A stretch of DNA of 60,060 nucleotides, taken from positions 1 through 60,060 of the IMG/VR virus record IMGVR_UViG_3300020201_000020; one strand, 5' to 3'. Positions 1-60,060 of the stretch are shown in pieces. Source of the DNA: a virus. Lineage: Duplodnaviria > Caudoviricetes. A model generated the notes under the pieces. It worked only from the letters and a program-made list of their open reading frames with translations. It had not been told where the DNA came from and ran no database searches. Position numbers and translations under genes: made by a program. Numbering within the stretch: the first letter of the stretch is position 1; each line of letters begins with the position of its first letter.

Positions 1-89
1 GGACTACTCCGTGATGTCGGTGAAGAGTTCAAGCCTTGATGCACAGACGGTGTGGCGCAGAACTTTATTTTAATAACCAAGGAGAAAAA

Positions 90-356
90 ATGTTTAAGTG
101 GAATGAAAAAAATACCAAAAGCACAATCTGGAATGCCGAGATTGGGAGCAAAGAGATCAGACCGTTCTCTCCAAAAGAAATTATCATAAGCCCAAACCTT
201 CACCAGTTTGAGGGAATCATTTCTGCTCTATGTAAGACCGTTACAGAACTAATGGCACTTGAAGAAGAACGTGATCAGCGAATGATGAATATGATCAATT
301 CAAGACAGCCTTCAAAAGATCAGCTGGAATTATTTGAAACAGTAGAACAACTATAA
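90..356 (+). CDS. hypothetical protein with QLELF (clamp-binding-like) motif near C-terminus
   Basis: AAGGAG upstream of ATG 90; stop overlaps dnaE start (TAATG). Confidence 0.6.
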   Translation: MFKWNEKNTKSTIWNAEIGSKEIRPFSPKEIIISPNLHQFEGIISALCKTVTELMALEEERDQRMMNMINSRQPSKDQLELFETVEQL

Positions 357-3300
357 TGCCTGAATCATTTATCCATTTACATGCTCACTCAGATGCATCG
401 CTTCAAGACGGCTTGTTCAGTCCCCGCAAATGGGCCGCAGCCTATAAGGAGCGTGGATTTATCGGTGCAGCACTTACTGATCACGGCTCGATGGCAAACT
501 CGATAGCATTCTATCAGGCCATGCGTGAGCAGAAGCTCATTCCAATTATGGGTTCTGAAGTCTACTACGTGGATGAACCAACTAAGAAAACAAACGACAA
601 CAGAAAGGCTTCGCACTTAATCCTTTTGGCGAAGAATTATGACGGCTTCGTTAACCTTAACAAGTTGATGAAGCTGTCTTTTACTGAAGGGTATTATTAC
701 CGCAACAGAATAGGGCTGGAATGGCTTACAAAGCATTCCGAGGGTCTAGTATGTTTAACGGCATGTCAGGGTGGAGTTTTGTCACAGGAAGTCTGGAAAG
801 ACTTTAGAGGGCAGGAATCCGATCTGGTCGGTCGTTTCAAACAATTCAGAGAAATATTTGGGAAAGATCTCTACGTAGAGTTTCAAGGACACAACACCGT
901 TTCAACATTAGACGACGGGGTTACTAAATACAATTCACAGGCAATGATTAACGAGCAGTTCTATGAAAAGCTAAGAGGCATCAAAGGCTTCCAGCCAATC
1001 ATAACGAATGACTGCCACTACATACTTCCTCAACATGCGAAAATTCAGAAGCTAATCAAAGACCTTTCATGGAAGCAAAACAACGGCGGTTCTGCCGATT
1101 CTGCGACCGTAACCAAAGACCACTTCACTGATTCGCTTTGGATGAAGAACACGAAAGAAGTCTATCAATCGTTCCGAGTCGAACACGAATATCTTCCAAA
1201 GGAATTCGTCAGAGACGGCATGATGGCCACCATGGAAGTGTTTGAGAAATGCAAAGACTTTGAAATGCCAAAGGGCAAACGCTACCTTCCAAAATTCAGA
1301 GACAAGATCGACTCGAAAGAGTTCTTTAAGCGTTACACTAAAAAGCTACTCGTTGAACTTATAGCCTCTGGTAAAATTCACGACGAAAAGAACGTCTACA
1401 TCGAGCGATATAAAAAAGAATGTCACGTTATCAGTTCTTACAACTTAGAGGACTACTTTCTAATCGTTTGGGATCTAGTTAGGTTCGCAAAGAAAGAGGG
1501 CATCCCTGTAGGCATCGGGCGGGGATCAGCTGCGGGTTGTTTGATTTCATACCTGCTTGGGGTTGTTAAAATTGACCCAATCGAACATAAGCTAATATTT
1601 GAAAGATTTTTAAATGAAAATAGATGTGTGTCAGGCGAACTTCCAGATATTGACCTAGACTTTTCATCCGAGGGACGTGGACGAATCAAACAGTATATTT
1701 TTGATACGTATGGACGTGAGAAGGTTTGCGAAATTGGAACTTACACTAGAATGATGCTCAAGACGGCACTACTAGACTTTAATAGAGCTCTCAACGTCGT
1801 TCCCCACGCAGAGCTTCTAAAGATCACCACGGGGCTTGATCTGGACAAGGATGACGTTAAGGACTTAGACAAGGCAATCGAAAGCAGCGAACGTCTGAAG
1901 ACTGTCATGGAGAAGGAAAAGGATTACGCATTCATAGTGAAAGAAATCATAGGACAAATCAAATCACAGTCTATCCACCCCGCTGGCGTTATTATTTGCT
2001 CCGAACCGATTCAAAACATTACTCCGCTTAAGACGCAGAAGAAAATATTGAAGCCAGAAGAAGTAGAAGAAGGCGGCGTTAAAGAAATACGAGTCCTCAC
2101 TACACAATCAGAAGATAAGTACGTCATTGGCCAAGGCTTAATGAAGATGGATATCCTCGGCGTGAAAGAGTACGACGTGGTTAAGTTTATTATCGACAAC
2201 GCTCCGGGGTTTCCATACACGCTAGAGAACTACGACACAGAAATAATGAACATCGAAAGAAAAAGACCAGACGCTAAGATTTGGAAAATGTTTCAGCAAG
2301 GAAAGACTCAAGCGGTTTTCCAATTTTCCTCAACAGGGATGCAAAAGCTTCTGTTCGACATGCGACCTAATAAAGTTTCAGACCTAACGGCTGCAAACGC
2401 TTTATACCGACCGGGATGTTTGCTCAACGGATGGCACACCCTTTATATCAATCGAAAGCATGGCGAAGAAGAGGTTGAATACGCTCACCCGACCGTTGAA
2501 CAGGCTACTGGCGACACTTACGGAGTTATCGTTTACCAAGAACAGGTGATGGAAGTAATTCACAAGCTAGGGAAAATTTCACTCGTAGACGCAGACACCA
2601 TTCGTTCAGCACTTGGGAAAAAAGACAGGGTTAAACTCGCCAAGTTTAAAGAGTCATTCGTTAAAGGCGCAGAGGGCGACATTGGTAAAGCGAAAGCGGA
2701 GACCCTGTGGGATCAACTAGAACAGTCGTCAGAGTATTCATTCAACAAGTGCTTGGCGGGTACGGAGAGATTCTATAGAGACGGAAATGGAAGAACTAAC
2801 TACACGATTGAAGAAATGTTCCTTATCAGGAATGATAAAGAATTCGCTTTGCTGAATGGCCATAAAAGCCTCCACCAGAAGTATAAACATAAGGGCTATG
2901 GCAAAGCTTACTCGATGGGCGACGATGAGAGGCTTCGTCCTAATGACATTATGGATATAAGATTCGAGGGAGAGAAGGACGTATGGGAGGTTCTCCTTGA
3001 GTCTGGAAAAAAAATCAGATGCACCCTGAATCATAAGTTTCCAACGGATAAAGGGATTAAAAAACTCGAAGAGTGTGAGCCGGGAGATTCTCTTTATGTC
3101 TTGGACAAATATGAAATGGCCGATAGCACATTTAGATTCGGCAAAAAAGACAATCTCCCTAGGAATGGACAGAAAGGTTTTCAAAAGCTTGAATACTCCG
3201 CAACAGAAGACTTTAGATATAAGTCTAGCGTCCTGAAGACTTCTCATGACAATTGTCAAAGCTGCGATAGCATGATGAGTAGGAAAGAGATTCATCATAA

Positions 3301-4417
3301 AAACGGAAATCATGGAGATCAAGATTGGAAAAATCTTGAAGTTCTTTGTCCATCTTGTCATAAGAAGAAGCACTATGCGATGGGAAGAGTTAGGAAAGGC
3401 GAAAAGGGTCTTTTGACGAAACTCGAAAAAATAATCGAGGTCGCTTATATAGGCAAAGAAAACGTCTACGACGTAGAAATGGCAGCTCCTTTCCATAACT
3501 TTGTAACTGACGACAAAATTGTTACCTGCAACTCCCATTCCGCTGCGTATGCCGTTCTCGCCTATATCTCCCAATGGCTCAAAGTTTATTACCCTGCCTA
3601 TTTCTGGGCAGGACAAATCTATTGGGACGTAAAGAAGGGCGACCTTAACTCGATGATGGAAAATAAACGGGCAGCTCAGGAGATGGGAATTGAATTCAGA
3701 TACCCAGACATAAATGATTCAGGATTAGATTTTAAAGTCCTAGACGTTACAGACCCACTACACGCAATCACTGGTGGGAAAAGTGTCACACAAGAAGTCC
3801 TATGGTCGCTTCGTTCGGTTAAGGGTGTGGGGCTAAAAGCAGCTCAGGAAATCGTAAAGTGTCAGCCGTTCAAAAACTTTGAAGACTTCTTTAAGAAAGT
3901 GAACAAGCGTCAGTGCAACTATAAGGTTGTCACAAATCTAATTTACGCCGGATGTTTCGATAATATTGGTGATCGCAAAGACCTACTGAAGAGGCTCGCA
4001 GTTCTTTCTAAAAAGGAAGACCCGAAGGTTACGTCAGACAAGCTACTTTCTGAATTTTACCGGTCAATGGGATTCTACGAGCAATCGTTGAAGAAGATCT
4101 ATCCGGGCTTTTCCACAGGCTGCATAACGGAACAAGACCTCGCTGAATTCTGTGACAAAGACACCGTGATTCTAGGCGGGATCATATCGGCCATAAAGCC
4201 TCACAAGACTAAGAAGGGCGACAAGATGGGCTTTCTAACGCTTGAAGACATGAATGAAAGAATAGACGTGACGGTTTTCCCCGAAGGCTGGGAGACCAAT
4301 AGAAAGCTCCTCAAAGTGGGGAACATCGTAGAGATCATGGGGAAGAAGTCAGAGTACGGCGGGAAGAACAATTCCATCAGTATGGACACCATCAAGGTCA
4401 TCAAAGAAGTTGAATAA
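356..4417 (+). CDS. dnaE: DNA polymerase III alpha subunit (DnaE-type), intein-containing
   Basis: PHP domain (HLHAHS, TDHG, NDCHY), GRGSAAG, PDIDLDF, HPAGV, KMDILG, FNK/SH, C-terminal OB fold. Confidence 0.97.
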   Translation: MPESFIHLHAHSDASLQDGLFSPRKWAAAYKERGFIGAALTDHGSMANSIAFYQAMREQKLIPIMGSEVYYVDEPTKKTNDNRKASHLILLAKNYDGFVNLNKLMKLSFTEGYYYRNRIGLEWLTKHSEGLVCLTACQGGVLSQEVWKDFRGQESDLVGRFKQFREIFGKDLYVEFQGHNTVSTLDDGVTKYNSQAMINEQFYEKLRGIKGFQPIITNDCHYILPQHAKIQKLIKDLSWKQNNGGSADSATVTKDHFTDSLWMKNTKEVYQSFRVEHEYLPKEFVRDGMMATMEVFEKCKDFEMPKGKRYLPKFRDKIDSKEFFKRYTKKLLVELIASGKIHDEKNVYIERYKKECHVISSYNLEDYFLIVWDLVRFAKKEGIPVGIGRGSAAGCLISYLLGVVKIDPIEHKLIFERFLNENRCVSGELPDIDLDFSSEGRGRIKQYIFDTYGREKVCEIGTYTRMMLKTALLDFNRALNVVPHAELLKITTGLDLDKDDVKDLDKAIESSERLKTVMEKEKDYAFIVKEIIGQIKSQSIHPAGVIICSEPIQNITPLKTQKKILKPEEVEEGGVKEIRVLTTQSEDKYVIGQGLMKMDILGVKEYDVVKFIIDNAPGFPYTLENYDTEIMNIERKRPDAKIWKMFQQGKTQAVFQFSSTGMQKLLFDMRPNKVSDLTAANALYRPGCLLNGWHTLYINRKHGEEEVEYAHPTVEQATGDTYGVIVYQEQVMEVIHKLGKISLVDADTIRSALGKKDRVKLAKFKESFVKGAEGDIGKAKAETLWDQLEQSSEYSFNKCLAGTERFYRDGNGRTNYTIEEMFLIRNDKEFALLNGHKSLHQKYKHKGYGKAYSMGDDERLRPNDIMDIRFEGEKDVWEVLLESGKKIRCTLNHKFPTDKGIKKLEECEPGDSLYVLDKYEMADSTFRFGKKDNLPRNGQKGFQKLEYSATEDFRYKSSVLKTSHDNCQSCDSMMSRKEIHHKNGNHGDQDWKNLEVLCPSCHKKKHYAMGRVRKGEKGLLTKLEKIIEVAYIGKENVYDVEMAAPFHNFVTDDKIVTCNSHSAAYAVLAYISQWLKVYYPAYFWAGQIYWDVKKGDLNSMMENKRAAQEMGIEFRYPDINDSGLDFKVLDVTDPLHAITGGKSVTQEVLWSLRSVKGVGLKAAQEIVKCQPFKNFEDFFKKVNKRQCNYKVVTNLIYAGCFDNIGDRKDLLKRLAVLSKKEDPKVTSDKLLSEFYRSMGFYEQSLKKIYPGFSTGCITEQDLAEFCDKDTVILGGIISAIKPHKTKKGDKMGFLTLEDMNERIDVTVFPEGWETNRKLLKVGNIVEIMGKKSEYGGKNNSISMDTIKVIKEVE
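2750..3532 (+). mobile_element. intein (261 aa) with HNH endonuclease in DnaE
   Basis: FNK|CLAG...VYDVEM..FHNF..VTCN|SHSAAY; block B CTLNHKF; CQSC...HHKNGNH...NLEVLCPSCH. Confidence 0.93.
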
Positions 4418-4451
4418 GGCGATTTAAAAAGATGAAACGTATAAGGATGGT

Positions 4452-4889
4452 ATGAAGGATTTTAAAGTTGAAATTGAAGGATTGATGCCAGAGAAGCTTT
4501 CCCTACAGGTTAGGGAGTCTTTGAAAATATCTGAAGACATTGATACCGAGGTTGACCAAGCGGCGGCAGAGTACGGGTTCTATGCGATTCTCGCTGAGAA
4601 GGCTGAGACACGTCATCAGAAGCTTAAATTCGCTCATGAGAAGTGGAAGGCTGAGTATGAGACATCAGAGAATGCTCAACGCCACAGGGACGGTTTAAAG
4701 TCCCGAACAGAAGCACAGATGAAAGCAATGGTCGCATCAAGCGAAAGAAATAAAGCATACCAGCTAAAACTTATAAAATTAGATGAAGACAGAAGAAACA
4801 TGAAAGCCCTAGCAAAAGCATTTGAATTAAAAAGTGAAATGATTAGAACTAAAGCAAGCAATAGAAGAAGTGAAAGGCCAACTAGATAA
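4452..4889 (+). CDS. UvsY-like recombination mediator
   Basis: 145-aa coiled-coil protein ending KAFELKSEMIRT..R; lies next to SSB and RecA. Confidence 0.6.
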   Translation: MKDFKVEIEGLMPEKLSLQVRESLKISEDIDTEVDQAAAEYGFYAILAEKAETRHQKLKFAHEKWKAEYETSENAQRHRDGLKSRTEAQMKAMVASSERNKAYQLKLIKLDEDRRNMKALAKAFELKSEMIRTKASNRRSERPTR

Positions 4890-4896
4890 AGGAGTA

Positions 4897-5718
4897 ATGG
4901 TGAAGAAACTTATTGTACCTATTAAAGAAGAAGAAAAGATTTTAGAGCAAGCTCGAGAATTGTTTTCGACTATGCAGAAATCATGGTGGGAGTTTGCCAA
5001 ACTAATCTATGCGATTAAGGAAGGCGAAACGTACAAGGTCAAAGGCTTTGATACGTTCAAGGATTACTGTGAGTCTGACTATGCGGAAGTGAACTATAAG
5101 ACTGTTCTTAAGTTCTGCACGATTGTTGAGTCTTGGGGAAAACATATTGAGTCTAAAATCGCAAAAGATGCTGACTATAGAATCCCTGCCTATGAGGCTT
5201 GTTATGCCGTTATCTCAGTGAAGGACGGAGCACTTCCTAAAGAAGACGTGGACAAGTTGAAGCGTGACGTTCTGGAAAGAAAGCTATCGTACCATCGGCT
5301 ACGGGAGAAGATGAAGGAGCTATTGGATTCAAAACGCAAAGAGACTAAAGACTTTGTTAAGAAATCTTCTGACGACATTAAGCGTCTTGAGGATGATCTT
5401 ACGTCACAGATTGATGACGAAGACGAAGAGGATACTACGTTCACGGATGACGGAGACAGCGATGCAGAGCCATTGTTTGATTCGTTTGAAGAGGGTGACC
5501 TTGAAGACCTTTCGCCTGAAGACTTTGAATCTAATGATGACGCTCTTGTGGCAAAAACAACTAAGCACACTAAAGACCTAACTGAAACTTTAAAACTATT
5601 AACCGACAAAGTTGAAGGAATGAAACTCAATAAGAAAATTAGATCACTAGCGGTAGACCTAGACAGCCTTAACAGCAATGTAAATGACGTTTTAACAATC
5701 ATCGAGGAGATGCAATAA
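4897..5718 (+). CDS. hypothetical DNA-binding protein (DUF3102-like N-terminus, acidic linker)
   Basis: WEFAKLIYAIKE..Y...GFDTFKDYCE pattern; AAAGGAG SD. Confidence 0.5.
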   Translation: MVKKLIVPIKEEEKILEQARELFSTMQKSWWEFAKLIYAIKEGETYKVKGFDTFKDYCESDYAEVNYKTVLKFCTIVESWGKHIESKIAKDADYRIPAYEACYAVISVKDGALPKEDVDKLKRDVLERKLSYHRLREKMKELLDSKRKETKDFVKKSSDDIKRLEDDLTSQIDDEDEEDTTFTDDGDSDAEPLFDSFEEGDLEDLSPEDFESNDDALVAKTTKHTKDLTETLKLLTDKVEGMKLNKKIRSLAVDLDSLNSNVNDVLTIIEEMQ

Positions 5719-6756
5719 ATGAAAACAGCAACAGGAACAAAGAAGCCATCAATGCTCGACAAAATCAGAGACGAGCAAGCACGAATCGCCAAGAAAAAAG
5801 AAAGCCAAGGCGGGTTTGAAAAGGTCGACTGGTATAAGCCGGAAGAGGGTGACAATTTAATTAGAATTCTCCCCGCTGCAAAAGCTGACGATCTTCCTTT
5901 CAAAGTGGTTCACCTCCATTACATCTCCATCAAGAAGCGTGACGGAGGAATCGTTAATGGAATCCCTGTCCGTTGTCATGAGGACTTTGGAGAAGAATGC
6001 CCACTATGCTCTGCAGTTCGTGAGTTATACACGGGAACAGATAAGCAGAAAGAAACAGCGAAACAAATCAGAGCTAGAGAAGTTTATCTCTACAACATCA
6101 TCAACTTTAAAGATCGTAAAGTTCAGCCGTATGCTGCTGGGATCACAGTACATGAAGAAATTCTCACTTATGCTGGCGACGTTGGGCTTGGGATCTTCGG
6201 CGAAGATGGCGGCCATAACTGGAAAGTTACGAAGAAAATTGACCCTAGAAAACCTAAGAATCTCGGGATCAAGTATTCAGTACGCATGGACATTAAAGAG
6301 TCTGACATTCCTTCTAAGTTGAAAGTGCTTCTAGAGAGCGCAACCGATCTTGACTCATTGTATGCAGACAAAGAAATGGCAAACGTGAACGCCTACTTAG
6401 AAAGCCTTGGGTTTGAAGGGTCAGAAGAAGAAGAGGACGAAGTAGACACAAAGAAAGCGGCTCCCAAAGCCAAGGCAGTAGTTGAAGAAGAAGATGATGA
6501 AGAGGAAGAAGTTAAGCCGAAGGCGAAAGCAAAAGCCAAAGCCGTAGTTGAAGAGGAAGAGGAAGAATACGAAGAATACGAAGAAGTGAAACCAAAAGCC
6601 AAAGTAAAAGCTAAAGCCAAGGTTATAGTCGAAGAAGAAGAAGTAAAACCAAAAGCTAAAGTGAAAGCCAAAGCCAAGGTTGAAGTTGAAGAAGAGGAAG
6701 AAGATGAAAGTGAAGACGATGAGTTTGAAAAAGAACTTCGTGAACTAGGGATGTAA
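5719..6756 (+). CDS. single-stranded DNA-binding protein (T4 gp32-like) with long charged tail
   Basis: EGDNLIRILP, H..C...CPLC zinc site, YLYNII, acidic C-terminus. Confidence 0.8.
   Translation: MKTATGTKKPSMLDKIRDEQARIAKKKESQGGFEKVDWYKPEEGDNLIRILPAAKADDLPFKVVHLHYISIKKRDGGIVNGIPVRCHEDFGEECPLCSAVRELYTGTDKQKETAKQIRAREVYLYNIINFKDRKVQPYAAGITVHEEILTYAGDVGLGIFGEDGGHNWKVTKKIDPRKPKNLGIKYSVRMDIKESDIPSKLKVLLESATDLDSLYADKEMANVNAYLESLGFEGSEEEEDEVDTKKAAPKAKAVVEEEDDEEEEVKPKAKAKAKAVVEEEEEEYEEYEEVKPKAKVKAKAKVIVEEEEVKPKAKVKAKAKVEVEEEEEDESEDDEFEKELRELGM
6457..6720 (+). repeat. degenerate in-frame tandem repeat, about 4 copies (KPKAKxKAKAxVEEEEE)
   Basis: alternating Lys/Ala and poly-Glu blocks in the SSB tail. 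Confidence 0.8.
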
Positions 6757-6757
6757 T

Positions 6758-6973
6758 ATGGCAGATAGAATTTCTTATTCTTTTAACGCCAAGGTCAACA
6801 TAGGGAATTATGAAAGCTTGGGATTTCATCTTTCCTTTGAGACTGATGTGAAGGAGGGTGAAAATCCCTCCCAAACACTTAAACGAGTACAGTATTTTGT
6901 AGAGAAAAAAGCAGAGGAGAAGATGGATGAATTTAGAACACTCAAGCGAACCGATGGTGCAACCGAGGATTGA
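6758..6973 (+). CDS. small hypothetical protein
   Basis: 71 aa, KVNIGNYES motif typical of small phage proteins; tight packing. Confidence 0.65.
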   Translation: MADRISYSFNAKVNIGNYESLGFHLSFETDVKEGENPSQTLKRVQYFVEKKAEEKMDEFRTLKRTDGATED

Positions 6974-8918
6974 AAAATTTGTGAGAACTTCAAAGAAAAG
7001 AGAACCTAAAATTCTCGACGTAGAACCTGAAGCAGTAGATCCGTTAGAGTCGTTGGCACTTTCAAACGACGACATTGATGACCTAATCAGTTCGGCACGT
7101 AAAGAAATTGATGGCGTTTTTATAGCTGACTCTGAAACGGAACTTTTACAGGTTAAAGATTGGATCATAATGCCTAAGCCTATCCAGAAAGTAATTGGAG
7201 CGCAGGGTCTTCCTTGTGGCCTAATTACTATGGTCATAGGGAAGAAGGACTGCGTCGCAGGTAATACCTATATTTCCTATCACACGTTCAGAGGTGCGGA
7301 TTGTATAAATGTAAAGGGCGGGACTATTGAGAATCTCCATAGGAGATTTGCTGAAAATAATGATGGGTTGGACTTTTACATTCAATCTGCTAACGACGAC
7401 GGATTGTTGTTTAGAAACAAGGTTAAGGATGTTTTTAGTCAAGGCGAGAAGATGTGTTACAGGCTCACAACGTCTAGCGGCTTTGAGCTTGTAGCGACTA
7501 AAGACCACAAGATAATGATGGAGGACGGCTCCTATCGGATGCTTGAAGACTTAGCCGAAGGGGACAGGATTGCTGTACACAATAAGACTCGATTTAAGTA
7601 TGGAAGAAAAGACGTAAGCAGAGGGCGAGTAGAGTGGTGCGTGAAGTATCATCCTACTGAGAATCTGAAGCTTGTCGGTGGGGTTCCATATCACAGAGTT
7701 AAGAGATACAGGGCTGTGCTAGAGGCGAACTTGAACAAGATGACTCCTGGCGAATACCGTATGGCTCTAAACACTTGGTCGAAGGAGGAGATATCTTCGC
7801 TGAAGACGTTACCAGAGGGGACTTGGATTCATCACATCGACGAAGACCCAAGGAACGATCGGCTTGAAAATCTAGAGATCGTTGAAGAAAGAGAGCACAA
7901 ATCTCACCACGCCAAGGACGCTCTAAAGTTCGTTATTGGAGCAGACGAAGTTGAGTCTGTAATCGAAGAGGGTATGCGAGAAACCTTTGATATCCAAGTT
8001 GAAGGATCGCACCATAACTTCGTAGCAGACGGCATCGTCGTTCATAACTGTGGAAAGACCACGTTCGCCGTTGAGGCACTTGCCTCGGCACAGCGGGACG
8101 GCGGGATTGCCATTCTACTAGACACTGAGAACAAGTTCTCGCTTAAACGTGCAGAGCAGATGGGGTTAGATATTCGCCGCTTGATCATTATCCAAGCGAC
8201 AACTATTGAGGATGCGTTTGAAAAGTTTCAAGCCATGGTGAATTTGATCAAAAACAAGGTCAGATGCATTGATAAGAAGACAGGCGAAATTATACCTAAA
8301 GAAGCGTATGACAAGCTGGATTCAGTCAAAAAGAAAAAGTACCACCTCGATGCTATTTACGCCTCTAAGAAGGTTGTGTGTGTTTGGGATTCGCTAGGAG
8401 CAACACCGTCAGAAGCCGAAATGGATGACAGCGTGAAAGACTTCTCTATGACAGCCGCCAAGGTTATCAAAGGGCACCTACGCAAGACTGTACGCTATAT
8501 TCGTGACACTAAGCTGGCGTTCGTCATTATCAATCAGGTTTACACAAACATGAACCAGTTCGGTAAAAAGACAACGTCATACGGCGGGTCTGGCCCTGAA
8601 TACCATTCAGCTATCATTTTAGAATTCGTGAAAATGGGCGGGGTTCGTCCTAAAGCTGGGAAGGCGGGAGAAGACTTCTGCGGGATTGATACTCAGATTG
8701 AATGCGTGAAGAACCATCTTTCGCAGCCGTTTAAGAAGATCAAGGTAGCCGTGGACTTCAAAGGGTTCGTGGTAGACCGTGACCCTGAATACGCTCCTGA
8801 AGAAATAATTGAAGAATCAAAAGGGATTGCAGATGATAACGACGAGTCAAGTGTTGAGGAATTACCTAAACGAAAGAAAATTAAAAAGTCTGTCGCAGGT
8901 AAATCCGGAAAACATTGA
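6927..8918 (+). CDS. recA: RecA/UvsX recombinase, intein-containing
   Basis: spliced Walker A GKKD|CGKTT, LLDTEN, VWDSLGA, IINQV, GGSG, CVKNHLSQPF. Confidence 0.93.
   Translation: MNLEHSSEPMVQPRIEKFVRTSKKREPKILDVEPEAVDPLESLALSNDDIDDLISSARKEIDGVFIADSETELLQVKDWIIMPKPIQKVIGAQGLPCGLITMVIGKKDCVAGNTYISYHTFRGADCINVKGGTIENLHRRFAENNDGLDFYIQSANDDGLLFRNKVKDVFSQGEKMCYRLTTSSGFELVATKDHKIMMEDGSYRMLEDLAEGDRIAVHNKTRFKYGRKDVSRGRVEWCVKYHPTENLKLVGGVPYHRVKRYRAVLEANLNKMTPGEYRMALNTWSKEEISSLKTLPEGTWIHHIDEDPRNDRLENLEIVEEREHKSHHAKDALKFVIGADEVESVIEEGMRETFDIQVEGSHHNFVADGIVVHNCGKTTFAVEALASAQRDGGIAILLDTENKFSLKRAEQMGLDIRRLIIIQATTIEDAFEKFQAMVNLIKNKVRCIDKKTGEIIPKEAYDKLDSVKKKKYHLDAIYASKKVVCVWDSLGATPSEAEMDDSVKDFSMTAAKVIKGHLRKTVRYIRDTKLAFVIINQVYTNMNQFGKKTTSYGGSGPEYHSAIILEFVKMGGVRPKAGKAGEDFCGIDTQIECVKNHLSQPFKKIKVAVDFKGFVVDRDPEYAPEEIIEESKGIADDNDESSVEELPKRKKIKKSVAGKSGKH
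7251..8048 (+). mobile_element. intein (266 aa) with HNH endonuclease in RecA P-loop
   Basis: CVAGNT...ATKDHK...HHIDEDPRND..NL...TFDIQV..HHNFVADGIVVHN|C. Confidence 0.93.
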
Positions 8919-9090
8919 GTTTTACGAGTCAGCTACTGACTTGATCACTAAGAACATCCTGAAGCAGCACAATGACTTCGGCGTGTGGGAAGTTGAAAGA
9001 ATAAGTATGCTCTTCGCTTTAGTGGATGAGTTCGCTGAAATGCTTAGAAGTGAATCCCGATGTAAAGAAATGCAGGGAGCCTTAGCATGA
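8809..9090 (+). CDS. hypothetical protein (start uncertain)
   Basis: fills the recA-sbcD gap; ATGA overlap with next gene. Confidence 0.5.
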   Translation: MKNQKGLQMITTSQVLRNYLNERKLKSLSQVNPENIEFYESATDLITKNILKQHNDFGVWEVERISMLFALVDEFAEMLRSESRCKEMQGALA

Positions 9091-10103
9091 GTTACCTTGT
9101 CCTGTACTCAGACCTTCATATCCGTCCAGAGCGACTAGCAGACTGTGAAACCGTTCTGACCGAGGTTAAGAATATAGCTTTGAAGTATGCGAAGAAGGGT
9201 GATGTCACCATCGTAAACGGGGGCGACACTTTCAACACACGGGGGCTAATTAGAACCGTGTGCTTTGACCGTCTATATCACCATTATTCAGAGTGGGCGA
9301 AGCTGGGGCTAAAGCAAATCATTATCGTTGGAAACCATGACCAAGAGGATAAAGAGGGCGACATTCATCCTATGAGAATCTTTTCTACGTTTAAGGGCTG
9401 GCACGTTGTCGATAGGGCCATGAATATTGATGACGTGGTTTACTTCCCTTACATTGAAAAGAAAGACGTGAGGGCTGCTATCGACTCAGTCTCTACGAAG
9501 AGAAAGAAGCCTATAGCAATCACACATTGGGGCTTTATTGGGGCGCATAGGAATGATACGAACATCGACACAGACGGAATCCCGACAGAATGGATGTCCA
9601 AGTTTCACAAAGTCTTTAGTGGGCACTACCACTTTAGGAATGCCATCGACAATGTTCAATATATTGGTTCACCATTCCAACAGAACTTCGGCGAAATGTC
9701 TCAAGAGAAGGGCGTTCTCGTTTACGACACTGAAACTGACAAGGTTGTTTTCGAGCCGATTACTACGACTCCAAGGCATCATGAAGTGGTTTTAAAGTGG
9801 GAAGACGGTAAGGAAGTTTATGAAGGCCCTATGAAGGATATTCGTGAGATTGATTTCGTTCGTCTTAAAGTGATGGGCGACGTTGAAACGGTCAGCGGCT
9901 TCTCGAAAGAGAAGGCCATGAAGAAGATCAAAGCTAAAGAAATTAAAATAGATAGGCACATCAAAGAAAAAGCGTTCACACGTTTGAATCTTGAGGGGCA
10001 TGAGAAACTGGATCTAGGAACACTCATGGTGAAGTATGTAGACTTCATCGAAACAGACCTCAGCAAAATGAAGCTGAAGAAAGTGGGAGATTTATTTTGT
10101 TAG
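9087..10103 (+). CDS. Mre11/SbcD-like metallophosphoesterase nuclease (gp47-like)
   Basis: SDLH, GGD, GNHD, SGHYH, YIGSP motifs. Confidence 0.92.
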   Translation: MSYLVLYSDLHIRPERLADCETVLTEVKNIALKYAKKGDVTIVNGGDTFNTRGLIRTVCFDRLYHHYSEWAKLGLKQIIIVGNHDQEDKEGDIHPMRIFSTFKGWHVVDRAMNIDDVVYFPYIEKKDVRAAIDSVSTKRKKPIAITHWGFIGAHRNDTNIDTDGIPTEWMSKFHKVFSGHYHFRNAIDNVQYIGSPFQQNFGEMSQEKGVLVYDTETDKVVFEPITTTPRHHEVVLKWEDGKEVYEGPMKDIREIDFVRLKVMGDVETVSGFSKEKAMKKIKAKEIKIDRHIKEKAFTRLNLEGHEKLDLGTLMVKYVDFIETDLSKMKLKKVGDLFC

Positions 10104-10261
10104 AAAAACTTTTTATATCCGCAGTCATGATTGGTATGTTGATCTTCTCCTTTAGACAGGGGTTCAAGATTGGAGCGAAGGAAGGCATCAAGCGAGGAGC
10201 GTTCGTGATTACTTGCCAGCCAGCTTTCAATAAAATGATTGGAGCGAACGATGAGCTTTAG
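10097..10261 (+). CDS. small membrane protein (54 aa)
   Basis: GGGAG + TTG; MLEKLFISAVMIGMLIFSF hydrophobic segment; not in ORF track. Confidence 0.45.
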   Translation: MLEKLFISAVMIGMLIFSFRQGFKIGAKEGIKRGAFVITCQPAFNKMIGANDEL

Positions 10262-10604
10262 AACTTTTGATTTTGAATGTCCTGAATGCGAATACCCAGA
10301 GGAACACACCTTCGACCTGCGTGGTATGAATGAAGAAGAAAAAGAAGCCACAATAATGTCAGGAATTAAATGTCCTAATTGTGACTTTGAAAACATGAAG
10401 CGGGTCTTCAGAACTTTCCCTGCCATAGGTCATGGCGGCGGAGATCGATCACTAAGCAATATTGAACGAATGAAGAAGTCGTTCCACGAACGATTCATCA
10501 AGAAAGAACTCGACGAGGTGAGACACCGTAAGGGTCGCTTGTATGACGATTCGATTCAAAGCGCAGCCGCTCAAAAGATTGAGGTAGAGAATGGAGAGAA
10601 ATAG
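10251..10604 (+). CDS. FmdB-like zinc-ribbon protein
   Basis: FDFECPEC...CPNC...MKRVF. Confidence 0.75.
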   Translation: MSFRTFDFECPECEYPEEHTFDLRGMNEEEKEATIMSGIKCPNCDFENMKRVFRTFPAIGHGGGDRSLSNIERMKKSFHERFIKKELDEVRHRKGRLYDDSIQSAAAQKIEVENGEK

Positions 10605-11091
10605 TAAGGGACAATTTGTTCTTGGCAAGTGTGATGGCCCAAAGACTCACGGGCATACAGTAGAAGGGAAATGGACAAAAACATATTCAAAATGGAACGG
10701 CATGAGGACTCGGTGCGACCGGAAAAACGCTGAAAACTATCATCTATATGGCGGTAGGGGTATTTCTTACGATGTTAGCTGGAGTAAGTTTTCAAACTTT
10801 CTTAAAGATATGGGAGACTGTCCTTCTGGATACACGCTCGAAAGAAAAGATTCAAATAAGAACTATTCAAAGTCAAACTGTCGATGGGCGACCTCCAAGG
10901 AAAATCACAGGAATAGGTCTGTCACCGTATTCGTTGAATTTGAAGGCAAGAAAAGAGTATTGGCTGAACTTGTTGAGCTATATGGGCTTAGAGATTATAA
11001 AACTACTTGGTGCAATATATTCAAGAGAGGATGGAGCGTTAAAGATGCTCTTCTGAAGCCGTTGAGGAGACGAAGTGTTAAAGATGATTAA
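10591..11091 (+). CDS. free-standing HNH-type homing endonuclease
   Basis: WNGMRTRC, YGGRGI, FLKDMG, LERKDSNKNYSKSNCRWAT. Confidence 0.88.
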   Translation: MERNSKGQFVLGKCDGPKTHGHTVEGKWTKTYSKWNGMRTRCDRKNAENYHLYGGRGISYDVSWSKFSNFLKDMGDCPSGYTLERKDSNKNYSKSNCRWATSKENHRNRSVTVFVEFEGKKRVLAELVELYGLRDYKTTWCNIFKRGWSVKDALLKPLRRRSVKDD

Positions 11092-11425
11092 GAAATGGGT
11101 AAAGGAAAAAGTCTACGAGCAGACCGTTGATCACGGAAACGTGCAGCCACGCCTAGACTATAGGGATTGGTCGATCTTTTTCAACTCATGCGCCGGATTG
11201 ATCCAATATAAAGCAAAAGGGGTGCAAGACCTCGCAGATTTCAGAAACAATTGGGCCAATAAATTCCATATACTTGTAGACGCTCACGGCAGGGGCTTGG
11301 ACGTTACAGACAACTTCTTTAACCTATATGGCGATATTCTTCGCTCAAACGTACAAGTGAAGTACAAAGCTAATCTCCGCACAAGACTAAGGTTGAAGAA
11401 ATGTTATTTAAAGCGATTAATCTAA
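11075..11425 (+). CDS. hypothetical protein
   Basis: GAGGAG SD; overlaps both neighbours. Confidence 0.55.
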   Translation: MLKMIKKWVKEKVYEQTVDHGNVQPRLDYRDWSIFFNSCAGLIQYKAKGVQDLADFRNNWANKFHILVDAHGRGLDVTDNFFNLYGDILRSNVQVKYKANLRTRLRLKKCYLKRLI

Positions 11426-14151
11426 AAAATTTCATGTCATTCCATAAGGAAACATTTTCAGACCTCGACAGAAGGGGCTTAACTCTTATTGAGGGGAAGA
11501 ATCTTGACGACGGAGACAGTAATGGTTCTGGGAAGTGCTTCGCTAAGGGTACAAAGGTTCTCATGTTTAGTGGGTTCTCTAAAAACGTAGAGGACGTTAT
11601 TGTTGGCGACCTACTTATGGGGCCAGACTCCAAAAAGAGGACGGTTACGGATCTCGGAAGAGGGAAGTCTGTCATGTATAAGATTACCCCAACCAAGGGA
11701 GAGTCTTTTACAGTTAATTCTGAACATATTCTTTATGGATACGATGCAAGAATTAAGAAAGATTTTAAAATAAAAACAAAGGACTATTTAGATCTCCCCG
11801 AGTGGAAGAAGAAGCTTTTGATGCTTAAAACTTGTGAAGGGATTGAGTATAAGGATTCTTACACTCAGCCGATCTCTCCCTACATCCTTGGAGCGTGGCT
11901 CGGAGATGGTCACTCTGATTGCTTTGCTGTAACTACGATGGACGACGAGCTTGATCAGGCGTTTAGACAGGAGTGTTTAGAGTGGGGGCTTCTAGTCAGA
12001 AAATGTCAGAAGAAAGGCAGCAAGGCTCGGACTCTTATCGCTCACAATAATTGGAACAACACTATAAACGCCACTATTCATTCGATGTGTTTGTTTGACA
12101 ATAAGCATATCCCGTACAGATATCAGATTAGTTCTAGGGCCAATAGGTTGGAGCTGTTAGCTGGGTTAATAGACACCGACGGTCACGCTGGTAGAAAAAC
12201 TCATTACGAAATATCTTTTGTGCATGAGAGATTGGCAGAAGACACGATAAGGCTTGCGAATTCTCTTGGTTTTTTTGCTTACGCTAGAGATAAGGTGGTC
12301 AAGGGTAAGACGTATAAGAGAATATCTATCGTGGGAGACATAACAGAAATACCAGTCAGGCTTGAAAGAAAGAAGTGCAGAAAGAAGAACTACGAGAAAG
12401 ATCACAGACATGTAGGGTTTAAAGTTGAAAGCGTTGGCAGAGGGGACTATTACGGATTTACTCTTAATGGAAACAATTTGTTTCTATTAGATAGCTTTTT
12501 TATTGCTCACAACAGTAGTCTTTGGGACGCAGTCAGCTTCGCACTGTTCGGCCATACCGTTAGGGGCCTAAAAGGTGACGACGTTGTTCATTGGAAATTT
12601 AAGAAAGAATGCGAAGTCCGTGTTGAGTTTGAATTCAAGGGTCAAACATGGGCGGTCGTTAGAACTCGCAAGCCTGACAGGTTCTACGTAGAGATAGACG
12701 GCAAGACTTATGAGCTTGGAACTACGGCGATGACGCAGCAGTGGTTGATCGACGCACTCGAAATTGATTATGACCTATTCCGTTCGACCGTTGTATTCGC
12801 TCAGGGCGAAACTTTCAACTTTGTGAATTCAACCAACAAGGAACAGAAGGAAGTCCTCTCTAAGATTATGAGGATTAGCTACGAAGCACGTTTGAACAAG
12901 GCCAAGGCAAAGATCAAGGATCTGAAAGAAAAGAAGTCTGACGTAGACAGGAACCTAACCGTGTTGAACTCGCACATCATAGAAGGGGAAGACTTCTTCA
13001 GTGATGAAATTGAAGACTGGGAAGCCTCACGTACGGCCAGAATTGATAGAAAGAAGAATGAGGCTAGGGATATCAAGAAGAAGCTCGAGGGACTAAAAGA
13101 CGACGACGCTTCAGTTATGGAAAAACAAATCAAAGAGAACACAGAAAAAATTGACCAGATACGAGCTAGAGGTGCTGACTATGTTACGAAAGCGGCAGAC
13201 CTTAGAGCAGAAGTAAAACAGGCGCAGAAGTATTTAGATAGTGCTGAAGACCTAATGAAGGCTCCTGAATGTCCTACGTGTGGGCATGACATTGATGGAC
13301 TAGCTCTTGCTGACAAGCTTCGCCACGTTGAATCTGAAATGGAGATCACAAAGGTTGAGCTCTTAAAGTGGGAAGAGAAGGTCATGTTATCTAATCAGGG
13401 ACAGGACAAGCTTTCAAAGTCTAGTCATGACCTACGAAACAAAGTGATGGTCGTTAAATTGGCGACGCAGCAGAGAGTCCTTTTAACCGAATCAGTTTCA
13501 GACATTCTTGAAGAAGTTAAAGAAATAAAGGCTGAAGAGAATCCGTGGTTCAAGAAGCGTGTTGGCGAACTAATTAAGCAGAAAGACATCAGGACTAAAA
13601 TAGCAGCATTCGAGAAGACCAAGGAGTCAGTTGATGCCATGATCCCTTACGTGGACTTCTGGGTTAACGCCTTCGGGGACTCGGGAATCAAGTCTTTCGT
13701 ATTTGACCTTGTGTGTGCAACTCTAACGACTAGAACCAATTACTACCTGAACATTCTCACCAGTGGGAAAGTTATAGTGACGTTTGACACTCAAAAGAAG
13801 ACAAAGTCTGGGGAAGTCCGTGAGAAGTTTGATTGCGAAATATTGGTCGACGGGAAAACCGTTAAGTATGACGCTTATTCTGGTGGCGAGAAGCGTAGAA
13901 TATCACTAGCGGTTGATCTTGCTCTTAGCGATCTAATGTCTGATTACTACGTTCAAACTTTTAACATAGTGGTTTTTGACGAGCAGGATTTACACCTCGA
14001 CCGACAGGGACGTGTTGCATATCTGAATCTATTAAAAGAAGTGGCGAAGACTAAGCATGTTTTTGTCGTTGCTCATGACACTGAATTTAAGGCAACATTT
14101 GACGACGTATTAATTATTCAGAAACGTGACGGCATTTCCGCTGTCATTTGA
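11401..14151 (+). CDS. Rad50/SbcC ATPase (gp46-like), intein-containing
   Basis: LKNFMSF, NGSGK|SS, FAQG, CPTC zinc hook, YSGGEKRR, VFDE, VAH. Confidence 0.95.
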   Translation: MLFKAINLKNFMSFHKETFSDLDRRGLTLIEGKNLDDGDSNGSGKCFAKGTKVLMFSGFSKNVEDVIVGDLLMGPDSKKRTVTDLGRGKSVMYKITPTKGESFTVNSEHILYGYDARIKKDFKIKTKDYLDLPEWKKKLLMLKTCEGIEYKDSYTQPISPYILGAWLGDGHSDCFAVTTMDDELDQAFRQECLEWGLLVRKCQKKGSKARTLIAHNNWNNTINATIHSMCLFDNKHIPYRYQISSRANRLELLAGLIDTDGHAGRKTHYEISFVHERLAEDTIRLANSLGFFAYARDKVVKGKTYKRISIVGDITEIPVRLERKKCRKKNYEKDHRHVGFKVESVGRGDYYGFTLNGNNLFLLDSFFIAHNSSLWDAVSFALFGHTVRGLKGDDVVHWKFKKECEVRVEFEFKGQTWAVVRTRKPDRFYVEIDGKTYELGTTAMTQQWLIDALEIDYDLFRSTVVFAQGETFNFVNSTNKEQKEVLSKIMRISYEARLNKAKAKIKDLKEKKSDVDRNLTVLNSHIIEGEDFFSDEIEDWEASRTARIDRKKNEARDIKKKLEGLKDDDASVMEKQIKENTEKIDQIRARGADYVTKAADLRAEVKQAQKYLDSAEDLMKAPECPTCGHDIDGLALADKLRHVESEMEITKVELLKWEEKVMLSNQGQDKLSKSSHDLRNKVMVVKLATQQRVLLTESVSDILEEVKEIKAEENPWFKKRVGELIKQKDIRTKIAAFEKTKESVDAMIPYVDFWVNAFGDSGIKSFVFDLVCATLTTRTNYYLNILTSGKVIVTFDTQKKTKSGEVREKFDCEILVDGKTVKYDAYSGGEKRRISLAVDLALSDLMSDYYVQTFNIVVFDEQDLHLDRQGRVAYLNLLKEVAKTKHVFVVAHDTEFKATFDDVLIIQKRDGISAVI
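11536..12513 (+). mobile_element. intein (326 aa) with LAGLIDADG endonuclease in SbcC Walker A
   Basis: CFAKGTKVLM...LGAWLGDG...LAGLIDTDG...YYGFTLNGNNLFLL...IAHN|S. Confidence 0.95.
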
Positions 14152-14163
14152 TCTACTAGAAAC

Positions 14164-14183
14164 ATCTAGTAAATTTACTAGAT
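14164..14183. promoter_or_regulatory. perfect 20-bp palindrome ATCTAGTAAA|TTTACTAGAT (possible operator or hairpin)
   Basis: intergenic; overlaps a second inverted repeat TACTAGA-N4-TCTAGTA at 14154-14171. Confidence 0.5.
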
Positions 14184-14205
14184 ATAACTAGCAACAGGAG
14201 GGCTT

Positions 14206-14364
14206 ATGCCTACAACGAAGAAGACAGCTGGAAAGACAGCAAAGAAAGCAGCTAAGAAAACCGTTGCGAAGAAGACTATGAAGGCTTCAGCAAAGAAGAA
14301 TGTGAAGACTCCACTTGTTAATTCTAAAAACAGTGCTGTGAACACAGCTACAGCAGCAGTTTAA
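14206..14364 (+). CDS. small Lys/Ala-rich histone-H1-like protein (52 aa)
   Basis: AGGAGG SD; MPTTKKTAGKTAKKAAKKTVAKKTMKASAKK; absent from ORF track. Confidence 0.75.
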   Translation: MPTTKKTAGKTAKKAAKKTVAKKTMKASAKKNVKTPLVNSKNSAVNTATAAV

Positions 14365-14374
14365 GGAGCATCCC

Positions 14375-14854
14375 ATCAACGAAAAACAGTTCAACTCGGA
14401 AGTGGTTAAGTCTCTTAAAAGCGCAGGATTCTGGGCCTATAAGATTGCTGACTCCCCTGCTAGTTGGACTGCTTCCGTTACCCGCTTCACGCCGGAAAAA
14501 CCCGCCGACATTATCGCCTGTACCAAGTCCGGCAGGTTTATGCTGATAGAAAGTAAGCAGTTTAAGAAATGGCAGGGCTTCTATCAGACGGCGATGCGGG
14601 ACAATCAGATGAAAGCTTTAGACGACACTACTGCCATGGGCGGGAAGGGTTACGTCTTCGTGAACATACGAATCGCCAAGGAAAAAGCTAAAGGAATCGC
14701 TCTAGAGAATTGGGTTGTTATATTCAGTTGGAAACGATTCGGGCAGCGCATACGCAACGAGGGCTTCACTATTAAAGAAATGAAAGACAAGAGTTTTGGC
14801 ATTTGGATTAAAGGATCGAAGGGCGAGTTTGATCTAACGGATTGGCTCCCATGA
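14375..14854 (+). CDS. RecU-like / PD-(D/E)xK Holliday junction resolvase (probable ATC start; GTG 14402 is the alternative)
   Basis: EKQF...PADI...LIESK...QMKAL motif set. Confidence 0.75.
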   Translation: MNEKQFNSEVVKSLKSAGFWAYKIADSPASWTASVTRFTPEKPADIIACTKSGRFMLIESKQFKKWQGFYQTAMRDNQMKALDDTTAMGGKGYVFVNIRIAKEKAKGIALENWVVIFSWKRFGQRIRNEGFTIKEMKDKSFGIWIKGSKGEFDLTDWLP

Positions 14855-15165
14855 ATATTCAAGACACATTGAACAACATTAGCGACGGCATAGCATCAGC
14901 AGACGACATGGTTGAAAGAATGACCTACATGATGTTCGGCTCGGTTGTCACGACAACTAAGGGCTTCGAGAACGTAGAAATCAAACTGGACGCAGACTCG
15001 CAAAGGGTCTTTATATGTATCTCCCTAAGATGGTTCGCTAAACATAAGCGGCTTGAAGGCGTTAGGAAGTACTGGTTGGCCAAAGCAGAAAGACGTGTGC
15101 AGAAGTATGTACCTCATGGCTGGAGAGTGCTTTTATATTATAAACAGGGAGAAGAACGTGAATGA
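14851..15165 (+). CDS. hypothetical protein
   Basis: ATGA coupling. Confidence 0.6.
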   Translation: MNIQDTLNNISDGIASADDMVERMTYMMFGSVVTTTKGFENVEIKLDADSQRVFICISLRWFAKHKRLEGVRKYWLAKAERRVQKYVPHGWRVLLYYKQGEERE

Positions 15166-15358
15166 AATGATCGAAGAAATTAGAAGAATGGTTCAGAAGC
15201 ATCTTAAGCTTGCGAACCCATTAGTGTTGGAAACAGTTTTGATTTTGGATGTGTTAGCGACGATGGCAGATAGGATTCAGCAGTTAGAGAACAGAATGGC
15301 AGACAAGGGAGCAGCGAATGGAAGTAAGAAAGAAGAAAGTGGTCTCAACATCGGGTGA
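15158..15358 (+). CDS. hypothetical protein
   Basis: GGGAG + GTG. Confidence 0.5.
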   Translation: MNEMIEEIRRMVQKHLKLANPLVLETVLILDVLATMADRIQQLENRMADKGAANGSKKEESGLNIG

Positions 15359-15713
15359 AGCTAAGAAATTCGTGGTGTTAATCATTAGAATGATCAACAG
15401 CAATGAGCGAGCGTTCTTCGCTAAGTTCATGGAAGACTTTAGAGAATTAAATGGAAAGCATCAGGGAGGACTCTTACGCTTCCTGTCAGAGCGGTGCGAT
15501 CAAAAAAAGTGGAAAGATCGTTTGGACGATACTACAATGTATAACGATGTAATACGTTCAGTCTTGTTTCACTATAGCGGCAGAGATGAATTGGGTCAGC
15601 CTTCTAAGAAAGAATTGGCCCACGCTCTCCGGGAATATATCGATTCGGCTGAGTTTAAATCAGTTGAAGATGGCGATCATGAAATATTTGGAACAGCACT
15701 TGGAACAATATAA
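15318..15713 (+). CDS. hypothetical protein, C-terminus FGTALGTI
   Basis: GGGAG SD. Confidence 0.6.
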   Translation: MEVRKKKVVSTSGEAKKFVVLIIRMINSNERAFFAKFMEDFRELNGKHQGGLLRFLSERCDQKKWKDRLDDTTMYNDVIRSVLFHYSGRDELGQPSKKELAHALREYIDSAEFKSVEDGDHEIFGTALGTI

Positions 15714-15722
15714 GGAGTAATT

Positions 15723-15959
15723 ATGTTTGAGACACACAAGTTGAATGAAAACGGTTTTAAAGAAATGAACGCTTACAAGACTAAGATGAGCGAAGCGGTC
15801 TCGGAAGTCATGGAGCTGATGGAAGATGGCAGAGAAAAATCTATTTTCAAGACAAAGATAGAAGAGGCCGTCTTCTTTGGTGCCAAAGCTATCGCCGGAA
15901 AGGCTGAAAATTTTACAGAAATTATTAACTACCCAGAAGTTTCAAAAGGATTAATCTAA
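15723..15959 (+). CDS. small helical hypothetical protein (possibly Acb2/Tad1-like)
   Basis: TAAGGAG SD; GREKSIFKTKIEEAVFFGAKAIA resembles the RE.SLA.TKLEEA..WA..AIA family pattern. Confidence 0.55.
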   Translation: MFETHKLNENGFKEMNAYKTKMSEAVSEVMELMEDGREKSIFKTKIEEAVFFGAKAIAGKAENFTEIINYPEVSKGLI

Positions 15960-16609
15960 TGCAACAAACCAAGTTTGACGAATTAAAAGGTGAACTCAGT
16001 GTTTTGGCAACAAAGACGGCTGCACAGCATAGACTGGCGCAATCTTCTTTAGTGCTTTTAAAGAACATCGACGCACGCATTGAAGGGATCAAAGATCTTC
16101 TAACGGCAGCGAACGTCTTCACAGAAGACCAGTATCAAGACGCTGTAGACTCTAAGCTGGGCTTGAGACGTAAAGCCGATCACGAAACAATTGAGCTTTC
16201 AGACGTGTGTTGGGTCTCTTACGAAGCCGAAATTGAGGGCGTGAAAGACATTCAGAAGGAAGGCGGTCTTCCTATCCGTGTTGGTTCAAACGCTGTGATG
16301 TTCGAGTCGGCATTGATCGGCAAGGGTGTGAACGAGAAGGGGATTGTCTACGAGGGAACTTGGAAAGAGCAGAACCCTGCAGACCTTTCAAAATCAATTG
16401 AACGTAAAATCAAATTCACTATTGACGTGAACAGAGTCAAAACGAGGAGCTTAAATGGAACAGGAAACGGAATCTCAGATGACATCGACAGAGCTGATGG
16501 AAACGGTGGAGAAAACAGCGACATCGCCATGTTTGAATCTGGCACTGACTCTGAAGGACTTGGACTCACAGATGGAGACAACGATCAAGCTCAACATTCT
16601 GAACAATGA
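15959..16609 (+). CDS. protein with trigger-factor-like FKBP domain
   Basis: IELSDVCWVSYEAEIEG...IRVGSNAVMFESALIGKGVNE...FTIDVNRVK resembles the Tig PPIase domain. Confidence 0.55.
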   Translation: MQQTKFDELKGELSVLATKTAAQHRLAQSSLVLLKNIDARIEGIKDLLTAANVFTEDQYQDAVDSKLGLRRKADHETIELSDVCWVSYEAEIEGVKDIQKEGGLPIRVGSNAVMFESALIGKGVNEKGIVYEGTWKEQNPADLSKSIERKIKFTIDVNRVKTRSLNGTGNGISDDIDRADGNGGENSDIAMFESGTDSEGLGLTDGDNDQAQHSEQ

Positions 16610-16724
16610 TGAAGCCGTGGTAGCTCAAGAGGCTATTCGAGCGATCATTGCAGGGCTTCAGGACATTAAGGCCATTGACGGCAAACAACTAGAGGGTAGA
16701 AAATGGATAACGATAAAAGACTAG
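16455..16724 (+). CDS. hypothetical protein
   Basis: GAGGAG SD; long overlap with upstream ORF. Confidence 0.5.
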   Translation: MEQETESQMTSTELMETVEKTATSPCLNLALTLKDLDSQMETTIKLNILNNDEAVVAQEAIRAIIAGLQDIKAIDGKQLEGRKWITIKD

Positions 16725-16814
16725 AACAGGATCAGGACTTGAAACATCAGAAGCCTGAAGAGACGGACAATCTTCAAAAGTCTGAACGTCCTAACAAAGA
16801 CTATTGTAAAGATC

Positions 16815-17120
16815 GTGGGATCGATCAAGACACCCAAGGCAAAGAAAAGAAAGATGAAGAAAAAGTTTAAGAAGGTGCCCCTCATTAATTTGGGGGGCAA
16901 TTTTAAGTTAGGCGACAACTCTCAAATCATTATTCAGCGCATGAAGCAGGACGAATTGCTCGTGCAGAACATGGATTCGGATTTTAATATAACTCTAAGC
17001 CCATCAGAAAATAAGATCACTATTGAGATAAACAACTTCAATCTTGGAGATGCTCTCGTTTTGTTTGATGACAAGGGTATCGCAGAAAAGAAGGTTGTTC
17101 ATGGAAGAGATGGTAATTAA
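16815..17120 (+). CDS. hypothetical protein
   Basis: ORF fills the gap; likely start 16854. Confidence 0.5.
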   Translation: MGSIKTPKAKKRKMKKKFKKVPLINLGGNFKLGDNSQIIIQRMKQDELLVQNMDSDFNITLSPSENKITIEINNFNLGDALVLFDDKGIAEKKVVHGRDGN

Positions 17121-17679
17121 TACATGCAAGGTCGCTAATTATGTGGCGGTCAAAAAGCTTAAGTTTCATCCGAGCAATGCCGAGCTTCGTTCAATATCTC
17201 CTGAACGCTTTAACGAGCTAAAGAACTCGCTAGTGAATAAGGGATTCTATGAGCCTATTTTAGTTTGGAAGAAGAACGGCTACGTTTTAGCTGGCAACCA
17301 AAGACTTAAAGCGGCTCAAGAACTCATAGCTGAAGGTTACACGTTCATGACTCCTGACGGGAAGAAGAACGAGCTACCCGTTGTCGTTGAAGATGTGGAT
17401 GAAAAGATGGCGATGCAAATCCTCCATCAAGCTAACAATCATCATGGTGACTGGGTCACACAAAAACTAGCTGAAGCGATTCGTGAAGCTGGAGAGATGG
17501 GCGTAGCATTCGCTGACATGGGTTACAGTCAGGAAGATCACGACCGGATAATTAAAGAAGCTCTCGCTAGTATTGAAGATAAGGATTACTCAGATAAAAA
17601 CAAAGAAGTAAGTACGGAAGATTTTGGAAGCGACTTAGAGCACCAGTGTCCAAAATGCGGGTTTGAATTCAATGATTAA
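17101..17679 (+). CDS. ParB/Srx-domain protein with C-terminal zinc ribbon
   Basis: LKFHPSN, KGFYEPI, LAGNQRLKA, CPKCGFEF. Confidence 0.85.
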   Translation: MEEMVINTCKVANYVAVKKLKFHPSNAELRSISPERFNELKNSLVNKGFYEPILVWKKNGYVLAGNQRLKAAQELIAEGYTFMTPDGKKNELPVVVEDVDEKMAMQILHQANNHHGDWVTQKLAEAIREAGEMGVAFADMGYSQEDHDRIIKEALASIEDKDYSDKNKEVSTEDFGSDLEHQCPKCGFEFND

Positions 17680-18646
17680 GTTTATCCCAACATACAGATG
17701 GAGCTTAACAGACCTAGACAAGGTCAAAAAGAATGGGCTTAAAGTCTTTTCATGCTTCGCTTGCGGAGGTGGATCAACCATGGGTTACAAGCTCGCTGGT
17801 TTTGATGTGATAGGAGCAAATGATATTGATCCAGAGATGGCATGGCATTATAAAGAGAACCATGCTCCTAAACATTATTTCCTAGAAGACATTAGAAAGT
17901 TTGCAAAAAGAAATGACCTGCCAAAAGAACTTTATGAACTAGACATATTAGACGGCTCCCCTCCATGTTCAAGCTTCTCTATGGCCGGATCAAGAGAGAA
18001 AGGATGGGGCAAAAAGAAACAATTCAGAGAGGGGCAAGCACTTCAAACTCTAGATGATTTATTCTTTGACTTCATAGAACTCGGAAGAAAGCTGCAGCCA
18101 AAAGTTATCATCGCAGAGAATGTAAAAGGTATGCTTCAAGGTAATGCTAAAGGCTACGTAAAACAAATCATTGGATTGTTTAATACCATTGGCTACGATG
18201 TTCAATTATTTCTATTAAACGCCGCATCGATGGGTGTCCCTCAAGAGAGGGAGAGGGTTTTCTTTATTGCTCGCAGAGCTGATATAGCACTTCCCAAACT
18301 TGAGCTTTTATTTAATGAGAGGCCGCTCACGGTGAAAGAAGCTACTGGACTCGAGGGGCATACTTCGAACACAGCATGGCTTCGCCATGTTTTGGCCGGA
18401 AGAAGGCCTAAGTGGCATACTCATAAACGACCAGCACCAACTATAATGGGAACGGGCGGGGTATTTTTAATTGGCAAAGACAACAAACCGGAAAAGATCG
18501 GGCCACCACATATTAATCTTTTGGGTTCTTATCCTTTGGATTACAAGTTTCGAGGGGATCTAAGCTATATGATTGGCATGAGTGTCCCACCTTTAATGAC
18601 CTACGGAGTAGCTAATCAAATTTACAAACAATGGTTTAAAAAATGA
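17672..18646 (+). CDS. DNA cytosine-5 methyltransferase
   Basis: FACGGG, DGSPPCSSFS, ENV, PQERERVF, GMSVPP. Confidence 0.95.
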   Translation: MIKFIPTYRWSLTDLDKVKKNGLKVFSCFACGGGSTMGYKLAGFDVIGANDIDPEMAWHYKENHAPKHYFLEDIRKFAKRNDLPKELYELDILDGSPPCSSFSMAGSREKGWGKKKQFREGQALQTLDDLFFDFIELGRKLQPKVIIAENVKGMLQGNAKGYVKQIIGLFNTIGYDVQLFLLNAASMGVPQERERVFFIARRADIALPKLELLFNERPLTVKEATGLEGHTSNTAWLRHVLAGRRPKWHTHKRPAPTIMGTGGVFLIGKDNKPEKIGPPHINLLGSYPLDYKFRGDLSYMIGMSVPPLMTYGVANQIYKQWFKK

Positions 18647-19428
18647 GCAAAAACGACAACAAGATTGAACTATGCAAAGTTAAAACTTACGCAAAGATTA
18701 GCGATCTAAAAGTTCATCCACACAACCCAAGAACAATCTCTGCTGACCGATTAGAGCAATTGAAAGCTTCAATACTAAAGAAGGGATTCTATGAACCTAT
18801 TTTAGTTTGGAAGAAGGGCGGCGTGGTGTTGTCAGGAAACCATAGGCTTCAAGCTGCCCGTGAACTCGTTGAAGATGGTTACGAATTCCTTTCACATGAC
18901 GGGCAGAAAGACGTGCTTCCCGTGGTCATTGAGGACATTGACTATAAGACTGCTGAAGCGATTCTATTTGAGGCGAACAATCATTATGCTGACTGGGTCG
19001 ATGATAAGCTTAAAAAGGCGGTTCAGGAAGCTCAAGCGCATGGGTCTGACATAGCTGACTTTGGCTTCTCACAGAAGGAACTCGACAGGCTATTAAAGAC
19101 TGCGTCAAAAGATGCTGACGAGGTTCTACGTATAACCAATGAAGACATTGATAGGGAGCTTGGCCCTAAGTTTTTGCAACCTGAGATCGTAGACCCTGTA
19201 AATGTTTCAGAGTTTGAATTGAAAGAGGAGGAGTTTGGATATTTAACCCTCCCTAAGAAGAACATAGATAAATTGAAAGGTTACCTCGTTATCATAGCTA
19301 AAGAGCTCGATCCAGATTGGGACAATGGTTCCCTTTCTGACGCAGCTGATGTATTGATAGGAGCGATTGAAAAATCCGGAATAATTGACGACATCAAGGG
19401 GAACAGCGATGGAGAAGAAGACGATTAA
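18643..19428 (+). CDS. ParB/Srx-domain protein (paralog of 17101)
   Basis: HPHNPR, KGFYEPILVW, SGNHRLQA. Confidence 0.85.
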   Translation: MSKNDNKIELCKVKTYAKISDLKVHPHNPRTISADRLEQLKASILKKGFYEPILVWKKGGVVLSGNHRLQAARELVEDGYEFLSHDGQKDVLPVVIEDIDYKTAEAILFEANNHYADWVDDKLKKAVQEAQAHGSDIADFGFSQKELDRLLKTASKDADEVLRITNEDIDRELGPKFLQPEIVDPVNVSEFELKEEEFGYLTLPKKNIDKLKGYLVIIAKELDPDWDNGSLSDAADVLIGAIEKSGIIDDIKGNSDGEEDD

Positions 19429-19783
19429 AGCGTCTGACTTTAAGGATCACAAAGTCAGAACTGCGCCAGTGGAAGAACTCGAAGATCGAATGGTGATGGA
19501 GGAAGATCAGCAGCGTGTTAAAGCGGTCGCTGTGACGTTCTTCATGACCGCTGACAATCTAGTGAAGATGCTCAATCAAATGCCAAAGAACTCTAAAATT
19601 CAACGCCTGAGCGTTGATCCTGTTCGCAACAGGCAACTCATTATCATTCAGAGCTTGGACTTCTCGGTCGTTCTAGAGGGCGAAGAAATACCAGTAATTA
19701 AGTTTGGAACTGACAAGGCCGGGAAGGTTACTTCTACGTTCAAAGAGTCAGCTGATTTTTTTGACACGCTCAAAGACCTCTAA
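19409..19783 (+). CDS. hypothetical protein, C-terminus FFDTLKDL
   Basis: AAGGGG SD. Confidence 0.6.
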   Translation: MEKKTIKASDFKDHKVRTAPVEELEDRMVMEEDQQRVKAVAVTFFMTADNLVKMLNQMPKNSKIQRLSVDPVRNRQLIIIQSLDFSVVLEGEEIPVIKFGTDKAGKVTSTFKESADFFDTLKDL

Positions 19784-20084
19784 ACCAAGCAAGGCTCAAG
19801 AAGAGCTGAAACGGTTGAGATCTGAAAAGGGTTCAACCATGGGCTACATCGTGGGAGAAGAGCTACGTAGCGTGGCGTTGATCCTTCGCATCTCAGTTGC
19901 ACACATTACACACTCAGCTGATGTTTTTAAATTGATTACCAACAGCTCAAAGTTTCTCGAATTGACTGAAGCAGAGATAGTGCAACTCCCTATTAGTGGA
20001 CTTACGGAAAAGAAGCTCCTAGAAGCGCACAGGAAACATAAAGAAGTTCATTACAGTTTTATGAAAGAGATCGAGGATATATGA
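19704..20084 (+). CDS. hypothetical protein, C-terminus FMKEIEDI (start uncertain)
   Basis: ATGA coupling to next gene. Confidence 0.55.
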   Translation: MELTRPGRLLLRSKSQLIFLTRSKTSKPSKAQEELKRLRSEKGSTMGYIVGEELRSVALILRISVAHITHSADVFKLITNSSKFLELTEAEIVQLPISGLTEKKLLEAHRKHKEVHYSFMKEIEDI

Positions 20085-20581
20085 AAATAAACACATCAGG
20101 AAAGAACGAAGCTAGACATCAAAACGCACTAGCAGGACGTTCGTACCGACCGGGCAAGGTTAGAAATCCACCCAACTCAGGACTTCCAAAGACTAGAAAG
20201 AAAGTAGATTATTTCAACGAAGAGTCTCGCAAGCGTGAAGCTCGTGAAATTGAAATTCAAACCATGGTGAACATGATGCAGTATTGGGTAGATCCTACAA
20301 TATACGCTGGGAACATTGACCGATCATGGGTCGAAGTGTTTTTGATGTTCATAAAAAATAACAAGCTTGAAGAGAAAGACCAGAAGTACATAGTCCAAGA
20401 GCTTTATGCTAAACAAGTCGCTTCACCATCGTTTAACGGCATAATCATAGACGAACTAAAGAGCAGCTCGGTCTCGGTCAAGCTTGCGAACTGGGCGAAC
20501 GAGATGGTTGAATGCTGGGAAACATGGGTCGAAGAGAACCGACAGGCGACAGAATTCAATGAAATGTTAGGCGCATTATGA
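20081..20581 (+). CDS. hypothetical protein, C-terminus FNEMLGAL
   Basis: GAGG SD; coupled. Confidence 0.65.
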   Translation: MKINTSGKNEARHQNALAGRSYRPGKVRNPPNSGLPKTRKKVDYFNEESRKREAREIEIQTMVNMMQYWVDPTIYAGNIDRSWVEVFLMFIKNNKLEEKDQKYIVQELYAKQVASPSFNGIIIDELKSSSVSVKLANWANEMVECWETWVEENRQATEFNEMLGAL

Positions 20582-20901
20582 ACCTATTTCAAATGGAAGA
20601 AGGCTTTCTGTATTTCTGTTCAGCATTCAATGAATCACGGGTGTTCAGGCTCCATAGGGGAATGCTTCAAATATTGAACGCTGAAGCCTTCGAGGATCAT
20701 CCGGTCGCCGATCTTCGCTGGGTCTACGTAGAACTTCCTAATCAAAGAAACAAATGTCCATGCTGCCAAAGGTCAATGGAAGTGGTGCCTAACGGCTACA
20801 TGTTTTTAAATCGATTCTACACGGGGCTTTATTGTAAGCCTTGCAACATAACAACAGCTGGTGAGGACGTTCCTAGACTAGCAATAGGGGCCTTAGAATG
20901 A
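20578..20901 (+). CDS. zinc-ribbon hypothetical protein
   Basis: CPCC...CKPC. Confidence 0.6.
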   Translation: MNLFQMEEGFLYFCSAFNESRVFRLHRGMLQILNAEAFEDHPVADLRWVYVELPNQRNKCPCCQRSMEVVPNGYMFLNRFYTGLYCKPCNITTAGEDVPRLAIGALE

Positions 20902-21098
20902 GCATGATGAGACAGTTTCAAGAGTTAGCTAGAAAGAATCCAAACGACATGGAGTTAGGCTCCGTGATTCGTTCGGCAATCCAGAAGTTAGACGCAGATA
21001 AACGCTTTTGTAACTTTTGCCACGCAGAAACCTATACGAAAGAAGAAGATTGTGTCGATTGTGGCTTTTCTAAGCCGTATAAGGAAAAGCTACAGTGA
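20898..21098 (+). CDS. small zinc-ribbon protein
   Basis: PNDMELG; CNFC..CVDC. Confidence 0.6.
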   Translation: MSMMRQFQELARKNPNDMELGSVIRSAIQKLDADKRFCNFCHAETYTKEEDCVDCGFSKPYKEKLQ

Positions 21099-21099
21099 T

Positions 21100-21387
21100 A
21101 TGTTTGCTTTAGATAAATACCATTCCAAAATCTATAAGGGCGACTTCGTCATGGTCGTATGGGCCGTTAAAAGCTCTACACGCTTCCTAGAGGTGCTTCC
21201 AAAGGGAACGACATGCGAGGTTGATGAGATAGTCCCAGAACGAAATGGCGAATTCTATATCAAAATAAAGAATCCCAAGGACGCATTCAATAACGACGTT
21301 CAAACGCCTAAAAGACCCATATATTCAGGCAGACGTTTCATGGTGACAGGGGAATGCAACATCCACGACATGATAAGGGATATATGA
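21100..21387 (+). CDS. hypothetical protein (SH3/YopX-like beta-barrel), C-terminus IHDMIRDI
   Basis: DKYHSKIYKGDFV pattern. Confidence 0.5.
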   Translation: MFALDKYHSKIYKGDFVMVVWAVKSSTRFLEVLPKGTTCEVDEIVPERNGEFYIKIKNPKDAFNNDVQTPKRPIYSGRRFMVTGECNIHDMIRDI

Positions 21388-21722
21388 TAGATCCAGACTC
21401 ATATCTGAAGCGAAAGCGATCCGCAACACGGGGCGAAATAAAACAGCGTGAGGCTTTAAAAGAAAAGCTTAAAGACATAGAAATCATCATGACTGGAGAA
21501 TCATTGAAAGGAATCAAACGAAAGCGAAACGAGCTGGCCCTACAGGCAGACAAAGCTCTAGAGGACGAAATCAAACGGATGGGATCGGAGTGGGTAGAGC
21601 CAAAGAAGCGAGTCATAAAGAGACAGGGAAAGAAAGCCGTCTACAAACCAATAGAAGGCGATCCATTCGGCATACTAAATGAACCACCAGTAGACATGAA
21701 AGAACTAATAAAGGATTTGTAA
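21384..21722 (+). CDS. basic hypothetical protein, C-terminus MKELIKDL
   Basis: AAGGGA SD; coupled. Confidence 0.6.
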   Translation: MIDPDSYLKRKRSATRGEIKQREALKEKLKDIEIIMTGESLKGIKRKRNELALQADKALEDEIKRMGSEWVEPKKRVIKRQGKKAVYKPIEGDPFGILNEPPVDMKELIKDL

Positions 21723-21964
21723 TGCGTGAAGCTATAGAATCAGAACACAGAGAAGCAATAGTGAAGGACTATATGGAGAAGCATATGGAGAAGCATAAGT
21801 GCTCAATGGCAGCAGCGAAATTCCACTTCAGCAAAGACATAAAGAAAGAAGTAGACCGTAGAACGAACGAAGTAAACATGACACCGGAACAGGGAACAAC
21901 CAACGGTAAACTAATCGACCTAAGCTTATTCGGCTCATTCACGGAACTAATAAAGGATTTGTGA
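21722..21964 (+). CDS. hypothetical protein, C-terminus FTELIKDL
   Basis: TAATG coupling. Confidence 0.6.
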   Translation: MREAIESEHREAIVKDYMEKHMEKHKCSMAAAKFHFSKDIKKEVDRRTNEVNMTPEQGTTNGKLIDLSLFGSFTELIKDL

Positions 21965-22174
21965 TGCGAAGCCATAGAATATTAGATGAAGTATCTAATA
22001 TTAGTAAATGTTAGGAAGACATCTAATAAAAGACCTATGAACGGTATGGTTACACAACCCTTGTGTCGCCACTTTATGTAATCACCCCACAACACAAACG
22101 TATTCACACGTATAACCACTACTAGACAATGTAAGCAGTTCGTAAGACACTTGTAATACAATCTCCTAACCAAA

Positions 22175-23113
22175 ATGGACACAGTCATCATGACCAGCAA
22201 ACGTATAGCAAAGCCTAGAGTAGTAAGAGCACGTAAAGCAGAACATTTACACAGAATAGCAGAGGAGGCAGCTAAAATTGTTCCTCCGTCTGATACCGCT
22301 AGTAAGAATAAAAACTCTAGAGGTAACGCTAAAGCAATCCAACGTGCAAAGAAAACCTCTGAAAACCCATTAGAGGCTGAATTCGATATTAAAGATCTAG
22401 GTGGAGTTTCACGCATTGAACGTGAAGCTGAAATACTTCAATTGGACTGGGCGATTAGATTCCCACTAATGAAGCCCTACGAATACTTAACGATTGAAAA
22501 GAACTATTCAGTCAATCAGGCGAACGCCGTCTTACATGAAAGCGGCGGGACTTCAGACTGGGAAATGCGGCGGGTGGAAATCCAAAACAAAGTAACTGAA
22601 ACCGTAGTCAAACGCCACGTCGACCAGATTGCAGACTTCAATGACACGTTTATAAAGGGCGCAAAAGTTGGTATGGCCAAATCCCTAGAGATGCTCTCAA
22701 AGTTCTCCATAGAGGCGGTCAGGGACGAAGACGGCAAGCTAATGATCGACCCCAAGACCAAGAAACCAATCTATAGGGGATTCCGTTCAATTGATCTGCT
22801 TAATACTCTGAACGCTCTGAAAATTGCTCAAGAGATATGGCGTAAAGGATTGGGGATCAATAACGACGAAGGTGGAATGGCGCAAGTATTAGAACAGGTG
22901 TCTCAACTCACAGAACTTCAGAAGCGTGAAATCACCGTCAACCAAACGAATATAAATCTAACCGTAAACCCTGTGCGTCAAGAAGCACAACAGAAGCTAG
23001 AGCAGTTCGTCGGGAAGCTTTCATACGACGACATCAGAACATTCATTGATTACCACAAAGACAAAAAGAAGAGACAACAGGTTATAGAGGCTGAAATTAA
23101 AGATGAAACGTAG
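22175..23113 (+). CDS. putative resident terminase small subunit / DNA-binding protein
   Basis: helical core LKIAQEIWRKGLG and QTNINLTV strand typical of TerS; weak. Confidence 0.4.
   Translation: MDTVIMTSKRIAKPRVVRARKAEHLHRIAEEAAKIVPPSDTASKNKNSRGNAKAIQRAKKTSENPLEAEFDIKDLGGVSRIEREAEILQLDWAIRFPLMKPYEYLTIEKNYSVNQANAVLHESGGTSDWEMRRVEIQNKVTETVVKRHVDQIADFNDTFIKGAKVGMAKSLEMLSKFSIEAVRDEDGKLMIDPKTKKPIYRGFRSIDLLNTLNALKIAQEIWRKGLGINNDEGGMAQVLEQVSQLTELQKREITVNQTNINLTVNPVRQEAQQKLEQFVGKLSYDDIRTFIDYHKDKKKRQQVIEAEIKDET
22388..22421 (+). repeat. 34-bp exact direct repeat, copy 1 (copy 2 at 24852-24885)
   Basis: ATTAAAGATCTAGGTGGAGTTTCACGCATTGAAC, read as IKDLGGVSRIE in both genes. Confidence 0.9.
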
Positions 23114-23135
23114 AAGGGTGTATGGACATTAATAA
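23104..23135 (+). repeat. 32-bp direct repeat (2 mismatches), copy 2 at 23919-23950
   Basis: TGAAACGTAGAAGGGTG[T/C]ATGGA[C/T]ATTAATAA flanks the PAPS-reductase-like gene. Confidence 0.9.
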
Positions 23136-23928
23136 TAAGAAGATAGTTGCATGGTTTAGTGCTGGAGTGACTTCCACAATTGCTACGAAAATGACTTTGG
23201 AAAAGTATGGCAAGGACAATGTGGAGATAATTTTCTTTGAAACAGGAAGCCATCATGCTGACAACGCCAGATTTATAAAAGAATGCGAAGAGAAGCTTTT
23301 CTTTAAGAAAATAAGAACTGAGCAGGACAAACGCTTCACCAGTGTTGTGGACTTAATTAGAAAGCTGAAAGTTATTAATTTCGTCACAGGCGCAGAATGC
23401 ACCCGCACCATGAAAAAGAGGATGCGCTTCAAGCTGGAAAAGAAAGAAAAATTTGATCACCAAGTCTTTGGCTTTGAGTATGAAAAGAAAGAAATTAATA
23501 GGGCACTAAGGTTTAGTGAGCAATATCCTGAAACTAATCCAATTTATCCGCTGATAGAAAACAAGCTGACGAAATTAGATTGCTTGAAAATGCTTAATGA
23601 TTACGGCATCGCTATCCCCGCTATGTATCGACTTGGTTATAAAAACAATAACTGCGTAGGATGCGTTAAAGGTGGCATGGGCTACTGGAACAAGATACGT
23701 GTAGACTTCCCCTTAGTGTTTGATGAGATGGCAAAGGTTGAACGTGAGATTAATCGAACGTGCTTGCTTGAGACTATTAACGGCAAGAGGGTCAATCTAT
23801 TTTTAGACACCCTAGATCCTACGAGGGGAAGAAATGAAACCCTTGATTTAGGTGATTGTGGTGTGTTATGCGAGGTAGAATTCTCGGACATTGAGCATCC
23901 AGACTTACAAAAAATAATTGAAACGTAG
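23122..23928 (+). CDS. PAPS-reductase / adenine-nucleotide alpha-hydrolase family protein
   Basis: VAWFSAGVTS PP-loop, CTRTMK, MYRLGYKNNNCVGCVKGG..YW, DCGVLC. Confidence 0.8.
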   Translation: MDINNKKIVAWFSAGVTSTIATKMTLEKYGKDNVEIIFFETGSHHADNARFIKECEEKLFFKKIRTEQDKRFTSVVDLIRKLKVINFVTGAECTRTMKKRMRFKLEKKEKFDHQVFGFEYEKKEINRALRFSEQYPETNPIYPLIENKLTKLDCLKMLNDYGIAIPAMYRLGYKNNNCVGCVKGGMGYWNKIRVDFPLVFDEMAKVEREINRTCLLETINGKRVNLFLDTLDPTRGRNETLDLGDCGVLCEVEFSDIEHPDLQKIIET

Positions 23929-23936
23929 AAGGGTGC

Positions 23937-24320
23937 ATGGATATTAATAAAATAACTGCAGCGTTGGACATGTTAACCAGCGCAATAGCCGAAGCTGGGC
24001 ATGATGGCGATTGCGAGCTTTCCGTAAACAGGGAAGCCTTCCGTCACATTGAACACGAAATGATGAAAAGGACTTCTGGCATGAGCGGCTCTCTTGTCCC
24101 TACTGGGCTAGGCAGTGGAATGCGAACAATCGAATTCAGAACATACACTGCTCGAGTTCGTCTTTACGAACTTAGAGGGTCACCTAGTAGTCGCTACATG
24201 GACAAGCTTGAAGATCCCAGTCTCATCATCGAAGCACCAAAGTATGCCAAGAAGAAAAAGCCATATAACAAAGAATACGAAACGGCAGAGAAATTCCAAC
24301 GGGAGATTGAAAGACTATGA
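23937..24320 (+). CDS. hypothetical protein, C-terminus FQREIERL
   Basis: SD AAGGGT; coupled. Confidence 0.6.
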   Translation: MDINKITAALDMLTSAIAEAGHDGDCELSVNREAFRHIEHEMMKRTSGMSGSLVPTGLGSGMRTIEFRTYTARVRLYELRGSPSSRYMDKLEDPSLIIEAPKYAKKKKPYNKEYETAEKFQREIERL

Positions 24321-24550
24321 TCACCCCAGAGCAAATCGAAGCACGACATTCAGGACATGTTTTGAAGCGGTGGCAAACCCCACAGGGAAGACATGAGAAG
24401 ATGCGAATAGTTCAGCCAGCTAAAATGCAAACGTGTAACGATTGCTTTGAGGGCATAGAAGGCAAAGCGGTTAAAACTGAAACAGGTGGCAGCATGACAT
24501 TACATACCCAATGCCCAACGTGCGCAGCAAAGGAATTAAATGAGGATTAA
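24317..24550 (+). CDS. small zinc-ribbon protein
   Basis: CNDC...CPTC. Confidence 0.6.
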   Translation: MITPEQIEARHSGHVLKRWQTPQGRHEKMRIVQPAKMQTCNDCFEGIEGKAVKTETGGSMTLHTQCPTCAAKELNED

Positions 24551-24728
24551 ACCATGGACTATTGTGGACACAATGGACTCTATTTTAAGCTTGATGACAT
24601 TCATCCTGCTCGTTGTAACTTTTCCTATTTGGTTCATTCCGTTCGTTTCCTATAAAGGATTGAAAGATTCAATCGTGAACGAAAACCCAAAACCGACAAC
24701 GCCGAGACCAACATCGAGAGGAGTTTAA
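24540..24728 (+). CDS. small membrane protein
   Basis: ILSLMTFILLVVTFPIWFIPFV; AAGGA SD. Confidence 0.6.
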   Translation: MRIKPWTIVDTMDSILSLMTFILLVVTFPIWFIPFVSYKGLKDSIVNENPKPTTPRPTSRGV

Positions 24729-24729
24729 A

Positions 24730-24843
24730 ATGATGATTGAGCTGTACGCTTTAAAGCTTTTTATACTAGGTATCTTCATTACCGCTTATGTGATGAGGAA
24801 GAGAAAAAGCAAACCAAGAGCGTTTTACATAAGGGAAATATGA
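24730..24843 (+). CDS. membrane micropeptide (37 aa)
   Basis: GAGGAG SD; LYALKLFILGIFITAYV then basic residues; ATGA coupling. Confidence 0.55.
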   Translation: MMIELYALKLFILGIFITAYVMRKRKSKPRAFYIREI

Positions 24844-25292
24844 GCGAAGACATTAAAGATCTAGGTGGAGTTTCACGCATTGAACTAAGCAAAATCAATA
24901 TTGATCTAGACCGGGCATTACGTGAAGCAGCTCATGATGGGACTGTTGCGCCTGACGGATTCCATGCGAAGAAATTAGAGAACATGCAACGCTTCGTCGG
25001 GGCATGGCCCAAAACATTCCCACCTATTGAACCGAACACACCGATCTATTGGTTAGTAGACATGCTAACGACCATGATCACCGAACACGAACTTGAACCG
25101 CTACAGCGTGGCGTTAAAGATTTAGTGGAAGACGTGGTCGCCAAGGAACTACATTCACCAGAAATAAAGAAACAGATGGATTACTACATAGAAACAACGG
25201 TTAGAAATAAGATCAAAGAATACTTCATCAAACATGACTTGGAAGCTAACACTATGGCGAATTCGTTCGTCGACGAACTAAAGGATTTATAA
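24840..25292 (+). CDS. hypothetical protein, C-terminus FVDELKDL
   Basis: AAGGGA SD. Confidence 0.65.
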   Translation: MSEDIKDLGGVSRIELSKINIDLDRALREAAHDGTVAPDGFHAKKLENMQRFVGAWPKTFPPIEPNTPIYWLVDMLTTMITEHELEPLQRGVKDLVEDVVAKELHSPEIKKQMDYYIETTVRNKIKEYFIKHDLEANTMANSFVDELKDL

Positions 25293-25520
25293 ATGAGCAC
25301 AATGGATGAAATGAATGGATTTCTAAAAGCCCAAGAAACAGCATCACACGGGTTTGAGGTTTTCCTAGAAAGAGAAAGAGCAGACGGGAAGCCTAAAGAG
25401 TTTATGGACATGCTAGAGAAGTCTGAAGTATTCAGGCAACTATTCGTCATGGGCTTCATGGCCGGTATGAGCTTCGCCGCTGAAGACATGTTTGAAACAG
25501 TTGAAAAGAACTTCCAATGA
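25293..25520 (+). CDS. hypothetical protein
   Basis: AAGGA SD. Confidence 0.6.
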   Translation: MSTMDEMNGFLKAQETASHGFEVFLERERADGKPKEFMDMLEKSEVFRQLFVMGFMAGMSFAAEDMFETVEKNFQ

Positions 25521-25600
25521 TGACCGAGTGGGAAGCTAAAATTTACGTCATGCTTACGTTTGCATTCATGATCTTTATGTTAAAGCAGTTCGCTATATGA
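25517..25600 (+). CDS. membrane micropeptide (27 aa)
   Basis: ATGA overlaps at both ends; IYVMLTFAFMIFML. Confidence 0.45.
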   Translation: MMTEWEAKIYVMLTFAFMIFMLKQFAI

Positions 25601-26154
25601 GCTTCACACGGACAGGCGTAATCCCATTGAACGCAGAGGAAGTCCCACCGGGGCTTAAATTCATTGGCGATGTCACGATCATGAACCATCTCAATATTGG
25701 CGACTATGGACGTATGACGGAAGAATGTCACCGAGTGGACGGTAAGACGTTTAACCCCGGAGATCTTATTGCTAGAGATAGCACAGGGGGCCTGATCAAG
25801 CTCGAGTCCGTCACCACAACGTCAGCAGATCTTTTAAGCACAATCACTTCGGTTGGTCGGCCAAACAATCCAGCACAAAGGGCACTAGAGGCCCTATTCA
25901 CTAATAAGCTAACGTCAGACATTATTATGACCAATGAAGACTGGAAAGAGAAGGAAGAGCAATTCCTAGCTGACATGAACCAGCTAGGCTACGACCATAA
26001 GATTGAATACGTAGCGGGACAGCCATTCTCAAGAGTTCTAATACAACATCCGGCACAGGGTAAAGTTGCGCTCATTATCAACATTATAGAAAATTCTAAA
26101 AGCATAGACGAATGTGAAGCTGACGAGTTCACTGATGCATTAAAGGACTTATGA
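25597..26154 (+). CDS. hypothetical protein, C-terminus FTDALKDL
   Basis: 185-aa ORF; coupled. Confidence 0.65.
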   Translation: MSFTRTGVIPLNAEEVPPGLKFIGDVTIMNHLNIGDYGRMTEECHRVDGKTFNPGDLIARDSTGGLIKLESVTTTSADLLSTITSVGRPNNPAQRALEALFTNKLTSDIIMTNEDWKEKEEQFLADMNQLGYDHKIEYVAGQPFSRVLIQHPAQGKVALIINIIENSKSIDECEADEFTDALKDL

Positions 26155-26334
26155 AAAAATGTGAATGCGGTTCAACACTAGAACGACAAGAAGGCGATGT
26201 TCGTTATCCTATGTCCCGATTGTCTGTATTACGAAACAGTTGAAGAGACCGAAAGAAATAAGCAACTCCAAAGGGATTGGGCAGAAGCACAGGAGGCTGA
26301 ATATGAAGTGGTTTGTGAAAATAGTAATGAGTGA
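26151..26334 (+). pseudogene. zinc-ribbon gene split by a frameshift near 26180-26210
   Basis: MKKCECGSTLE in one frame and ..ILCPDCLYYE.. in the +1 frame. Confidence 0.45.
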
Positions 26335-26397
26335 TTGGAATCCATCGTGTCAATTAAAGTGGTTAGTCCATCAAACGTGGATCGTTAGAGGTTCTCT

Positions 26398-26502
26398 ATG
26401 AAGTTCATGGGCGACATACTAATATCGGCAATGCTGGTCTTCCTAATTTTAGGCATAGGACTGTTTTTAGTTATAGGGGTGGGAACGAATGAATCAGACT
26501 AG
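26398..26502 (+). CDS. membrane micropeptide (34 aa)
   Basis: GAGG SD; ILISAMLVFLILGIGLFLVIGV. Confidence 0.5.
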   Translation: MKFMGDILISAMLVFLILGIGLFLVIGVGTNESD

Positions 26503-26773
26503 GAAATGCACGTTTGAAGGCACAGGGATCAACATAGAAGTCCCGTCAGACGCAGACCAGATACTCGTCACCTTAGACGGTAAGCTTATCGATGTATTTA
26601 GCTACACGATCAAACTTAAAACCCCAGAATTGAAAGACATCATTATCGAAGGGCTTGAATACGGCACTCATACGGTTCTATTCTCCTACAACACTAATAC
26701 GACCTATGAATTTCCTAAACTTTCCAGTTTTGAAACGGACGTAGACTTCGCTCAACTAATAACAGACCTGTAA
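26489..26773 (+). CDS. hypothetical beta-sandwich protein, C-terminus FAQLITDL
   Basis: TFEGTGI...VTLDGK...GLEYGTHTV pattern. Confidence 0.6.
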   Translation: MNQTRKCTFEGTGINIEVPSDADQILVTLDGKLIDVFSYTIKLKTPELKDIIIEGLEYGTHTVLFSYNTNTTYEFPKLSSFETDVDFAQLITDL

Positions 26774-26837
26774 ATAACTTACCGCAGCTTTCCCGCCACA
26801 TTCCACCCACATTCCGATTAGGCAGCATGAAGAAAAC

Positions 26838-27257
26838 ATGCTCAACATGAAAGGGCCAGAAATTACACTCCCAAACGTCACAACGAGGTTCCCAATGAGC
26901 AAGAGTATGACGAATCAGCAGCAAGACTTAGTGGATACGACATTCGCCATGGCACAGCTTTTCTCCGACATCAAATCAATGAAACGCATCTTCCTCATTA
27001 TTGATCAAAAGACTTTGAAGATCTCAAAGACCGAAGAACTCTCCGATAAGCATTTCACCAACGCAATAGGTAATAAAACGATCATAGTGGATCTAAAATC
27101 CCAACAGGTGTTCGACTATGGAAAACGGGACTGGCAGGATATTAGCGAAGAACACAAAGCTGGCACTTCTAATAAGAAAAAGAGTGGAAGAGCTGGAAGC
27201 GGAAGTGGTGCGACAAAGAAAAAGAAACGCACACCCAGCACTAATAGAAAGGCTTGA
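26838..27257 (+). CDS. hypothetical protein
   Basis: ORF track; basic tail overlaps next ORF. Confidence 0.5.
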   Translation: MLNMKGPEITLPNVTTRFPMSKSMTNQQQDLVDTTFAMAQLFSDIKSMKRIFLIIDQKTLKISKTEELSDKHFTNAIGNKTIIVDLKSQQVFDYGKRDWQDISEEHKAGTSNKKKSGRAGSGSGATKKKKRTPSTNRKA

Positions 27258-27324
27258 AGAAGCACTAGCGGAGAACACACTGATGCTAATGAGACTTGAA
27301 CATAGAAAGGTGACCTATCATTAA
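27118..27324 (+). CDS. small coiled-coil protein
   Basis: AGGTG SD. Confidence 0.5.
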   Translation: MENGTGRILAKNTKLALLIRKRVEELEAEVVRQRKRNAHPALIERLEEALAENTLMLMRLEHRKVTYH

Positions 27325-27449
27325 TAAAGTAGTCGCCCAGATTCTAGTATGGCTTTCCATTGTTACGTTCGTGACGATCTTGGTGGTCATTTCTTTCGTC
27401 TATCGCTTTAATAGAATAGATAATAAACTAAAAGAAATCCGAGGTAAGA

Positions 27450-27920
27450 ATGGAACATGATATTTACTTGATAGCCGCTGGGGCAATCGCAGCCGTCATT
27501 GGGACGGCAGTTATTAAAAGAAAGAAAAGTCTCGACGTAGAACCTGCACTGAAGAAAGATCAGCAGTTACGGGTAGTTGAGCGCAAAGACGAACCCGCAA
27601 AACAAAAAACAAGCCAACGTGCGAGCTACGGGAAACGTGAGTCAGCGGGTAAGCTGATGGACGATACGAAGCGCAAGAACCTACAGCCGGGGAACATTAA
27701 GACTATTGCCGAAGTAATCAATAAAACCATTCATGACGTTCAGAACTTCGAGCACAAGTTCTTCGGCACTGTTCTAATGGTCGAAGGAAGAATCTTAATT
27801 GATTCACTGCCAAAGAAGCTGCACTCATTTGAGGTGCTTGATGGCGTTTGCTACTGTGATGGACAGGTGGTCAAAATACACCCAGACGAAATATTAAGAC
27901 TTGCGAGAAGTATTGAATGA
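27450..27920 (+). CDS. N-terminally membrane-anchored hypothetical protein
   Basis: GAGGT SD; IYLIAAGAIAAVIGTAVI. Confidence 0.6.
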   Translation: MEHDIYLIAAGAIAAVIGTAVIKRKKSLDVEPALKKDQQLRVVERKDEPAKQKTSQRASYGKRESAGKLMDDTKRKNLQPGNIKTIAEVINKTIHDVQNFEHKFFGTVLMVEGRILIDSLPKKLHSFEVLDGVCYCDGQVVKIHPDEILRLARSIE

Positions 27921-28477
27921 GTGAAATGGACGGACGGCAAGATAAAGGCTTCCCTAAATGGGATGGCAACTTAAATAAGTTGTTTGAGACATTGCAGAAT
28001 GTTGATGGCTCTTCAGTCGAAAATTACAACCACATCATATCAAAGCTATTCCAAAGCATAGTCTCTGGTAATTTTACATGGGTTAACGGTGTCCCATACA
28101 TCGACGATCCACTCAGGGGAAAAAAGCTTTCACTCACACGAGCAACACAAAGCTTTGGTTATTACGGCCCTAATCAGGACAGCCGCTATCTAAGGCTCAG
28201 TGAGGTCACAACGTCAGGTAACGGCTATATGATGATGAGGGACGCTACTATCACTGGACTTGCAACACGCTCACGATCGCCAAGCGCATATCAATTAGAA
28301 ATAAGAAAAAATGACAATCCTAACGCACTGTATTCTCTCAACGCTAACGCTGGTCAGGGAATTGCCGATACGCTCGATATTGATTTAGTTGCTGGAGATT
28401 TTGTTCAAATATATTTAAACGGATCATCTATTGATCACCCACTTGCATTTTTAGAGTTAGCTTGGCGAACCACTTAA
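27917..28477 (+). CDS. putative virion fibre/decoration protein (beta-sandwich; paralogous to C-terminus of 28500)
   Basis: IRKN...DIDLVAGDFVQIYLNG..IDHP...LELA. Confidence 0.55.
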   Translation: MSEMDGRQDKGFPKWDGNLNKLFETLQNVDGSSVENYNHIISKLFQSIVSGNFTWVNGVPYIDDPLRGKKLSLTRATQSFGYYGPNQDSRYLRLSEVTTSGNGYMMMRDATITGLATRSRSPSAYQLEIRKNDNPNALYSLNANAGQGIADTLDIDLVAGDFVQIYLNGSSIDHPLAFLELAWRTT

Positions 28478-28499
28478 CCTTTAAGACCTTGGAGGTCAC

Positions 28500-29987
28500 A
28501 TGAGTTTTTTCAGAGTATCCAATCCGGTCGCCACGGCATTTGGCCTAGACGATCTCGGTATTGTAATCGCAGCGTCAGCTTCAAACATTGTTCTATCGAA
28601 TCAGTTTTCAGTAAACGACCTATACCTAAGTGCAGACCTAGAAGCCGCCATTATCGCAGGAGACCTGACAGTTCAGATCGACTACGGCACTGGCTTTGCT
28701 TCAATCGCTTCAATCGACTATACGAACAGAGATGCACTAAGCTCATGGCTTAACGTGTATGAGATCAGCAATGAAAACAACAACGAAGACCTCGTTGACG
28801 GTTCAGAAGCTTCAGTTCTCCACAACCACGGATCGCTCTACTATACAAAAGCTCAAACGAATGCGATTACATTTGGAGCTTTGGTAGGACTAGACGGTTC
28901 AGGGTTCACAAGCCTTTCAAACCTAATTGACGATCTTCAAGAGTTCGCTAATGCGGTTGATGTAAAGTTTGGTTCATTCGATCTTGATAGTGCTTATACG
29001 AATGACGCAGACGGAATTCTAACCGTAAACGGTGCAGGGAAAGATCTAAACTTTAGATCAAACAACGTGAATGACATTATCATCTCACGCTGGAACGGCA
29101 CAGACTCACAGAGAGCTTTAATCCTAGACGTACCGGGCGACGAATTGATTTTAGGTTCACCGCTTGTTGGTGCTTTAAATCAACTCGATGTAAGAGTTCT
29201 TACAAACCTAATCGTAGACGGGAACTTAACCATCACTGGTACTTTCACAGATACGACAGTGAACGAGCTGAACGTAACGAATGCCAACATCAGACTTCGT
29301 GACGGAGCAACAGGTATCGCAGCGTCAAACGCCTACATCGAAATTGAGCGTGGAACTTCAGGCGCAGACGCACGTTTACTATGGGATGAAACATCAGCAA
29401 GATGGATGGCGGGGATTGTCGGTAACATGGCAACAATCGCTCTTCTCGAGAAGAACGAAGTCGTAACCGGTGTCTACGAAATGCAAGGCCCAGGAGTAAC
29501 TTCTCCTTCAATGTATCTAACAAACAAAGCAGCGGCACCTACGATCAACCTTGGAACATCTTTACAGATTCCAATGTCAATGATCAACAACACGCTCGCA
29601 GTATTCGACAAATCGAATTCAAGAAATAAATTCTTGTCAGTAAACAGAATGTACCTTGGATTCACTGGACGAGATAACGCTAACAACACGAACGAATATG
29701 CACGTTTTGGCGTATTCACATCGAATCAGTCATCAGCTCGTTTGATGAAAGATATGTGCTTAGTTGGAATGTCAGTTCAAACAAGTGGCGCAGAAACTTG
29801 GACAGCACGAGTTCGTAAGAATGGTGTCGTAACTAACTTAGCATCGCTTGTAGCTTCGGCAGTAGCAGGTGCTCAAGCGAACACGTACAACATCGACTTC
29901 AATGCTGGCGACAAGATTGATGTCTTCATTGACGGGGCATCAGTTGATCGTCCAGTAATTATGCTAGAGTTCGCTGAGAGGTTCTAA
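28500..29987 (+). CDS. putative virion fibre protein
   Basis: GGAGG SD; Gly/Ala/Thr/Asn-rich, HNH.SLYYTK, IEIERGT..ARLLWDE fibre motifs. Confidence 0.65.
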   Translation: MSFFRVSNPVATAFGLDDLGIVIAASASNIVLSNQFSVNDLYLSADLEAAIIAGDLTVQIDYGTGFASIASIDYTNRDALSSWLNVYEISNENNNEDLVDGSEASVLHNHGSLYYTKAQTNAITFGALVGLDGSGFTSLSNLIDDLQEFANAVDVKFGSFDLDSAYTNDADGILTVNGAGKDLNFRSNNVNDIIISRWNGTDSQRALILDVPGDELILGSPLVGALNQLDVRVLTNLIVDGNLTITGTFTDTTVNELNVTNANIRLRDGATGIAASNAYIEIERGTSGADARLLWDETSARWMAGIVGNMATIALLEKNEVVTGVYEMQGPGVTSPSMYLTNKAAAPTINLGTSLQIPMSMINNTLAVFDKSNSRNKFLSVNRMYLGFTGRDNANNTNEYARFGVFTSNQSSARLMKDMCLVGMSVQTSGAETWTARVRKNGVVTNLASLVASAVAGAQANTYNIDFNAGDKIDVFIDGASVDRPVIMLEFAERF

Positions 29988-30520
29988 TGAGTTTATTTGT
30001 TTCTACAACGGGAACAGACGTGGAGGTGCCAGAGCTTGGCATCTCCATTATTCATCCAACGACGGATCAAGATCTTCTTGATCAGTTTAGTTCAGATGAA
30101 ATATCTAAAGCTTTTAGTTTAACCGCTGCCATTGTTAGCGGTGCTTTAGTCTGGAGAAAGATAGCGGCAGGAGTCATTCAAACGCCTTCTAGCTACGATT
30201 CAGATTGGGCAGAGGTGGCAGAATTAAACACGGGCACAGGCTCGAGCGCAGACAGGGTCGTGACGTTTAAAAACCTTATTACGACCAAGGCAGGAAGAAT
30301 TGCAGCTGGAGGATTCACAGGTAATCCACGAAAGGCAACAGTGACATTCGCAACAGCTTTCCCAAACACTAACTATACAATCACAGTTCTAGGTGCTGAC
30401 GGCAGATCATTCATTTATGAATCAAAGCTTGCAGCATCTTTTGTAATTAATACACAAGCGAACGCAGCACTTTCTGGTGAAGTTCACTGGCAAGCACAAG
30501 CTGATGGGGAATCGGTATAA
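29987..30520 (+). CDS. putative virion fibre protein (gp53/H-lectin-like C-terminus)
   Basis: ATVTFATAFPNTNYTI...VHWQA; N-terminus paralogous to 28500. Confidence 0.6.
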   Translation: MSLFVSTTGTDVEVPELGISIIHPTTDQDLLDQFSSDEISKAFSLTAAIVSGALVWRKIAAGVIQTPSSYDSDWAEVAELNTGTGSSADRVVTFKNLITTKAGRIAAGGFTGNPRKATVTFATAFPNTNYTITVLGADGRSFIYESKLAASFVINTQANAALSGEVHWQAQADGESV

Positions 30521-31257
30521 TGGGTCACTTAATTGATAATATAACAGTAGAAGGAAACGGAAGTCTTGCGGGGCTTATCCTCCCTTCTACTCCTGTAGCG
30601 ACCACAGCGGCAGGGACTTTAACACTTACCGCTACGAGTGGTTCCGTCGTTTTCCTAACAGGCACAGCGGCTGGCTATTCAGTGGTTCTTCCAAACGCTA
30701 CGACTTTGGCCCAAGGGCGGCAGTATGAAATATACAATACTAGCTCCGCTCCAGTAGATATTAAGACGAACGGTGGTGCGACCCTGTTCACACTAGCGCA
30801 GTTCTCAACAGGGTATCTTTATCTTTTAAGCAATGGAACAGCAGTAGGGATATGGTCAGCATGGCAAATTTTCGCAAACCCAAGTGTTGCTACAGGTATT
30901 TTAAACTACAGGTCAACAAGTTCAGTTTCATTCACGACAGCAAGTGCGACAGACGTTATCATTACAGGTTTCACTCTCACGCCACAAGCTGGGACTTACG
31001 CTGTTTGGTATAACGCTTCAAGTGCAATAGCAACAAACAACACGAAACTGAGATCTTCGATATACAAAGGTGGGACGCTAATAGCAGATTCAACTCGACT
31101 AACACAGGCTTCAGGCGGTACATGGTCTGGTATGGCATCCACAATGACGACATCACAGTTCAACGGCTCACAGACTTGCGACATAAGGGTGAGATCATCA
31201 TCAGGTAATATTTCAGTTCTTGATAGAACATTAATCATGATCAGATTGGGGAATTAA
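30520..31257 (+). CDS. putative virion fibre protein
   Basis: Thr/Ser/Gly-rich; VVLPNATTL..GRQYEIYN; AGTYAVWY. Confidence 0.6.
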   Translation: MGHLIDNITVEGNGSLAGLILPSTPVATTAAGTLTLTATSGSVVFLTGTAAGYSVVLPNATTLAQGRQYEIYNTSSAPVDIKTNGGATLFTLAQFSTGYLYLLSNGTAVGIWSAWQIFANPSVATGILNYRSTSSVSFTTASATDVIITGFTLTPQAGTYAVWYNASSAIATNNTKLRSSIYKGGTLIADSTRLTQASGGTWSGMASTMTTSQFNGSQTCDIRVRSSSGNISVLDRTLIMIRLGN

Positions 31258-31258
31258 T

Positions 31259-31948
31259 ATGGCACTAACCAAAACGTACACTAAAACTCCATGCGCTTTA
31301 GATCGTATTATTTTCGACATACAAAGAAACGTGAACATCACGCTCGCTTTAAACTTTTCGACCACAAGTCTTTTTGGGGATCAGCTTACGGTTGGATTTC
31401 TAGCTGACCAGCCTGATTGGTCACACGTCGATTCAGTAGTCTCAGCTCATACGGGAATAGCACTTCCAAGCAATCTTACACAGGCCGTGTCAATAGCGTC
31501 GCTTCCAGAATCCGAGCCATTTGCAAGACCAGCATATAGAACTAAAAGAAATGCAACGGCAGCACTGGTTACGGTCACAGTGAATACCTCAAACACAATC
31601 GACTTCCTTATGACGGCAGAACGCTTCGTCACGGGTGGTGCATTGATCGTTAAGAACGCCGAGCTTGGCGACTACATCACGGCTTCAGTGTTTGACGGCT
31701 ACAATGGTGGGGTCATTCCTGAAGCATATAGAGCGGCCCTATGCGAAGCGTGGCCAGTGGTTGGGCTTTACATTGAGAAGGAATGGATTAAGAAAGAAGA
31801 CGGGGTTTATTCATCTCACGAGATTAATGCATACCCACTCAACGCAAAGATCTCGGCAGGTCTTTTACTTCGTGTGACCTATTTCGCAACAGCGGAAGGC
31901 TTAGATAGGGTTGTCGCACTAAACTACAACTTAACAAAGAAGCTATAG
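31259..31948 (+). CDS. putative virion structural protein
   Basis: co-transcribed with the fibre-like genes. Confidence 0.5.
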   Translation: MALTKTYTKTPCALDRIIFDIQRNVNITLALNFSTTSLFGDQLTVGFLADQPDWSHVDSVVSAHTGIALPSNLTQAVSIASLPESEPFARPAYRTKRNATAALVTVTVNTSNTIDFLMTAERFVTGGALIVKNAELGDYITASVFDGYNGGVIPEAYRAALCEAWPVVGLYIEKEWIKKEDGVYSSHEINAYPLNAKISAGLLLRVTYFATAEGLDRVVALNYNLTKKL

Positions 31949-31949
31949 C

Positions 31950-32090
31950 ATGAAAGGTTTTCTTCAGAGATCGTTGCTTAAGATTGTTGGGATTTGTTCA
32001 AAAGCAATGTCCCAGATTCACGCTCCGTTCACTCGTAAGAAAATATCAGCAAAACATTATCATGCAATTAATAAATGTCAGCTAAAGTAG
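31950..32090 (+). pseudogene. 5' remnant of a permuted papain-like (YiiX/YaeF) gene
   Basis: MKGFLQRSLLKIVG...IHAPFTRKKISAKHYHAI, then truncated by the foreign block. Confidence 0.45.
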
Positions 32091-32416
32091 AATTAGATTA
32101 TGTTAAGCTAGATGCTCTCTTGCAATTTAAGGCAACAAAAAGATTTTGTGCTGAATATATTGGTGTCTCAGAAGATGCTATCGACAGGCGATTGAGAGAA
32201 GAGCATAACATGACATTCACTGAATATCATGCAATGAGATTAGAACGTACTGCGGTAAAACTACAACAAAAGGCTATCGAAATGGCGTTGGCTGGCAATA
32301 CGGTTATGATGATATTTTCATTAAAGAATCTTGCTGGTTGGTCTGACAAGCTAGAGACAAGAGTGGATTCAACTCTGATTCAAATAAATATCGACAATGA
32401 TGATAATGAGCTTTAA
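32075..32416 (+). CDS. terminase small subunit-like protein (foreign block)
   Basis: HTH, LQQKAIEMALAGNTVMMIFSLKNLAGWSDK. Confidence 0.75.
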   Translation: MSAKVELDYVKLDALLQFKATKRFCAEYIGVSEDAIDRRLREEHNMTFTEYHAMRLERTAVKLQQKAIEMALAGNTVMMIFSLKNLAGWSDKLETRVDSTLIQINIDNDDNEL

Positions 32417-33189
32417 TGATTAATTTACTACATGGTGATTGCTTAGAGCTTATGAAATCTATTCCCGATAAATCAATTGATATGATTTTAACCGATCCAC
32501 CTTATGGAACTACAGCTTGTAAATGGGATGTAGTAATTCCATTTGAACCAATGTGGATTGAGTTAAAAAGAGTGATTAAAGATAATGGTGCTATCTGTTT
32601 ATTTGGGAGTGAACCTTTTAGTAGTCACCTTAGATTAAGTAATTTAAAGATGTTTAAGTATGACTTAGTTTGGGACAAAATGAGATCGGGAGCAATAGGT
32701 GTTGCGAAGTATCGGCCAATGCCAAGCTTTGAAAACATTATGGTGTTCGGAAAGAGTAAGACTACTTACAATCCTCAAATGAGAATAGGGAAGGCGTATA
32801 TTGACAAGAGGGGTGATGATACTGTCATCGAGAATCTATATGAAAATGCGCATAAGTATGGATTCAATAGTAAAAAAAGCCAGCACAATGAAGGTGTCAG
32901 ATACCCATTAAGTATATTACCTTTCGTTAAGTTTAATACTAAAGGTAATCACCCCACTCAAAAACCCGTTCCATTATTAGAATACCTTATCAAAACATAT
33001 ACATTAGAAAATGAAACAGTATTAGATTTCACAATGGGAAGTGGTTCAACAGGCGTTGCCTGTATTAATTTAAATAGAAACTTTATTGGAATTGAAAAAG
33101 ATGACAAATACTTTGAAATTGGATCAAAAAGAATTAAGGATTGCCTAGATTCAAAGACAGAGATAGCCAGAGAGCGAATAGGTGTTTAA
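32416..33189 (+). CDS. beta-class N6-adenine/N4-cytosine DNA methyltransferase
   Basis: GDCLE, TDPPY, HPTQKP, VLDFTMGSGSTG. Confidence 0.95.
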   Translation: MINLLHGDCLELMKSIPDKSIDMILTDPPYGTTACKWDVVIPFEPMWIELKRVIKDNGAICLFGSEPFSSHLRLSNLKMFKYDLVWDKMRSGAIGVAKYRPMPSFENIMVFGKSKTTYNPQMRIGKAYIDKRGDDTVIENLYENAHKYGFNSKKSQHNEGVRYPLSILPFVKFNTKGNHPTQKPVPLLEYLIKTYTLENETVLDFTMGSGSTGVACINLNRNFIGIEKDDKYFEIGSKRIKDCLDSKTEIARERIGV

Positions 33190-33451
33190 GAAGACAGCGG
33201 CCCAGGTTAAAGCGACTATCATTCTAGGATCAAGGGCCATTCACATAATGCTATTTGGTGGATCTCGCTCGGGAAAAACCTTTAAGATATGCAGGGCAAT
33301 CATCGTACGTGCTTCAAAAACTCAATCAAGACATGCTATTTTAAGACTTAACTTTAATCATTGCAAGACATCGATCTGGATGGACACTCTCCCTAAGGTG
33401 ACTTTGAGCTTATGCAATCAGACATTGAAAAGTTCTATTGCAGCGAGTTAG
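33182..33451 (+). pseudogene. truncated foreign terminase large subunit (N-terminal about 72 aa)
   Basis: TAAQ...MLFGGSRSGKT Walker A, HAILR; homology ends near 33398. Confidence 0.75.
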
Positions 33452-33597
33452 TGTATTTCGCCTACGACAAAGCAGTTCAACACTCTCCATTCAAACTACG
33501 AACCACACTCGGCAGAGAAACAGTTACTCCACAAGACTTCTATAATGCTAAAAAGAAATTCAAACAAATTTGGCATAGTGATGAAATGTCTGCTTAA
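33400..33597 (+). pseudogene. 3' remnant of a permuted papain-like (YiiX/YaeF) gene
   Basis: DFELMQSDIEKFYCSELVYFAY...VTPQDF. Confidence 0.7.
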
Positions 33598-33714
33598 ATT
33601 AAAGAAACGTAGTTCTTTCAGGGCTATGTATTAGGGGTCTTGCAGGTTCTACGTCTTAGGGGTGCAGATGCTTATGAGTCTTCATCCCTAAATTATTAGA
33701 TTGGAATTATTATA

Positions 33715-35184
33715 ATGATTGAAGAGATTGAAGACCTTGATGGCATAGAATTTTTAGGTGAGATGGTCGACGACGATATGCTCATGAAGTACGACCTCGC
33801 CCACTTCGCAGAAACCATGTTGAACATGGAAATTTCACAACATCATATTATTTGGGCAAAGATGGTAGCGGAGAATCCGAAGCTAGGAATCAACGCCCCA
33901 CGAGATCACGGTAAATCATTCCTATTCTCATTCGCCTATGTAATCTGGAGAGTCTATTACAATTGGCTCCCCACACAGCTTATGAGTCTGGAAAACTTCA
34001 AGTCAGTCCCGAGAATCTCTATTGGATATATCTTTTCAAACACCGTCGATCAGGCCGTCTTACTTCTCGACCTCGTGAAGCAGGAGGTGGAATCTAACCC
34101 AAGACTTCAGCATCTAGTACCTGCACGTAAAGATGTTTGGTCTAAAACAGCGGTTAAGTTTTCAAACGGTTCTCAAGTTCGAGCAAGAGGTTGGAATCAA
34201 TCTGTGCGAGGAGCCCACCCAGTCTGGATTGTTTGTGACGATGTTTTAAAAGATGAGATTATCTATTCAGAGGTTCAAAGAAAGAAGTACAACGACTATT
34301 TCTTTTCAGCAGTGACACCCATGCTAGTACCATGCGGTCAGCTCATCGTTGTCGGGACACCTATGCATCAAGATGATTTGTATGCACAAATCCAAAAGAC
34401 GGACATCTACGAGTTTAAGAAGTTCAAGGCAATGGAGAACGGAATCGCATTATGGCCTACACGCTATAACCGTCAGATGCTTGAAGCTAGGAAGCGTGAG
34501 GTTGGATCCACACGTTTCGCCCGTGAGTATATGTGTGAGCCAATCACGGATGACACATCGCTATTCACGGAAAGAATTATAAGTCAGTGCTGTGATAATT
34601 TATATGAAATGCCTATTGAGCTTGATGCTGACGATAGGAAAGAACTCAGAATATTTACCGGCGTGGATTTAGCTATCTCGTCAACAGTGGGAGCGGATTA
34701 TACCGTCATTCTAACGATAGGGGTTGATTCAAGGCAGCAAAGATATATTTTAGATATCGTACGAAAGAAGGGACTTCAGATGACCGAGCAGCTGATGCTC
34801 ATTCAAGATGTTTACAAAAGATTCAGACCGCAGAAAATAAAGATCGAGTCTAACGGCTTCCAAAGAGTATTCACGGATCAGCTTACACGAAACACTGACA
34901 TGCCTGTGGAAGCGCACATCACCACACGTATTAATAAGAACTCCCTAGCTGAAGGCGTTCCTTCACTTCAGATTCAATTCGAGAATAGGAAGTTTATCAT
35001 TCCAAGAAAGACGGCACGATGCAGAGAGAAGACCCAGCCTATCATCGACGAGCTTAAAGCCTTCACGTTCACAGATGGAAAGCTACAAGGTCTCGGAACT
35101 CACGACGACTGTGTAATGGCCCTCTGGATAGCTAACTCATGCGTAGGCGAATCAGAATTCTCATTCTCTATGGTAGGCGAGTGA
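33715..35184 (+). CDS. terL: terminase large subunit
   Basis: APRDHGKS, VRGAHP, VCDD, VGTP, GVDLA, HDDCVMAL. Confidence 0.95.
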   Translation: MIEEIEDLDGIEFLGEMVDDDMLMKYDLAHFAETMLNMEISQHHIIWAKMVAENPKLGINAPRDHGKSFLFSFAYVIWRVYYNWLPTQLMSLENFKSVPRISIGYIFSNTVDQAVLLLDLVKQEVESNPRLQHLVPARKDVWSKTAVKFSNGSQVRARGWNQSVRGAHPVWIVCDDVLKDEIIYSEVQRKKYNDYFFSAVTPMLVPCGQLIVVGTPMHQDDLYAQIQKTDIYEFKKFKAMENGIALWPTRYNRQMLEARKREVGSTRFAREYMCEPITDDTSLFTERIISQCCDNLYEMPIELDADDRKELRIFTGVDLAISSTVGADYTVILTIGVDSRQQRYILDIVRKKGLQMTEQLMLIQDVYKRFRPQKIKIESNGFQRVFTDQLTRNTDMPVEAHITTRINKNSLAEGVPSLQIQFENRKFIIPRKTARCREKTQPIIDELKAFTFTDGKLQGLGTHDDCVMALWIANSCVGESEFSFSMVGE

Positions 35185-35381
35185 CGAAGCTTCAGGTTGA
35201 GTTGATGAACTTTCTAACCCTAAATTTAAGCAAGCCACTGAGGGATAAAATATTATCATCAGAGGCAAAAGAAATTGTGAAAGCAGTTGAGCTATTCATT
35301 GTGGCCAACGAATTTAAAAGAACAGAGAAGCAAGAAGACGTTCTGCATCACAACTTCATGAAAGAGATCGAAAAGATTTAA
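35181..35381 (+). CDS. hypothetical protein, C-terminus FMKEIEKI
   Basis: GTGA coupling to terL. Confidence 0.55.
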   Translation: MTKLQVELMNFLTLNLSKPLRDKILSSEAKEIVKAVELFIVANEFKRTEKQEDVLHHNFMKEIEKI

Positions 35382-35439
35382 TTTGCCAAAATTCAGATGA
35401 CAATCCAGACTAGAGTTATAACTAAGCTTGTGGGTGAAA

Positions 35440-35703
35440 ATGATTGGACGATGTATCTGGTTCGATATCAAAAAAGGTTTTGGGTTTATTCGTGGTGAAG
35501 ATCGAATAGACTACTTTGCCCACTACTCAAAAATCCAAGCTAAAGACGGTGAATTCAGAACTCTCGAAGAGAATGAGCAAGTTTCATTTGAGCCATTTAT
35601 GACATTACGACCTGACGGGACAGACAAACCGCAGGCAAAAAATATAACTAGCTTGGAGAGTAAAGATGAGATTGTCAGAGAAGAGTTTCGCAGCTCTATC
35701 TGA
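35440..35703 (+). CDS. cold-shock domain protein
   Basis: WFDIKKGFGFI, YFAHYSKI, FRTLEENEQV, PQAKNI. Confidence 0.9.
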   Translation: MIGRCIWFDIKKGFGFIRGEDRIDYFAHYSKIQAKDGEFRTLEENEQVSFEPFMTLRPDGTDKPQAKNITSLESKDEIVREEFRSSI

Positions 35704-35727
35704 GGATAGGCCTTTACTTCCATTCAA

Positions 35728-36399
35728 TTGAGTAATGATAAAATAACCCGTTGGGTCAAGATCGTAGTTATGAGACTATTGAGGGAAAAGAATCTCTTCC
35801 ATCTCGATGTGTCCATGCTCGTCTCGGCCGGACTATTCGGCTATTCACAAGCACTCCAAAGATTTGAACCTTCCCGTAAAGTAAAACTAAAGACATTCGC
35901 AGAGTATAGAATTCGTGGCGCAGTCTTGGATGAGGTTAGGAAGATGATTGGAGATGAGCGAGTAAAAAATAAACGTCCGTACCTGGTTAGCACCCATGAC
36001 TTTGAATTTCTCCTTTCAGACGATGGTGAACAGGAAGAACAATTAGGGGTTGAGCTTTTCTTAGAATCACTTCCTTTGGAAACGAGAGACCTGCATATTC
36101 TAAAACTTAAATATATGGGTTACAATCTTAGAGAGATTGCTCAGATCATTGGTGTCTCTAATTCACGAGCTTCCCAGTTAATGGCAAGAGTGAAAAAGAT
36201 AGTTTATGATCACCATGAAGGAACTTTAAAGTTCAAGCTGAAGAAATTTATATGTCCAGCTTGCGGCTCAGAGAACCACTATTCCGATGAAGTTGATAAT
36301 TTTAGATGTGATGTTTGCGACACCGTTGTAGGGATAATAGATGGGTTTCCGATAATTGTTGCAGATTCAATGGGAGAGTTTGATGCCAATGTTTTGTGA
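35728..36399 (+). CDS. sigma-70 family (FliA/WhiG-like) sigma factor with C-terminal zinc ribbon
   Basis: SAGLFG..ALQRFEP..LKTFAEYRIRGAVLDEVR; LREIAQIIGVSNSRASQL; CPAC..CDVC. Confidence 0.88.
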   Translation: MSNDKITRWVKIVVMRLLREKNLFHLDVSMLVSAGLFGYSQALQRFEPSRKVKLKTFAEYRIRGAVLDEVRKMIGDERVKNKRPYLVSTHDFEFLLSDDGEQEEQLGVELFLESLPLETRDLHILKLKYMGYNLREIAQIIGVSNSRASQLMARVKKIVYDHHEGTLKFKLKKFICPACGSENHYSDEVDNFRCDVCDTVVGIIDGFPIIVADSMGEFDANVL

Positions 36400-37348
36400 T
36401 ATAACCGAAATTGCAGATACGCTTGATGACATGATCGAAAAAGGTCTAGCTATCAAGACAAACCAACAGGAAGACCTTCGTAAAGGTTTGACCTTCGATC
36501 CGTTCAATCCTTCAACCATGCACGAGCAGTCAACCATCTATAACCCTTACAAGTGGGTCGATGATGGTTACATGCCTTACACGGTGGATCATTGGAGAGC
36601 TTTAGGAAAATGCCCAGACAAGGAGAGCTATGCTGAAGTGGTGAAGCTCTACGACATGATCAACTTCAGGGTGTCGGCGTTCAAGTCATTCTCTAAGACA
36701 TTAGACACTGACCTGATCAAAGCTGGCGTTGTTCCCATTGGAACAGTTCACACCTATTCAAACGGTGTTAAATATAAAAAGATGCAGGAAGGTAAATGGG
36801 CACCGGTCAAAGACCTAAGCAAGCCCATGACTGGCCACGACGATATCGAGTCTCATGCTTCAGGCGTGAACAAGATCCAAGATCAAATCAAGTCACGAAC
36901 TAAAGACGATGCGCTCAGTGGCACTATTAAAGAAGAAGCTAAAAGAGAAGCACAGAAGCAAGTCCAAGAAGCCCTCAAGCAGGTGTTTGGTGGCGAGATG
37001 CCGGATGCCCTCAAAAAATACTTTGGAAAGGTCACCCAAGAGAACGACATGAAGGATCAAGAGAACGGAAAAGATGCTCCGACTAAATTGAAGGAAGCAG
37101 AAGAAGGACTCAAGCCTAAGAAGCACCACGTAGCGGTAGACTTCACGCATAACGGCAAAGCCTACAAGCATGAATTCCCGGCCGTCCATGGACATAGCAA
37201 AGAAGACGTTCAGGGTCGTGTAGTCGATATGATCAAAAAGAAACTTCCGGGTGCAGTCATTGGAAAAATTGCTGCCACATCGAAAGACGATGAAAAAGTT
37301 AAAGGACTAAGTCCTAAACAAGTTTGGAAAGATAAAAAGAAAGATTAA
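36383..37348 (+). CDS. putative head-packaged internal protein
   Basis: LIK|A followed by PIGTVHTYSNGVKYKK..GKW; head region. Confidence 0.55.
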   Translation: MPMFCDITEIADTLDDMIEKGLAIKTNQQEDLRKGLTFDPFNPSTMHEQSTIYNPYKWVDDGYMPYTVDHWRALGKCPDKESYAEVVKLYDMINFRVSAFKSFSKTLDTDLIKAGVVPIGTVHTYSNGVKYKKMQEGKWAPVKDLSKPMTGHDDIESHASGVNKIQDQIKSRTKDDALSGTIKEEAKREAQKQVQEALKQVFGGEMPDALKKYFGKVTQENDMKDQENGKDAPTKLKEAEEGLKPKKHHVAVDFTHNGKAYKHEFPAVHGHSKEDVQGRVVDMIKKKLPGAVIGKIAATSKDDEKVKGLSPKQVWKDKKKD

Positions 37349-37364
37349 AATTTAAGGAGACTAT

Positions 37365-38801
37365 ATGAACCAGCTCGAGAAGTTAGGCATCAAGATCGGC
37401 ACTCAAAAAACCATCGTAGACAACAGGATCCAAAAGTCTGAAGAGAACTATGACGTGTCACTTCAGGTTGTCCGTAAGGGTAACGGGATGTCACCTAGAG
37501 ACATGCTGGACAGACAGCTTTCTAAGGGAAGCAGCCTAGTCTACAAAGAGCCTAAACTAGTTCGCATGAGCAACCACGCAGACGATCAGTTAGACGCTGA
37601 CGATAGCTGGCAGAAGAAACGCCTTGAACAGCAAAACAAAGCTGACGCAGAGTTTGAATACGAGAAAGACTTTAATTATGCCCGTGGATCACACGGCGAA
37701 GAGTTTCATTCAGACGCTTCACTTCCAGACTATGCCATTCATGAAGTGGACAGGGAGTTCGGTGCCGAGTCACGCCCAGCCAAATCTAAAGCACGTCGTG
37801 ATGATTACGTAGGAGATGACCAAGGTGAAAAGCAGTACACCTATAAATCTGAAAACAATCTATTCCTTAAAGCCATTGATGCTTTAGATGATCTAGTCAA
37901 AGCGATTGACCCTTCTGAGAAGATGGCGAAGGACGCAGTTAATATTAAGAAAGAAAAGATGTCTAAGAAGCAGATGAACCTTGTTGCCAACATGCACGAG
38001 AATTCACCAGCGTTCACAGAGAAAAAGAAATCTTATTCAGACGTTGAAAAGGCTAATCCACTATTCCCCATCAAGCCTTCTAAGACGGTTAAAAAAGAGC
38101 CAAAAGATCCTGAAGAAAAGAATATAGAAAGAGAAGAAAGAGGCGAAGCTGAAAAGAGCTGCATGACCAAGTCAGACATTGACGAGCTTTATGATCTAAT
38201 CAAAGGCGGTTCAGTTCAGGAGATTGCCAAGGAAGAGGCGGCAGTTCGAGCTGCCCCAATCGCCAAGTCAGGAAAGTCTGAATATCTTAGACGTTCTCAT
38301 ATTCGTTCAGCCGGACAAGGTGGGCTCGTCTTCGACTTCGGCCCACTAACAGGGAATCCTATCGCCGACAATGCTACGGCCCTATTGAACGCCCATGGCG
38401 ACCAAGTACAGATGAACAATGCCAAGTATCAGTCTTCTGAATATAACAAGGCAATTGACTCATACGTAGAGAAAGGTGACGCAGCTTTTAGTTCTACTAA
38501 TTCTCCATTCAGCAATCTGAGCGGAGCTGCAGACCTAGATAAACCAATGGATCAGCAAGTGGCTGAAGCATTCGCCAAGGGTCTCTTAGATAATGACAAA
38601 TCAACTCCGGCGGTTAAGAATCATCATAACGAAAAACAAATGACCGTTGGTGGCGAAATCGTCAAAGCGACTTCTGAAACAGATGCCGCCTTAATCGAAA
38701 TGATGAAGGCTCAAGGCATGGACTTGTCTGACATGGCAGGGCATGGAGCGGTTGATGCGACAGGTGGTGGAGCTACTAAGGTGATTGCAGGATTGGATTA
38801 A
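37365..38801 (+). CDS. putative head-associated, proteolytically processed protein
   Basis: TAAGGAG SD; many hydrophobic-x-K-[ASG] sites; immediately precedes portal. Confidence 0.55.
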   Translation: MNQLEKLGIKIGTQKTIVDNRIQKSEENYDVSLQVVRKGNGMSPRDMLDRQLSKGSSLVYKEPKLVRMSNHADDQLDADDSWQKKRLEQQNKADAEFEYEKDFNYARGSHGEEFHSDASLPDYAIHEVDREFGAESRPAKSKARRDDYVGDDQGEKQYTYKSENNLFLKAIDALDDLVKAIDPSEKMAKDAVNIKKEKMSKKQMNLVANMHENSPAFTEKKKSYSDVEKANPLFPIKPSKTVKKEPKDPEEKNIEREERGEAEKSCMTKSDIDELYDLIKGGSVQEIAKEEAAVRAAPIAKSGKSEYLRRSHIRSAGQGGLVFDFGPLTGNPIADNATALLNAHGDQVQMNNAKYQSSEYNKAIDSYVEKGDAAFSSTNSPFSNLSGAADLDKPMDQQVAEAFAKGLLDNDKSTPAVKNHHNEKQMTVGGEIVKATSETDAALIEMMKAQGMDLSDMAGHGAVDATGGGATKVIAGLD

Positions 38802-38805
38802 TACT

Positions 38806-40635
38806 ATGGGTTTTGTAAATGAGTTCCTATCTAAGTCGATAGAGTTCTATAAGGAAGAGATTGGCCCATTAAGGTACGATCTTGTTAAGGCTGGGATTCT
38901 AGCACCGGACAAATCGGCGTATGAACCTAAGTCCTCCCTCGTAGACCCTTTTTCTTATGGCCAAGTAAACCAAGGCTACAAAGAGAAATACGGAATCATC
39001 GACTATCAGAAATGTAGACAGATCACATACGCAGACCCAATAGTCGCTTCCATTGTCCAGACACGCTTGAACCAGCTTGCAGCTTTTTCAAAGCCACAGT
39101 CAGACAAGTACAAAGTTGGATACAAGATATCCCTACGTGACAAGGAGAAGACTCCCACGGATGCTGAGAAGAAAAGATGTAAAGAACTCGAGCAGTTCAT
39201 TTATAACTGCGGCGTTCCAGAAAACTTCGAGGACACTCCAGACCTAAGACGTAGAGATAGCTTTGAAACTTTCATGCGTAAGATTGGCCGTGACTCTTTG
39301 ACGTTTGATCAGATCAACTTCGAGGTCATTCCAAGAAACGACGGGAAGCCGTACCAGTTTCAAGCTGTAGACGGTTCAACCATTCGTGTGATCCCAGACA
39401 AGAAGGAACACGCAGAACGATCGTCAGGAAACTATAACGAAAAAAACAACAGGGTCTTCTCCAATGACTTCGGCACGGCCAAGATCTTTAAAGAATTTGA
39501 GCCTAAGAATCCAAAGTTCGCACAAGTAATCAACGGCATCATTCGTCATACATACGACGAGTGGGAGATGGCGTTTGGTGTAAGAAATCCTAGAACAGAT
39601 ATTTTAAGCGCAGGTTACGGCTATTCAGAAATTGAGATGCTTGTCACAACAATCACCTCTCACATGAATGCTGAAACATATAACAGAAAATTCTTCTCGC
39701 AGGGATCTACCATTAAGGGTGTTATGACCTTTGAAGGGAACGTCCCGCCAGATCAATTGGAAGCTTTCCGTAGACAGTGGTATCAGCAAGTGACGGGAGT
39801 GAACAACTCTTGGAGAACGCCGATCATGGCACTTGGGAAAGACTCTAAGCTTAACTGGACTTCACTCCATTCTACTAACAGAGAAATGGAATTTGGTAAG
39901 TGGCTTGAGTATTGTATCAAGACTATTTGCGGTGTGTTTCAAATTGACCCTATTGAAATTGGTTTCGATATTTCAAAGCAAGGCTCTGGAGCTTCAGGTG
40001 GCTCTGGCGGTCTAGGGAACGGGAACCAAGCTGAACGAATGAACTTTTCAAAAGACAAAGGGCTTCTGCCTTTGCTTACGTTTATCGCTTCGCTACTCAA
40101 TGACTACATCGTTTTTAGACTCGATCCAAACTTCGTCCTAGAGTTTGTCGGCCTGAATGGATCAACAGAGAAAGACGACCTCGACAGGGCAGTTCAACAA
40201 GTAAAATCATATAAAACAATTAATGAGATAAGAGCCGAACATGACCTTGAGCCTTTGCCGTCGTTTGAAGAAATTAAAAATCCGGGCGACGTTGTCCTTG
40301 ATCCTTCTCTTCTTAACTTTATCACCAGTCAGATCGCAGCAGCACAAGCTCCTGAAGGTGGAGAACTCGGGCCAGACGGACAACCCCTTGATCCGCAAGC
40401 CGAAGATTCGCCACCAGATATGCAAGAGCCTCAAGACGAAGGCGAACAGGAAGAAGAGCCTGACTACGAATCAATGTCTACTGAAGAGCTGCAAGCTGAG
40501 TTAGATAAGCTTCAAACACCACAAGCTGGCGGTGGAAAACCTCCTGCTAAAGGCAAACAGCCACAGCAGAAGCAACCACAGCCAACTAGAAAGAGCATGA
40601 AGGAATTTAAGAAATCACTGGAGCTAGAACTTTGA
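38806..40635 (+). CDS. portal protein
   Basis: RDSLTFDQINFE, VRNPRTD, YSEIE, YNRKFFSQG, EMEFGKW, TINEIR (Twort/K-like portal). Confidence 0.93.
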   Translation: MGFVNEFLSKSIEFYKEEIGPLRYDLVKAGILAPDKSAYEPKSSLVDPFSYGQVNQGYKEKYGIIDYQKCRQITYADPIVASIVQTRLNQLAAFSKPQSDKYKVGYKISLRDKEKTPTDAEKKRCKELEQFIYNCGVPENFEDTPDLRRRDSFETFMRKIGRDSLTFDQINFEVIPRNDGKPYQFQAVDGSTIRVIPDKKEHAERSSGNYNEKNNRVFSNDFGTAKIFKEFEPKNPKFAQVINGIIRHTYDEWEMAFGVRNPRTDILSAGYGYSEIEMLVTTITSHMNAETYNRKFFSQGSTIKGVMTFEGNVPPDQLEAFRRQWYQQVTGVNNSWRTPIMALGKDSKLNWTSLHSTNREMEFGKWLEYCIKTICGVFQIDPIEIGFDISKQGSGASGGSGGLGNGNQAERMNFSKDKGLLPLLTFIASLLNDYIVFRLDPNFVLEFVGLNGSTEKDDLDRAVQQVKSYKTINEIRAEHDLEPLPSFEEIKNPGDVVLDPSLLNFITSQIAAAQAPEGGELGPDGQPLDPQAEDSPPDMQEPQDEGEQEEEPDYESMSTEELQAELDKLQTPQAGGGKPPAKGKQPQQKQPQPTRKSMKEFKKSLELEL

Positions 40636-40850
40636 AAGTTAGAATAGAAGCGACTCAAAAAGAATTCGACGCTAAGAGGAAAGCCCTTGGGGAACTTCTT
40701 AGCAAGTCGTCTTCTGAAGTGAAGTTCACAACTCCACGAAGAGGACGCTTCAAGGCCCAGCAAGAAATGCTTAAATATTATGATGATGAATTCAAGAAGT
40801 TACTCGTCGCAATAAAGGCAGACATAGATGAAATCATTAAACAAAACTAG
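40632..40850 (+). CDS. small head-region protein
   Basis: GGAG SD; TTGA coupling. Confidence 0.55.
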   Translation: MKVRIEATQKEFDAKRKALGELLSKSSSEVKFTTPRRGRFKAQQEMLKYYDDEFKKLLVAIKADIDEIIKQN

Positions 40851-43368
40851 GTTCTATGTAGAACCTGATGTGATAAAAGCTGACGTTGCTTCAGTCGCCG
40901 TTGTGCATGACGATAAAATTCTAATGATGCAAAGACGGGACAACTCTCGGTGGACATTGCCCGGTGGGCATCTTGATGACGGAGAAGATCCTTCTGAAGG
41001 TGCCAAGCGTGAACTAAAAGAAGAAGCAGGGATCATAGCTAACAAAGTTAGAAGCCTTGGCTCAGAAAAATTAACATCGTTCACTGGTAAGAAGATGACC
41101 ATTCATGCGTTCATCTATGAGCCAAAACAAAAACCAACATTCAATTCTAAAAACGATCCAGACAAAGAAGCTGGTGTTCACAAGTGGGTTAGTATCAAAG
41201 ATTTTCCACAAGACATAAAAGACAATCTTCATTCTCCTAGAAATACAGTCCTTAGAAAAATAGGTATTCTCAAAAGTCTTATGGACTCTGGAATTGACCT
41301 GCTAATGAAGGGTGTGAAGGGAGCGTCAGCAGCGAATCATAAATACATTCGCAAGTATAAGCGTGGGTCTAAGTGGGTCTATGTTTACGTTGAGCCTAAC
41401 GGGAAATCAAGAACGCTCCCAGATGAATGGATCAAAGCTGTTGAAAAGTTAGCAGCAGATGGCAGCGAAGTTGCTATGAAAATGCTTGAAGATGTCGTGG
41501 AATACGCTCCCGGTAAAATAGAAGAACTTAGGAAGCTTCACTCTCTTGGAAGTGAGCTGGCATCGAGACACTTGAAAGAAATGGGAATCGATCCAGCTAT
41601 TGAAGAAGTTGTTGAATCAATGAAGCCAGCCGACTCAGTACGTGCAAACTTAAGCGCAGAAGATAAGACTAAGGTTTTTAGTTCTATGGATTCTGCACTC
41701 AGTACGAATCTTTTTGACCGTTTAAATTCTCACAGAACAGGCCCTATTGGTTTAGCTCTTACTGCGCTTGTAGGTTCAGATTGGAATATTGCTCGTCGTA
41801 AAATAATGGATGCGGTAAACAAGAAGAAAACGACAGAAGAAATGCTTCAAGAGTTTCATAGACAGTTAAACGTGATCGACAGTCTTCCGGCCTCTGCCCG
41901 TCATGAGGTGACCTCGGCTGGAGGCGCAGGTAACTTTACCTACAATAAAGCAATTGAGCTCATGACGACCAAAGGAATTCTTCCTGAAGGGTATGGCACT
42001 GTTCACAAGAGGACTCCTGGATCTCCTGAACACGAAGTTCAAGGTGTCGATGACATTAGAGAAAGAGTCAAACGTGCTAAAGCAGAAAGAGCTAAAGCGG
42101 AAAGAGTTGAAGCAGAAAGAGAACAGAGAGAGCTTGGAGAATATATTCCTAAAGCAGAAGCAGTGCTTTCTTATTACGGAAAAACTGTCAACGATGCTGC
42201 AAAGATCACTATAGCTAAAAACATAAGAAAGTTTTTTGGTGCTAATTTTGACATGGTAAAATTTGATAAATTTTTAAACCCTGACAGTAGAAACTCTACA
42301 GTGATCAAAATAAGTGACGGATTCCTAAGTGGACTAGAAGGGAACTCAGGAAGGGAAAGAGAAATTTCTTTTTCATTTGACATAAAAGATAGCAGAACAG
42401 GTGCTCAAGTAACGGGTGCTTCTAGAAGGATTATAAAGAACTCTGACAATTCTATCCATTTCCATAATGACCACTTCCGCAGACCCGGAAATGATAAGCT
42501 TGAAAAGTATGAAGGCATGTCTAAAGGTATGTATGCCGGTGTTGAAAATTTCATGAAAGAAGTAACAAAAGACTATCCAGAAGCTGCTAAGAATAACTCG
42601 ACAATAGAAATGGGTGCGGCAAATCACGGATTTGGAGATTCATTTAAAGGGTCTCTATTGTGGGCAAAGCATTACTTTGATTTTAAAAACAGCAGTGATC
42701 TTTCAAAGTGGAAGTCTACATTTACAGCGGCAATAGATCAGGCAAAAATAGATATACCATCTATGGCCTCAGACCTTGAGGCTGTGAAGAAGAAAATATC
42801 CTCATTTAAGCATCCATATCAGTTTGTCAATCTAGGTATAAAGGTGAACAGGGTTCAAGCTGGCAAACTGGCGAAATACAGAGGGTCAGCAGTTGTCGCA
42901 GGAGTAACCCATAGCAACGGTCTTGATTTTGATTTTAACAGAATATTTAATGCCAAGGAAGCTGTCCGTAATGGAATAGCTGGTGATGGGAAAATCGACA
43001 TTGGAGAAGTCCTTCTGATAAAGGGTCAGGATAGTTTTTATGGTATAAATTATTTCAACAAAAAGACTCCTCCTCCTAGCGTCTTGAATGATTTTAGAAC
43101 AGCCTATTACAATAGAGAAGGCGGGGCGACTGCAGGTGCAGCTCCCGCTAGTGCAGCTCCCGCCGGACGCTTTACTTCTCCAAGAGTAAAAGAGACTGTA
43201 GAAAGAACTTGGAAACCGAAAGGAAAGTCTATCGTTATGAACGCAGATAGGCTTAGGCAGATAGGCTCTTGGAGCAAAGAAGAGATCCATGAGTTTTACC
43301 AAAAAGCTCCGCTCACAAGAGATGCTAAGGAAAGAGTTAAGCAGATAATGAACAGTATTGGAGGATGA
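40828..43368 (+). CDS. multidomain putative ejected protein: NUDIX hydrolase, HKYI motif and GNAT-like domain
   Basis: Nudix box PGGHLDDGEDPSEGAKRELKEEAG; HKYIRK...WVYVY; IEMGAAN..KGSLLWAKHYFDF. Confidence 0.7.
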   Translation: MKSLNKTRFYVEPDVIKADVASVAVVHDDKILMMQRRDNSRWTLPGGHLDDGEDPSEGAKRELKEEAGIIANKVRSLGSEKLTSFTGKKMTIHAFIYEPKQKPTFNSKNDPDKEAGVHKWVSIKDFPQDIKDNLHSPRNTVLRKIGILKSLMDSGIDLLMKGVKGASAANHKYIRKYKRGSKWVYVYVEPNGKSRTLPDEWIKAVEKLAADGSEVAMKMLEDVVEYAPGKIEELRKLHSLGSELASRHLKEMGIDPAIEEVVESMKPADSVRANLSAEDKTKVFSSMDSALSTNLFDRLNSHRTGPIGLALTALVGSDWNIARRKIMDAVNKKKTTEEMLQEFHRQLNVIDSLPASARHEVTSAGGAGNFTYNKAIELMTTKGILPEGYGTVHKRTPGSPEHEVQGVDDIRERVKRAKAERAKAERVEAEREQRELGEYIPKAEAVLSYYGKTVNDAAKITIAKNIRKFFGANFDMVKFDKFLNPDSRNSTVIKISDGFLSGLEGNSGREREISFSFDIKDSRTGAQVTGASRRIIKNSDNSIHFHNDHFRRPGNDKLEKYEGMSKGMYAGVENFMKEVTKDYPEAAKNNSTIEMGAANHGFGDSFKGSLLWAKHYFDFKNSSDLSKWKSTFTAAIDQAKIDIPSMASDLEAVKKKISSFKHPYQFVNLGIKVNRVQAGKLAKYRGSAVVAGVTHSNGLDFDFNRIFNAKEAVRNGIAGDGKIDIGEVLLIKGQDSFYGINYFNKKTPPPSVLNDFRTAYYNREGGATAGAAPASAAPAGRFTSPRVKETVERTWKPKGKSIVMNADRLRQIGSWSKEEIHEFYQKAPLTRDAKERVKQIMNSIGG

Positions 43369-43570
43369 TGTGGACATAGAAGAGTATATGATGGTCGATT
43401 CTATTGAGGGAGACTTTGAGCACCTCGTAGAGGCTGAATATGAAAAAGAAATGTTCCACAGGCTAGTCGAAGATTTGCTTGGTTCTGACTATTACCAGCT
43501 TGGAATGCAAATTTGCGAAGACAATCCAGCGTTGAAAGTTAAATTTGAATCATATTTTAGAGGCCCATAA
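43358..43570 (+). CDS. small acidic protein
   Basis: 70 aa; overlaps end of 40828. Confidence 0.55.
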   Translation: MEDDVDIEEYMMVDSIEGDFEHLVEAEYEKEMFHRLVEDLLGSDYYQLGMQICEDNPALKVKFESYFRGP

Positions 43571-43572
43571 TA

Positions 43573-44496
43573 GTGCTGACTAAAAAAGAGTTGAAAGAAA
43601 TTGAAGAAGTAATCAAGAACCGCTTTATAGCTTTTCGATATGAGCATCTAGCAGATCGAAGCTTGACCCCTGCAGATCTTGAACAGCTTAAACGAGCAGG
43701 AATCCTACGGGAGTCTGTTCGTAATTTCTCAGGCGATGCATTCGCTCTCGGCAAGATAGTCGGTGCCGTTGGTGAAAAAGAATCACTCTCGATGGGCTTT
43801 GATGAGCTCCAAAAGATGGTTCTAAAAATGCCACGAACCACAGTTGAAAAGAAAGCTATAGAATTCGCTAACGACCATGCTGGGGAATACATCCAAGGCA
43901 TAGGCGACCTGATAATTAAAGATGTCAGGACAGGCTCTGTTAGAGCGACAGGGGAAGCCTTACGTTCCGTTCAGGATGGAGTGAAGAACGCCATCAAGGA
44001 TCGTAAAACTATTTCAGAACTTAGAACAGATTTGTTTCACCGCATTGATGACCGTTTCAAGGACTGGCAAAGAGTCGCTCACACAGAGATGGCCAGCTCA
44101 ATTCAAAACGGGATATACAACGACATAAGAGAAAATTCAAAACACGGATCAGACCAGTTGGTATTTAAAAGACCTTCTCCTGATGCGTGTAGTCACTGTA
44201 AAAGAATGTATCTTGAATCTGACGGGATCACTCCTCTCATATTTAAGATGAGCGAACTTTCAGCTTCCAACATTGGAAAAAAAGCAGCTGATTGGGAGCC
44301 AACTATAGGGCCTGTTCACCCGTGGTGCCAGTGTCAGCTTCAAATGGTTCCAGATGGTTTCGAGTTCAAGACGAGCAAAGATGGTAATGCAGAGCTTGTC
44401 TATACGGGCAGATCGGCTACAATTTCATTAAAGAAGAGTTTTAACAATGACATGCTTTCCGATGAAGAGTCTGAATGCGTATGTAAGTATGAATGA
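43573..44496 (+). CDS. MuF (SPP1 gp7-like) minor head protein
   Basis: DWQRVAHTE, ACSHC, PVHPWCQC. Confidence 0.85.
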   Translation: MLTKKELKEIEEVIKNRFIAFRYEHLADRSLTPADLEQLKRAGILRESVRNFSGDAFALGKIVGAVGEKESLSMGFDELQKMVLKMPRTTVEKKAIEFANDHAGEYIQGIGDLIIKDVRTGSVRATGEALRSVQDGVKNAIKDRKTISELRTDLFHRIDDRFKDWQRVAHTEMASSIQNGIYNDIRENSKHGSDQLVFKRPSPDACSHCKRMYLESDGITPLIFKMSELSASNIGKKAADWEPTIGPVHPWCQCQLQMVPDGFEFKTSKDGNAELVYTGRSATISLKKSFNNDMLSDEESECVCKYE

Positions 44497-46807
44497 AAAA
44501 AGGCAGAGTATGGAAAAGTTTGTAATTAGTAATGATCTGATTAAATCCTCTAGATATCATAAATACATTAAGCGAACGGGCAGCCCCGGTCACTACAAAT
44601 ATTGGTACAAAGACGCATCAGGCAGACTGGTTTCTCACGAAGACGATGCCCATGATGGCGCAAAACACGAGCACGTAAAAAGACTCTTTGTTGGAAAGAA
44701 GGCTGGTCATCATTCTATGACGAATGCTGAAATATCAGCACTAACCGGTGTCAACGCTAAGAAGGTCAGAGACATTGGAACAGCGGTCAGACCAGGGCCA
44801 ACACCTGCATCTCAAACTTATCACGAACATGAATTGCATGAAGCAAAACATAGCGATGTGGGGTCTGATGAATACACTCGAAAAATTGAAAGTATTAAGA
44901 ACGAAATTGAATCAAGAGGAACAGCAGGCTCAAGACCCGCAGCAGCAAGAGCGAGTAGATCAAGAGCAACACCGGCAGCAGCTCCAGCTCGACCAGCTAC
45001 AACAACTCCTTCAAGAGCGAGTGCTCCAGCAGCCGCCGCAACTCCAGCAGCACCCACGGAGACTCCTGCCGCCAAAAAAGAAAGAGAAAAAAAAGAAGCA
45101 ATAGAAGCAGGATTAGCAAGACTAAAAGCAGTGTATGGCACTGATCTAGTGGCCATGTATGGGAAACCAGCAGCCGCTCCAGCCGCTCCAGCCGCTCCAG
45201 CCGCTCCAGCTCCCGCTGGGCTTGGACCAAATATGGCATCACTGTTCGGGACAGACGCTGGCGAAGCTACTAGCTCAAGTCGAAATATTGCCAAAGTTCA
45301 ACAAATTGAGCAAGCAAGGGCTGCATTGACGAATTTGTCTTTAAGAGACGAAGCAAGAAAAGACGCTGTTGAAGAACATTCTGATGGATCTATTTCTAGG
45401 TCGTACAGGGTCTATCATTATTTCACTGCTAGAGATGGCGAGGAAGACGATGATCAGCCAAACTTCACAGGAGGGGTAGAAGCCCTTGCAGAAGTTAAAA
45501 GCAAACTTCCCGCTTCAATATTAGAAAAATTCAATGTTACGGTAGAAGACAATAGCGAAAAGTCTTGGATGGATGTTGTATTACGGCCTAAAGCACCGAC
45601 TGCTGCAAGACCGGCAGCTCCCACTGCCACAGCCGCACAAACCCAAGCCCGTGAAGCAACCGCTGCCGCTAGGGCAGAACTAGCTTCTCCTGAAACGGCG
45701 GAACTACATGTTGGCGATCCAGAGCTTGCAAGGCTTGATGCATCCATTAATAAGATGGTTGAAGATCAGACTGCTGGGAAAAATCCATACGTTATAAGAG
45801 CGAAAGAGTTCTATGAAAAAGTGAAGAATGACATAACAAATACTCAGGTCTCTCCAGAAAGAAGCACTACTGTTAAAAACTTTCTTGCTGCGATTGCTCA
45901 GGCAGGTCATGGTGCCAATGAAGCCTCGGTGAAAGCTGCCTATGTAGGAATAAGAACAAGTACAGGTAAAGGATCAGCATGGGCACAGGCTCAAAAAGAT
46001 GTTTTTGATACTGTCTTCCATACGGCCAAAGAGCTGATAGGCAACGAGCCAGTGAATGTGGACATGGAACGTATGAAGCGTGGATTTGGTAGAATGCAGT
46101 TTGAAAGACTGAAGCCCTTCTTGAAACCGGAGTTTGCTGCTGGACTAACAAATGGTGCTCCACCTCCATATCCAACATACAACGATCTTCAAGACTGGCC
46201 TTCTGATGAAGCGGGTCGTCCTGCTTGGTCAAAAGAACCAAGAAAGATAAATAAGAAAGTCCCTAAAGAGTTCTTTGATTCAATGCCGAAAGACGCAGAC
46301 GGGAAGGTGTCAATGCCTCCTAAAGACTTTCCTCTTCATTTAACTCCTGTCTGGAATTATTATGCCAAAGATATGGCCACTCCATACGGGGAAAGACTAG
46401 ACGCTAACGATATGGGTTCTGATCAAAAGTTTAGAATGCCTAGTGCAGGAGACCTAAGAAGCAAGCTTAGAAACACTGTTAGAAAATTTATCCAAGTCAG
46501 GGGTGAAAACAGCTTTGCTGACATACCTGCATCCGAAGCTCAAAGGAAGGGAGTCAGGCTAGAAGACCTATACAAGTCTGACGACAGCTTTAAGAGAGTT
46601 ATGGCCACTAAGGTTATTCCTATGGGAGATCTTGTTAGGTTTATAAAAGAGCAGTCACAGACCAAGAAGTCCTTCTCCCTATGCGTGGATGAGAATCTCG
46701 GTGCCGCAACCTTTAAAAAGGCTTTCACTATTGAAGACGATATGAAAAAATCTGATCTAATTAGTAAGATTAAAAAATTAAAAAAATCGATTGGGAATAA
46801 AGCATGA
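44447..46807 (+). CDS. large putative head-packaged protein with HKYI motif, HTH and Ala/Pro linkers
   Basis: LIK|S..HKYIKRTG..HYKYWY; MTNAEISALTGVNAKKV; start probably 44489 or 44510. Confidence 0.65.
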   Translation: MTCFPMKSLNAYVSMNEKRQSMEKFVISNDLIKSSRYHKYIKRTGSPGHYKYWYKDASGRLVSHEDDAHDGAKHEHVKRLFVGKKAGHHSMTNAEISALTGVNAKKVRDIGTAVRPGPTPASQTYHEHELHEAKHSDVGSDEYTRKIESIKNEIESRGTAGSRPAAARASRSRATPAAAPARPATTTPSRASAPAAAATPAAPTETPAAKKEREKKEAIEAGLARLKAVYGTDLVAMYGKPAAAPAAPAAPAAPAPAGLGPNMASLFGTDAGEATSSSRNIAKVQQIEQARAALTNLSLRDEARKDAVEEHSDGSISRSYRVYHYFTARDGEEDDDQPNFTGGVEALAEVKSKLPASILEKFNVTVEDNSEKSWMDVVLRPKAPTAARPAAPTATAAQTQAREATAAARAELASPETAELHVGDPELARLDASINKMVEDQTAGKNPYVIRAKEFYEKVKNDITNTQVSPERSTTVKNFLAAIAQAGHGANEASVKAAYVGIRTSTGKGSAWAQAQKDVFDTVFHTAKELIGNEPVNVDMERMKRGFGRMQFERLKPFLKPEFAAGLTNGAPPPYPTYNDLQDWPSDEAGRPAWSKEPRKINKKVPKEFFDSMPKDADGKVSMPPKDFPLHLTPVWNYYAKDMATPYGERLDANDMGSDQKFRMPSAGDLRSKLRNTVRKFIQVRGENSFADIPASEAQRKGVRLEDLYKSDDSFKRVMATKVIPMGDLVRFIKEQSQTKKSFSLCVDENLGAATFKKAFTIEDDMKKSDLISKIKKLKKSIGNKA
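45171..45210 (+). repeat. 9-bp tandem repeat (CAGCCGCTC)x4+ encoding (PAA)n
   Basis: read directly. Confidence 0.85.
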
Positions 46808-47022
46808 TTGAAAAATCTCACAACCTCGACTGTCCTAAGTGTGGCTCGAGCGTGATCAAGTCCTATGCCGACGAAGCCAAGCTCAGAATGAAGGTAATCA
46901 TTTGGAACAGAGATGGTATGTATGCGGTCTGCAAGAGCTGTGATCATGAGATTAAGATCGAAATGGATCTCCTAAAGTCCATGCAGACCAAGTTTTCTTA
47001 CGAGGTGGATAAAAATTCCTAG
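46804..47022 (+). CDS. zinc-ribbon protein
   Basis: CPKC...CKSC. Confidence 0.7.
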   Translation: MIEKSHNLDCPKCGSSVIKSYADEAKLRMKVIIWNRDGMYAVCKSCDHEIKIEMDLLKSMQTKFSYEVDKNS

Positions 47023-47029
47023 CACTTTT

Positions 47030-47061
47030 TTGTTGCATCGCTAGTATTACGATGTAATACT
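47030..47061 (+). promoter_or_regulatory. putative promoter/operator for the capsid operon
   Basis: TTGCAT followed by inverted repeat AGTATTAC-GAT-GTAATACT over the -10-like region. Confidence 0.4.
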
Positions 47062-47141
47062 TTTTAAATATCAGCATTTTTAGACTCAAGTTTGACGGAG
47101 TAGCTGAACGAAAATTAACTATTTTTGTTTACTGAGGCTAC

Positions 47142-47969
47142 ATGTCTAAAGATTTTTACATCAACGAATCTTCGTTTAAGGTTTGGCTCCCAGATGTGGA
47201 GTTCATCAAATCTTCAGACGCAGACAACGAGAAACATAATTCACGAAAAATTTCAGGCGTTATGACCACTCAACGGAAAGACCGTCAGGGTGAGGTTTTG
47301 GTAGCTAAGGGATTAGACTTCTCAGACTTCCTTTCCCATGGCCACTTCAACGACAACCATTCTCAGGGAACTGCAGACATCGTTGGTTACCCAGAAAAAG
47401 CAGACTTCCATTCAAACTTAAAATCATATAGTCAAAAACTTGACGACGTGCAAGGTTGGACTTGCGAAGGCTACGTTCTGAAAGGAACTAAAAAAGCTGA
47501 CGCTATTTGGGAGCTTGCTCTCGCCCTTCAAAACGTACCAAACAGAAGCCTAGGATTCTCGGTCGAAGGCAAAGTCGAAAGACGTGAGGATAAAACTATC
47601 GCTCGTGCTCGCATCAGAAATGTAGCTATCACGAATTGTCCGGTTAATACGGACTGCGACTGGTCGATCCTAGAGAAGTCTTTCTACGAGCCTGAATACG
47701 CCATGAAGTCCATGATGGCCGGTCATGCTACTGGCATCGACGCTTCCGGTGGTGGAGCAATCCGTGGTGAGTCTCTGGACGCAAAACTTAAAGATCTATC
47801 AGATTCAGATAAGAAGAAAAAAGCAAAATACGAAGCACTAAAGAGAGCATTGGAGTTCGATGATCTCATGAAGGCCGTTGATATTGTTTTAGAACGTAAA
47901 CCAACATGGGATGTAGACGCAGCAACGCTTCTCATCGCACATCTTTTCAAGAAGGGAGGCAAGCTATGA
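47142..47969 (+). CDS. prohead protease
   Basis: DRQGEVL, FNDNH, LGFSVEG, NVAITNCPVN. Confidence 0.92.
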   Translation: MSKDFYINESSFKVWLPDVEFIKSSDADNEKHNSRKISGVMTTQRKDRQGEVLVAKGLDFSDFLSHGHFNDNHSQGTADIVGYPEKADFHSNLKSYSQKLDDVQGWTCEGYVLKGTKKADAIWELALALQNVPNRSLGFSVEGKVERREDKTIARARIRNVAITNCPVNTDCDWSILEKSFYEPEYAMKSMMAGHATGIDASGGGAIRGESLDAKLKDLSDSDKKKKAKYEALKRALEFDDLMKAVDIVLERKPTWDVDAATLLIAHLFKKGGKL

Positions 47970-48199
47970 GTACACCAGAGCTAGGAAGACTTCCAGCAGC
48001 CGAGGCTAAAGAGCCTTTGCTATTGGACGAACCATCTAAGGTATCACAAGCAGTGCTGACGAAGTTAGACGAGGTCATCGACCGATTGAATGCTATCGCT
48101 GTTGCGATTGAAGTTTCAACCGACGGTGCTACTCTTCAGACTCAGTTAGATACTGCGGCGATTAAAGCAGAAATTAGTAAACTAAAATTCTTCATATAA
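47966..48199 (+). CDS. small head-region protein
   Basis: GGGAGG SD; ATGA coupling. Confidence 0.6.
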   Translation: MSTPELGRLPAAEAKEPLLLDEPSKVSQAVLTKLDEVIDRLNAIAVAIEVSTDGATLQTQLDTAAIKAEISKLKFFI

Positions 48200-48209
48200 G
48201 GAGGAAGCC

Positions 48210-49007
48210 ATGAGCAAAAAAGTAACAGAAGATGCTGTCCTCAAAGCACTCGCATCTTTGGATGCAGAACTAGGGGAAGACGTAGTCAAGGCATCAGACG
48301 ATGATCTTGATCAGCCAGAAGGTGCCGATCTCGGTAATCCCGCTAAAGACAAAATGTCAGCTGCTGCTAAGTCGAAAGACAGCAAGGAAGATGACAAACC
48401 TGCCTTTATGAAAGGTGACGAAGACGGCGAAGAGGAAGACGAAGACGAAAAACCAAACCCGTTTGAGAAAGGAAAGAAGATGAAAAAATCTTTCACGGAA
48501 GATATGCCGGAAGAAATTGAAACTAAGATCGACGTGTCTGAGTTTCTTAAATCATTGGTGAAGCATACAGGCGAAACAATTGACTCTTTAACAGAGTACG
48601 TTGTTAAGAGTGACAAGCATCATTCTGGCCGTTATGGGGAACTTGTTGGACAAGTTGAAGAGATCCAAAAATCTCAAGCTAAGATTGGTCTTGTTCTGAA
48701 AGCAATCTGCGAACAGATCGGCGTGGTAAAGTCAGCTCCTGCTCGTTCTACAAAGAGCGAAACAGTAGCTAAGTCTGCCCCAGTCGCTGAACGTAAGTTC
48801 AATTCAGGGTTAGAAAGCGAAGCTGCAGAAGAGAAAATGTTTAAGTCACTATCAGAAGACCCACGTATTGCTAAGTCACAAATGAGCGAAACTCTTTGCG
48901 ACCTAGTTAAATCAGGTCACGCTACCGATATGGACGTAATCACTTTCGAGTCTAACGGTTTCATCCGTCCAGAGCTTGTTGGTAAACTAAAAGAAAAACT
49001 TAACTAA
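48210..49007 (+). CDS. putative scaffolding protein
   Basis: acidic, lies between protease and MCP, many xxK[AS] sites. Confidence 0.7.
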   Translation: MSKKVTEDAVLKALASLDAELGEDVVKASDDDLDQPEGADLGNPAKDKMSAAAKSKDSKEDDKPAFMKGDEDGEEEDEDEKPNPFEKGKKMKKSFTEDMPEEIETKIDVSEFLKSLVKHTGETIDSLTEYVVKSDKHHSGRYGELVGQVEEIQKSQAKIGLVLKAICEQIGVVKSAPARSTKSETVAKSAPVAERKFNSGLESEAAEEKMFKSLSEDPRIAKSQMSETLCDLVKSGHATDMDVITFESNGFIRPELVGKLKEKLN

Positions 49008-49021
49008 TAAAGGAGTCCTAA

Positions 49022-50482
49022 ATGACGTATCCAATGGTTGATACTAAGAGCTTTGAAGGCCACGGCGAAGGCTTCGGTACTTCTTCTGCTCAAGATGTTC
49101 AAGATTTAAACAAAGCCTTAACTGCAGGTTACGCAGTTGATCCGGGAACACAAGCTGGTGGTGGTGCTCTTAGAGTTGAATCTCTAGATGCAACATTGAA
49201 GATTGTTTCTTTCCTTGAGAAGAACATTGTATTTTACAATGATATTCCAAAGACAAAAGCCTACAACACTGTTGAAGAGTATAACCTACTCAGCAAGTAC
49301 GGTGGACGTGGTGGTTTCTTTATTGAAGAGGGTGGACTACCCCGCACTGAAGATTCTAACTATCAACGTAAAGCAGCTTTCGTGAAGTTCATGGGTACTA
49401 CTCGTGAAATCTCTCACCCAATGTTGCTCGTTCGTCCAGCTCACGGAAACGTAGTAGCTCTTGAGACGAAGAACGGTGCTAAATGGATGCTTCAACGGAT
49501 GGAAGAGTCTCTTTTCTCTGCTGATAGCTCAATCATTTCTCAGTCGTTTGATGGTATCCACAAGCAATTGATTGATGGTTATTCAGATGTGAACACTGCT
49601 GGCGATGGAAAAGATGCCGTTTCTAACGAGCATGTTATCGATCTTCGTGGAAAGATTCTTTCTGAAGCTGTGTTTGAAGAAGTTGCTCGTATCCTTCTTG
49701 ATAACTACATGTACCCTACTCACTGTTATATGAGTAACGTGAACTCAACTGACTTCAACAAGTCATTCTTCTCTAAAGGAAGATACCAGATTCCTGTAGG
49801 AGCTGATGCTTCTGTTGGTTTCGTTGTTGATAAAGTTAAGACTTCTGGTGGTCTTGTTCAGTTACGCCCTGACGTGTTCTTGCGTGTAAACGTAACGGCT
49901 CCAATCAGTGCTGACAACGCTCTTGCTCCAACGGCTCCAGCTTCTGCTGTGATCCTTGCTCAAGCAGCAACGACTTCTCGTGGCTTCAAAGCTGCTGAAG
50001 TTGGAACATACATTTACGAAGTTACTGCGATTTCTAAATCAGGTGAGTCACAAGCGACTCCGGGTTCTGCCGCTGCAGTGGTTACTACTGGTAACAACGA
50101 AGTTAAAATCACGATTAGTCGTGGTGCTGTCTCTGGTAACGAGCTTACTCAGGGTTACAACATCTACCGTACTCGTCTTGAAGACGGCGTTGCTGGCAAG
50201 AGGTATCTTGTTCAAAAGATCGCTTCTGCGGGTGTGTCTACTATCTTCCTTGATGGTAACGAAAACCTTCCGGGCCATGGTGTTGCTTATATGGGTCAGC
50301 TTGATGAATCGGTTCTTACTCTTCGTGAGTTGTCACCGATGCTTAAGTTCCCTCTTGCGACCGTTGCTTCTTCAATCCGTTGGATGCAGTTGTACTACAA
50401 CACTCCAATCGTGTTCCGTCCTCGTGGATGGGTAATCATTAAGAACATCGGTTTCTTAAAGCAGCCTGACCTTAGCATCTAA
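49022..50482 (+). CDS. major capsid protein
   Basis: LNK|ALTAGY..GGGALRVESLD, EEYN, EGG.P, FDGI; Twort/K-type MCP. Confidence 0.95.
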   Translation: MTYPMVDTKSFEGHGEGFGTSSAQDVQDLNKALTAGYAVDPGTQAGGGALRVESLDATLKIVSFLEKNIVFYNDIPKTKAYNTVEEYNLLSKYGGRGGFFIEEGGLPRTEDSNYQRKAAFVKFMGTTREISHPMLLVRPAHGNVVALETKNGAKWMLQRMEESLFSADSSIISQSFDGIHKQLIDGYSDVNTAGDGKDAVSNEHVIDLRGKILSEAVFEEVARILLDNYMYPTHCYMSNVNSTDFNKSFFSKGRYQIPVGADASVGFVVDKVKTSGGLVQLRPDVFLRVNVTAPISADNALAPTAPASAVILAQAATTSRGFKAAEVGTYIYEVTAISKSGESQATPGSAAAVVTTGNNEVKITISRGAVSGNELTQGYNIYRTRLEDGVAGKRYLVQKIASAGVSTIFLDGNENLPGHGVAYMGQLDESVLTLRELSPMLKFPLATVASSIRWMQLYYNTPIVFRPRGWVIIKNIGFLKQPDLSI

Positions 50483-50494
50483 TTTTTAAAACTG

Positions 50495-50526
50495 GTGGGG
50501 GAGGAGAAATCCTCCCTCATTTAATT
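50495..50526 (+). terminator. rho-independent terminator
   Basis: GGGAGGA-GAAA-TCCTCCC stem-loop followed by a T-rich tract, after MCP. Confidence 0.8.
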
Positions 50527-50540
50527 AGCTTGGAGACCTC

Positions 50541-50930
50541 ATGAAACTTATCAACGTAGAATTGAAAGGCCTAAACTTCAACATTGGTGGACAAGACCAT
50601 CAAGCTGACGAGAAGGGCATCATAGAACTTGAAGACAAAGAAGCTGCAAAAGTTCTTTGTGAAACTGCCGGATTCAAACTTATTAGAAGTGGAAAGCCCG
50701 GTCTCGACGTAGAACCACCGAAAGACATTGCTCCTATCGTTCCAGAAGACGGCGACGAGTTGACCGAAGAAGAACTAGCTGACCTTGAGGCTGAAGCTGA
50801 ACTAGGCAAGCTCCCAGAGTCAGAAGTTACAGAAGAAGAAATCCCTGAACCAGAAATTAAACCAGAAGCAAAGCCAGAACCTAAACCTACTGGCAAATGG
50901 CTTCCGGGTAAAAACAATAAGCAAAAATAG
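50541..50930 (+). CDS. hypothetical acidic head-region protein
   Basis: GGAG SD. Confidence 0.65.
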   Translation: MKLINVELKGLNFNIGGQDHQADEKGIIELEDKEAAKVLCETAGFKLIRSGKPGLDVEPPKDIAPIVPEDGDELTEEELADLEAEAELGKLPESEVTEEEIPEPEIKPEAKPEPKPTGKWLPGKNNKQK

Positions 50931-50940
50931 AAGGTAGATC

Positions 50941-51321
50941 ATGACGCAAGAATATAATGACTTTGTAGGTTACCAGAACCCTGAGTCCTCAGAACATTCC
51001 GCTCCTGCGAAGTCTAAGAAAGTAATTTCTGGGCCTATGATCGTTCCCGCTGGTGCTGCTCCTGACGACAATAGAACTATTAATCCAATTCAAGCTGCCA
51101 CAGGGACGGAACTAGATCTTGTCCGTGGTAAGGCTTACAGACTAATTGCTTCGGTAGCTATTTACTTTAGACAGTCTGCTCAGGATGGTTCTGTCGCCGC
51201 TATTGGTGATATTTATTTACCGGCCAACACTCCTGTCATCATCAGTTCGTCAGAGTTTCCATTCGTGGCAACTTTAGCTTTCGCTGCTGCAGGGATCGTT
51301 CAGGCCGTTGAAGTGAGGTAG
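50941..51321 (+). CDS. putative virion protein
   Basis: AAGGT SD; beta-rich (DIYLPANTP). Confidence 0.6.
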   Translation: MTQEYNDFVGYQNPESSEHSAPAKSKKVISGPMIVPAGAAPDDNRTINPIQAATGTELDLVRGKAYRLIASVAIYFRQSAQDGSVAAIGDIYLPANTPVIISSSEFPFVATLAFAAAGIVQAVEVR

Positions 51322-51322
51322 T

Positions 51323-51547
51323 ATGGATTCTTTTTTCACAGTTAATTATCTTTTTGCATCATATTTGCAAACAAGAGAAGCTGGTGGACATAAGATCGTC
51401 AAGGTTGAAAAGGTTAAGCCCGGAAAGGCTAAGTTCTATTTTAACATTTCAGAGGATGAGGCTAAGACCCATCAGCTAAATTTTCACAATTCTCTCTGCT
51501 CTGAATTTGAACAAATAAGAAAACTCACCATCGACCTCGCCTACTAA
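51323..51547 (+). CDS. DUF5659-like small protein
   Basis: T.NYLFASYL...KAKFYF pattern. Confidence 0.55.
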   Translation: MDSFFTVNYLFASYLQTREAGGHKIVKVEKVKPGKAKFYFNISEDEAKTHQLNFHNSLCSEFEQIRKLTIDLAY

Positions 51548-51559
51548 GTTACTATTACC

Positions 51560-51588
51560 TAGACATATTGAAGAGTGAAATGTATCTT
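51560..51588 (+). promoter_or_regulatory. sigma70-like promoter for the HNH gene
   Basis: TAGACA-N17-TATCTT, then AAAGGAG. Confidence 0.5.
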
Positions 51589-51614
51589 TTGTAATCACAA
51601 CAAAGGAGCATTTC

Positions 51615-52268
51615 ATGGGTAGAGCATTTAGCGGATCAGAGCCGGTAGGGAAAACAAAGCTTTATAAAGTTTGGACAAGCATGAAGCAGAGATGTGTGAA
51701 TCCTTCAGACGAGGCTTATGAGAACTACGGAGGTAGAGGGATAACAGTCTGTGAATCATGGGCTAATGACTTCCACAGATTCAGAGTGTGGGCCGAGGAT
51801 CACGGTTACAGAGTAGGTCTCACGATAGACAGGGTTGATAATGATGCTGGCTACTGTCCTGAAAATTGCAGATGGACAGATCGACAGACTCAAAACGTGA
51901 ACAAACGTCAACGTGAAAGAATCCTCGAATTTAATGGAAAATCTGGAAACTATTCTTTCTGGGAAAACGACCTAAGAGATCTCGGCATCACACGCAACAC
52001 AATCAAGTCGAGACTGTGCTTTGGGTGGTCAATCGAGGACACGCTTACGAAGCCGATGCTAGGGCATGGCAAGGCTTCTAAGAAAGGTATTGGTTCTAAG
52101 AAATACACATTTAAAGGAGAGACGGGGACGGCTACCTTTTGGGCAAATAAAATTGGATGCAAATCGAGCGTTATTAACAGAAGATTAAGTGATGGATGGA
52201 GTGTCGAAAAGGCTCTAACGCACCCTTGGCGCAAGACCGTTTACGGTGAATCTTCCGACAAGGAGTAA
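51615..52268 (+). CDS. free-standing HNH-type homing endonuclease
   Basis: WTSMKQRC, YGGRGITVC, TIDRVDNDAGYCPENCRW; two GWS.E.AL repeats. Confidence 0.9.
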   Translation: MGRAFSGSEPVGKTKLYKVWTSMKQRCVNPSDEAYENYGGRGITVCESWANDFHRFRVWAEDHGYRVGLTIDRVDNDAGYCPENCRWTDRQTQNVNKRQRERILEFNGKSGNYSFWENDLRDLGITRNTIKSRLCFGWSIEDTLTKPMLGHGKASKKGIGSKKYTFKGETGTATFWANKIGCKSSVINRRLSDGWSVEKALTHPWRKTVYGESSDKE

Positions 52269-52278
52269 AGAGGTAACT

Positions 52279-52392
52279 ATGATTGAAGCAGTGGCCATCG
52301 AAAACACATCCATTCAAGCTGTCAGCATCACGTCCGATAAGTCTGATGCAATCTCAATTGAAAACACTAAGATAGAAGCCGTGGAGGAATAA
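52279..52392 (+). CDS. 37-aa protein with about 10-aa internal repeats
   Basis: GAGGT SD; MIEAVAIENTSIQAVSITSDKSDAISIENTKIEAVEE; TAATG coupling. Confidence 0.55.
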   Translation: MIEAVAIENTSIQAVSITSDKSDAISIENTKIEAVEE

Positions 52393-52733
52393 TGTCTTGT
52401 AAATCAACCTCATTCCAATTTTACGCTGGCGAAGATAAGACCCTTGAGCTTTCCCTTGTTACAAAAAACAACGGCTGCTCTGAGATATACCCATTGGTCT
52501 CTACGGACATAATTCAGGTTACCTTGGTTGCCCGTCCTGCTGACTTGGTCTTCACACAGCCTAGAGTCACGATAACGTCTGAGCCATACGGCTCGATAGC
52601 GATCGAACTAACGGCAGCAGAGACATTGCAGCTTCTAAGCGGTGCCATCATTGTGGAAGTGACTAGGGCTTCTAAGAAGAAAATTTTCGTAGTTGATGGT
52701 GGAGTTGAGAAGCTTACCATTTCAAACTGCTAA
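52392..52733 (+). CDS. BppU-N/Ig-like virion protein
   Basis: AGEDKTLEL...GSIAIELTAAET. Confidence 0.55.
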   Translation: MSCKSTSFQFYAGEDKTLELSLVTKNNGCSEIYPLVSTDIIQVTLVARPADLVFTQPRVTITSEPYGSIAIELTAAETLQLLSGAIIVEVTRASKKKIFVVDGGVEKLTISNC

Positions 52734-52742
52734 GGAATATTT

Positions 52743-53510
52743 ATGACGGAAGCAGTAAACCAGAAGCCATACGACGACGGACTAATCATAACCGTCAAGC
52801 AGCTTAAGTCTGTTTATCTTTTTGGAGTAAACCTTCAGGACGATGACGGGAATGAAATGCCGGATGAGCTTTTCAAGTTCTACATTCGTTCAGCACAGGA
52901 CTGGCTTGAGAAAGAGCTAGGCGGCGTTTTGCTTTGTGAAAAAGAAATCACAGAGTCCCATGACTACCACATGGCAGACTACCAATCGTTCGGACTTTTA
53001 AAGCTGTACAGAACCCCTGTTCAGGAAGTGTCAGAGTGTGGCTTCCAATTCCCATTGTCTGAGAACGCAACCAACTTCGATCCAAGCTGGTACCGTGTTG
53101 AGGGGTCGCTAATCAACCTCGTCCCAACACAGGGAACATTCTCCGCAATTGCTCTTTCACAAGGTGGAAACTTTCTACCTCTCCTTTCAGGGATGGGTTA
53201 TATCCCTCACTTTTGGAGAGTCAAATACAAGGCCGGATTTAAGAAGGGACAAGTCCCTGCGTCCATTCTGGACATCATAGGAATGAAAGCCGCCATGGGG
53301 CCACTTAACATCGCAGGGGATTTAATTGCTGGAGCGGGTATCGCTTCGAAGTCAATTTCTCTAGACGGACTTTCACAGTCAATCAGCACAACATCTTCGG
53401 CAACGAATGCTGGTTACGGTTCAAGAATTATTCAATACACAAAACAGATCGATAACCTTTTAGAAGGGTTACGTGAAAGATATCAGGGTATTAATTTTGT
53501 AACGGCTTAG
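52743..53510 (+). CDS. head-tail adaptor (neck) protein
   Basis: YLFG, VKYKAG, GIASKSISLDGLSQSISTTSSATNAGYG. Confidence 0.85.
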   Translation: MTEAVNQKPYDDGLIITVKQLKSVYLFGVNLQDDDGNEMPDELFKFYIRSAQDWLEKELGGVLLCEKEITESHDYHMADYQSFGLLKLYRTPVQEVSECGFQFPLSENATNFDPSWYRVEGSLINLVPTQGTFSAIALSQGGNFLPLLSGMGYIPHFWRVKYKAGFKKGQVPASILDIIGMKAAMGPLNIAGDLIAGAGIASKSISLDGLSQSISTTSSATNAGYGSRIIQYTKQIDNLLEGLRERYQGINFVTA

Positions 53511-53518
53511 GGAGTTTC

Positions 53519-54283
53519 ATGACCGAGAGTTTAAAGTTATCGTCAAACAAGACCTATCCAAAAAGAAAGAACGCCAAGCTCGGTACTGTTGACTTAATTC
53601 CACAAGAGTTTGAAAACCTAATCGAAGATCAAGGTATCAGAGTCCGTGTGACTGCTGCTGCCGTTTGTCCTAATAGAACAGAAGTCGAAGACACCAACCA
53701 TGCTCTAGATTGTCCTATATGTTTTGGCTCACAAGTCTTGGACATGCCTGAAACATGCTACGAGGATTGGGCCTTCGTTCAATCGGTCACGCTTGATAAG
53801 AAGATGGACGTTCAGGGCATTTGGGATATGAAAGATGCTCGCATCACATTCAAGCAGGGAATCCGTGTTAGCTACTGGTACAAAATTGAGATCTTGGATT
53901 TCGCTTCCGTGTTCAATGAAGTCATCAAAAGAAAATCCGGAAACATAGACAAGCTTCGTTATGAAGCCGCCAAGATGTGCGACACCCCTTATTACCTAGT
54001 AGACAAGCTTGGGAACAGATACGCTTTAAACGAGAACTATCGCATCGACGGTCGTGACCTTATTTGGATCACGCCAGCACGTCCTGCTGTGGGAACTCTT
54101 TACACTTTAATTTATCCAATTCTCCCGACGTTTAGAGTCCTAGAATTGATGCATGAGAATAGATATTATTACAGGTCGTTTAAGAGAGCTGCGAAAGAGC
54201 CTATCCAACTTCCACAGCAAGCACACCTTAGACTTGATTACCTAGCGAACAAAGCTGGGACAAACATACTGGTGGGCGAATGA
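53519..54283 (+). CDS. neck / head-completion protein
   Basis: CP...CPICFG; synteny. Confidence 0.75.
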   Translation: MTESLKLSSNKTYPKRKNAKLGTVDLIPQEFENLIEDQGIRVRVTAAAVCPNRTEVEDTNHALDCPICFGSQVLDMPETCYEDWAFVQSVTLDKKMDVQGIWDMKDARITFKQGIRVSYWYKIEILDFASVFNEVIKRKSGNIDKLRYEAAKMCDTPYYLVDKLGNRYALNENYRIDGRDLIWITPARPAVGTLYTLIYPILPTFRVLELMHENRYYYRSFKRAAKEPIQLPQQAHLRLDYLANKAGTNILVGE

Positions 54284-55050
54284 GTGTTTTTAACATCTCG
54301 ACCAGAGTAGAGCAGGATTACGGAATAGACTTCGACACGCTCTCGGCAGGGATGATAGCGTCTTTTAGTATGGCAATAGCTGGGCTTGCAGTCGCTGCCC
54401 AAGACCATTGGATCTCGCTCGCACAGTCACGCTTGAAGACTTCAAGAGCAGATTATATTAACGGCTTAAGACAGGCAGAAAGTTATAAGCGAACGACTAG
54501 TGCAACATCCGAGACGTTTACACTTACGCTTGTGGGACGGATGCCCAACAATTACGAGTTTGGAATGCCTTCTTTCGATATGAAGAGTGTTCGACCAGGA
54601 TGGTTGGGTGGTGCGAAAGCCCTGCGGGCCAAGGATGGCTCTTCTTATGTTGTGATTCCTATTCGACATTCAACGTCGAGTGAAACCAATATGGCCTACA
54701 CAGGGAAAGCTAAATCTGTTGGTGATCTCAAATCCCAATTAAGAAAAGCAGTTAAAGATTACGGATTAGACCGCATGATTAAAACAGCAACCGGACAAGT
54801 CGCCACGGGTGCCGTTTCTCGTATTCCAAAGACCGCTCCAGTTCATCCATATCTTAAAGGGCTTACAAGAATGCAGACCAAGAAAAAAGGCGGTGGGTCA
54901 TCTCAGTTGATTCGCTTTGCTATCATGTCTGAAAATTCGGATCCTTCATCTTGGATTCATCCGGGATTGAAGCCAGCGAACCTGTTGCCAGAAGTTGAGA
55001 CTTGGGTGGATAATCAATTAAATAATGTAATGGAGACTATACTAGGATGA
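54280..55050 (+). CDS. neck / tail-completion protein
   Basis: FDMK, YVVIPIRH, SENSDPSSWIHPG. Confidence 0.75.
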   Translation: MSVFNISTRVEQDYGIDFDTLSAGMIASFSMAIAGLAVAAQDHWISLAQSRLKTSRADYINGLRQAESYKRTTSATSETFTLTLVGRMPNNYEFGMPSFDMKSVRPGWLGGAKALRAKDGSSYVVIPIRHSTSSETNMAYTGKAKSVGDLKSQLRKAVKDYGLDRMIKTATGQVATGAVSRIPKTAPVHPYLKGLTRMQTKKKGGGSSQLIRFAIMSENSDPSSWIHPGLKPANLLPEVETWVDNQLNNVMETILG

Positions 55051-55856
55051 GTACTTTTATTGGTGGTGGGGCCTACGAATACCCACCAATTGAACCAGTC
55101 GTTGAAGAGTTTTACGGGATCTATCCTGTAGACTTTCTTTTGGAAACTATTCTGAAAGCAGGGCTTGAATGGTTTAGAACAGACCCAGCAGCTCCAAACT
55201 ATGTCTTTGGACATCTTAACTCTCCCTATCTTGCAAAATACGGACAGCCTAAAATTGATGAAATCGCTGCCTACATAAGAAAATACGACATCAAGATTGT
55301 TCAGTCATGGGCACTAATCGCCACAGCAGTTCCATGTATTTCTATCCAGCTTTTAGATGCTGGAGAGATGACGGAGCGAGCTGGGCTTGCTGACTTTGAA
55401 AGAATGGCAGACACAAAGAACCTAGACGGGGAAGTTATTGGCCGAAGAGAAGTGAGCTACTCACCGATCTCGGACAACATCCATTTAGGAATTCACTGCC
55501 AAGACTCTCCCGACCTAGCGAAGTACCTGTACTATCTGGTCGTGTACGTCCTTCACTCTTTCAAGCCCCAGCTTGAAACTCGTGGAATGATGCTAGGTAC
55601 TTTCAGGGCGACTGACCTTTCTCGCATGAACGAGTATCTCCCTGAAAACCTGTATTCAAGATTCATCAACTTTACGATATTCACCATCGCCTCTTTTGAT
55701 AAGGGTGTCGTTCCGATAATTGAGCAGTTCATGGGAATCAACGTCGCACCATCCTCCGCAGGAGATGCAGGTCTAAGTAAAGACCCAGACATTGATCCAG
55801 ATGAAGTGGTCGACGAGGATGGATTATTTATCTGTATTGGAGATAAAAATGAGTAA
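55047..55856 (+). CDS. tail terminator / completion protein
   Basis: position before sheath; PCISIQL. Confidence 0.65.
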   Translation: MSTFIGGGAYEYPPIEPVVEEFYGIYPVDFLLETILKAGLEWFRTDPAAPNYVFGHLNSPYLAKYGQPKIDEIAAYIRKYDIKIVQSWALIATAVPCISIQLLDAGEMTERAGLADFERMADTKNLDGEVIGRREVSYSPISDNIHLGIHCQDSPDLAKYLYYLVVYVLHSFKPQLETRGMMLGTFRATDLSRMNEYLPENLYSRFINFTIFTIASFDKGVVPIIEQFMGINVAPSSAGDAGLSKDPDIDPDEVVDEDGLFICIGDKNE

Positions 55857-56130
55857 AGAAGAAGAAAAAGTTGAAAAGTTTGAACGTAAGAAGCCAAGCA
55901 AGGTAGAAGTCATCAAGGCTTCAAAAATGCCTGACTGGCAGAAAAAACAGTTGATTGATAAACTTGAGGACAAAGCTGAGGACTTGGAAGGTAAAATCCC
56001 TTTCAATGTCTACGCCAAAATCAAGAAGCTTGGCGGGACTATGCAGAAAGCAATGACGGCATATCCAGAAGCTAAAAAAATTAGTTTGGCCACTATCGAA
56101 GAGTGGGATTTAATCTTTAAGAATTTTTAA
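55849..56130 (+). CDS. hypothetical protein upstream of sheath
   Basis: GGAG SD. Confidence 0.6.
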   Translation: MSKEEEKVEKFERKKPSKVEVIKASKMPDWQKKQLIDKLEDKAEDLEGKIPFNVYAKIKKLGGTMQKAMTAYPEAKKISLATIEEWDLIFKNF

Positions 56131-56147
56131 CCCTCAAGGAGTAAACA

Positions 56148-58268
56148 ATGGCCATTAAAAAGACATTCAATGGTGCTGCGATCTTCAAGCCGGGAGCCTA
56201 CACTAAGATAGTCGTCGAGAATTTAACTGGGTTTCCTTTACAGGATACAGGCACAGTTGGAATCATCGGTGAAGCTGTCGGTGGTGAGCCTCACGTTCTT
56301 GATGTTGTAAGCAAAGAACAAATCCAAGCAGCTAAGACTCGTTATAAGTCAGGCCCTATTGCTGACGCTCTCGAGCTTTTAGTGAATGGATCAAAAGACC
56401 CTCGTATCGCAAACGGTGCGAGCAAGATCGTTATTTACAAAGTAAACAGCTCACTCCAGTCAGCTCTGATCCTTCAGAACGACAGCGCAGCAAGCATGTT
56501 GAACCTTGAATCTAAGAATTACGGTGCCGACGAGAATCAAGTTTCAGCACTTGTGTCTCAGGGAACTATTGCTGATTCTCAAGCTAAAATTGAAGGAACA
56601 ATTGACGGCCCATTCGTGGTTGCTGTCACTGATACTTTAAAGCTTTTAGTCAACGGTGCTCTTTACACTTATACCTGTTCACTAACTGGTTCTCAGTCTG
56701 CGGCTTTGTTGCTCGCTAACTTGAACACAGCTGGCAACTGGGCTCCTTCTAAGCCTGTAACATCTTCTCTTGTAGGTAACAGAATCAAGATTGAACTTGA
56801 TTCTGCAATCGCTAAGAAAGACTACGGCTACATTGAAGTGGATGTGACTTCTACTCTTGACACTATTCTTGGTATTTCTGGAGAACATCGTGGAGTCAAA
56901 GGCTCACGAATCTTCACATTCAAGAAAGGTCTTTCAGAAGAAATCCTTCCTGAAGCTGGCGGTCTTGGTGTTCTTGGCATCAAGTATGTTGGAGCTGGAA
57001 CGGCTGCGACTTTGACCATCCAGAGCACTCTAGGGGAACTAAGACTTCAGACGACTTGCACAGGTGCAGCGGCTGACGACCTTGACATTCTTCTAGTAGG
57101 AACGGACGGTCGGAACTATCACACAATCTCAAGCCTTAAAGATTTGATTGCTTCAAGCGCAAGCTACGAAGTTTCAGTTCTTAACGGTTCTGGAAGCAAC
57201 AACGCTTCTCAGTTGGATTTTTATTCAGCTATTGGGATCAAAGATGTTGCTCTCGCAGTTCACAGAGATCTTTCACTTTTTGAAAGCACAATTGATTCTC
57301 TTTCACAATTCGCTCAGGCGACCATTGTGTCTAACGCTTCTGGAGCCTTGGCTTCTTATGCGAACAGCAAGTTCTTTGCAGGAGCCTCTGACGGTTCTGC
57401 TTCTAACTTGGACTTCGTGAATGGCTTTGAAGCCTTCAAGGAAGAAAGACTCAATGTTGTGGTTCCTTTGATCTCTAAAGACATTGGTGCTCTGACAATT
57501 GATTCGATCAACGCTGCTTGTGTTGATCACGCTGCTTGGGGATGGTCAACGACTGGACGTTCAGAACGTCACGCTTTCCCTTCTAAGCTTGGAACTAAAG
57601 ATCAATTCAAAGCCGCATGTCGCTCTTTGAACTCTGGCTATGCTTCAGCAGTAGGTCAGCAAGTTCAGGTTCGTAACAATGTCGGTGATTTTGAGTGGAA
57701 AGATCCTTGGGCGTTCGCTTGTATTCTTGCTGGTATGAGATGTGGAGCCGAAGTAGGCGAGCCTCTTACTGCTAAGTTTATCAACGTGAACGGTCTTCGT
57801 GTTCTTGACGGTTCATGGAACCCTAGAAAAGACTTCAACGAAATGATCGAAGCAGGTTGTACTTTCGCTGAGCCAGTAGACGGCGGTGGATTTAAGGTCG
57901 TTGTTGGTAACACAACTTACGGGATCGACCCAAGCTTTGTATGGAACAGAGAATCAACAGTTCAGGCTGCTGGTTACGTTGCATACGATCTTCGGTTCAA
58001 TCTTGAATTGGAATTTACAGGACGTAAGGCAAGAACAGGTACAGCAGAAGCTATGGCGAACTTTATCAAGGCCAGAATGTCTCAGTACCTCGCTGCTGAA
58101 GTAATCGTTGGTGATGATCTGAACGGCGGTCTTGGCTACAGAGCTAAAGAGCTAAGAATTTCTGTTCAAGGAAACACGGCTTCGATTAACGTCTGTATCA
58201 CGCCGGTACAAGGAGTCGATTTCATTTTACCAACCATCTACCTTGCTGACATTCAGCAGTCAGCATAA
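56148..58268 (+). CDS. tail sheath protein
   Basis: FNG..IFKPGAY, IGEAVGGEP, GEPLTAKFIN, VVVGNTTY. Confidence 0.93.
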   Translation: MAIKKTFNGAAIFKPGAYTKIVVENLTGFPLQDTGTVGIIGEAVGGEPHVLDVVSKEQIQAAKTRYKSGPIADALELLVNGSKDPRIANGASKIVIYKVNSSLQSALILQNDSAASMLNLESKNYGADENQVSALVSQGTIADSQAKIEGTIDGPFVVAVTDTLKLLVNGALYTYTCSLTGSQSAALLLANLNTAGNWAPSKPVTSSLVGNRIKIELDSAIAKKDYGYIEVDVTSTLDTILGISGEHRGVKGSRIFTFKKGLSEEILPEAGGLGVLGIKYVGAGTAATLTIQSTLGELRLQTTCTGAAADDLDILLVGTDGRNYHTISSLKDLIASSASYEVSVLNGSGSNNASQLDFYSAIGIKDVALAVHRDLSLFESTIDSLSQFAQATIVSNASGALASYANSKFFAGASDGSASNLDFVNGFEAFKEERLNVVVPLISKDIGALTIDSINAACVDHAAWGWSTTGRSERHAFPSKLGTKDQFKAACRSLNSGYASAVGQQVQVRNNVGDFEWKDPWAFACILAGMRCGAEVGEPLTAKFINVNGLRVLDGSWNPRKDFNEMIEAGCTFAEPVDGGGFKVVVGNTTYGIDPSFVWNRESTVQAAGYVAYDLRFNLELEFTGRKARTGTAEAMANFIKARMSQYLAAEVIVGDDLNGGLGYRAKELRISVQGNTASINVCITPVQGVDFILPTIYLADIQQSA

Positions 58269-58278
58269 GGAGTAATTT

Positions 58279-58692
58279 ATGAGTCAGGTATTTACCGGTG
58301 CAAAGGCCATATTCAGAATAAACGGAATCCAGATTGCCTACGCTTCAAGCTGTAGCTTCAACGAAAATATCCAATTAGAAGAGATTAACGTCTTGGATAA
58401 TTTGGCAGTTCTTGAACACGCTGAAGTTGGTTATCGAGTTGATATGAGCTGTCAGAGTTTCCGTGTGCAGAACCAATCTGTTAAGCAGTTGGGGATCATG
58501 CAGAAGCTTGGATCTATCCTTACTCAAGGTGTGATGACGGCAGAAATCATTGACCGGGTTTCCGGTTCAGTGATTCTTCTCATGGAAGGCGTAAAGTTAG
58601 AAGCTCGTCAAACCCAGCTTGATGCTCGTGGTGTGGCAAGTGAGACTTGGTCATTCAAGGGAATCAAGTCTTCGGATGAAGCTGGACAGTGA
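58279..58692 (+). CDS. tail tube protein
   Basis: 137 aa after sheath; TGAKAIFRING, EHAEVGY. Confidence 0.88.
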   Translation: MSQVFTGAKAIFRINGIQIAYASSCSFNENIQLEEINVLDNLAVLEHAEVGYRVDMSCQSFRVQNQSVKQLGIMQKLGSILTQGVMTAEIIDRVSGSVILLMEGVKLEARQTQLDARGVASETWSFKGIKSSDEAGQ

Positions 58693-58707
58693 CAGTAAGC
58701 GTTAAAT

Positions 58708-58737
58708 AGGGAGGGCGAAAGCTCTCCCTTTATTATT
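58708..58737 (+). terminator. rho-independent terminator
   Basis: AGGGAGGGC-GAAA-GCTCTCCCT followed by TTATTATT. Confidence 0.8.
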
Positions 58738-58772
58738 AGGTTCTACATAGAACCAATTAGATTGGAGACATT

Positions 58773-59189
58773 ATGAATAGCAGTTACAAGCTCCCTAACA
58801 TGGAGCACAAGTTTAAAATCCAAGTTCTAGGCGAAGAGTCTAGGATTAACTGGGCAGGAGACTTCGTCTACCGTCGCCCTACCCTCTCAGAACGTGCCAT
58901 GATCGACGTAATGCGCTCGAAGCTTAATGGCGACCTACGAACTATAGACCCCGACACAAACGCCTACAACGAAGCCCTGTCACACCTACGCTTCACGTTA
59001 AAGGAATATCCTACGTGGTGGAAAGAATGTGACCTTGGTGGATCTCTTTATGATGGAAACGTCATCCTAGATATCTACGAGAAAGTTATGACGTTTGAGG
59101 CTTCTTGGAGAGAGAAGACTTTTGGAGAACCCAAGGGAGTGTCGGATGAGCTTCAGTCTACAGTCGCAGAAGCTTCTACGCCTATTTAG
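58773..59189 (+). CDS. tail assembly chaperone
   Basis: GDFVYRRPT, PTWW; position after tube. Confidence 0.7.
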   Translation: MNSSYKLPNMEHKFKIQVLGEESRINWAGDFVYRRPTLSERAMIDVMRSKLNGDLRTIDPDTNAYNEALSHLRFTLKEYPTWWKECDLGGSLYDGNVILDIYEKVMTFEASWREKTFGEPKGVSDELQSTVAEASTPI

Positions 59190-59655
59190 TGGCCAAGATC
59201 TTTCTAATGCGAACCTTCACTTAATAGCGATCTCAAACCTTCAAAGTCATGAAAGAAAAATGATGCGTTGGTGGTGCAAAAAATACCACCAACCATTAAA
59301 GCCTTTGATGGATCATACGATGGAGGAACTCATGATTGAATATCTTGAGGACTATTACGAAAAGAACCCAAGTGAAATTGGGAAAATTATGCTTGCCCAC
59401 AATGACGAGCCGGAGTGGGACGGTCGGATGTCGGTTGATCATGAAGTTGGAATGCAGAAAATATTCTCCAAGAAGAAACAAATCGATCTATCTAATTTCA
59501 AATCCGATGAAGAGCTAACACCGGAACAAGAAGAAGACATACTCATGAGCCTTGGAAGAAATCTCCCACCTCGTCAGATTGTGCTTGAAAAGAAAGATGG
59601 TGTTAATGTTTTAGGTGATGAAGAGTTTGACGAAGCATTTGGAGATGATAAATGA
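59146..59655 (+). CDS. tail assembly chaperone 2
   Basis: RWWCKKYH.P...EYLED; AAGGGAG SD. Confidence 0.65.
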   Translation: MSFSLQSQKLLRLFSGQDLSNANLHLIAISNLQSHERKMMRWWCKKYHQPLKPLMDHTMEELMIEYLEDYYEKNPSEIGKIMLAHNDEPEWDGRMSVDHEVGMQKIFSKKKQIDLSNFKSDEELTPEQEEDILMSLGRNLPPRQIVLEKKDGVNVLGDEEFDEAFGDDK

Positions 59656-60060
59656 AGCAAGCTAAGATTCAACTAACCGCAGACACTCGTGGCTTTAAAA
59701 AGCAGATCGACGATGCGAAGGCGATGCTTAAAACGATTGGAGATGCAAACATCTCCACAGTAGCAGGCGACAAGCTAAAGAAAATTTACGGCGTTCAGCT
59801 TGGTGGAGCTTTAAAACAACTCAATAAAGAAATTAAAAATACTCAAAAAACCTTAGAGACTATGTCGAATGCTAGTTCTAAAAGTTTTGATGCTGCAAAA
59901 ATTGTTACCTATACCAATAAGCTCGATGGTCTTTTAAAGAAGGCCAAAGAAGTAAAAGCGGTTCAGGAACAAATCGCTAGTGGTAAAGCTCCTGAAATGC
60001 CTGACGCTGGCGGTGGCGGTGGTCGTGGGATGCTTGGTGGGGCAGGACGTATTCTCGCAG
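59652..60060 (+). CDS. tape measure protein (5' part, runs off the window)
   Basis: MKQAKIQLTADTRGF; helical; open to the window end. Confidence 0.75.
   Translation, partial: MKQAKIQLTADTRGFKKQIDDAKAMLKTIGDANISTVAGDKLKKIYGVQLGGALKQLNKEIKNTQKTLETMSNASSKSFDAAKIVTYTNKLDGLLKKAKEVKAVQEQIASGKAPEMPDAGGGGGRGMLGGAGRILA

Follow-up and report, generated by a model that had tools for sequence, protein, structure and literature searches.

The window, the 60,060-nucleotide stretch of viral DNA analyzed here, is from an uncultured SPO1-like phage in which extra genes have been placed around the portal gene. Their products carry the cut motif of the capsid protein followed by a small basic hairpin, which suggests that the head is loaded with enzymes and other proteins that are released by cleavage and probably injected along with the DNA. 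Terminase, portal, protease, scaffold, and capsid genes were all identified, and four large ORFs, called 36383 (with an alternative start at 36356), 37365, 40828, and 44447 after their first positions, are set among the portal, MuF-like, protease, scaffold, and capsid genes, the interleaving with portal and MuF having been recognized in a preliminary description (Table 1). In SPO1, the portal, protease, scaffold, and capsid genes are contiguous and the gap between portal and protease is empty. The extended gene order of the window repeats in loci L001 to L022. We consider it likely, from sequence comparison, that the four genes and the small ORFs between them are capsid-internal cargo genes inserted into an SPO1-type head operon, that they belong among the phage-type polyvalent proteins, and that their products would be built into the prohead, cut by the prohead protease, and, by analogy, ejected with the DNA.

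Table 1. Features of the head region of the window; a slash in a motif, here and in the text, marks the proposed point of cleavage.
Feature	Position	Strand	Basis or remark
Gene 36383, 321 aa from ATG 36383	36383..37348	+	homologues at same position in L001, L006, L009, L014, L022
Cut motif DLIK/A (36710-36724) and header 2, GVVPIGTVHTYSNGVKYKKMQEGKWAPV (36725-36808)	36710..36808	+	
Gene 37365, 478 aa; conserved N terminus MNQLEKLGI, conserved C-terminal domain from ~aa 315	37365..38801	+	
Cut-like junction HIR/SAGQGGLVFDFG, start of conserved C-terminal domain of 37365	38295..38342	+	
Portal protein, YDLVK/AG at 38875-38895	38785..40635	+	PF04860 E 1.7e-18
Small conserved ORF, 72 aa, between portal gene and 40828	40632..40850	+	homologues at same place in 7 distinct relatives
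Gene 40828, 846 aa	40828..43368	+	NUDIX PF00293
Cut motif DLLMK/GVKG (41296-41322) and HKY hairpin type B, HKYIRKYKRGSKWVYVYVEPNG (41338-41403)	41296..41403	+	
Small conserved acidic ORF, 70 aa, ahead of MuF-like gene	43358..43570	+	
MuF-like head morphogenesis protein, 307 aa, CxxC...HPWCQC cluster	43573..44496	+	phrog_4728 E 1.1e-4; alignment A5
Gene 44447, 765 aa from ATG 44510	44510..46807	+	probable true start, revised from 44447
Leader MEKFVISNDLIK/SS (44510-44551) and HKY hairpin type A, HKYIKRTGSPGHYKYWYKDASGRLV (44558-44632)	44510..44632	+	
Two conserved C-terminal cut-like motifs in 44447, EDLYK710/S and DDMKK768/S	46562..46756	+	
Small conserved Zn-ribbon ORF, 72 aa, CPKC...CKSC, bears DLLK/S	46804..47022	+	
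Prohead protease	47142..47969	+	phrog_1028 E 3.7e-48; 44% identity to SPO1 gp3.2
Scaffold-like protein, EDVVK/AS at 48276-48296	48210..49007	+	position and composition
Major capsid protein, maturation motif QDLNK31/A32L at 49100-49120	49022..50482	+	phrog_752 E 1.1e-90

The direct observations concern motifs: how enriched and how conserved they are, and which domains accompany them. The strict motif of the cargo genes, [DE]-[LIV]-x-K/[AGS], matches the maturation site of the major capsid protein itself. As defined after inspection of the window, it occurs 13 times in 4,603 aa of head-module ORFs and 3 times in 14,439 aa elsewhere (odds ratio 13.6, p 2.5e-6), and the same contrast in relatives gives 103 in 67,335 aa and 7 in 22,449 aa (odds ratio 4.9, p 7e-7). 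The counterpart in the SPO1 capsid protein is ALNK23/A24. Moreover, the mature capsid protein of a related phage (PDB chain 9row_B, 439 aa) has a first residue that aligns with A32 of the window, and the full-length form (5lii_P) reads DVVK24/S25, such that 9row_B begins directly after K24, aligned with K31/A32. The motif is kept in 13/13 capsid proteins, in 12/13 protease C termini of relatives, and, as [DE]L.K/AG, in all 12 portal rows that cover the N terminus, the window's included and three truncated rows left out. The prohead protease bears VEFIK/SS (47196-47216), DDLMK/AV (47859-47879), as well as a capsid N-arm copy that includes the site, YAMK/SMMAGH (47697-47726). The scaffold motif EDVVK/AS is present in most relatives, and a second scaffold site is not conserved. 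The MuF-like protein has no Pfam match and no cut motif, and its homologues carry one motif in a total of 5,393 aa, which is background.

Directly past the cut sites are two conserved and widespread modules of about 25 to 30 residues, basic and aromatic, each of which is predicted from its residue pattern to be a beta-hairpin. The first, HKYI[RK]...Y.Y, occurs twice in the window, shortly past L-x-K/[GS] in both 40828 (DLLMK/GVKGASAANHKY) and 44447 (DLIK/SSRYHKY), and HKYI[RK] was found exactly twice in the six-frame translation (nt 41338 and 44558). The stretch of DNA that the two motifs had been said to share is indeed there, as the 14-mer ATCATAAATACATT (exactly 2 copies against 0.06 expected; at least 2 in 0/100 shuffles), but it encodes just (N/Y)HKYI and gives no indication of recent duplication. 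In the type A hairpin, H, K, Y, K, R, T, G, G, Y, Y, W, and Y are invariant across eight sequences. The second module, header 2 (PIGTVH..YKK..EG.W.PV), abuts LIK/A in 36383 (DLIK/AGVVPIGTVHTYSNGVKYKKMQEGKWAPV), as the preliminary description had it, and gene 37365 has neither module; the proposal that each of the four proteins carries one therefore stood for 36383, 40828, and 44447 only.

A search across phages with an HKY profile, as had been proposed, matched 705 protein clusters at an E value of ≤1e-3 and 103 at ≤1e-10. Among the 188 hairpin instances in the best 150 of the 705, 165 are preceded within 12 residues by [LIVMF]-x-K-[AGS], a figure that was in part selected for because the profile took in six residues upstream of the His; 11 lack an upstream Lys site, and the spacing from Lys to hairpin is three residues in 92. 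Almost all of these 150 proteins have the cut motif three to four residues ahead of the hairpin. Counts made without selection on upstream residues came from the loci themselves. In the core loci L001 to L022, the 14 residues ahead of the hairpin include a cut motif in 14/14 distinct type B hairpins and in 12/17 type A hairpins; in distant loci, 15 of 19 type A hairpins have the Lys site (7 upstream, 8 with Lys abutting His) and 4 do not. Random 14-residue windows contain the cut motif in 8.3% of cases. For header 2, the profile matched 112 proteins, cut motif and header are kept together in seven further loci, and L-x-K[AGS] is within 10 residues upstream in 51 of the 53 instances found by regular expression, with a spacing of four in 40. 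No HKY hairpin was found in cultured phages by tblastn (E ≤ 1; 50,697 records), the single match being at chance level, and neither header matched a Pfam model, LPD families included (E ≤ 10). We found no publication or Pfam model describing the cassette of cut site plus hairpin.

From these observations we infer cleavage, packaging, ejection, and a role for the hairpin. Cargo precursors would be synthesized late and incorporated into the prohead, where the SPO1-type protease (47142) would cut them after the Lys of [DE]-[LIV]-x-K/[AGS] as it trims the capsid protein at K31/A32. Each cut would leave a basic aromatic hairpin three to four residues from the new N terminus, HKY in 40828 and 44447 and PIGT..YKK..W in 36383. 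The expected products are a free 16-kDa NUDIX hydrolase and a 76-kDa HKY-headed protein from 40828, an HKY-headed protein of ~73 kDa with a new helical domain from 44447, a 23-kDa header-2 protein, and the 17-kDa C-terminal domain of 37365. The released pieces would then exit together with the DNA and function at an early stage of infection.

Perhaps the hairpin is an N-terminal tether to DNA or portal that holds each released piece to the genome, a reading we offer tentatively. A serious contender is that the hairpin instead targets proteins to the capsid by binding scaffold or capsid protein, or acts as an exosite presenting the adjacent bond to the protease. A stand-alone 44447 with a leader of a mere 12 residues needs some route into the prohead, the fixed gap of three to four residues to the cut would suit an exosite, and N-terminal targeting signals have precedents in T4 and P1, as PMC9024508 describes a capsid targeting sequence for T4 IPIII and reports that the first 30 residues of P1 DarB suffice for packaging. 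Nonetheless, the capsid, portal, and scaffold sites work without a hairpin, and the hairpin core, with a mean net charge of +4.7 and 6.6 aromatic or His residues per 26, suits nucleic acid binding. Moreover, the hairpin would remain on the product, whereas T4 targeting leaders, being upstream of the cut, are lost.

The larger parts of the cargo are conserved. Gene 40828 encodes, in order, a leader to DVIK17/A, a NUDIX domain (aa 21-129, nt 40888-41214), the cut DLLMK161/G, the HKY hairpin, a helical stretch, and a conserved C-terminal domain. By sequence, the NUDIX hydrolase (PF00293, E 1.2e-19; 71.1 bits against a cutoff of 21.1) is intact, Nudix box GGHLDDGEDPSEGAKRELKEEAGI included, and is the only recognizable enzyme in the window. 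It is present in 28/33 members of alignment A4, and 38 proteins, the window's own (P0029) among them, match the C-terminal part of 40828. The preliminary description had proposed cleavable pro-regions. The cut sites themselves were supported by comparison, as they match the capsid site and are enriched in the head module, but the supposed pro-region of 40828 is itself cargo, because it is an intact enzyme, and that of 44447 is a leader of 12 residues, Met22 to Lys33. For 44447, ATG 44510 is likely the true start because it is preceded by AAGGCAGAG, falls beyond the stop codon of MuF (44496), and agrees with homologues, which open MFVI.NDL.K. The leader is followed by the type A hairpin, helices, Ala/Pro linkers flanking a variable insert, and a conserved helical C-terminal domain (aa 414-786, nt 45686-46804). 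Ala/Pro linkers, also foreseen, are plain in 44447 (~aa 160-300 and 395-420) and by the C terminus of 40828. EDLYK710/S and DDMKK768/S are kept in 38/40 and 33/39 aligned homologues, respectively, and border the low-confidence tail of the 44447 model.

In 36383, a conserved acidic N-terminal region is followed by the cut motif with header 2 and by a charged linker, which leads to a C-terminal domain (nt 37124-37276) that is small and conserved; 36383 is a better start than 36356 because GGGAGAG lies upstream and the database form is 321 aa. In 37365, [FC]-[ILV]-K/[SA]-x-G-x-G-G marks the junction in 8/9 relatives, the P1 residue of the window being Arg rather than Lys, and of its four strict sites those at aa 176 and 277 are absent from relatives. 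The C-terminal domain of 37365 also ends a 1,196-aa HKY protein, P0067, as a fusion. Searches of Pfam and PHROG returned zero family matches for 36356, 37365, and 44447.

Contrary to the idea of a variable cargo, relatives retain the large C-terminal domains of 40828, 44447, and 37365, and we note that such domains could be structural. Were that so, 44447, 37365, and the C-terminal portion of 40828 would be structural or assembly parts of the head, such as an internal core, inner body, or ejection conduit, and only swappable N-terminal or side modules, here NUDIX, would be effectors, although the cuts and hairpins would still hold. We consider this unlikely, even though the large domains occupy fixed positions in all close relatives without an enzyme signature. 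The AlphaFold2 model of the 44447 C-terminal domain is all-helical (pLDDT 80.8, pTM 0.73) and matched no fold among solved or predicted viral structures, which also fits a head part. In addition, the authors of a phi24B preprint suggest an ejection-conduit role for their large polyvalent protein. SPO1-type heads, however, assemble without such proteins, and the HKY header shared by 44447 and 40828 also heads clear enzyme cargo. Finally, ESM Atlas neighbors of 40828 aa 440-770 hint at a GNAT-like fold, in a low-confidence model without sequence support.

Another possibility, which we regard as improbable, is that L-x-K-[AGS] is left uncut in the cargo; it would then be a cap or initial strand within the hairpin fold, and the polyproteins would remain whole. 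A Lys-to-hairpin spacing fixed at three to four residues is what a single folding unit would give. The motif, however, also occurs where there is no hairpin, at the capsid maturation site and at conserved positions of portal, scaffold, and protease, and in some lineages the Lys abuts the His. Moreover, when a hairpin opens a protein naturally, His is residue 4 in 12/17 cases (M-R-S-HKY), with no upstream strand and with a spacer of the same length as that left after a cut (A-R-G-HKY).

Relatives provide domain partners for the cargo units. Units of cut site plus hairpin sit between Pfam domains of polyvalent proteins, and such domains are found in 23/31 large matches. The partners include MuF, MuF_C, PBECR2, ART-PolyVal, ddrB-ParB, SNF2, Zeta, RelA_SpoT, and LPD1, which with InPase are the polyvalent repertoire that recurs in hairpin-bearing relatives, as well as SAM lyase, Acb1/2H, PolyA_pol+HD, and NUDIX. 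The suggested comparison of cargo domains also found LPD1, SNF2, RelA_SpoT, Zeta toxin, and SAM lyase at the window's own gene positions, which makes the claimed resemblance to polyvalent or co-injected proteins genuine; the claimed likeness to Dar proteins was not supported, as no Dar homologue was found in the window. In other phages, fusion proteins have the hairpin after a portal, MuF, or S78 protease domain, and MuF is fused upstream of cut-plus-HKY units in P0057, P0079, P0096, and P0104. All 50 of 50 viral loci place the hairpin ORF in a virion module (46 by blastp; L026, L040, and L041 by PHROGs; L025 being a truncated copy of L024). It is thus very improbable that these are ordinary cytoplasmic proteins, unpackaged and encoded in the head operon by chance, for although morons and auxiliary genes do occur in structural operons, as the sigma-factor gene does here, the cargo has the cut motif of the capsid protein, its headers are covalently joined elsewhere to portal, MuF, and protease domains, and the loci are virion modules throughout.

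Head-packaged cargo proteins have several precedents. A polyvalent protein of phage phi24B has been detected in virions by mass spectrometry. In giant phages such as phiKZ and SPN3US, many head-internal proteins are cleaved at a single short motif by the prohead protease and ejected, and in the sources as far as available we found no conserved header described past the cut. Their protease cuts after Glu; both the protease family and the motif differ here. T4 internal proteins (IPI-III and Alt), which travel inside the head and are delivered to the cell, have short N-terminal leaders of about 10 to 17 residues that end in the head protease motif. In T4, gp21 cleaves after the Glu of L-x-E or I-x-E, whereas here the cut would follow Lys and be made by an SPO1-type protease, the conserved hairpin would stay on the mature N terminus, and the unit also punctuates long polyproteins. 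The P1 Dar system (DarB, DarA, Hdf, DdrA, DdrB, and Ulx) consists of head-packed antirestriction proteins. The P1 capsid protein is cut after Glu120, and the authors found no motif shared by the Dar N termini, according to PMC9024508; the cargo here, in contrast, has a header in common.

Also close are the polyvalent proteins, for which Iyer, Burroughs, Anand, de Souza, and Aravind (2017; PMC5512222) predicted packaging in the head and delivery along with the DNA. As described there, polyvalent proteins are large, multimodular, and encoded beside portal and MuF, as in the window, and processing was proposed to be by a built-in zincin-like peptidase, MPTase. Here no MPTase domain was found, the junctions bear the motif of the prohead protease itself, and the cargo is split over separate genes in which NUDIX is the only known domain. 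Next to hairpin proteins, the distant loci L037 and L038 encode ddrB-ParB proteins and DarB-like methylase-helicase proteins. A sigma-factor gene is also located inside the head operon of the window.

We infer that four extra proteins encoded near the portal gene, each named by its start nucleotide (36383, 37365, 40828 and 44447), are cargo proteins that are cleaved, packaged and ejected. SPO1 has its portal, protease, scaffold and capsid genes directly consecutive, and therefore the approximately 6.5 kb between portal and protease, together with two genes ahead of the portal, are extra in this large uncultured myovirus. The window is a complete contig of 60,060 bases that represents part of the phage, and all of its called genes lie on the plus strand. 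The preliminary description had placed four large noncanonical ORFs here, and all four are indeed found among the portal, terminase, and head genes; for three of them (36383, with an alternative start at 36356, 37365, and 44447), neither Pfam nor PHROG has a matching family. The capsid protein shares approximately 39% identity with its counterparts in SPO1-group Bacillus phages, and 784 of 784 matching records fall below 60% identity. Megablast found no cultured phage DNA matching the region. Moreover, tblastn found no cultured relatives with 44447 or with 40828, the latter matching NUDIX domains only, and a 40-residue HKY segment gave a single chance-level match (E 0.6) within a tail sheath gene. 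Between the terminase and cargo genes lies a sigma-70-like gene that is kept in relatives and is without the cut motif discussed below. Three small conserved ORFs are interleaved with the cargo genes, the third a Zn ribbon carrying DLLK/S (a slash marks the predicted cut); that the three are paralogues was rejected on comparison.

Features of the window, with positions in nucleotides
Feature	Position	Strand	Remarks
DnaE-type polymerase, RecA/UvsX-like protein, SbcCD	first part of window	+	replication genes
DnaE (Pol III alpha)	356-4417	+	PHP, NTPase, finger, HhH and OB domains; HNH-type intein, aa 812-1056
RecA/UvsX-like protein	6927-8918	+	HNH-type intein, aa 163-374
SbcC-like protein	11401-14151	+	LAGLIDADG-type intein, aa 46 to about 310
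DNA methyltransferase with two flanking ParB-like genes	17044-19428	+	methyltransferase in the middle
PAPS-reductase-like gene	23122-23928	+	
Second methyltransferase	32416-33189	+	immediately upstream of terminase
Terminase	33715	+	
Sigma-70-like gene	35728-36399	+	regions 2 and 4 plus C-terminal Zn ribbon
Small ORF	40632-40850	+	72 aa
40828, aa 440-770	42145-43140	+	
Small ORF	43358-43570	+	70 aa
44447, C-terminal Lys motifs	46562-46756	+	
Small ORF	46804-47022	+	72 aa
Prohead protease	47142	+	downstream of extra-gene region
Protease, aa 186-220	47697-47800	+	copy of capsid N-arm
Scaffold	48210	+	
Major capsid protein	49022	+	after scaffold
Neck and tail sheath		+	after capsid protein

How the extra proteins resemble head proteins lies in a putative prohead protease site. 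Each of the four extra proteins contains the motif [DE]-[LIVM]-x-K-[AGS], which is also present in the portal, the protease, the scaffold, and the capsid protein (DLNK31/A32). The head-module ORFs of the window (4603 aa) contain 13 copies and the rest of the window (14439 aa) contains 3 (odds ratio 13.6, p 2.5e-6), the pattern having been defined after the window had been inspected. Relatives, which provide a partly independent count, have 103 copies in their head-module homologues (67335 aa) and 7 in their other ORFs (22449 aa; odds ratio 4.9, p 7e-7), with MuF homologues at background (1 in 5393 aa). The site is conserved in 13 of 13 capsid proteins, in all 12 portal rows that include the N terminus (3 cut rows dropped), and at the C terminus of 12 of 13 proteases from relatives (Glu in L001; 4 rows dropped as truncated). 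The N-terminal scaffold site is kept in most relatives, and a second scaffold site is not.

For cleavage after Lys by this type of head protease, PDB chains were the source, because the literature searched gave no statement of the capsid cut site in SPO1-like phages. Chains 5lii_P (463 aa) and 9row_B (439 aa) represent one related capsid protein, the second lacking exactly the initial 24 residues of the first. The former, which we take to be from staphylococcal phage phi812 (the database label is only "Major capsid protein"), reads ...EDVVK24-S25FQTGY, and the latter starts at S25, which aligns with A32 of the window. Since 9row_B begins right after K24 of 5lii_P, we conclude that these proteases cut after the Lys of the motif. 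SPO1 itself has ALNK23/A24 in its capsid protein and FFLGADILK/S in its protease. The window protease is 44% identical to SPO1 gp3.2 over 216 residues (E 2e-47), matches phrog_1028 (E 3.7e-48), and is encoded ahead of the scaffold and capsid genes, as in the SPO1 type. We note that the protease also carries a copy of the capsid N-arm with its cut site (YAMK/SMMAGHATGIDASGGGAIRGESLD versus DLNK/ALTAGYAVDPGTQAGGGALRVESLD in the capsid protein), as does SPO1 gp3.2, and the copy may be a means of building the protease into the shell. Hint/intein inserts interrupt the protease (L004, L014, and L021), portal (L005), and MuF (L021) of some related loci.

A few residues behind the cut motif, 40828 and 44447 share a basic module, the HKY hairpin, whose fold is predicted from its residue pattern. 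As first described, HKYI[RK] occurs exactly twice in the six-frame translation of the window, each time a few residues behind L-x-K/[GS], and a different module in 36383 sits after DLIK/A. The DNA shared by the two genes, a 14-mer found twice versus 0.06 expected, merely encodes the shared peptide. The hairpin comes in two flavors, HKY[IV]KRTG.PG.YKYWYK (type A, in 44447) and HKY[IL]RKY...G.W[IV]Y[IV]YHEG (type B, in 40828), and H-K-Y-x-K-R-T-G-x-x-G-x-Y-x-Y-W-Y is invariant in seven database homologues of 44447. Neither HKY segment matched a Pfam family at E<=10. The core is basic and aromatic with a mean charge of +4.7, a composition that suits DNA binding, although the hairpin may instead serve in capsid targeting or as a protease exosite.

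The hairpin is widespread and tied to virion genes. A scan of viral contigs found 50 loci, approximately 22 with full-length homologues in the same gene order and the rest sharing the hairpin only. The preliminary description would have been refuted by a motif equally common outside head regions; this test did not refute it, as the hairpin ORF lies in the virion module at 50 of 50 loci. In more distant phages, the hairpin stands behind the portal domain (L023, L031, L046, and L048), between portal and MuF domains, in the gene following the portal, or behind an S78 protease domain (L043). The suggested profile search across phages, run with 40 positions against 1.84 billion representatives, returned 705 clusters when the threshold was E<=1e-3 and 103 when it was E<=1e-10, many with 2 to 5 copies. 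Two units occur in giant ORFs, such as those of 1441 aa (units at 171 and 800) and 2300 aa (837 and 1494). A word-based search retrieved 50 proteins, all from metagenomes, 31 of them with NUDIX. A family scan of one genome per species (185,579 species) found only two loci, L052 and L053. Both lie on contigs of approximately 104 to 109 kb that were binned as MAGs (labels Flavobacteriales and Legionella) but probably represent phage DNA and not prophages.

The hairpin is also tied to the cut site. Among the best 150 proteins, [LIVMF]-x-K-[AGS] lies within 12 residues upstream of the hairpin in 165 of 188 instances, with a logo of D-[LI]-x-K/[ASG]-R-[GSP]-H and a spacing of 3 residues in 92 instances, 4 in 24, and 9 in 19; 11 instances stand at the very N terminus and 11 are without an upstream site. 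Because the profile included six upstream residues, instances not selected on those residues were counted separately. By this count, a cut site precedes 14 of 14 type B hairpins in core-locus flanks and 12 of 17 type A hairpins in core loci, the other 5 lying at protein starts, and of 19 hairpins in distant loci, 7 have a site upstream and 8 have Lys immediately before the His; for comparison, 8.3% of random 14-residue windows contain a site. For the profile hits, 74 of 164 cut sites fall in the first 40 residues. Where the hairpin begins a protein naturally, His is residue 4 in 12 of 17 cases (M-R-S-HKY), so that spacer and residues match those behind a predicted cut. This agreement argues that the module is adapted to a position three residues away from a free N terminus and hence that the Lys bond is cut.

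The four proteins combine these elements differently. 36383, which starts at ATG 36383 behind GGGAGAG, has a conserved acidic N-terminal part, a predicted cut, its own module, and a small C-terminal domain. 37365 has no header; its conserved C-terminal domain follows [FC]-[ILV]-K/[SA] in 8 of 9 relatives, with Arg in the window, and two of its four strict cut sites are not conserved. In 40828, a 17-residue leader ending in DVIK/A (MKSLNKTRFYVEPDVIK/A) is followed by NUDIX, DLLMK161/G, the HKY hairpin, and a conserved domain. The NUDIX domain (PF00293, aa 21 to 129) scores 71.1 bits versus a cutoff of 21.1 (E 1.2e-19), and on inspection its Nudix box, GX5EX7REUXEEXGU, is intact at aa 46 to 69; every NCBIfam equivalog fell below cutoff. 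The C-terminal part matches 38 proteins, including the window's own (P0029), and a profile search against the PDB matched only NUDIX chains. ESM Atlas neighbors of aa 440 to 770 were uncharacterized bacterial proteins of approximately 270 aa (TM 0.50 to 0.52 by query) and GNAT acetyltransferases (TM 0.26 to 0.31 by query, low-confidence underlying model). Assignment as GNAT was rejected, as the lead came from that low-confidence model and 0 of 33 homologues gave an acetyltransferase match at E<=1.

In 44447, a 12-residue leader (MEKFVISNDLIK/S) precedes the HKY hairpin, helices, Ala/Pro linkers flanking a variable insert, and a conserved C-terminal domain. The true start is most likely ATG 44510, since this codon lies downstream of the MuF stop with AAGGCAGAG upstream and homologues begin MFVI.NDL.K. 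The C-terminal domain was modeled confidently (pLDDT 80.8, pTM 0.73), and comparison with solved and predicted viral structures found no match to it. Two conserved Lys motifs near the C terminus, EDLYK/S in 38 of 40 and DDMKK/S in 33 of 39 sequences, suggest that the tail may be trimmed too. The idea that the tail mimics the scaffold C terminus was dropped, as the scaffold pattern occurs in 10 of 13 scaffolds and in 0 of 23 44447 homologues. The neighboring MuF-like gene has no Pfam match at E<=10, PF04233 included, and only phrog_4728 ("head morphogenesis") at E 1.1e-4; its post-portal position and a Cys/His cluster are conserved.

The module of 36383, header 2, is likewise widespread. Seven additional loci conserve its pattern, K/..VP[IV]GT[VI]H.Y.DG..YKK..EG.W.PV, ahead of differing cargo, and its profile found 112 proteins with partners of the same kinds as those of the HKY hairpin. 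A Lys site lies upstream in 51 of 53 regex instances, at 4-residue spacing in 40. No relatedness between the two modules was detectable (hhalign probability 0.4%), and no Pfam family at E<=10 contained the header-2 segment. P0217, a 1131-aa database protein recorded at NCBI as "sigma-70 family," has two header-2 copies and no blastp likeness to the sigma-70-like gene of the window.

The preliminary description likened the extra proteins to polyvalent or P1 Dar-type proteins. Relatives at the position of 40828 have 2 to 5 domains (e.g., L007, L010, and L014), among them NUDIX, LPD1, DUF5661, DUF6321, SNF2 helicase, and RelA_SpoT, and the domains that relatives have in place of 36383 are SAM lyase, Zeta toxin, and RelA_SpoT. 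Pfam domains occur in 23 of 31 large profile hits and include MuF, MuF_C, PBECR2, ART-PolyVal, ddrB-ParB, SNF2, Zeta, RelA_SpoT, SAM lyase, Acb1/2H, PolyA_pol plus HD, PAPS reductase, LPD1, and NUDIX, with cut-plus-hairpin units positioned between them. This repertoire matches that of phage-type polyvalent proteins as described by Iyer et al. 2017 (PMC5512222). Polyvalent signatures occur in relatives and in further hairpin proteins, but the four window proteins have none of LPD1-40, MuF, MuF_C, ART-PolyVal, ddrB-ParB, PBECR, or the other signature domains (Pfam, E<=10), and only 40828 has a recognized domain (NUDIX, plus the conserved domain without assignment). Because the signatures lie in the relatives and not in the window proteins, we regard the latter as kin of the polyvalent class that would work alike without its signatures. 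As for the Dar proteins of P1, Pfam showed no domains of the DarB (N6 methylase plus helicase), DarA, Hdf, DdrA/B, or Ulx kind in the four proteins, and ddrB-ParB and N6_Mtase plus SNF2 appear in distant loci only.

Head-packed internal proteins cut by a protease are already known, as are polyvalent proteins. The head protease motif of T4 is cut after Glu by gp21. T4-type internal proteins have a short N-terminal leader ending in the motif of their own head protease, and 44447 and 40828 have such a leader too, but the window sites have Lys at P1 and the protease is of the SPO1 gp3.2 kind. For polyvalent proteins, a built-in metallopeptidase was proposed as the processing enzyme by Iyer et al. 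2017 (PMC5512222), whereas the window junctions carry the motif of the head protease instead. No MPTase or other peptidase family was found by Pfam in the four proteins; MPTase is frequent in the polyvalent class and not universal.

Perhaps, and we put this forward as a tentative and rather unlikely idea, the cut site plus an N-terminal hairpin (HKY, PIGT-YKK, and possibly others) serves phages whose head proteases cut after Lys as a portable "cargo code." A protein behind the code would be loaded, freed by the maturation protease, held on DNA or portal by the hairpin, and sent out first with the genome. If so, phage polyvalent proteins would in general be processed by the prohead protease instead of by a peptidase of their own, and the hairpin would offer a convenient means of bringing foreign proteins into capsids; were the hairpin sufficient, it would be a tool for such packing. 

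Polyvalent proteins are regarded as a main route by which phages bring anti-defense enzymes into the cell, and one was detected in phi24B virions by mass spectrometry. How they enter the head and are dismantled has been guesswork so far, and junctions with a capsid maturation motif plus an uncataloged conserved hairpin in hundreds of clusters yield a specific rule, open to testing, for how loading and processing occur. The cut-site-plus-hairpin cassette was in no paper found by literature search and has no Pfam model, and the same search found no paper linking prohead protease cutting to polyvalent proteins. The cassette could also serve as a sequence flag for injected proteins in metagenomes; many of these contain domains of unknown type, the C-terminal domain of 44447 being one example.

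Finally, we note that the replicase of this phage with an SPO1-like head is a bacterial-type Pol III alpha.
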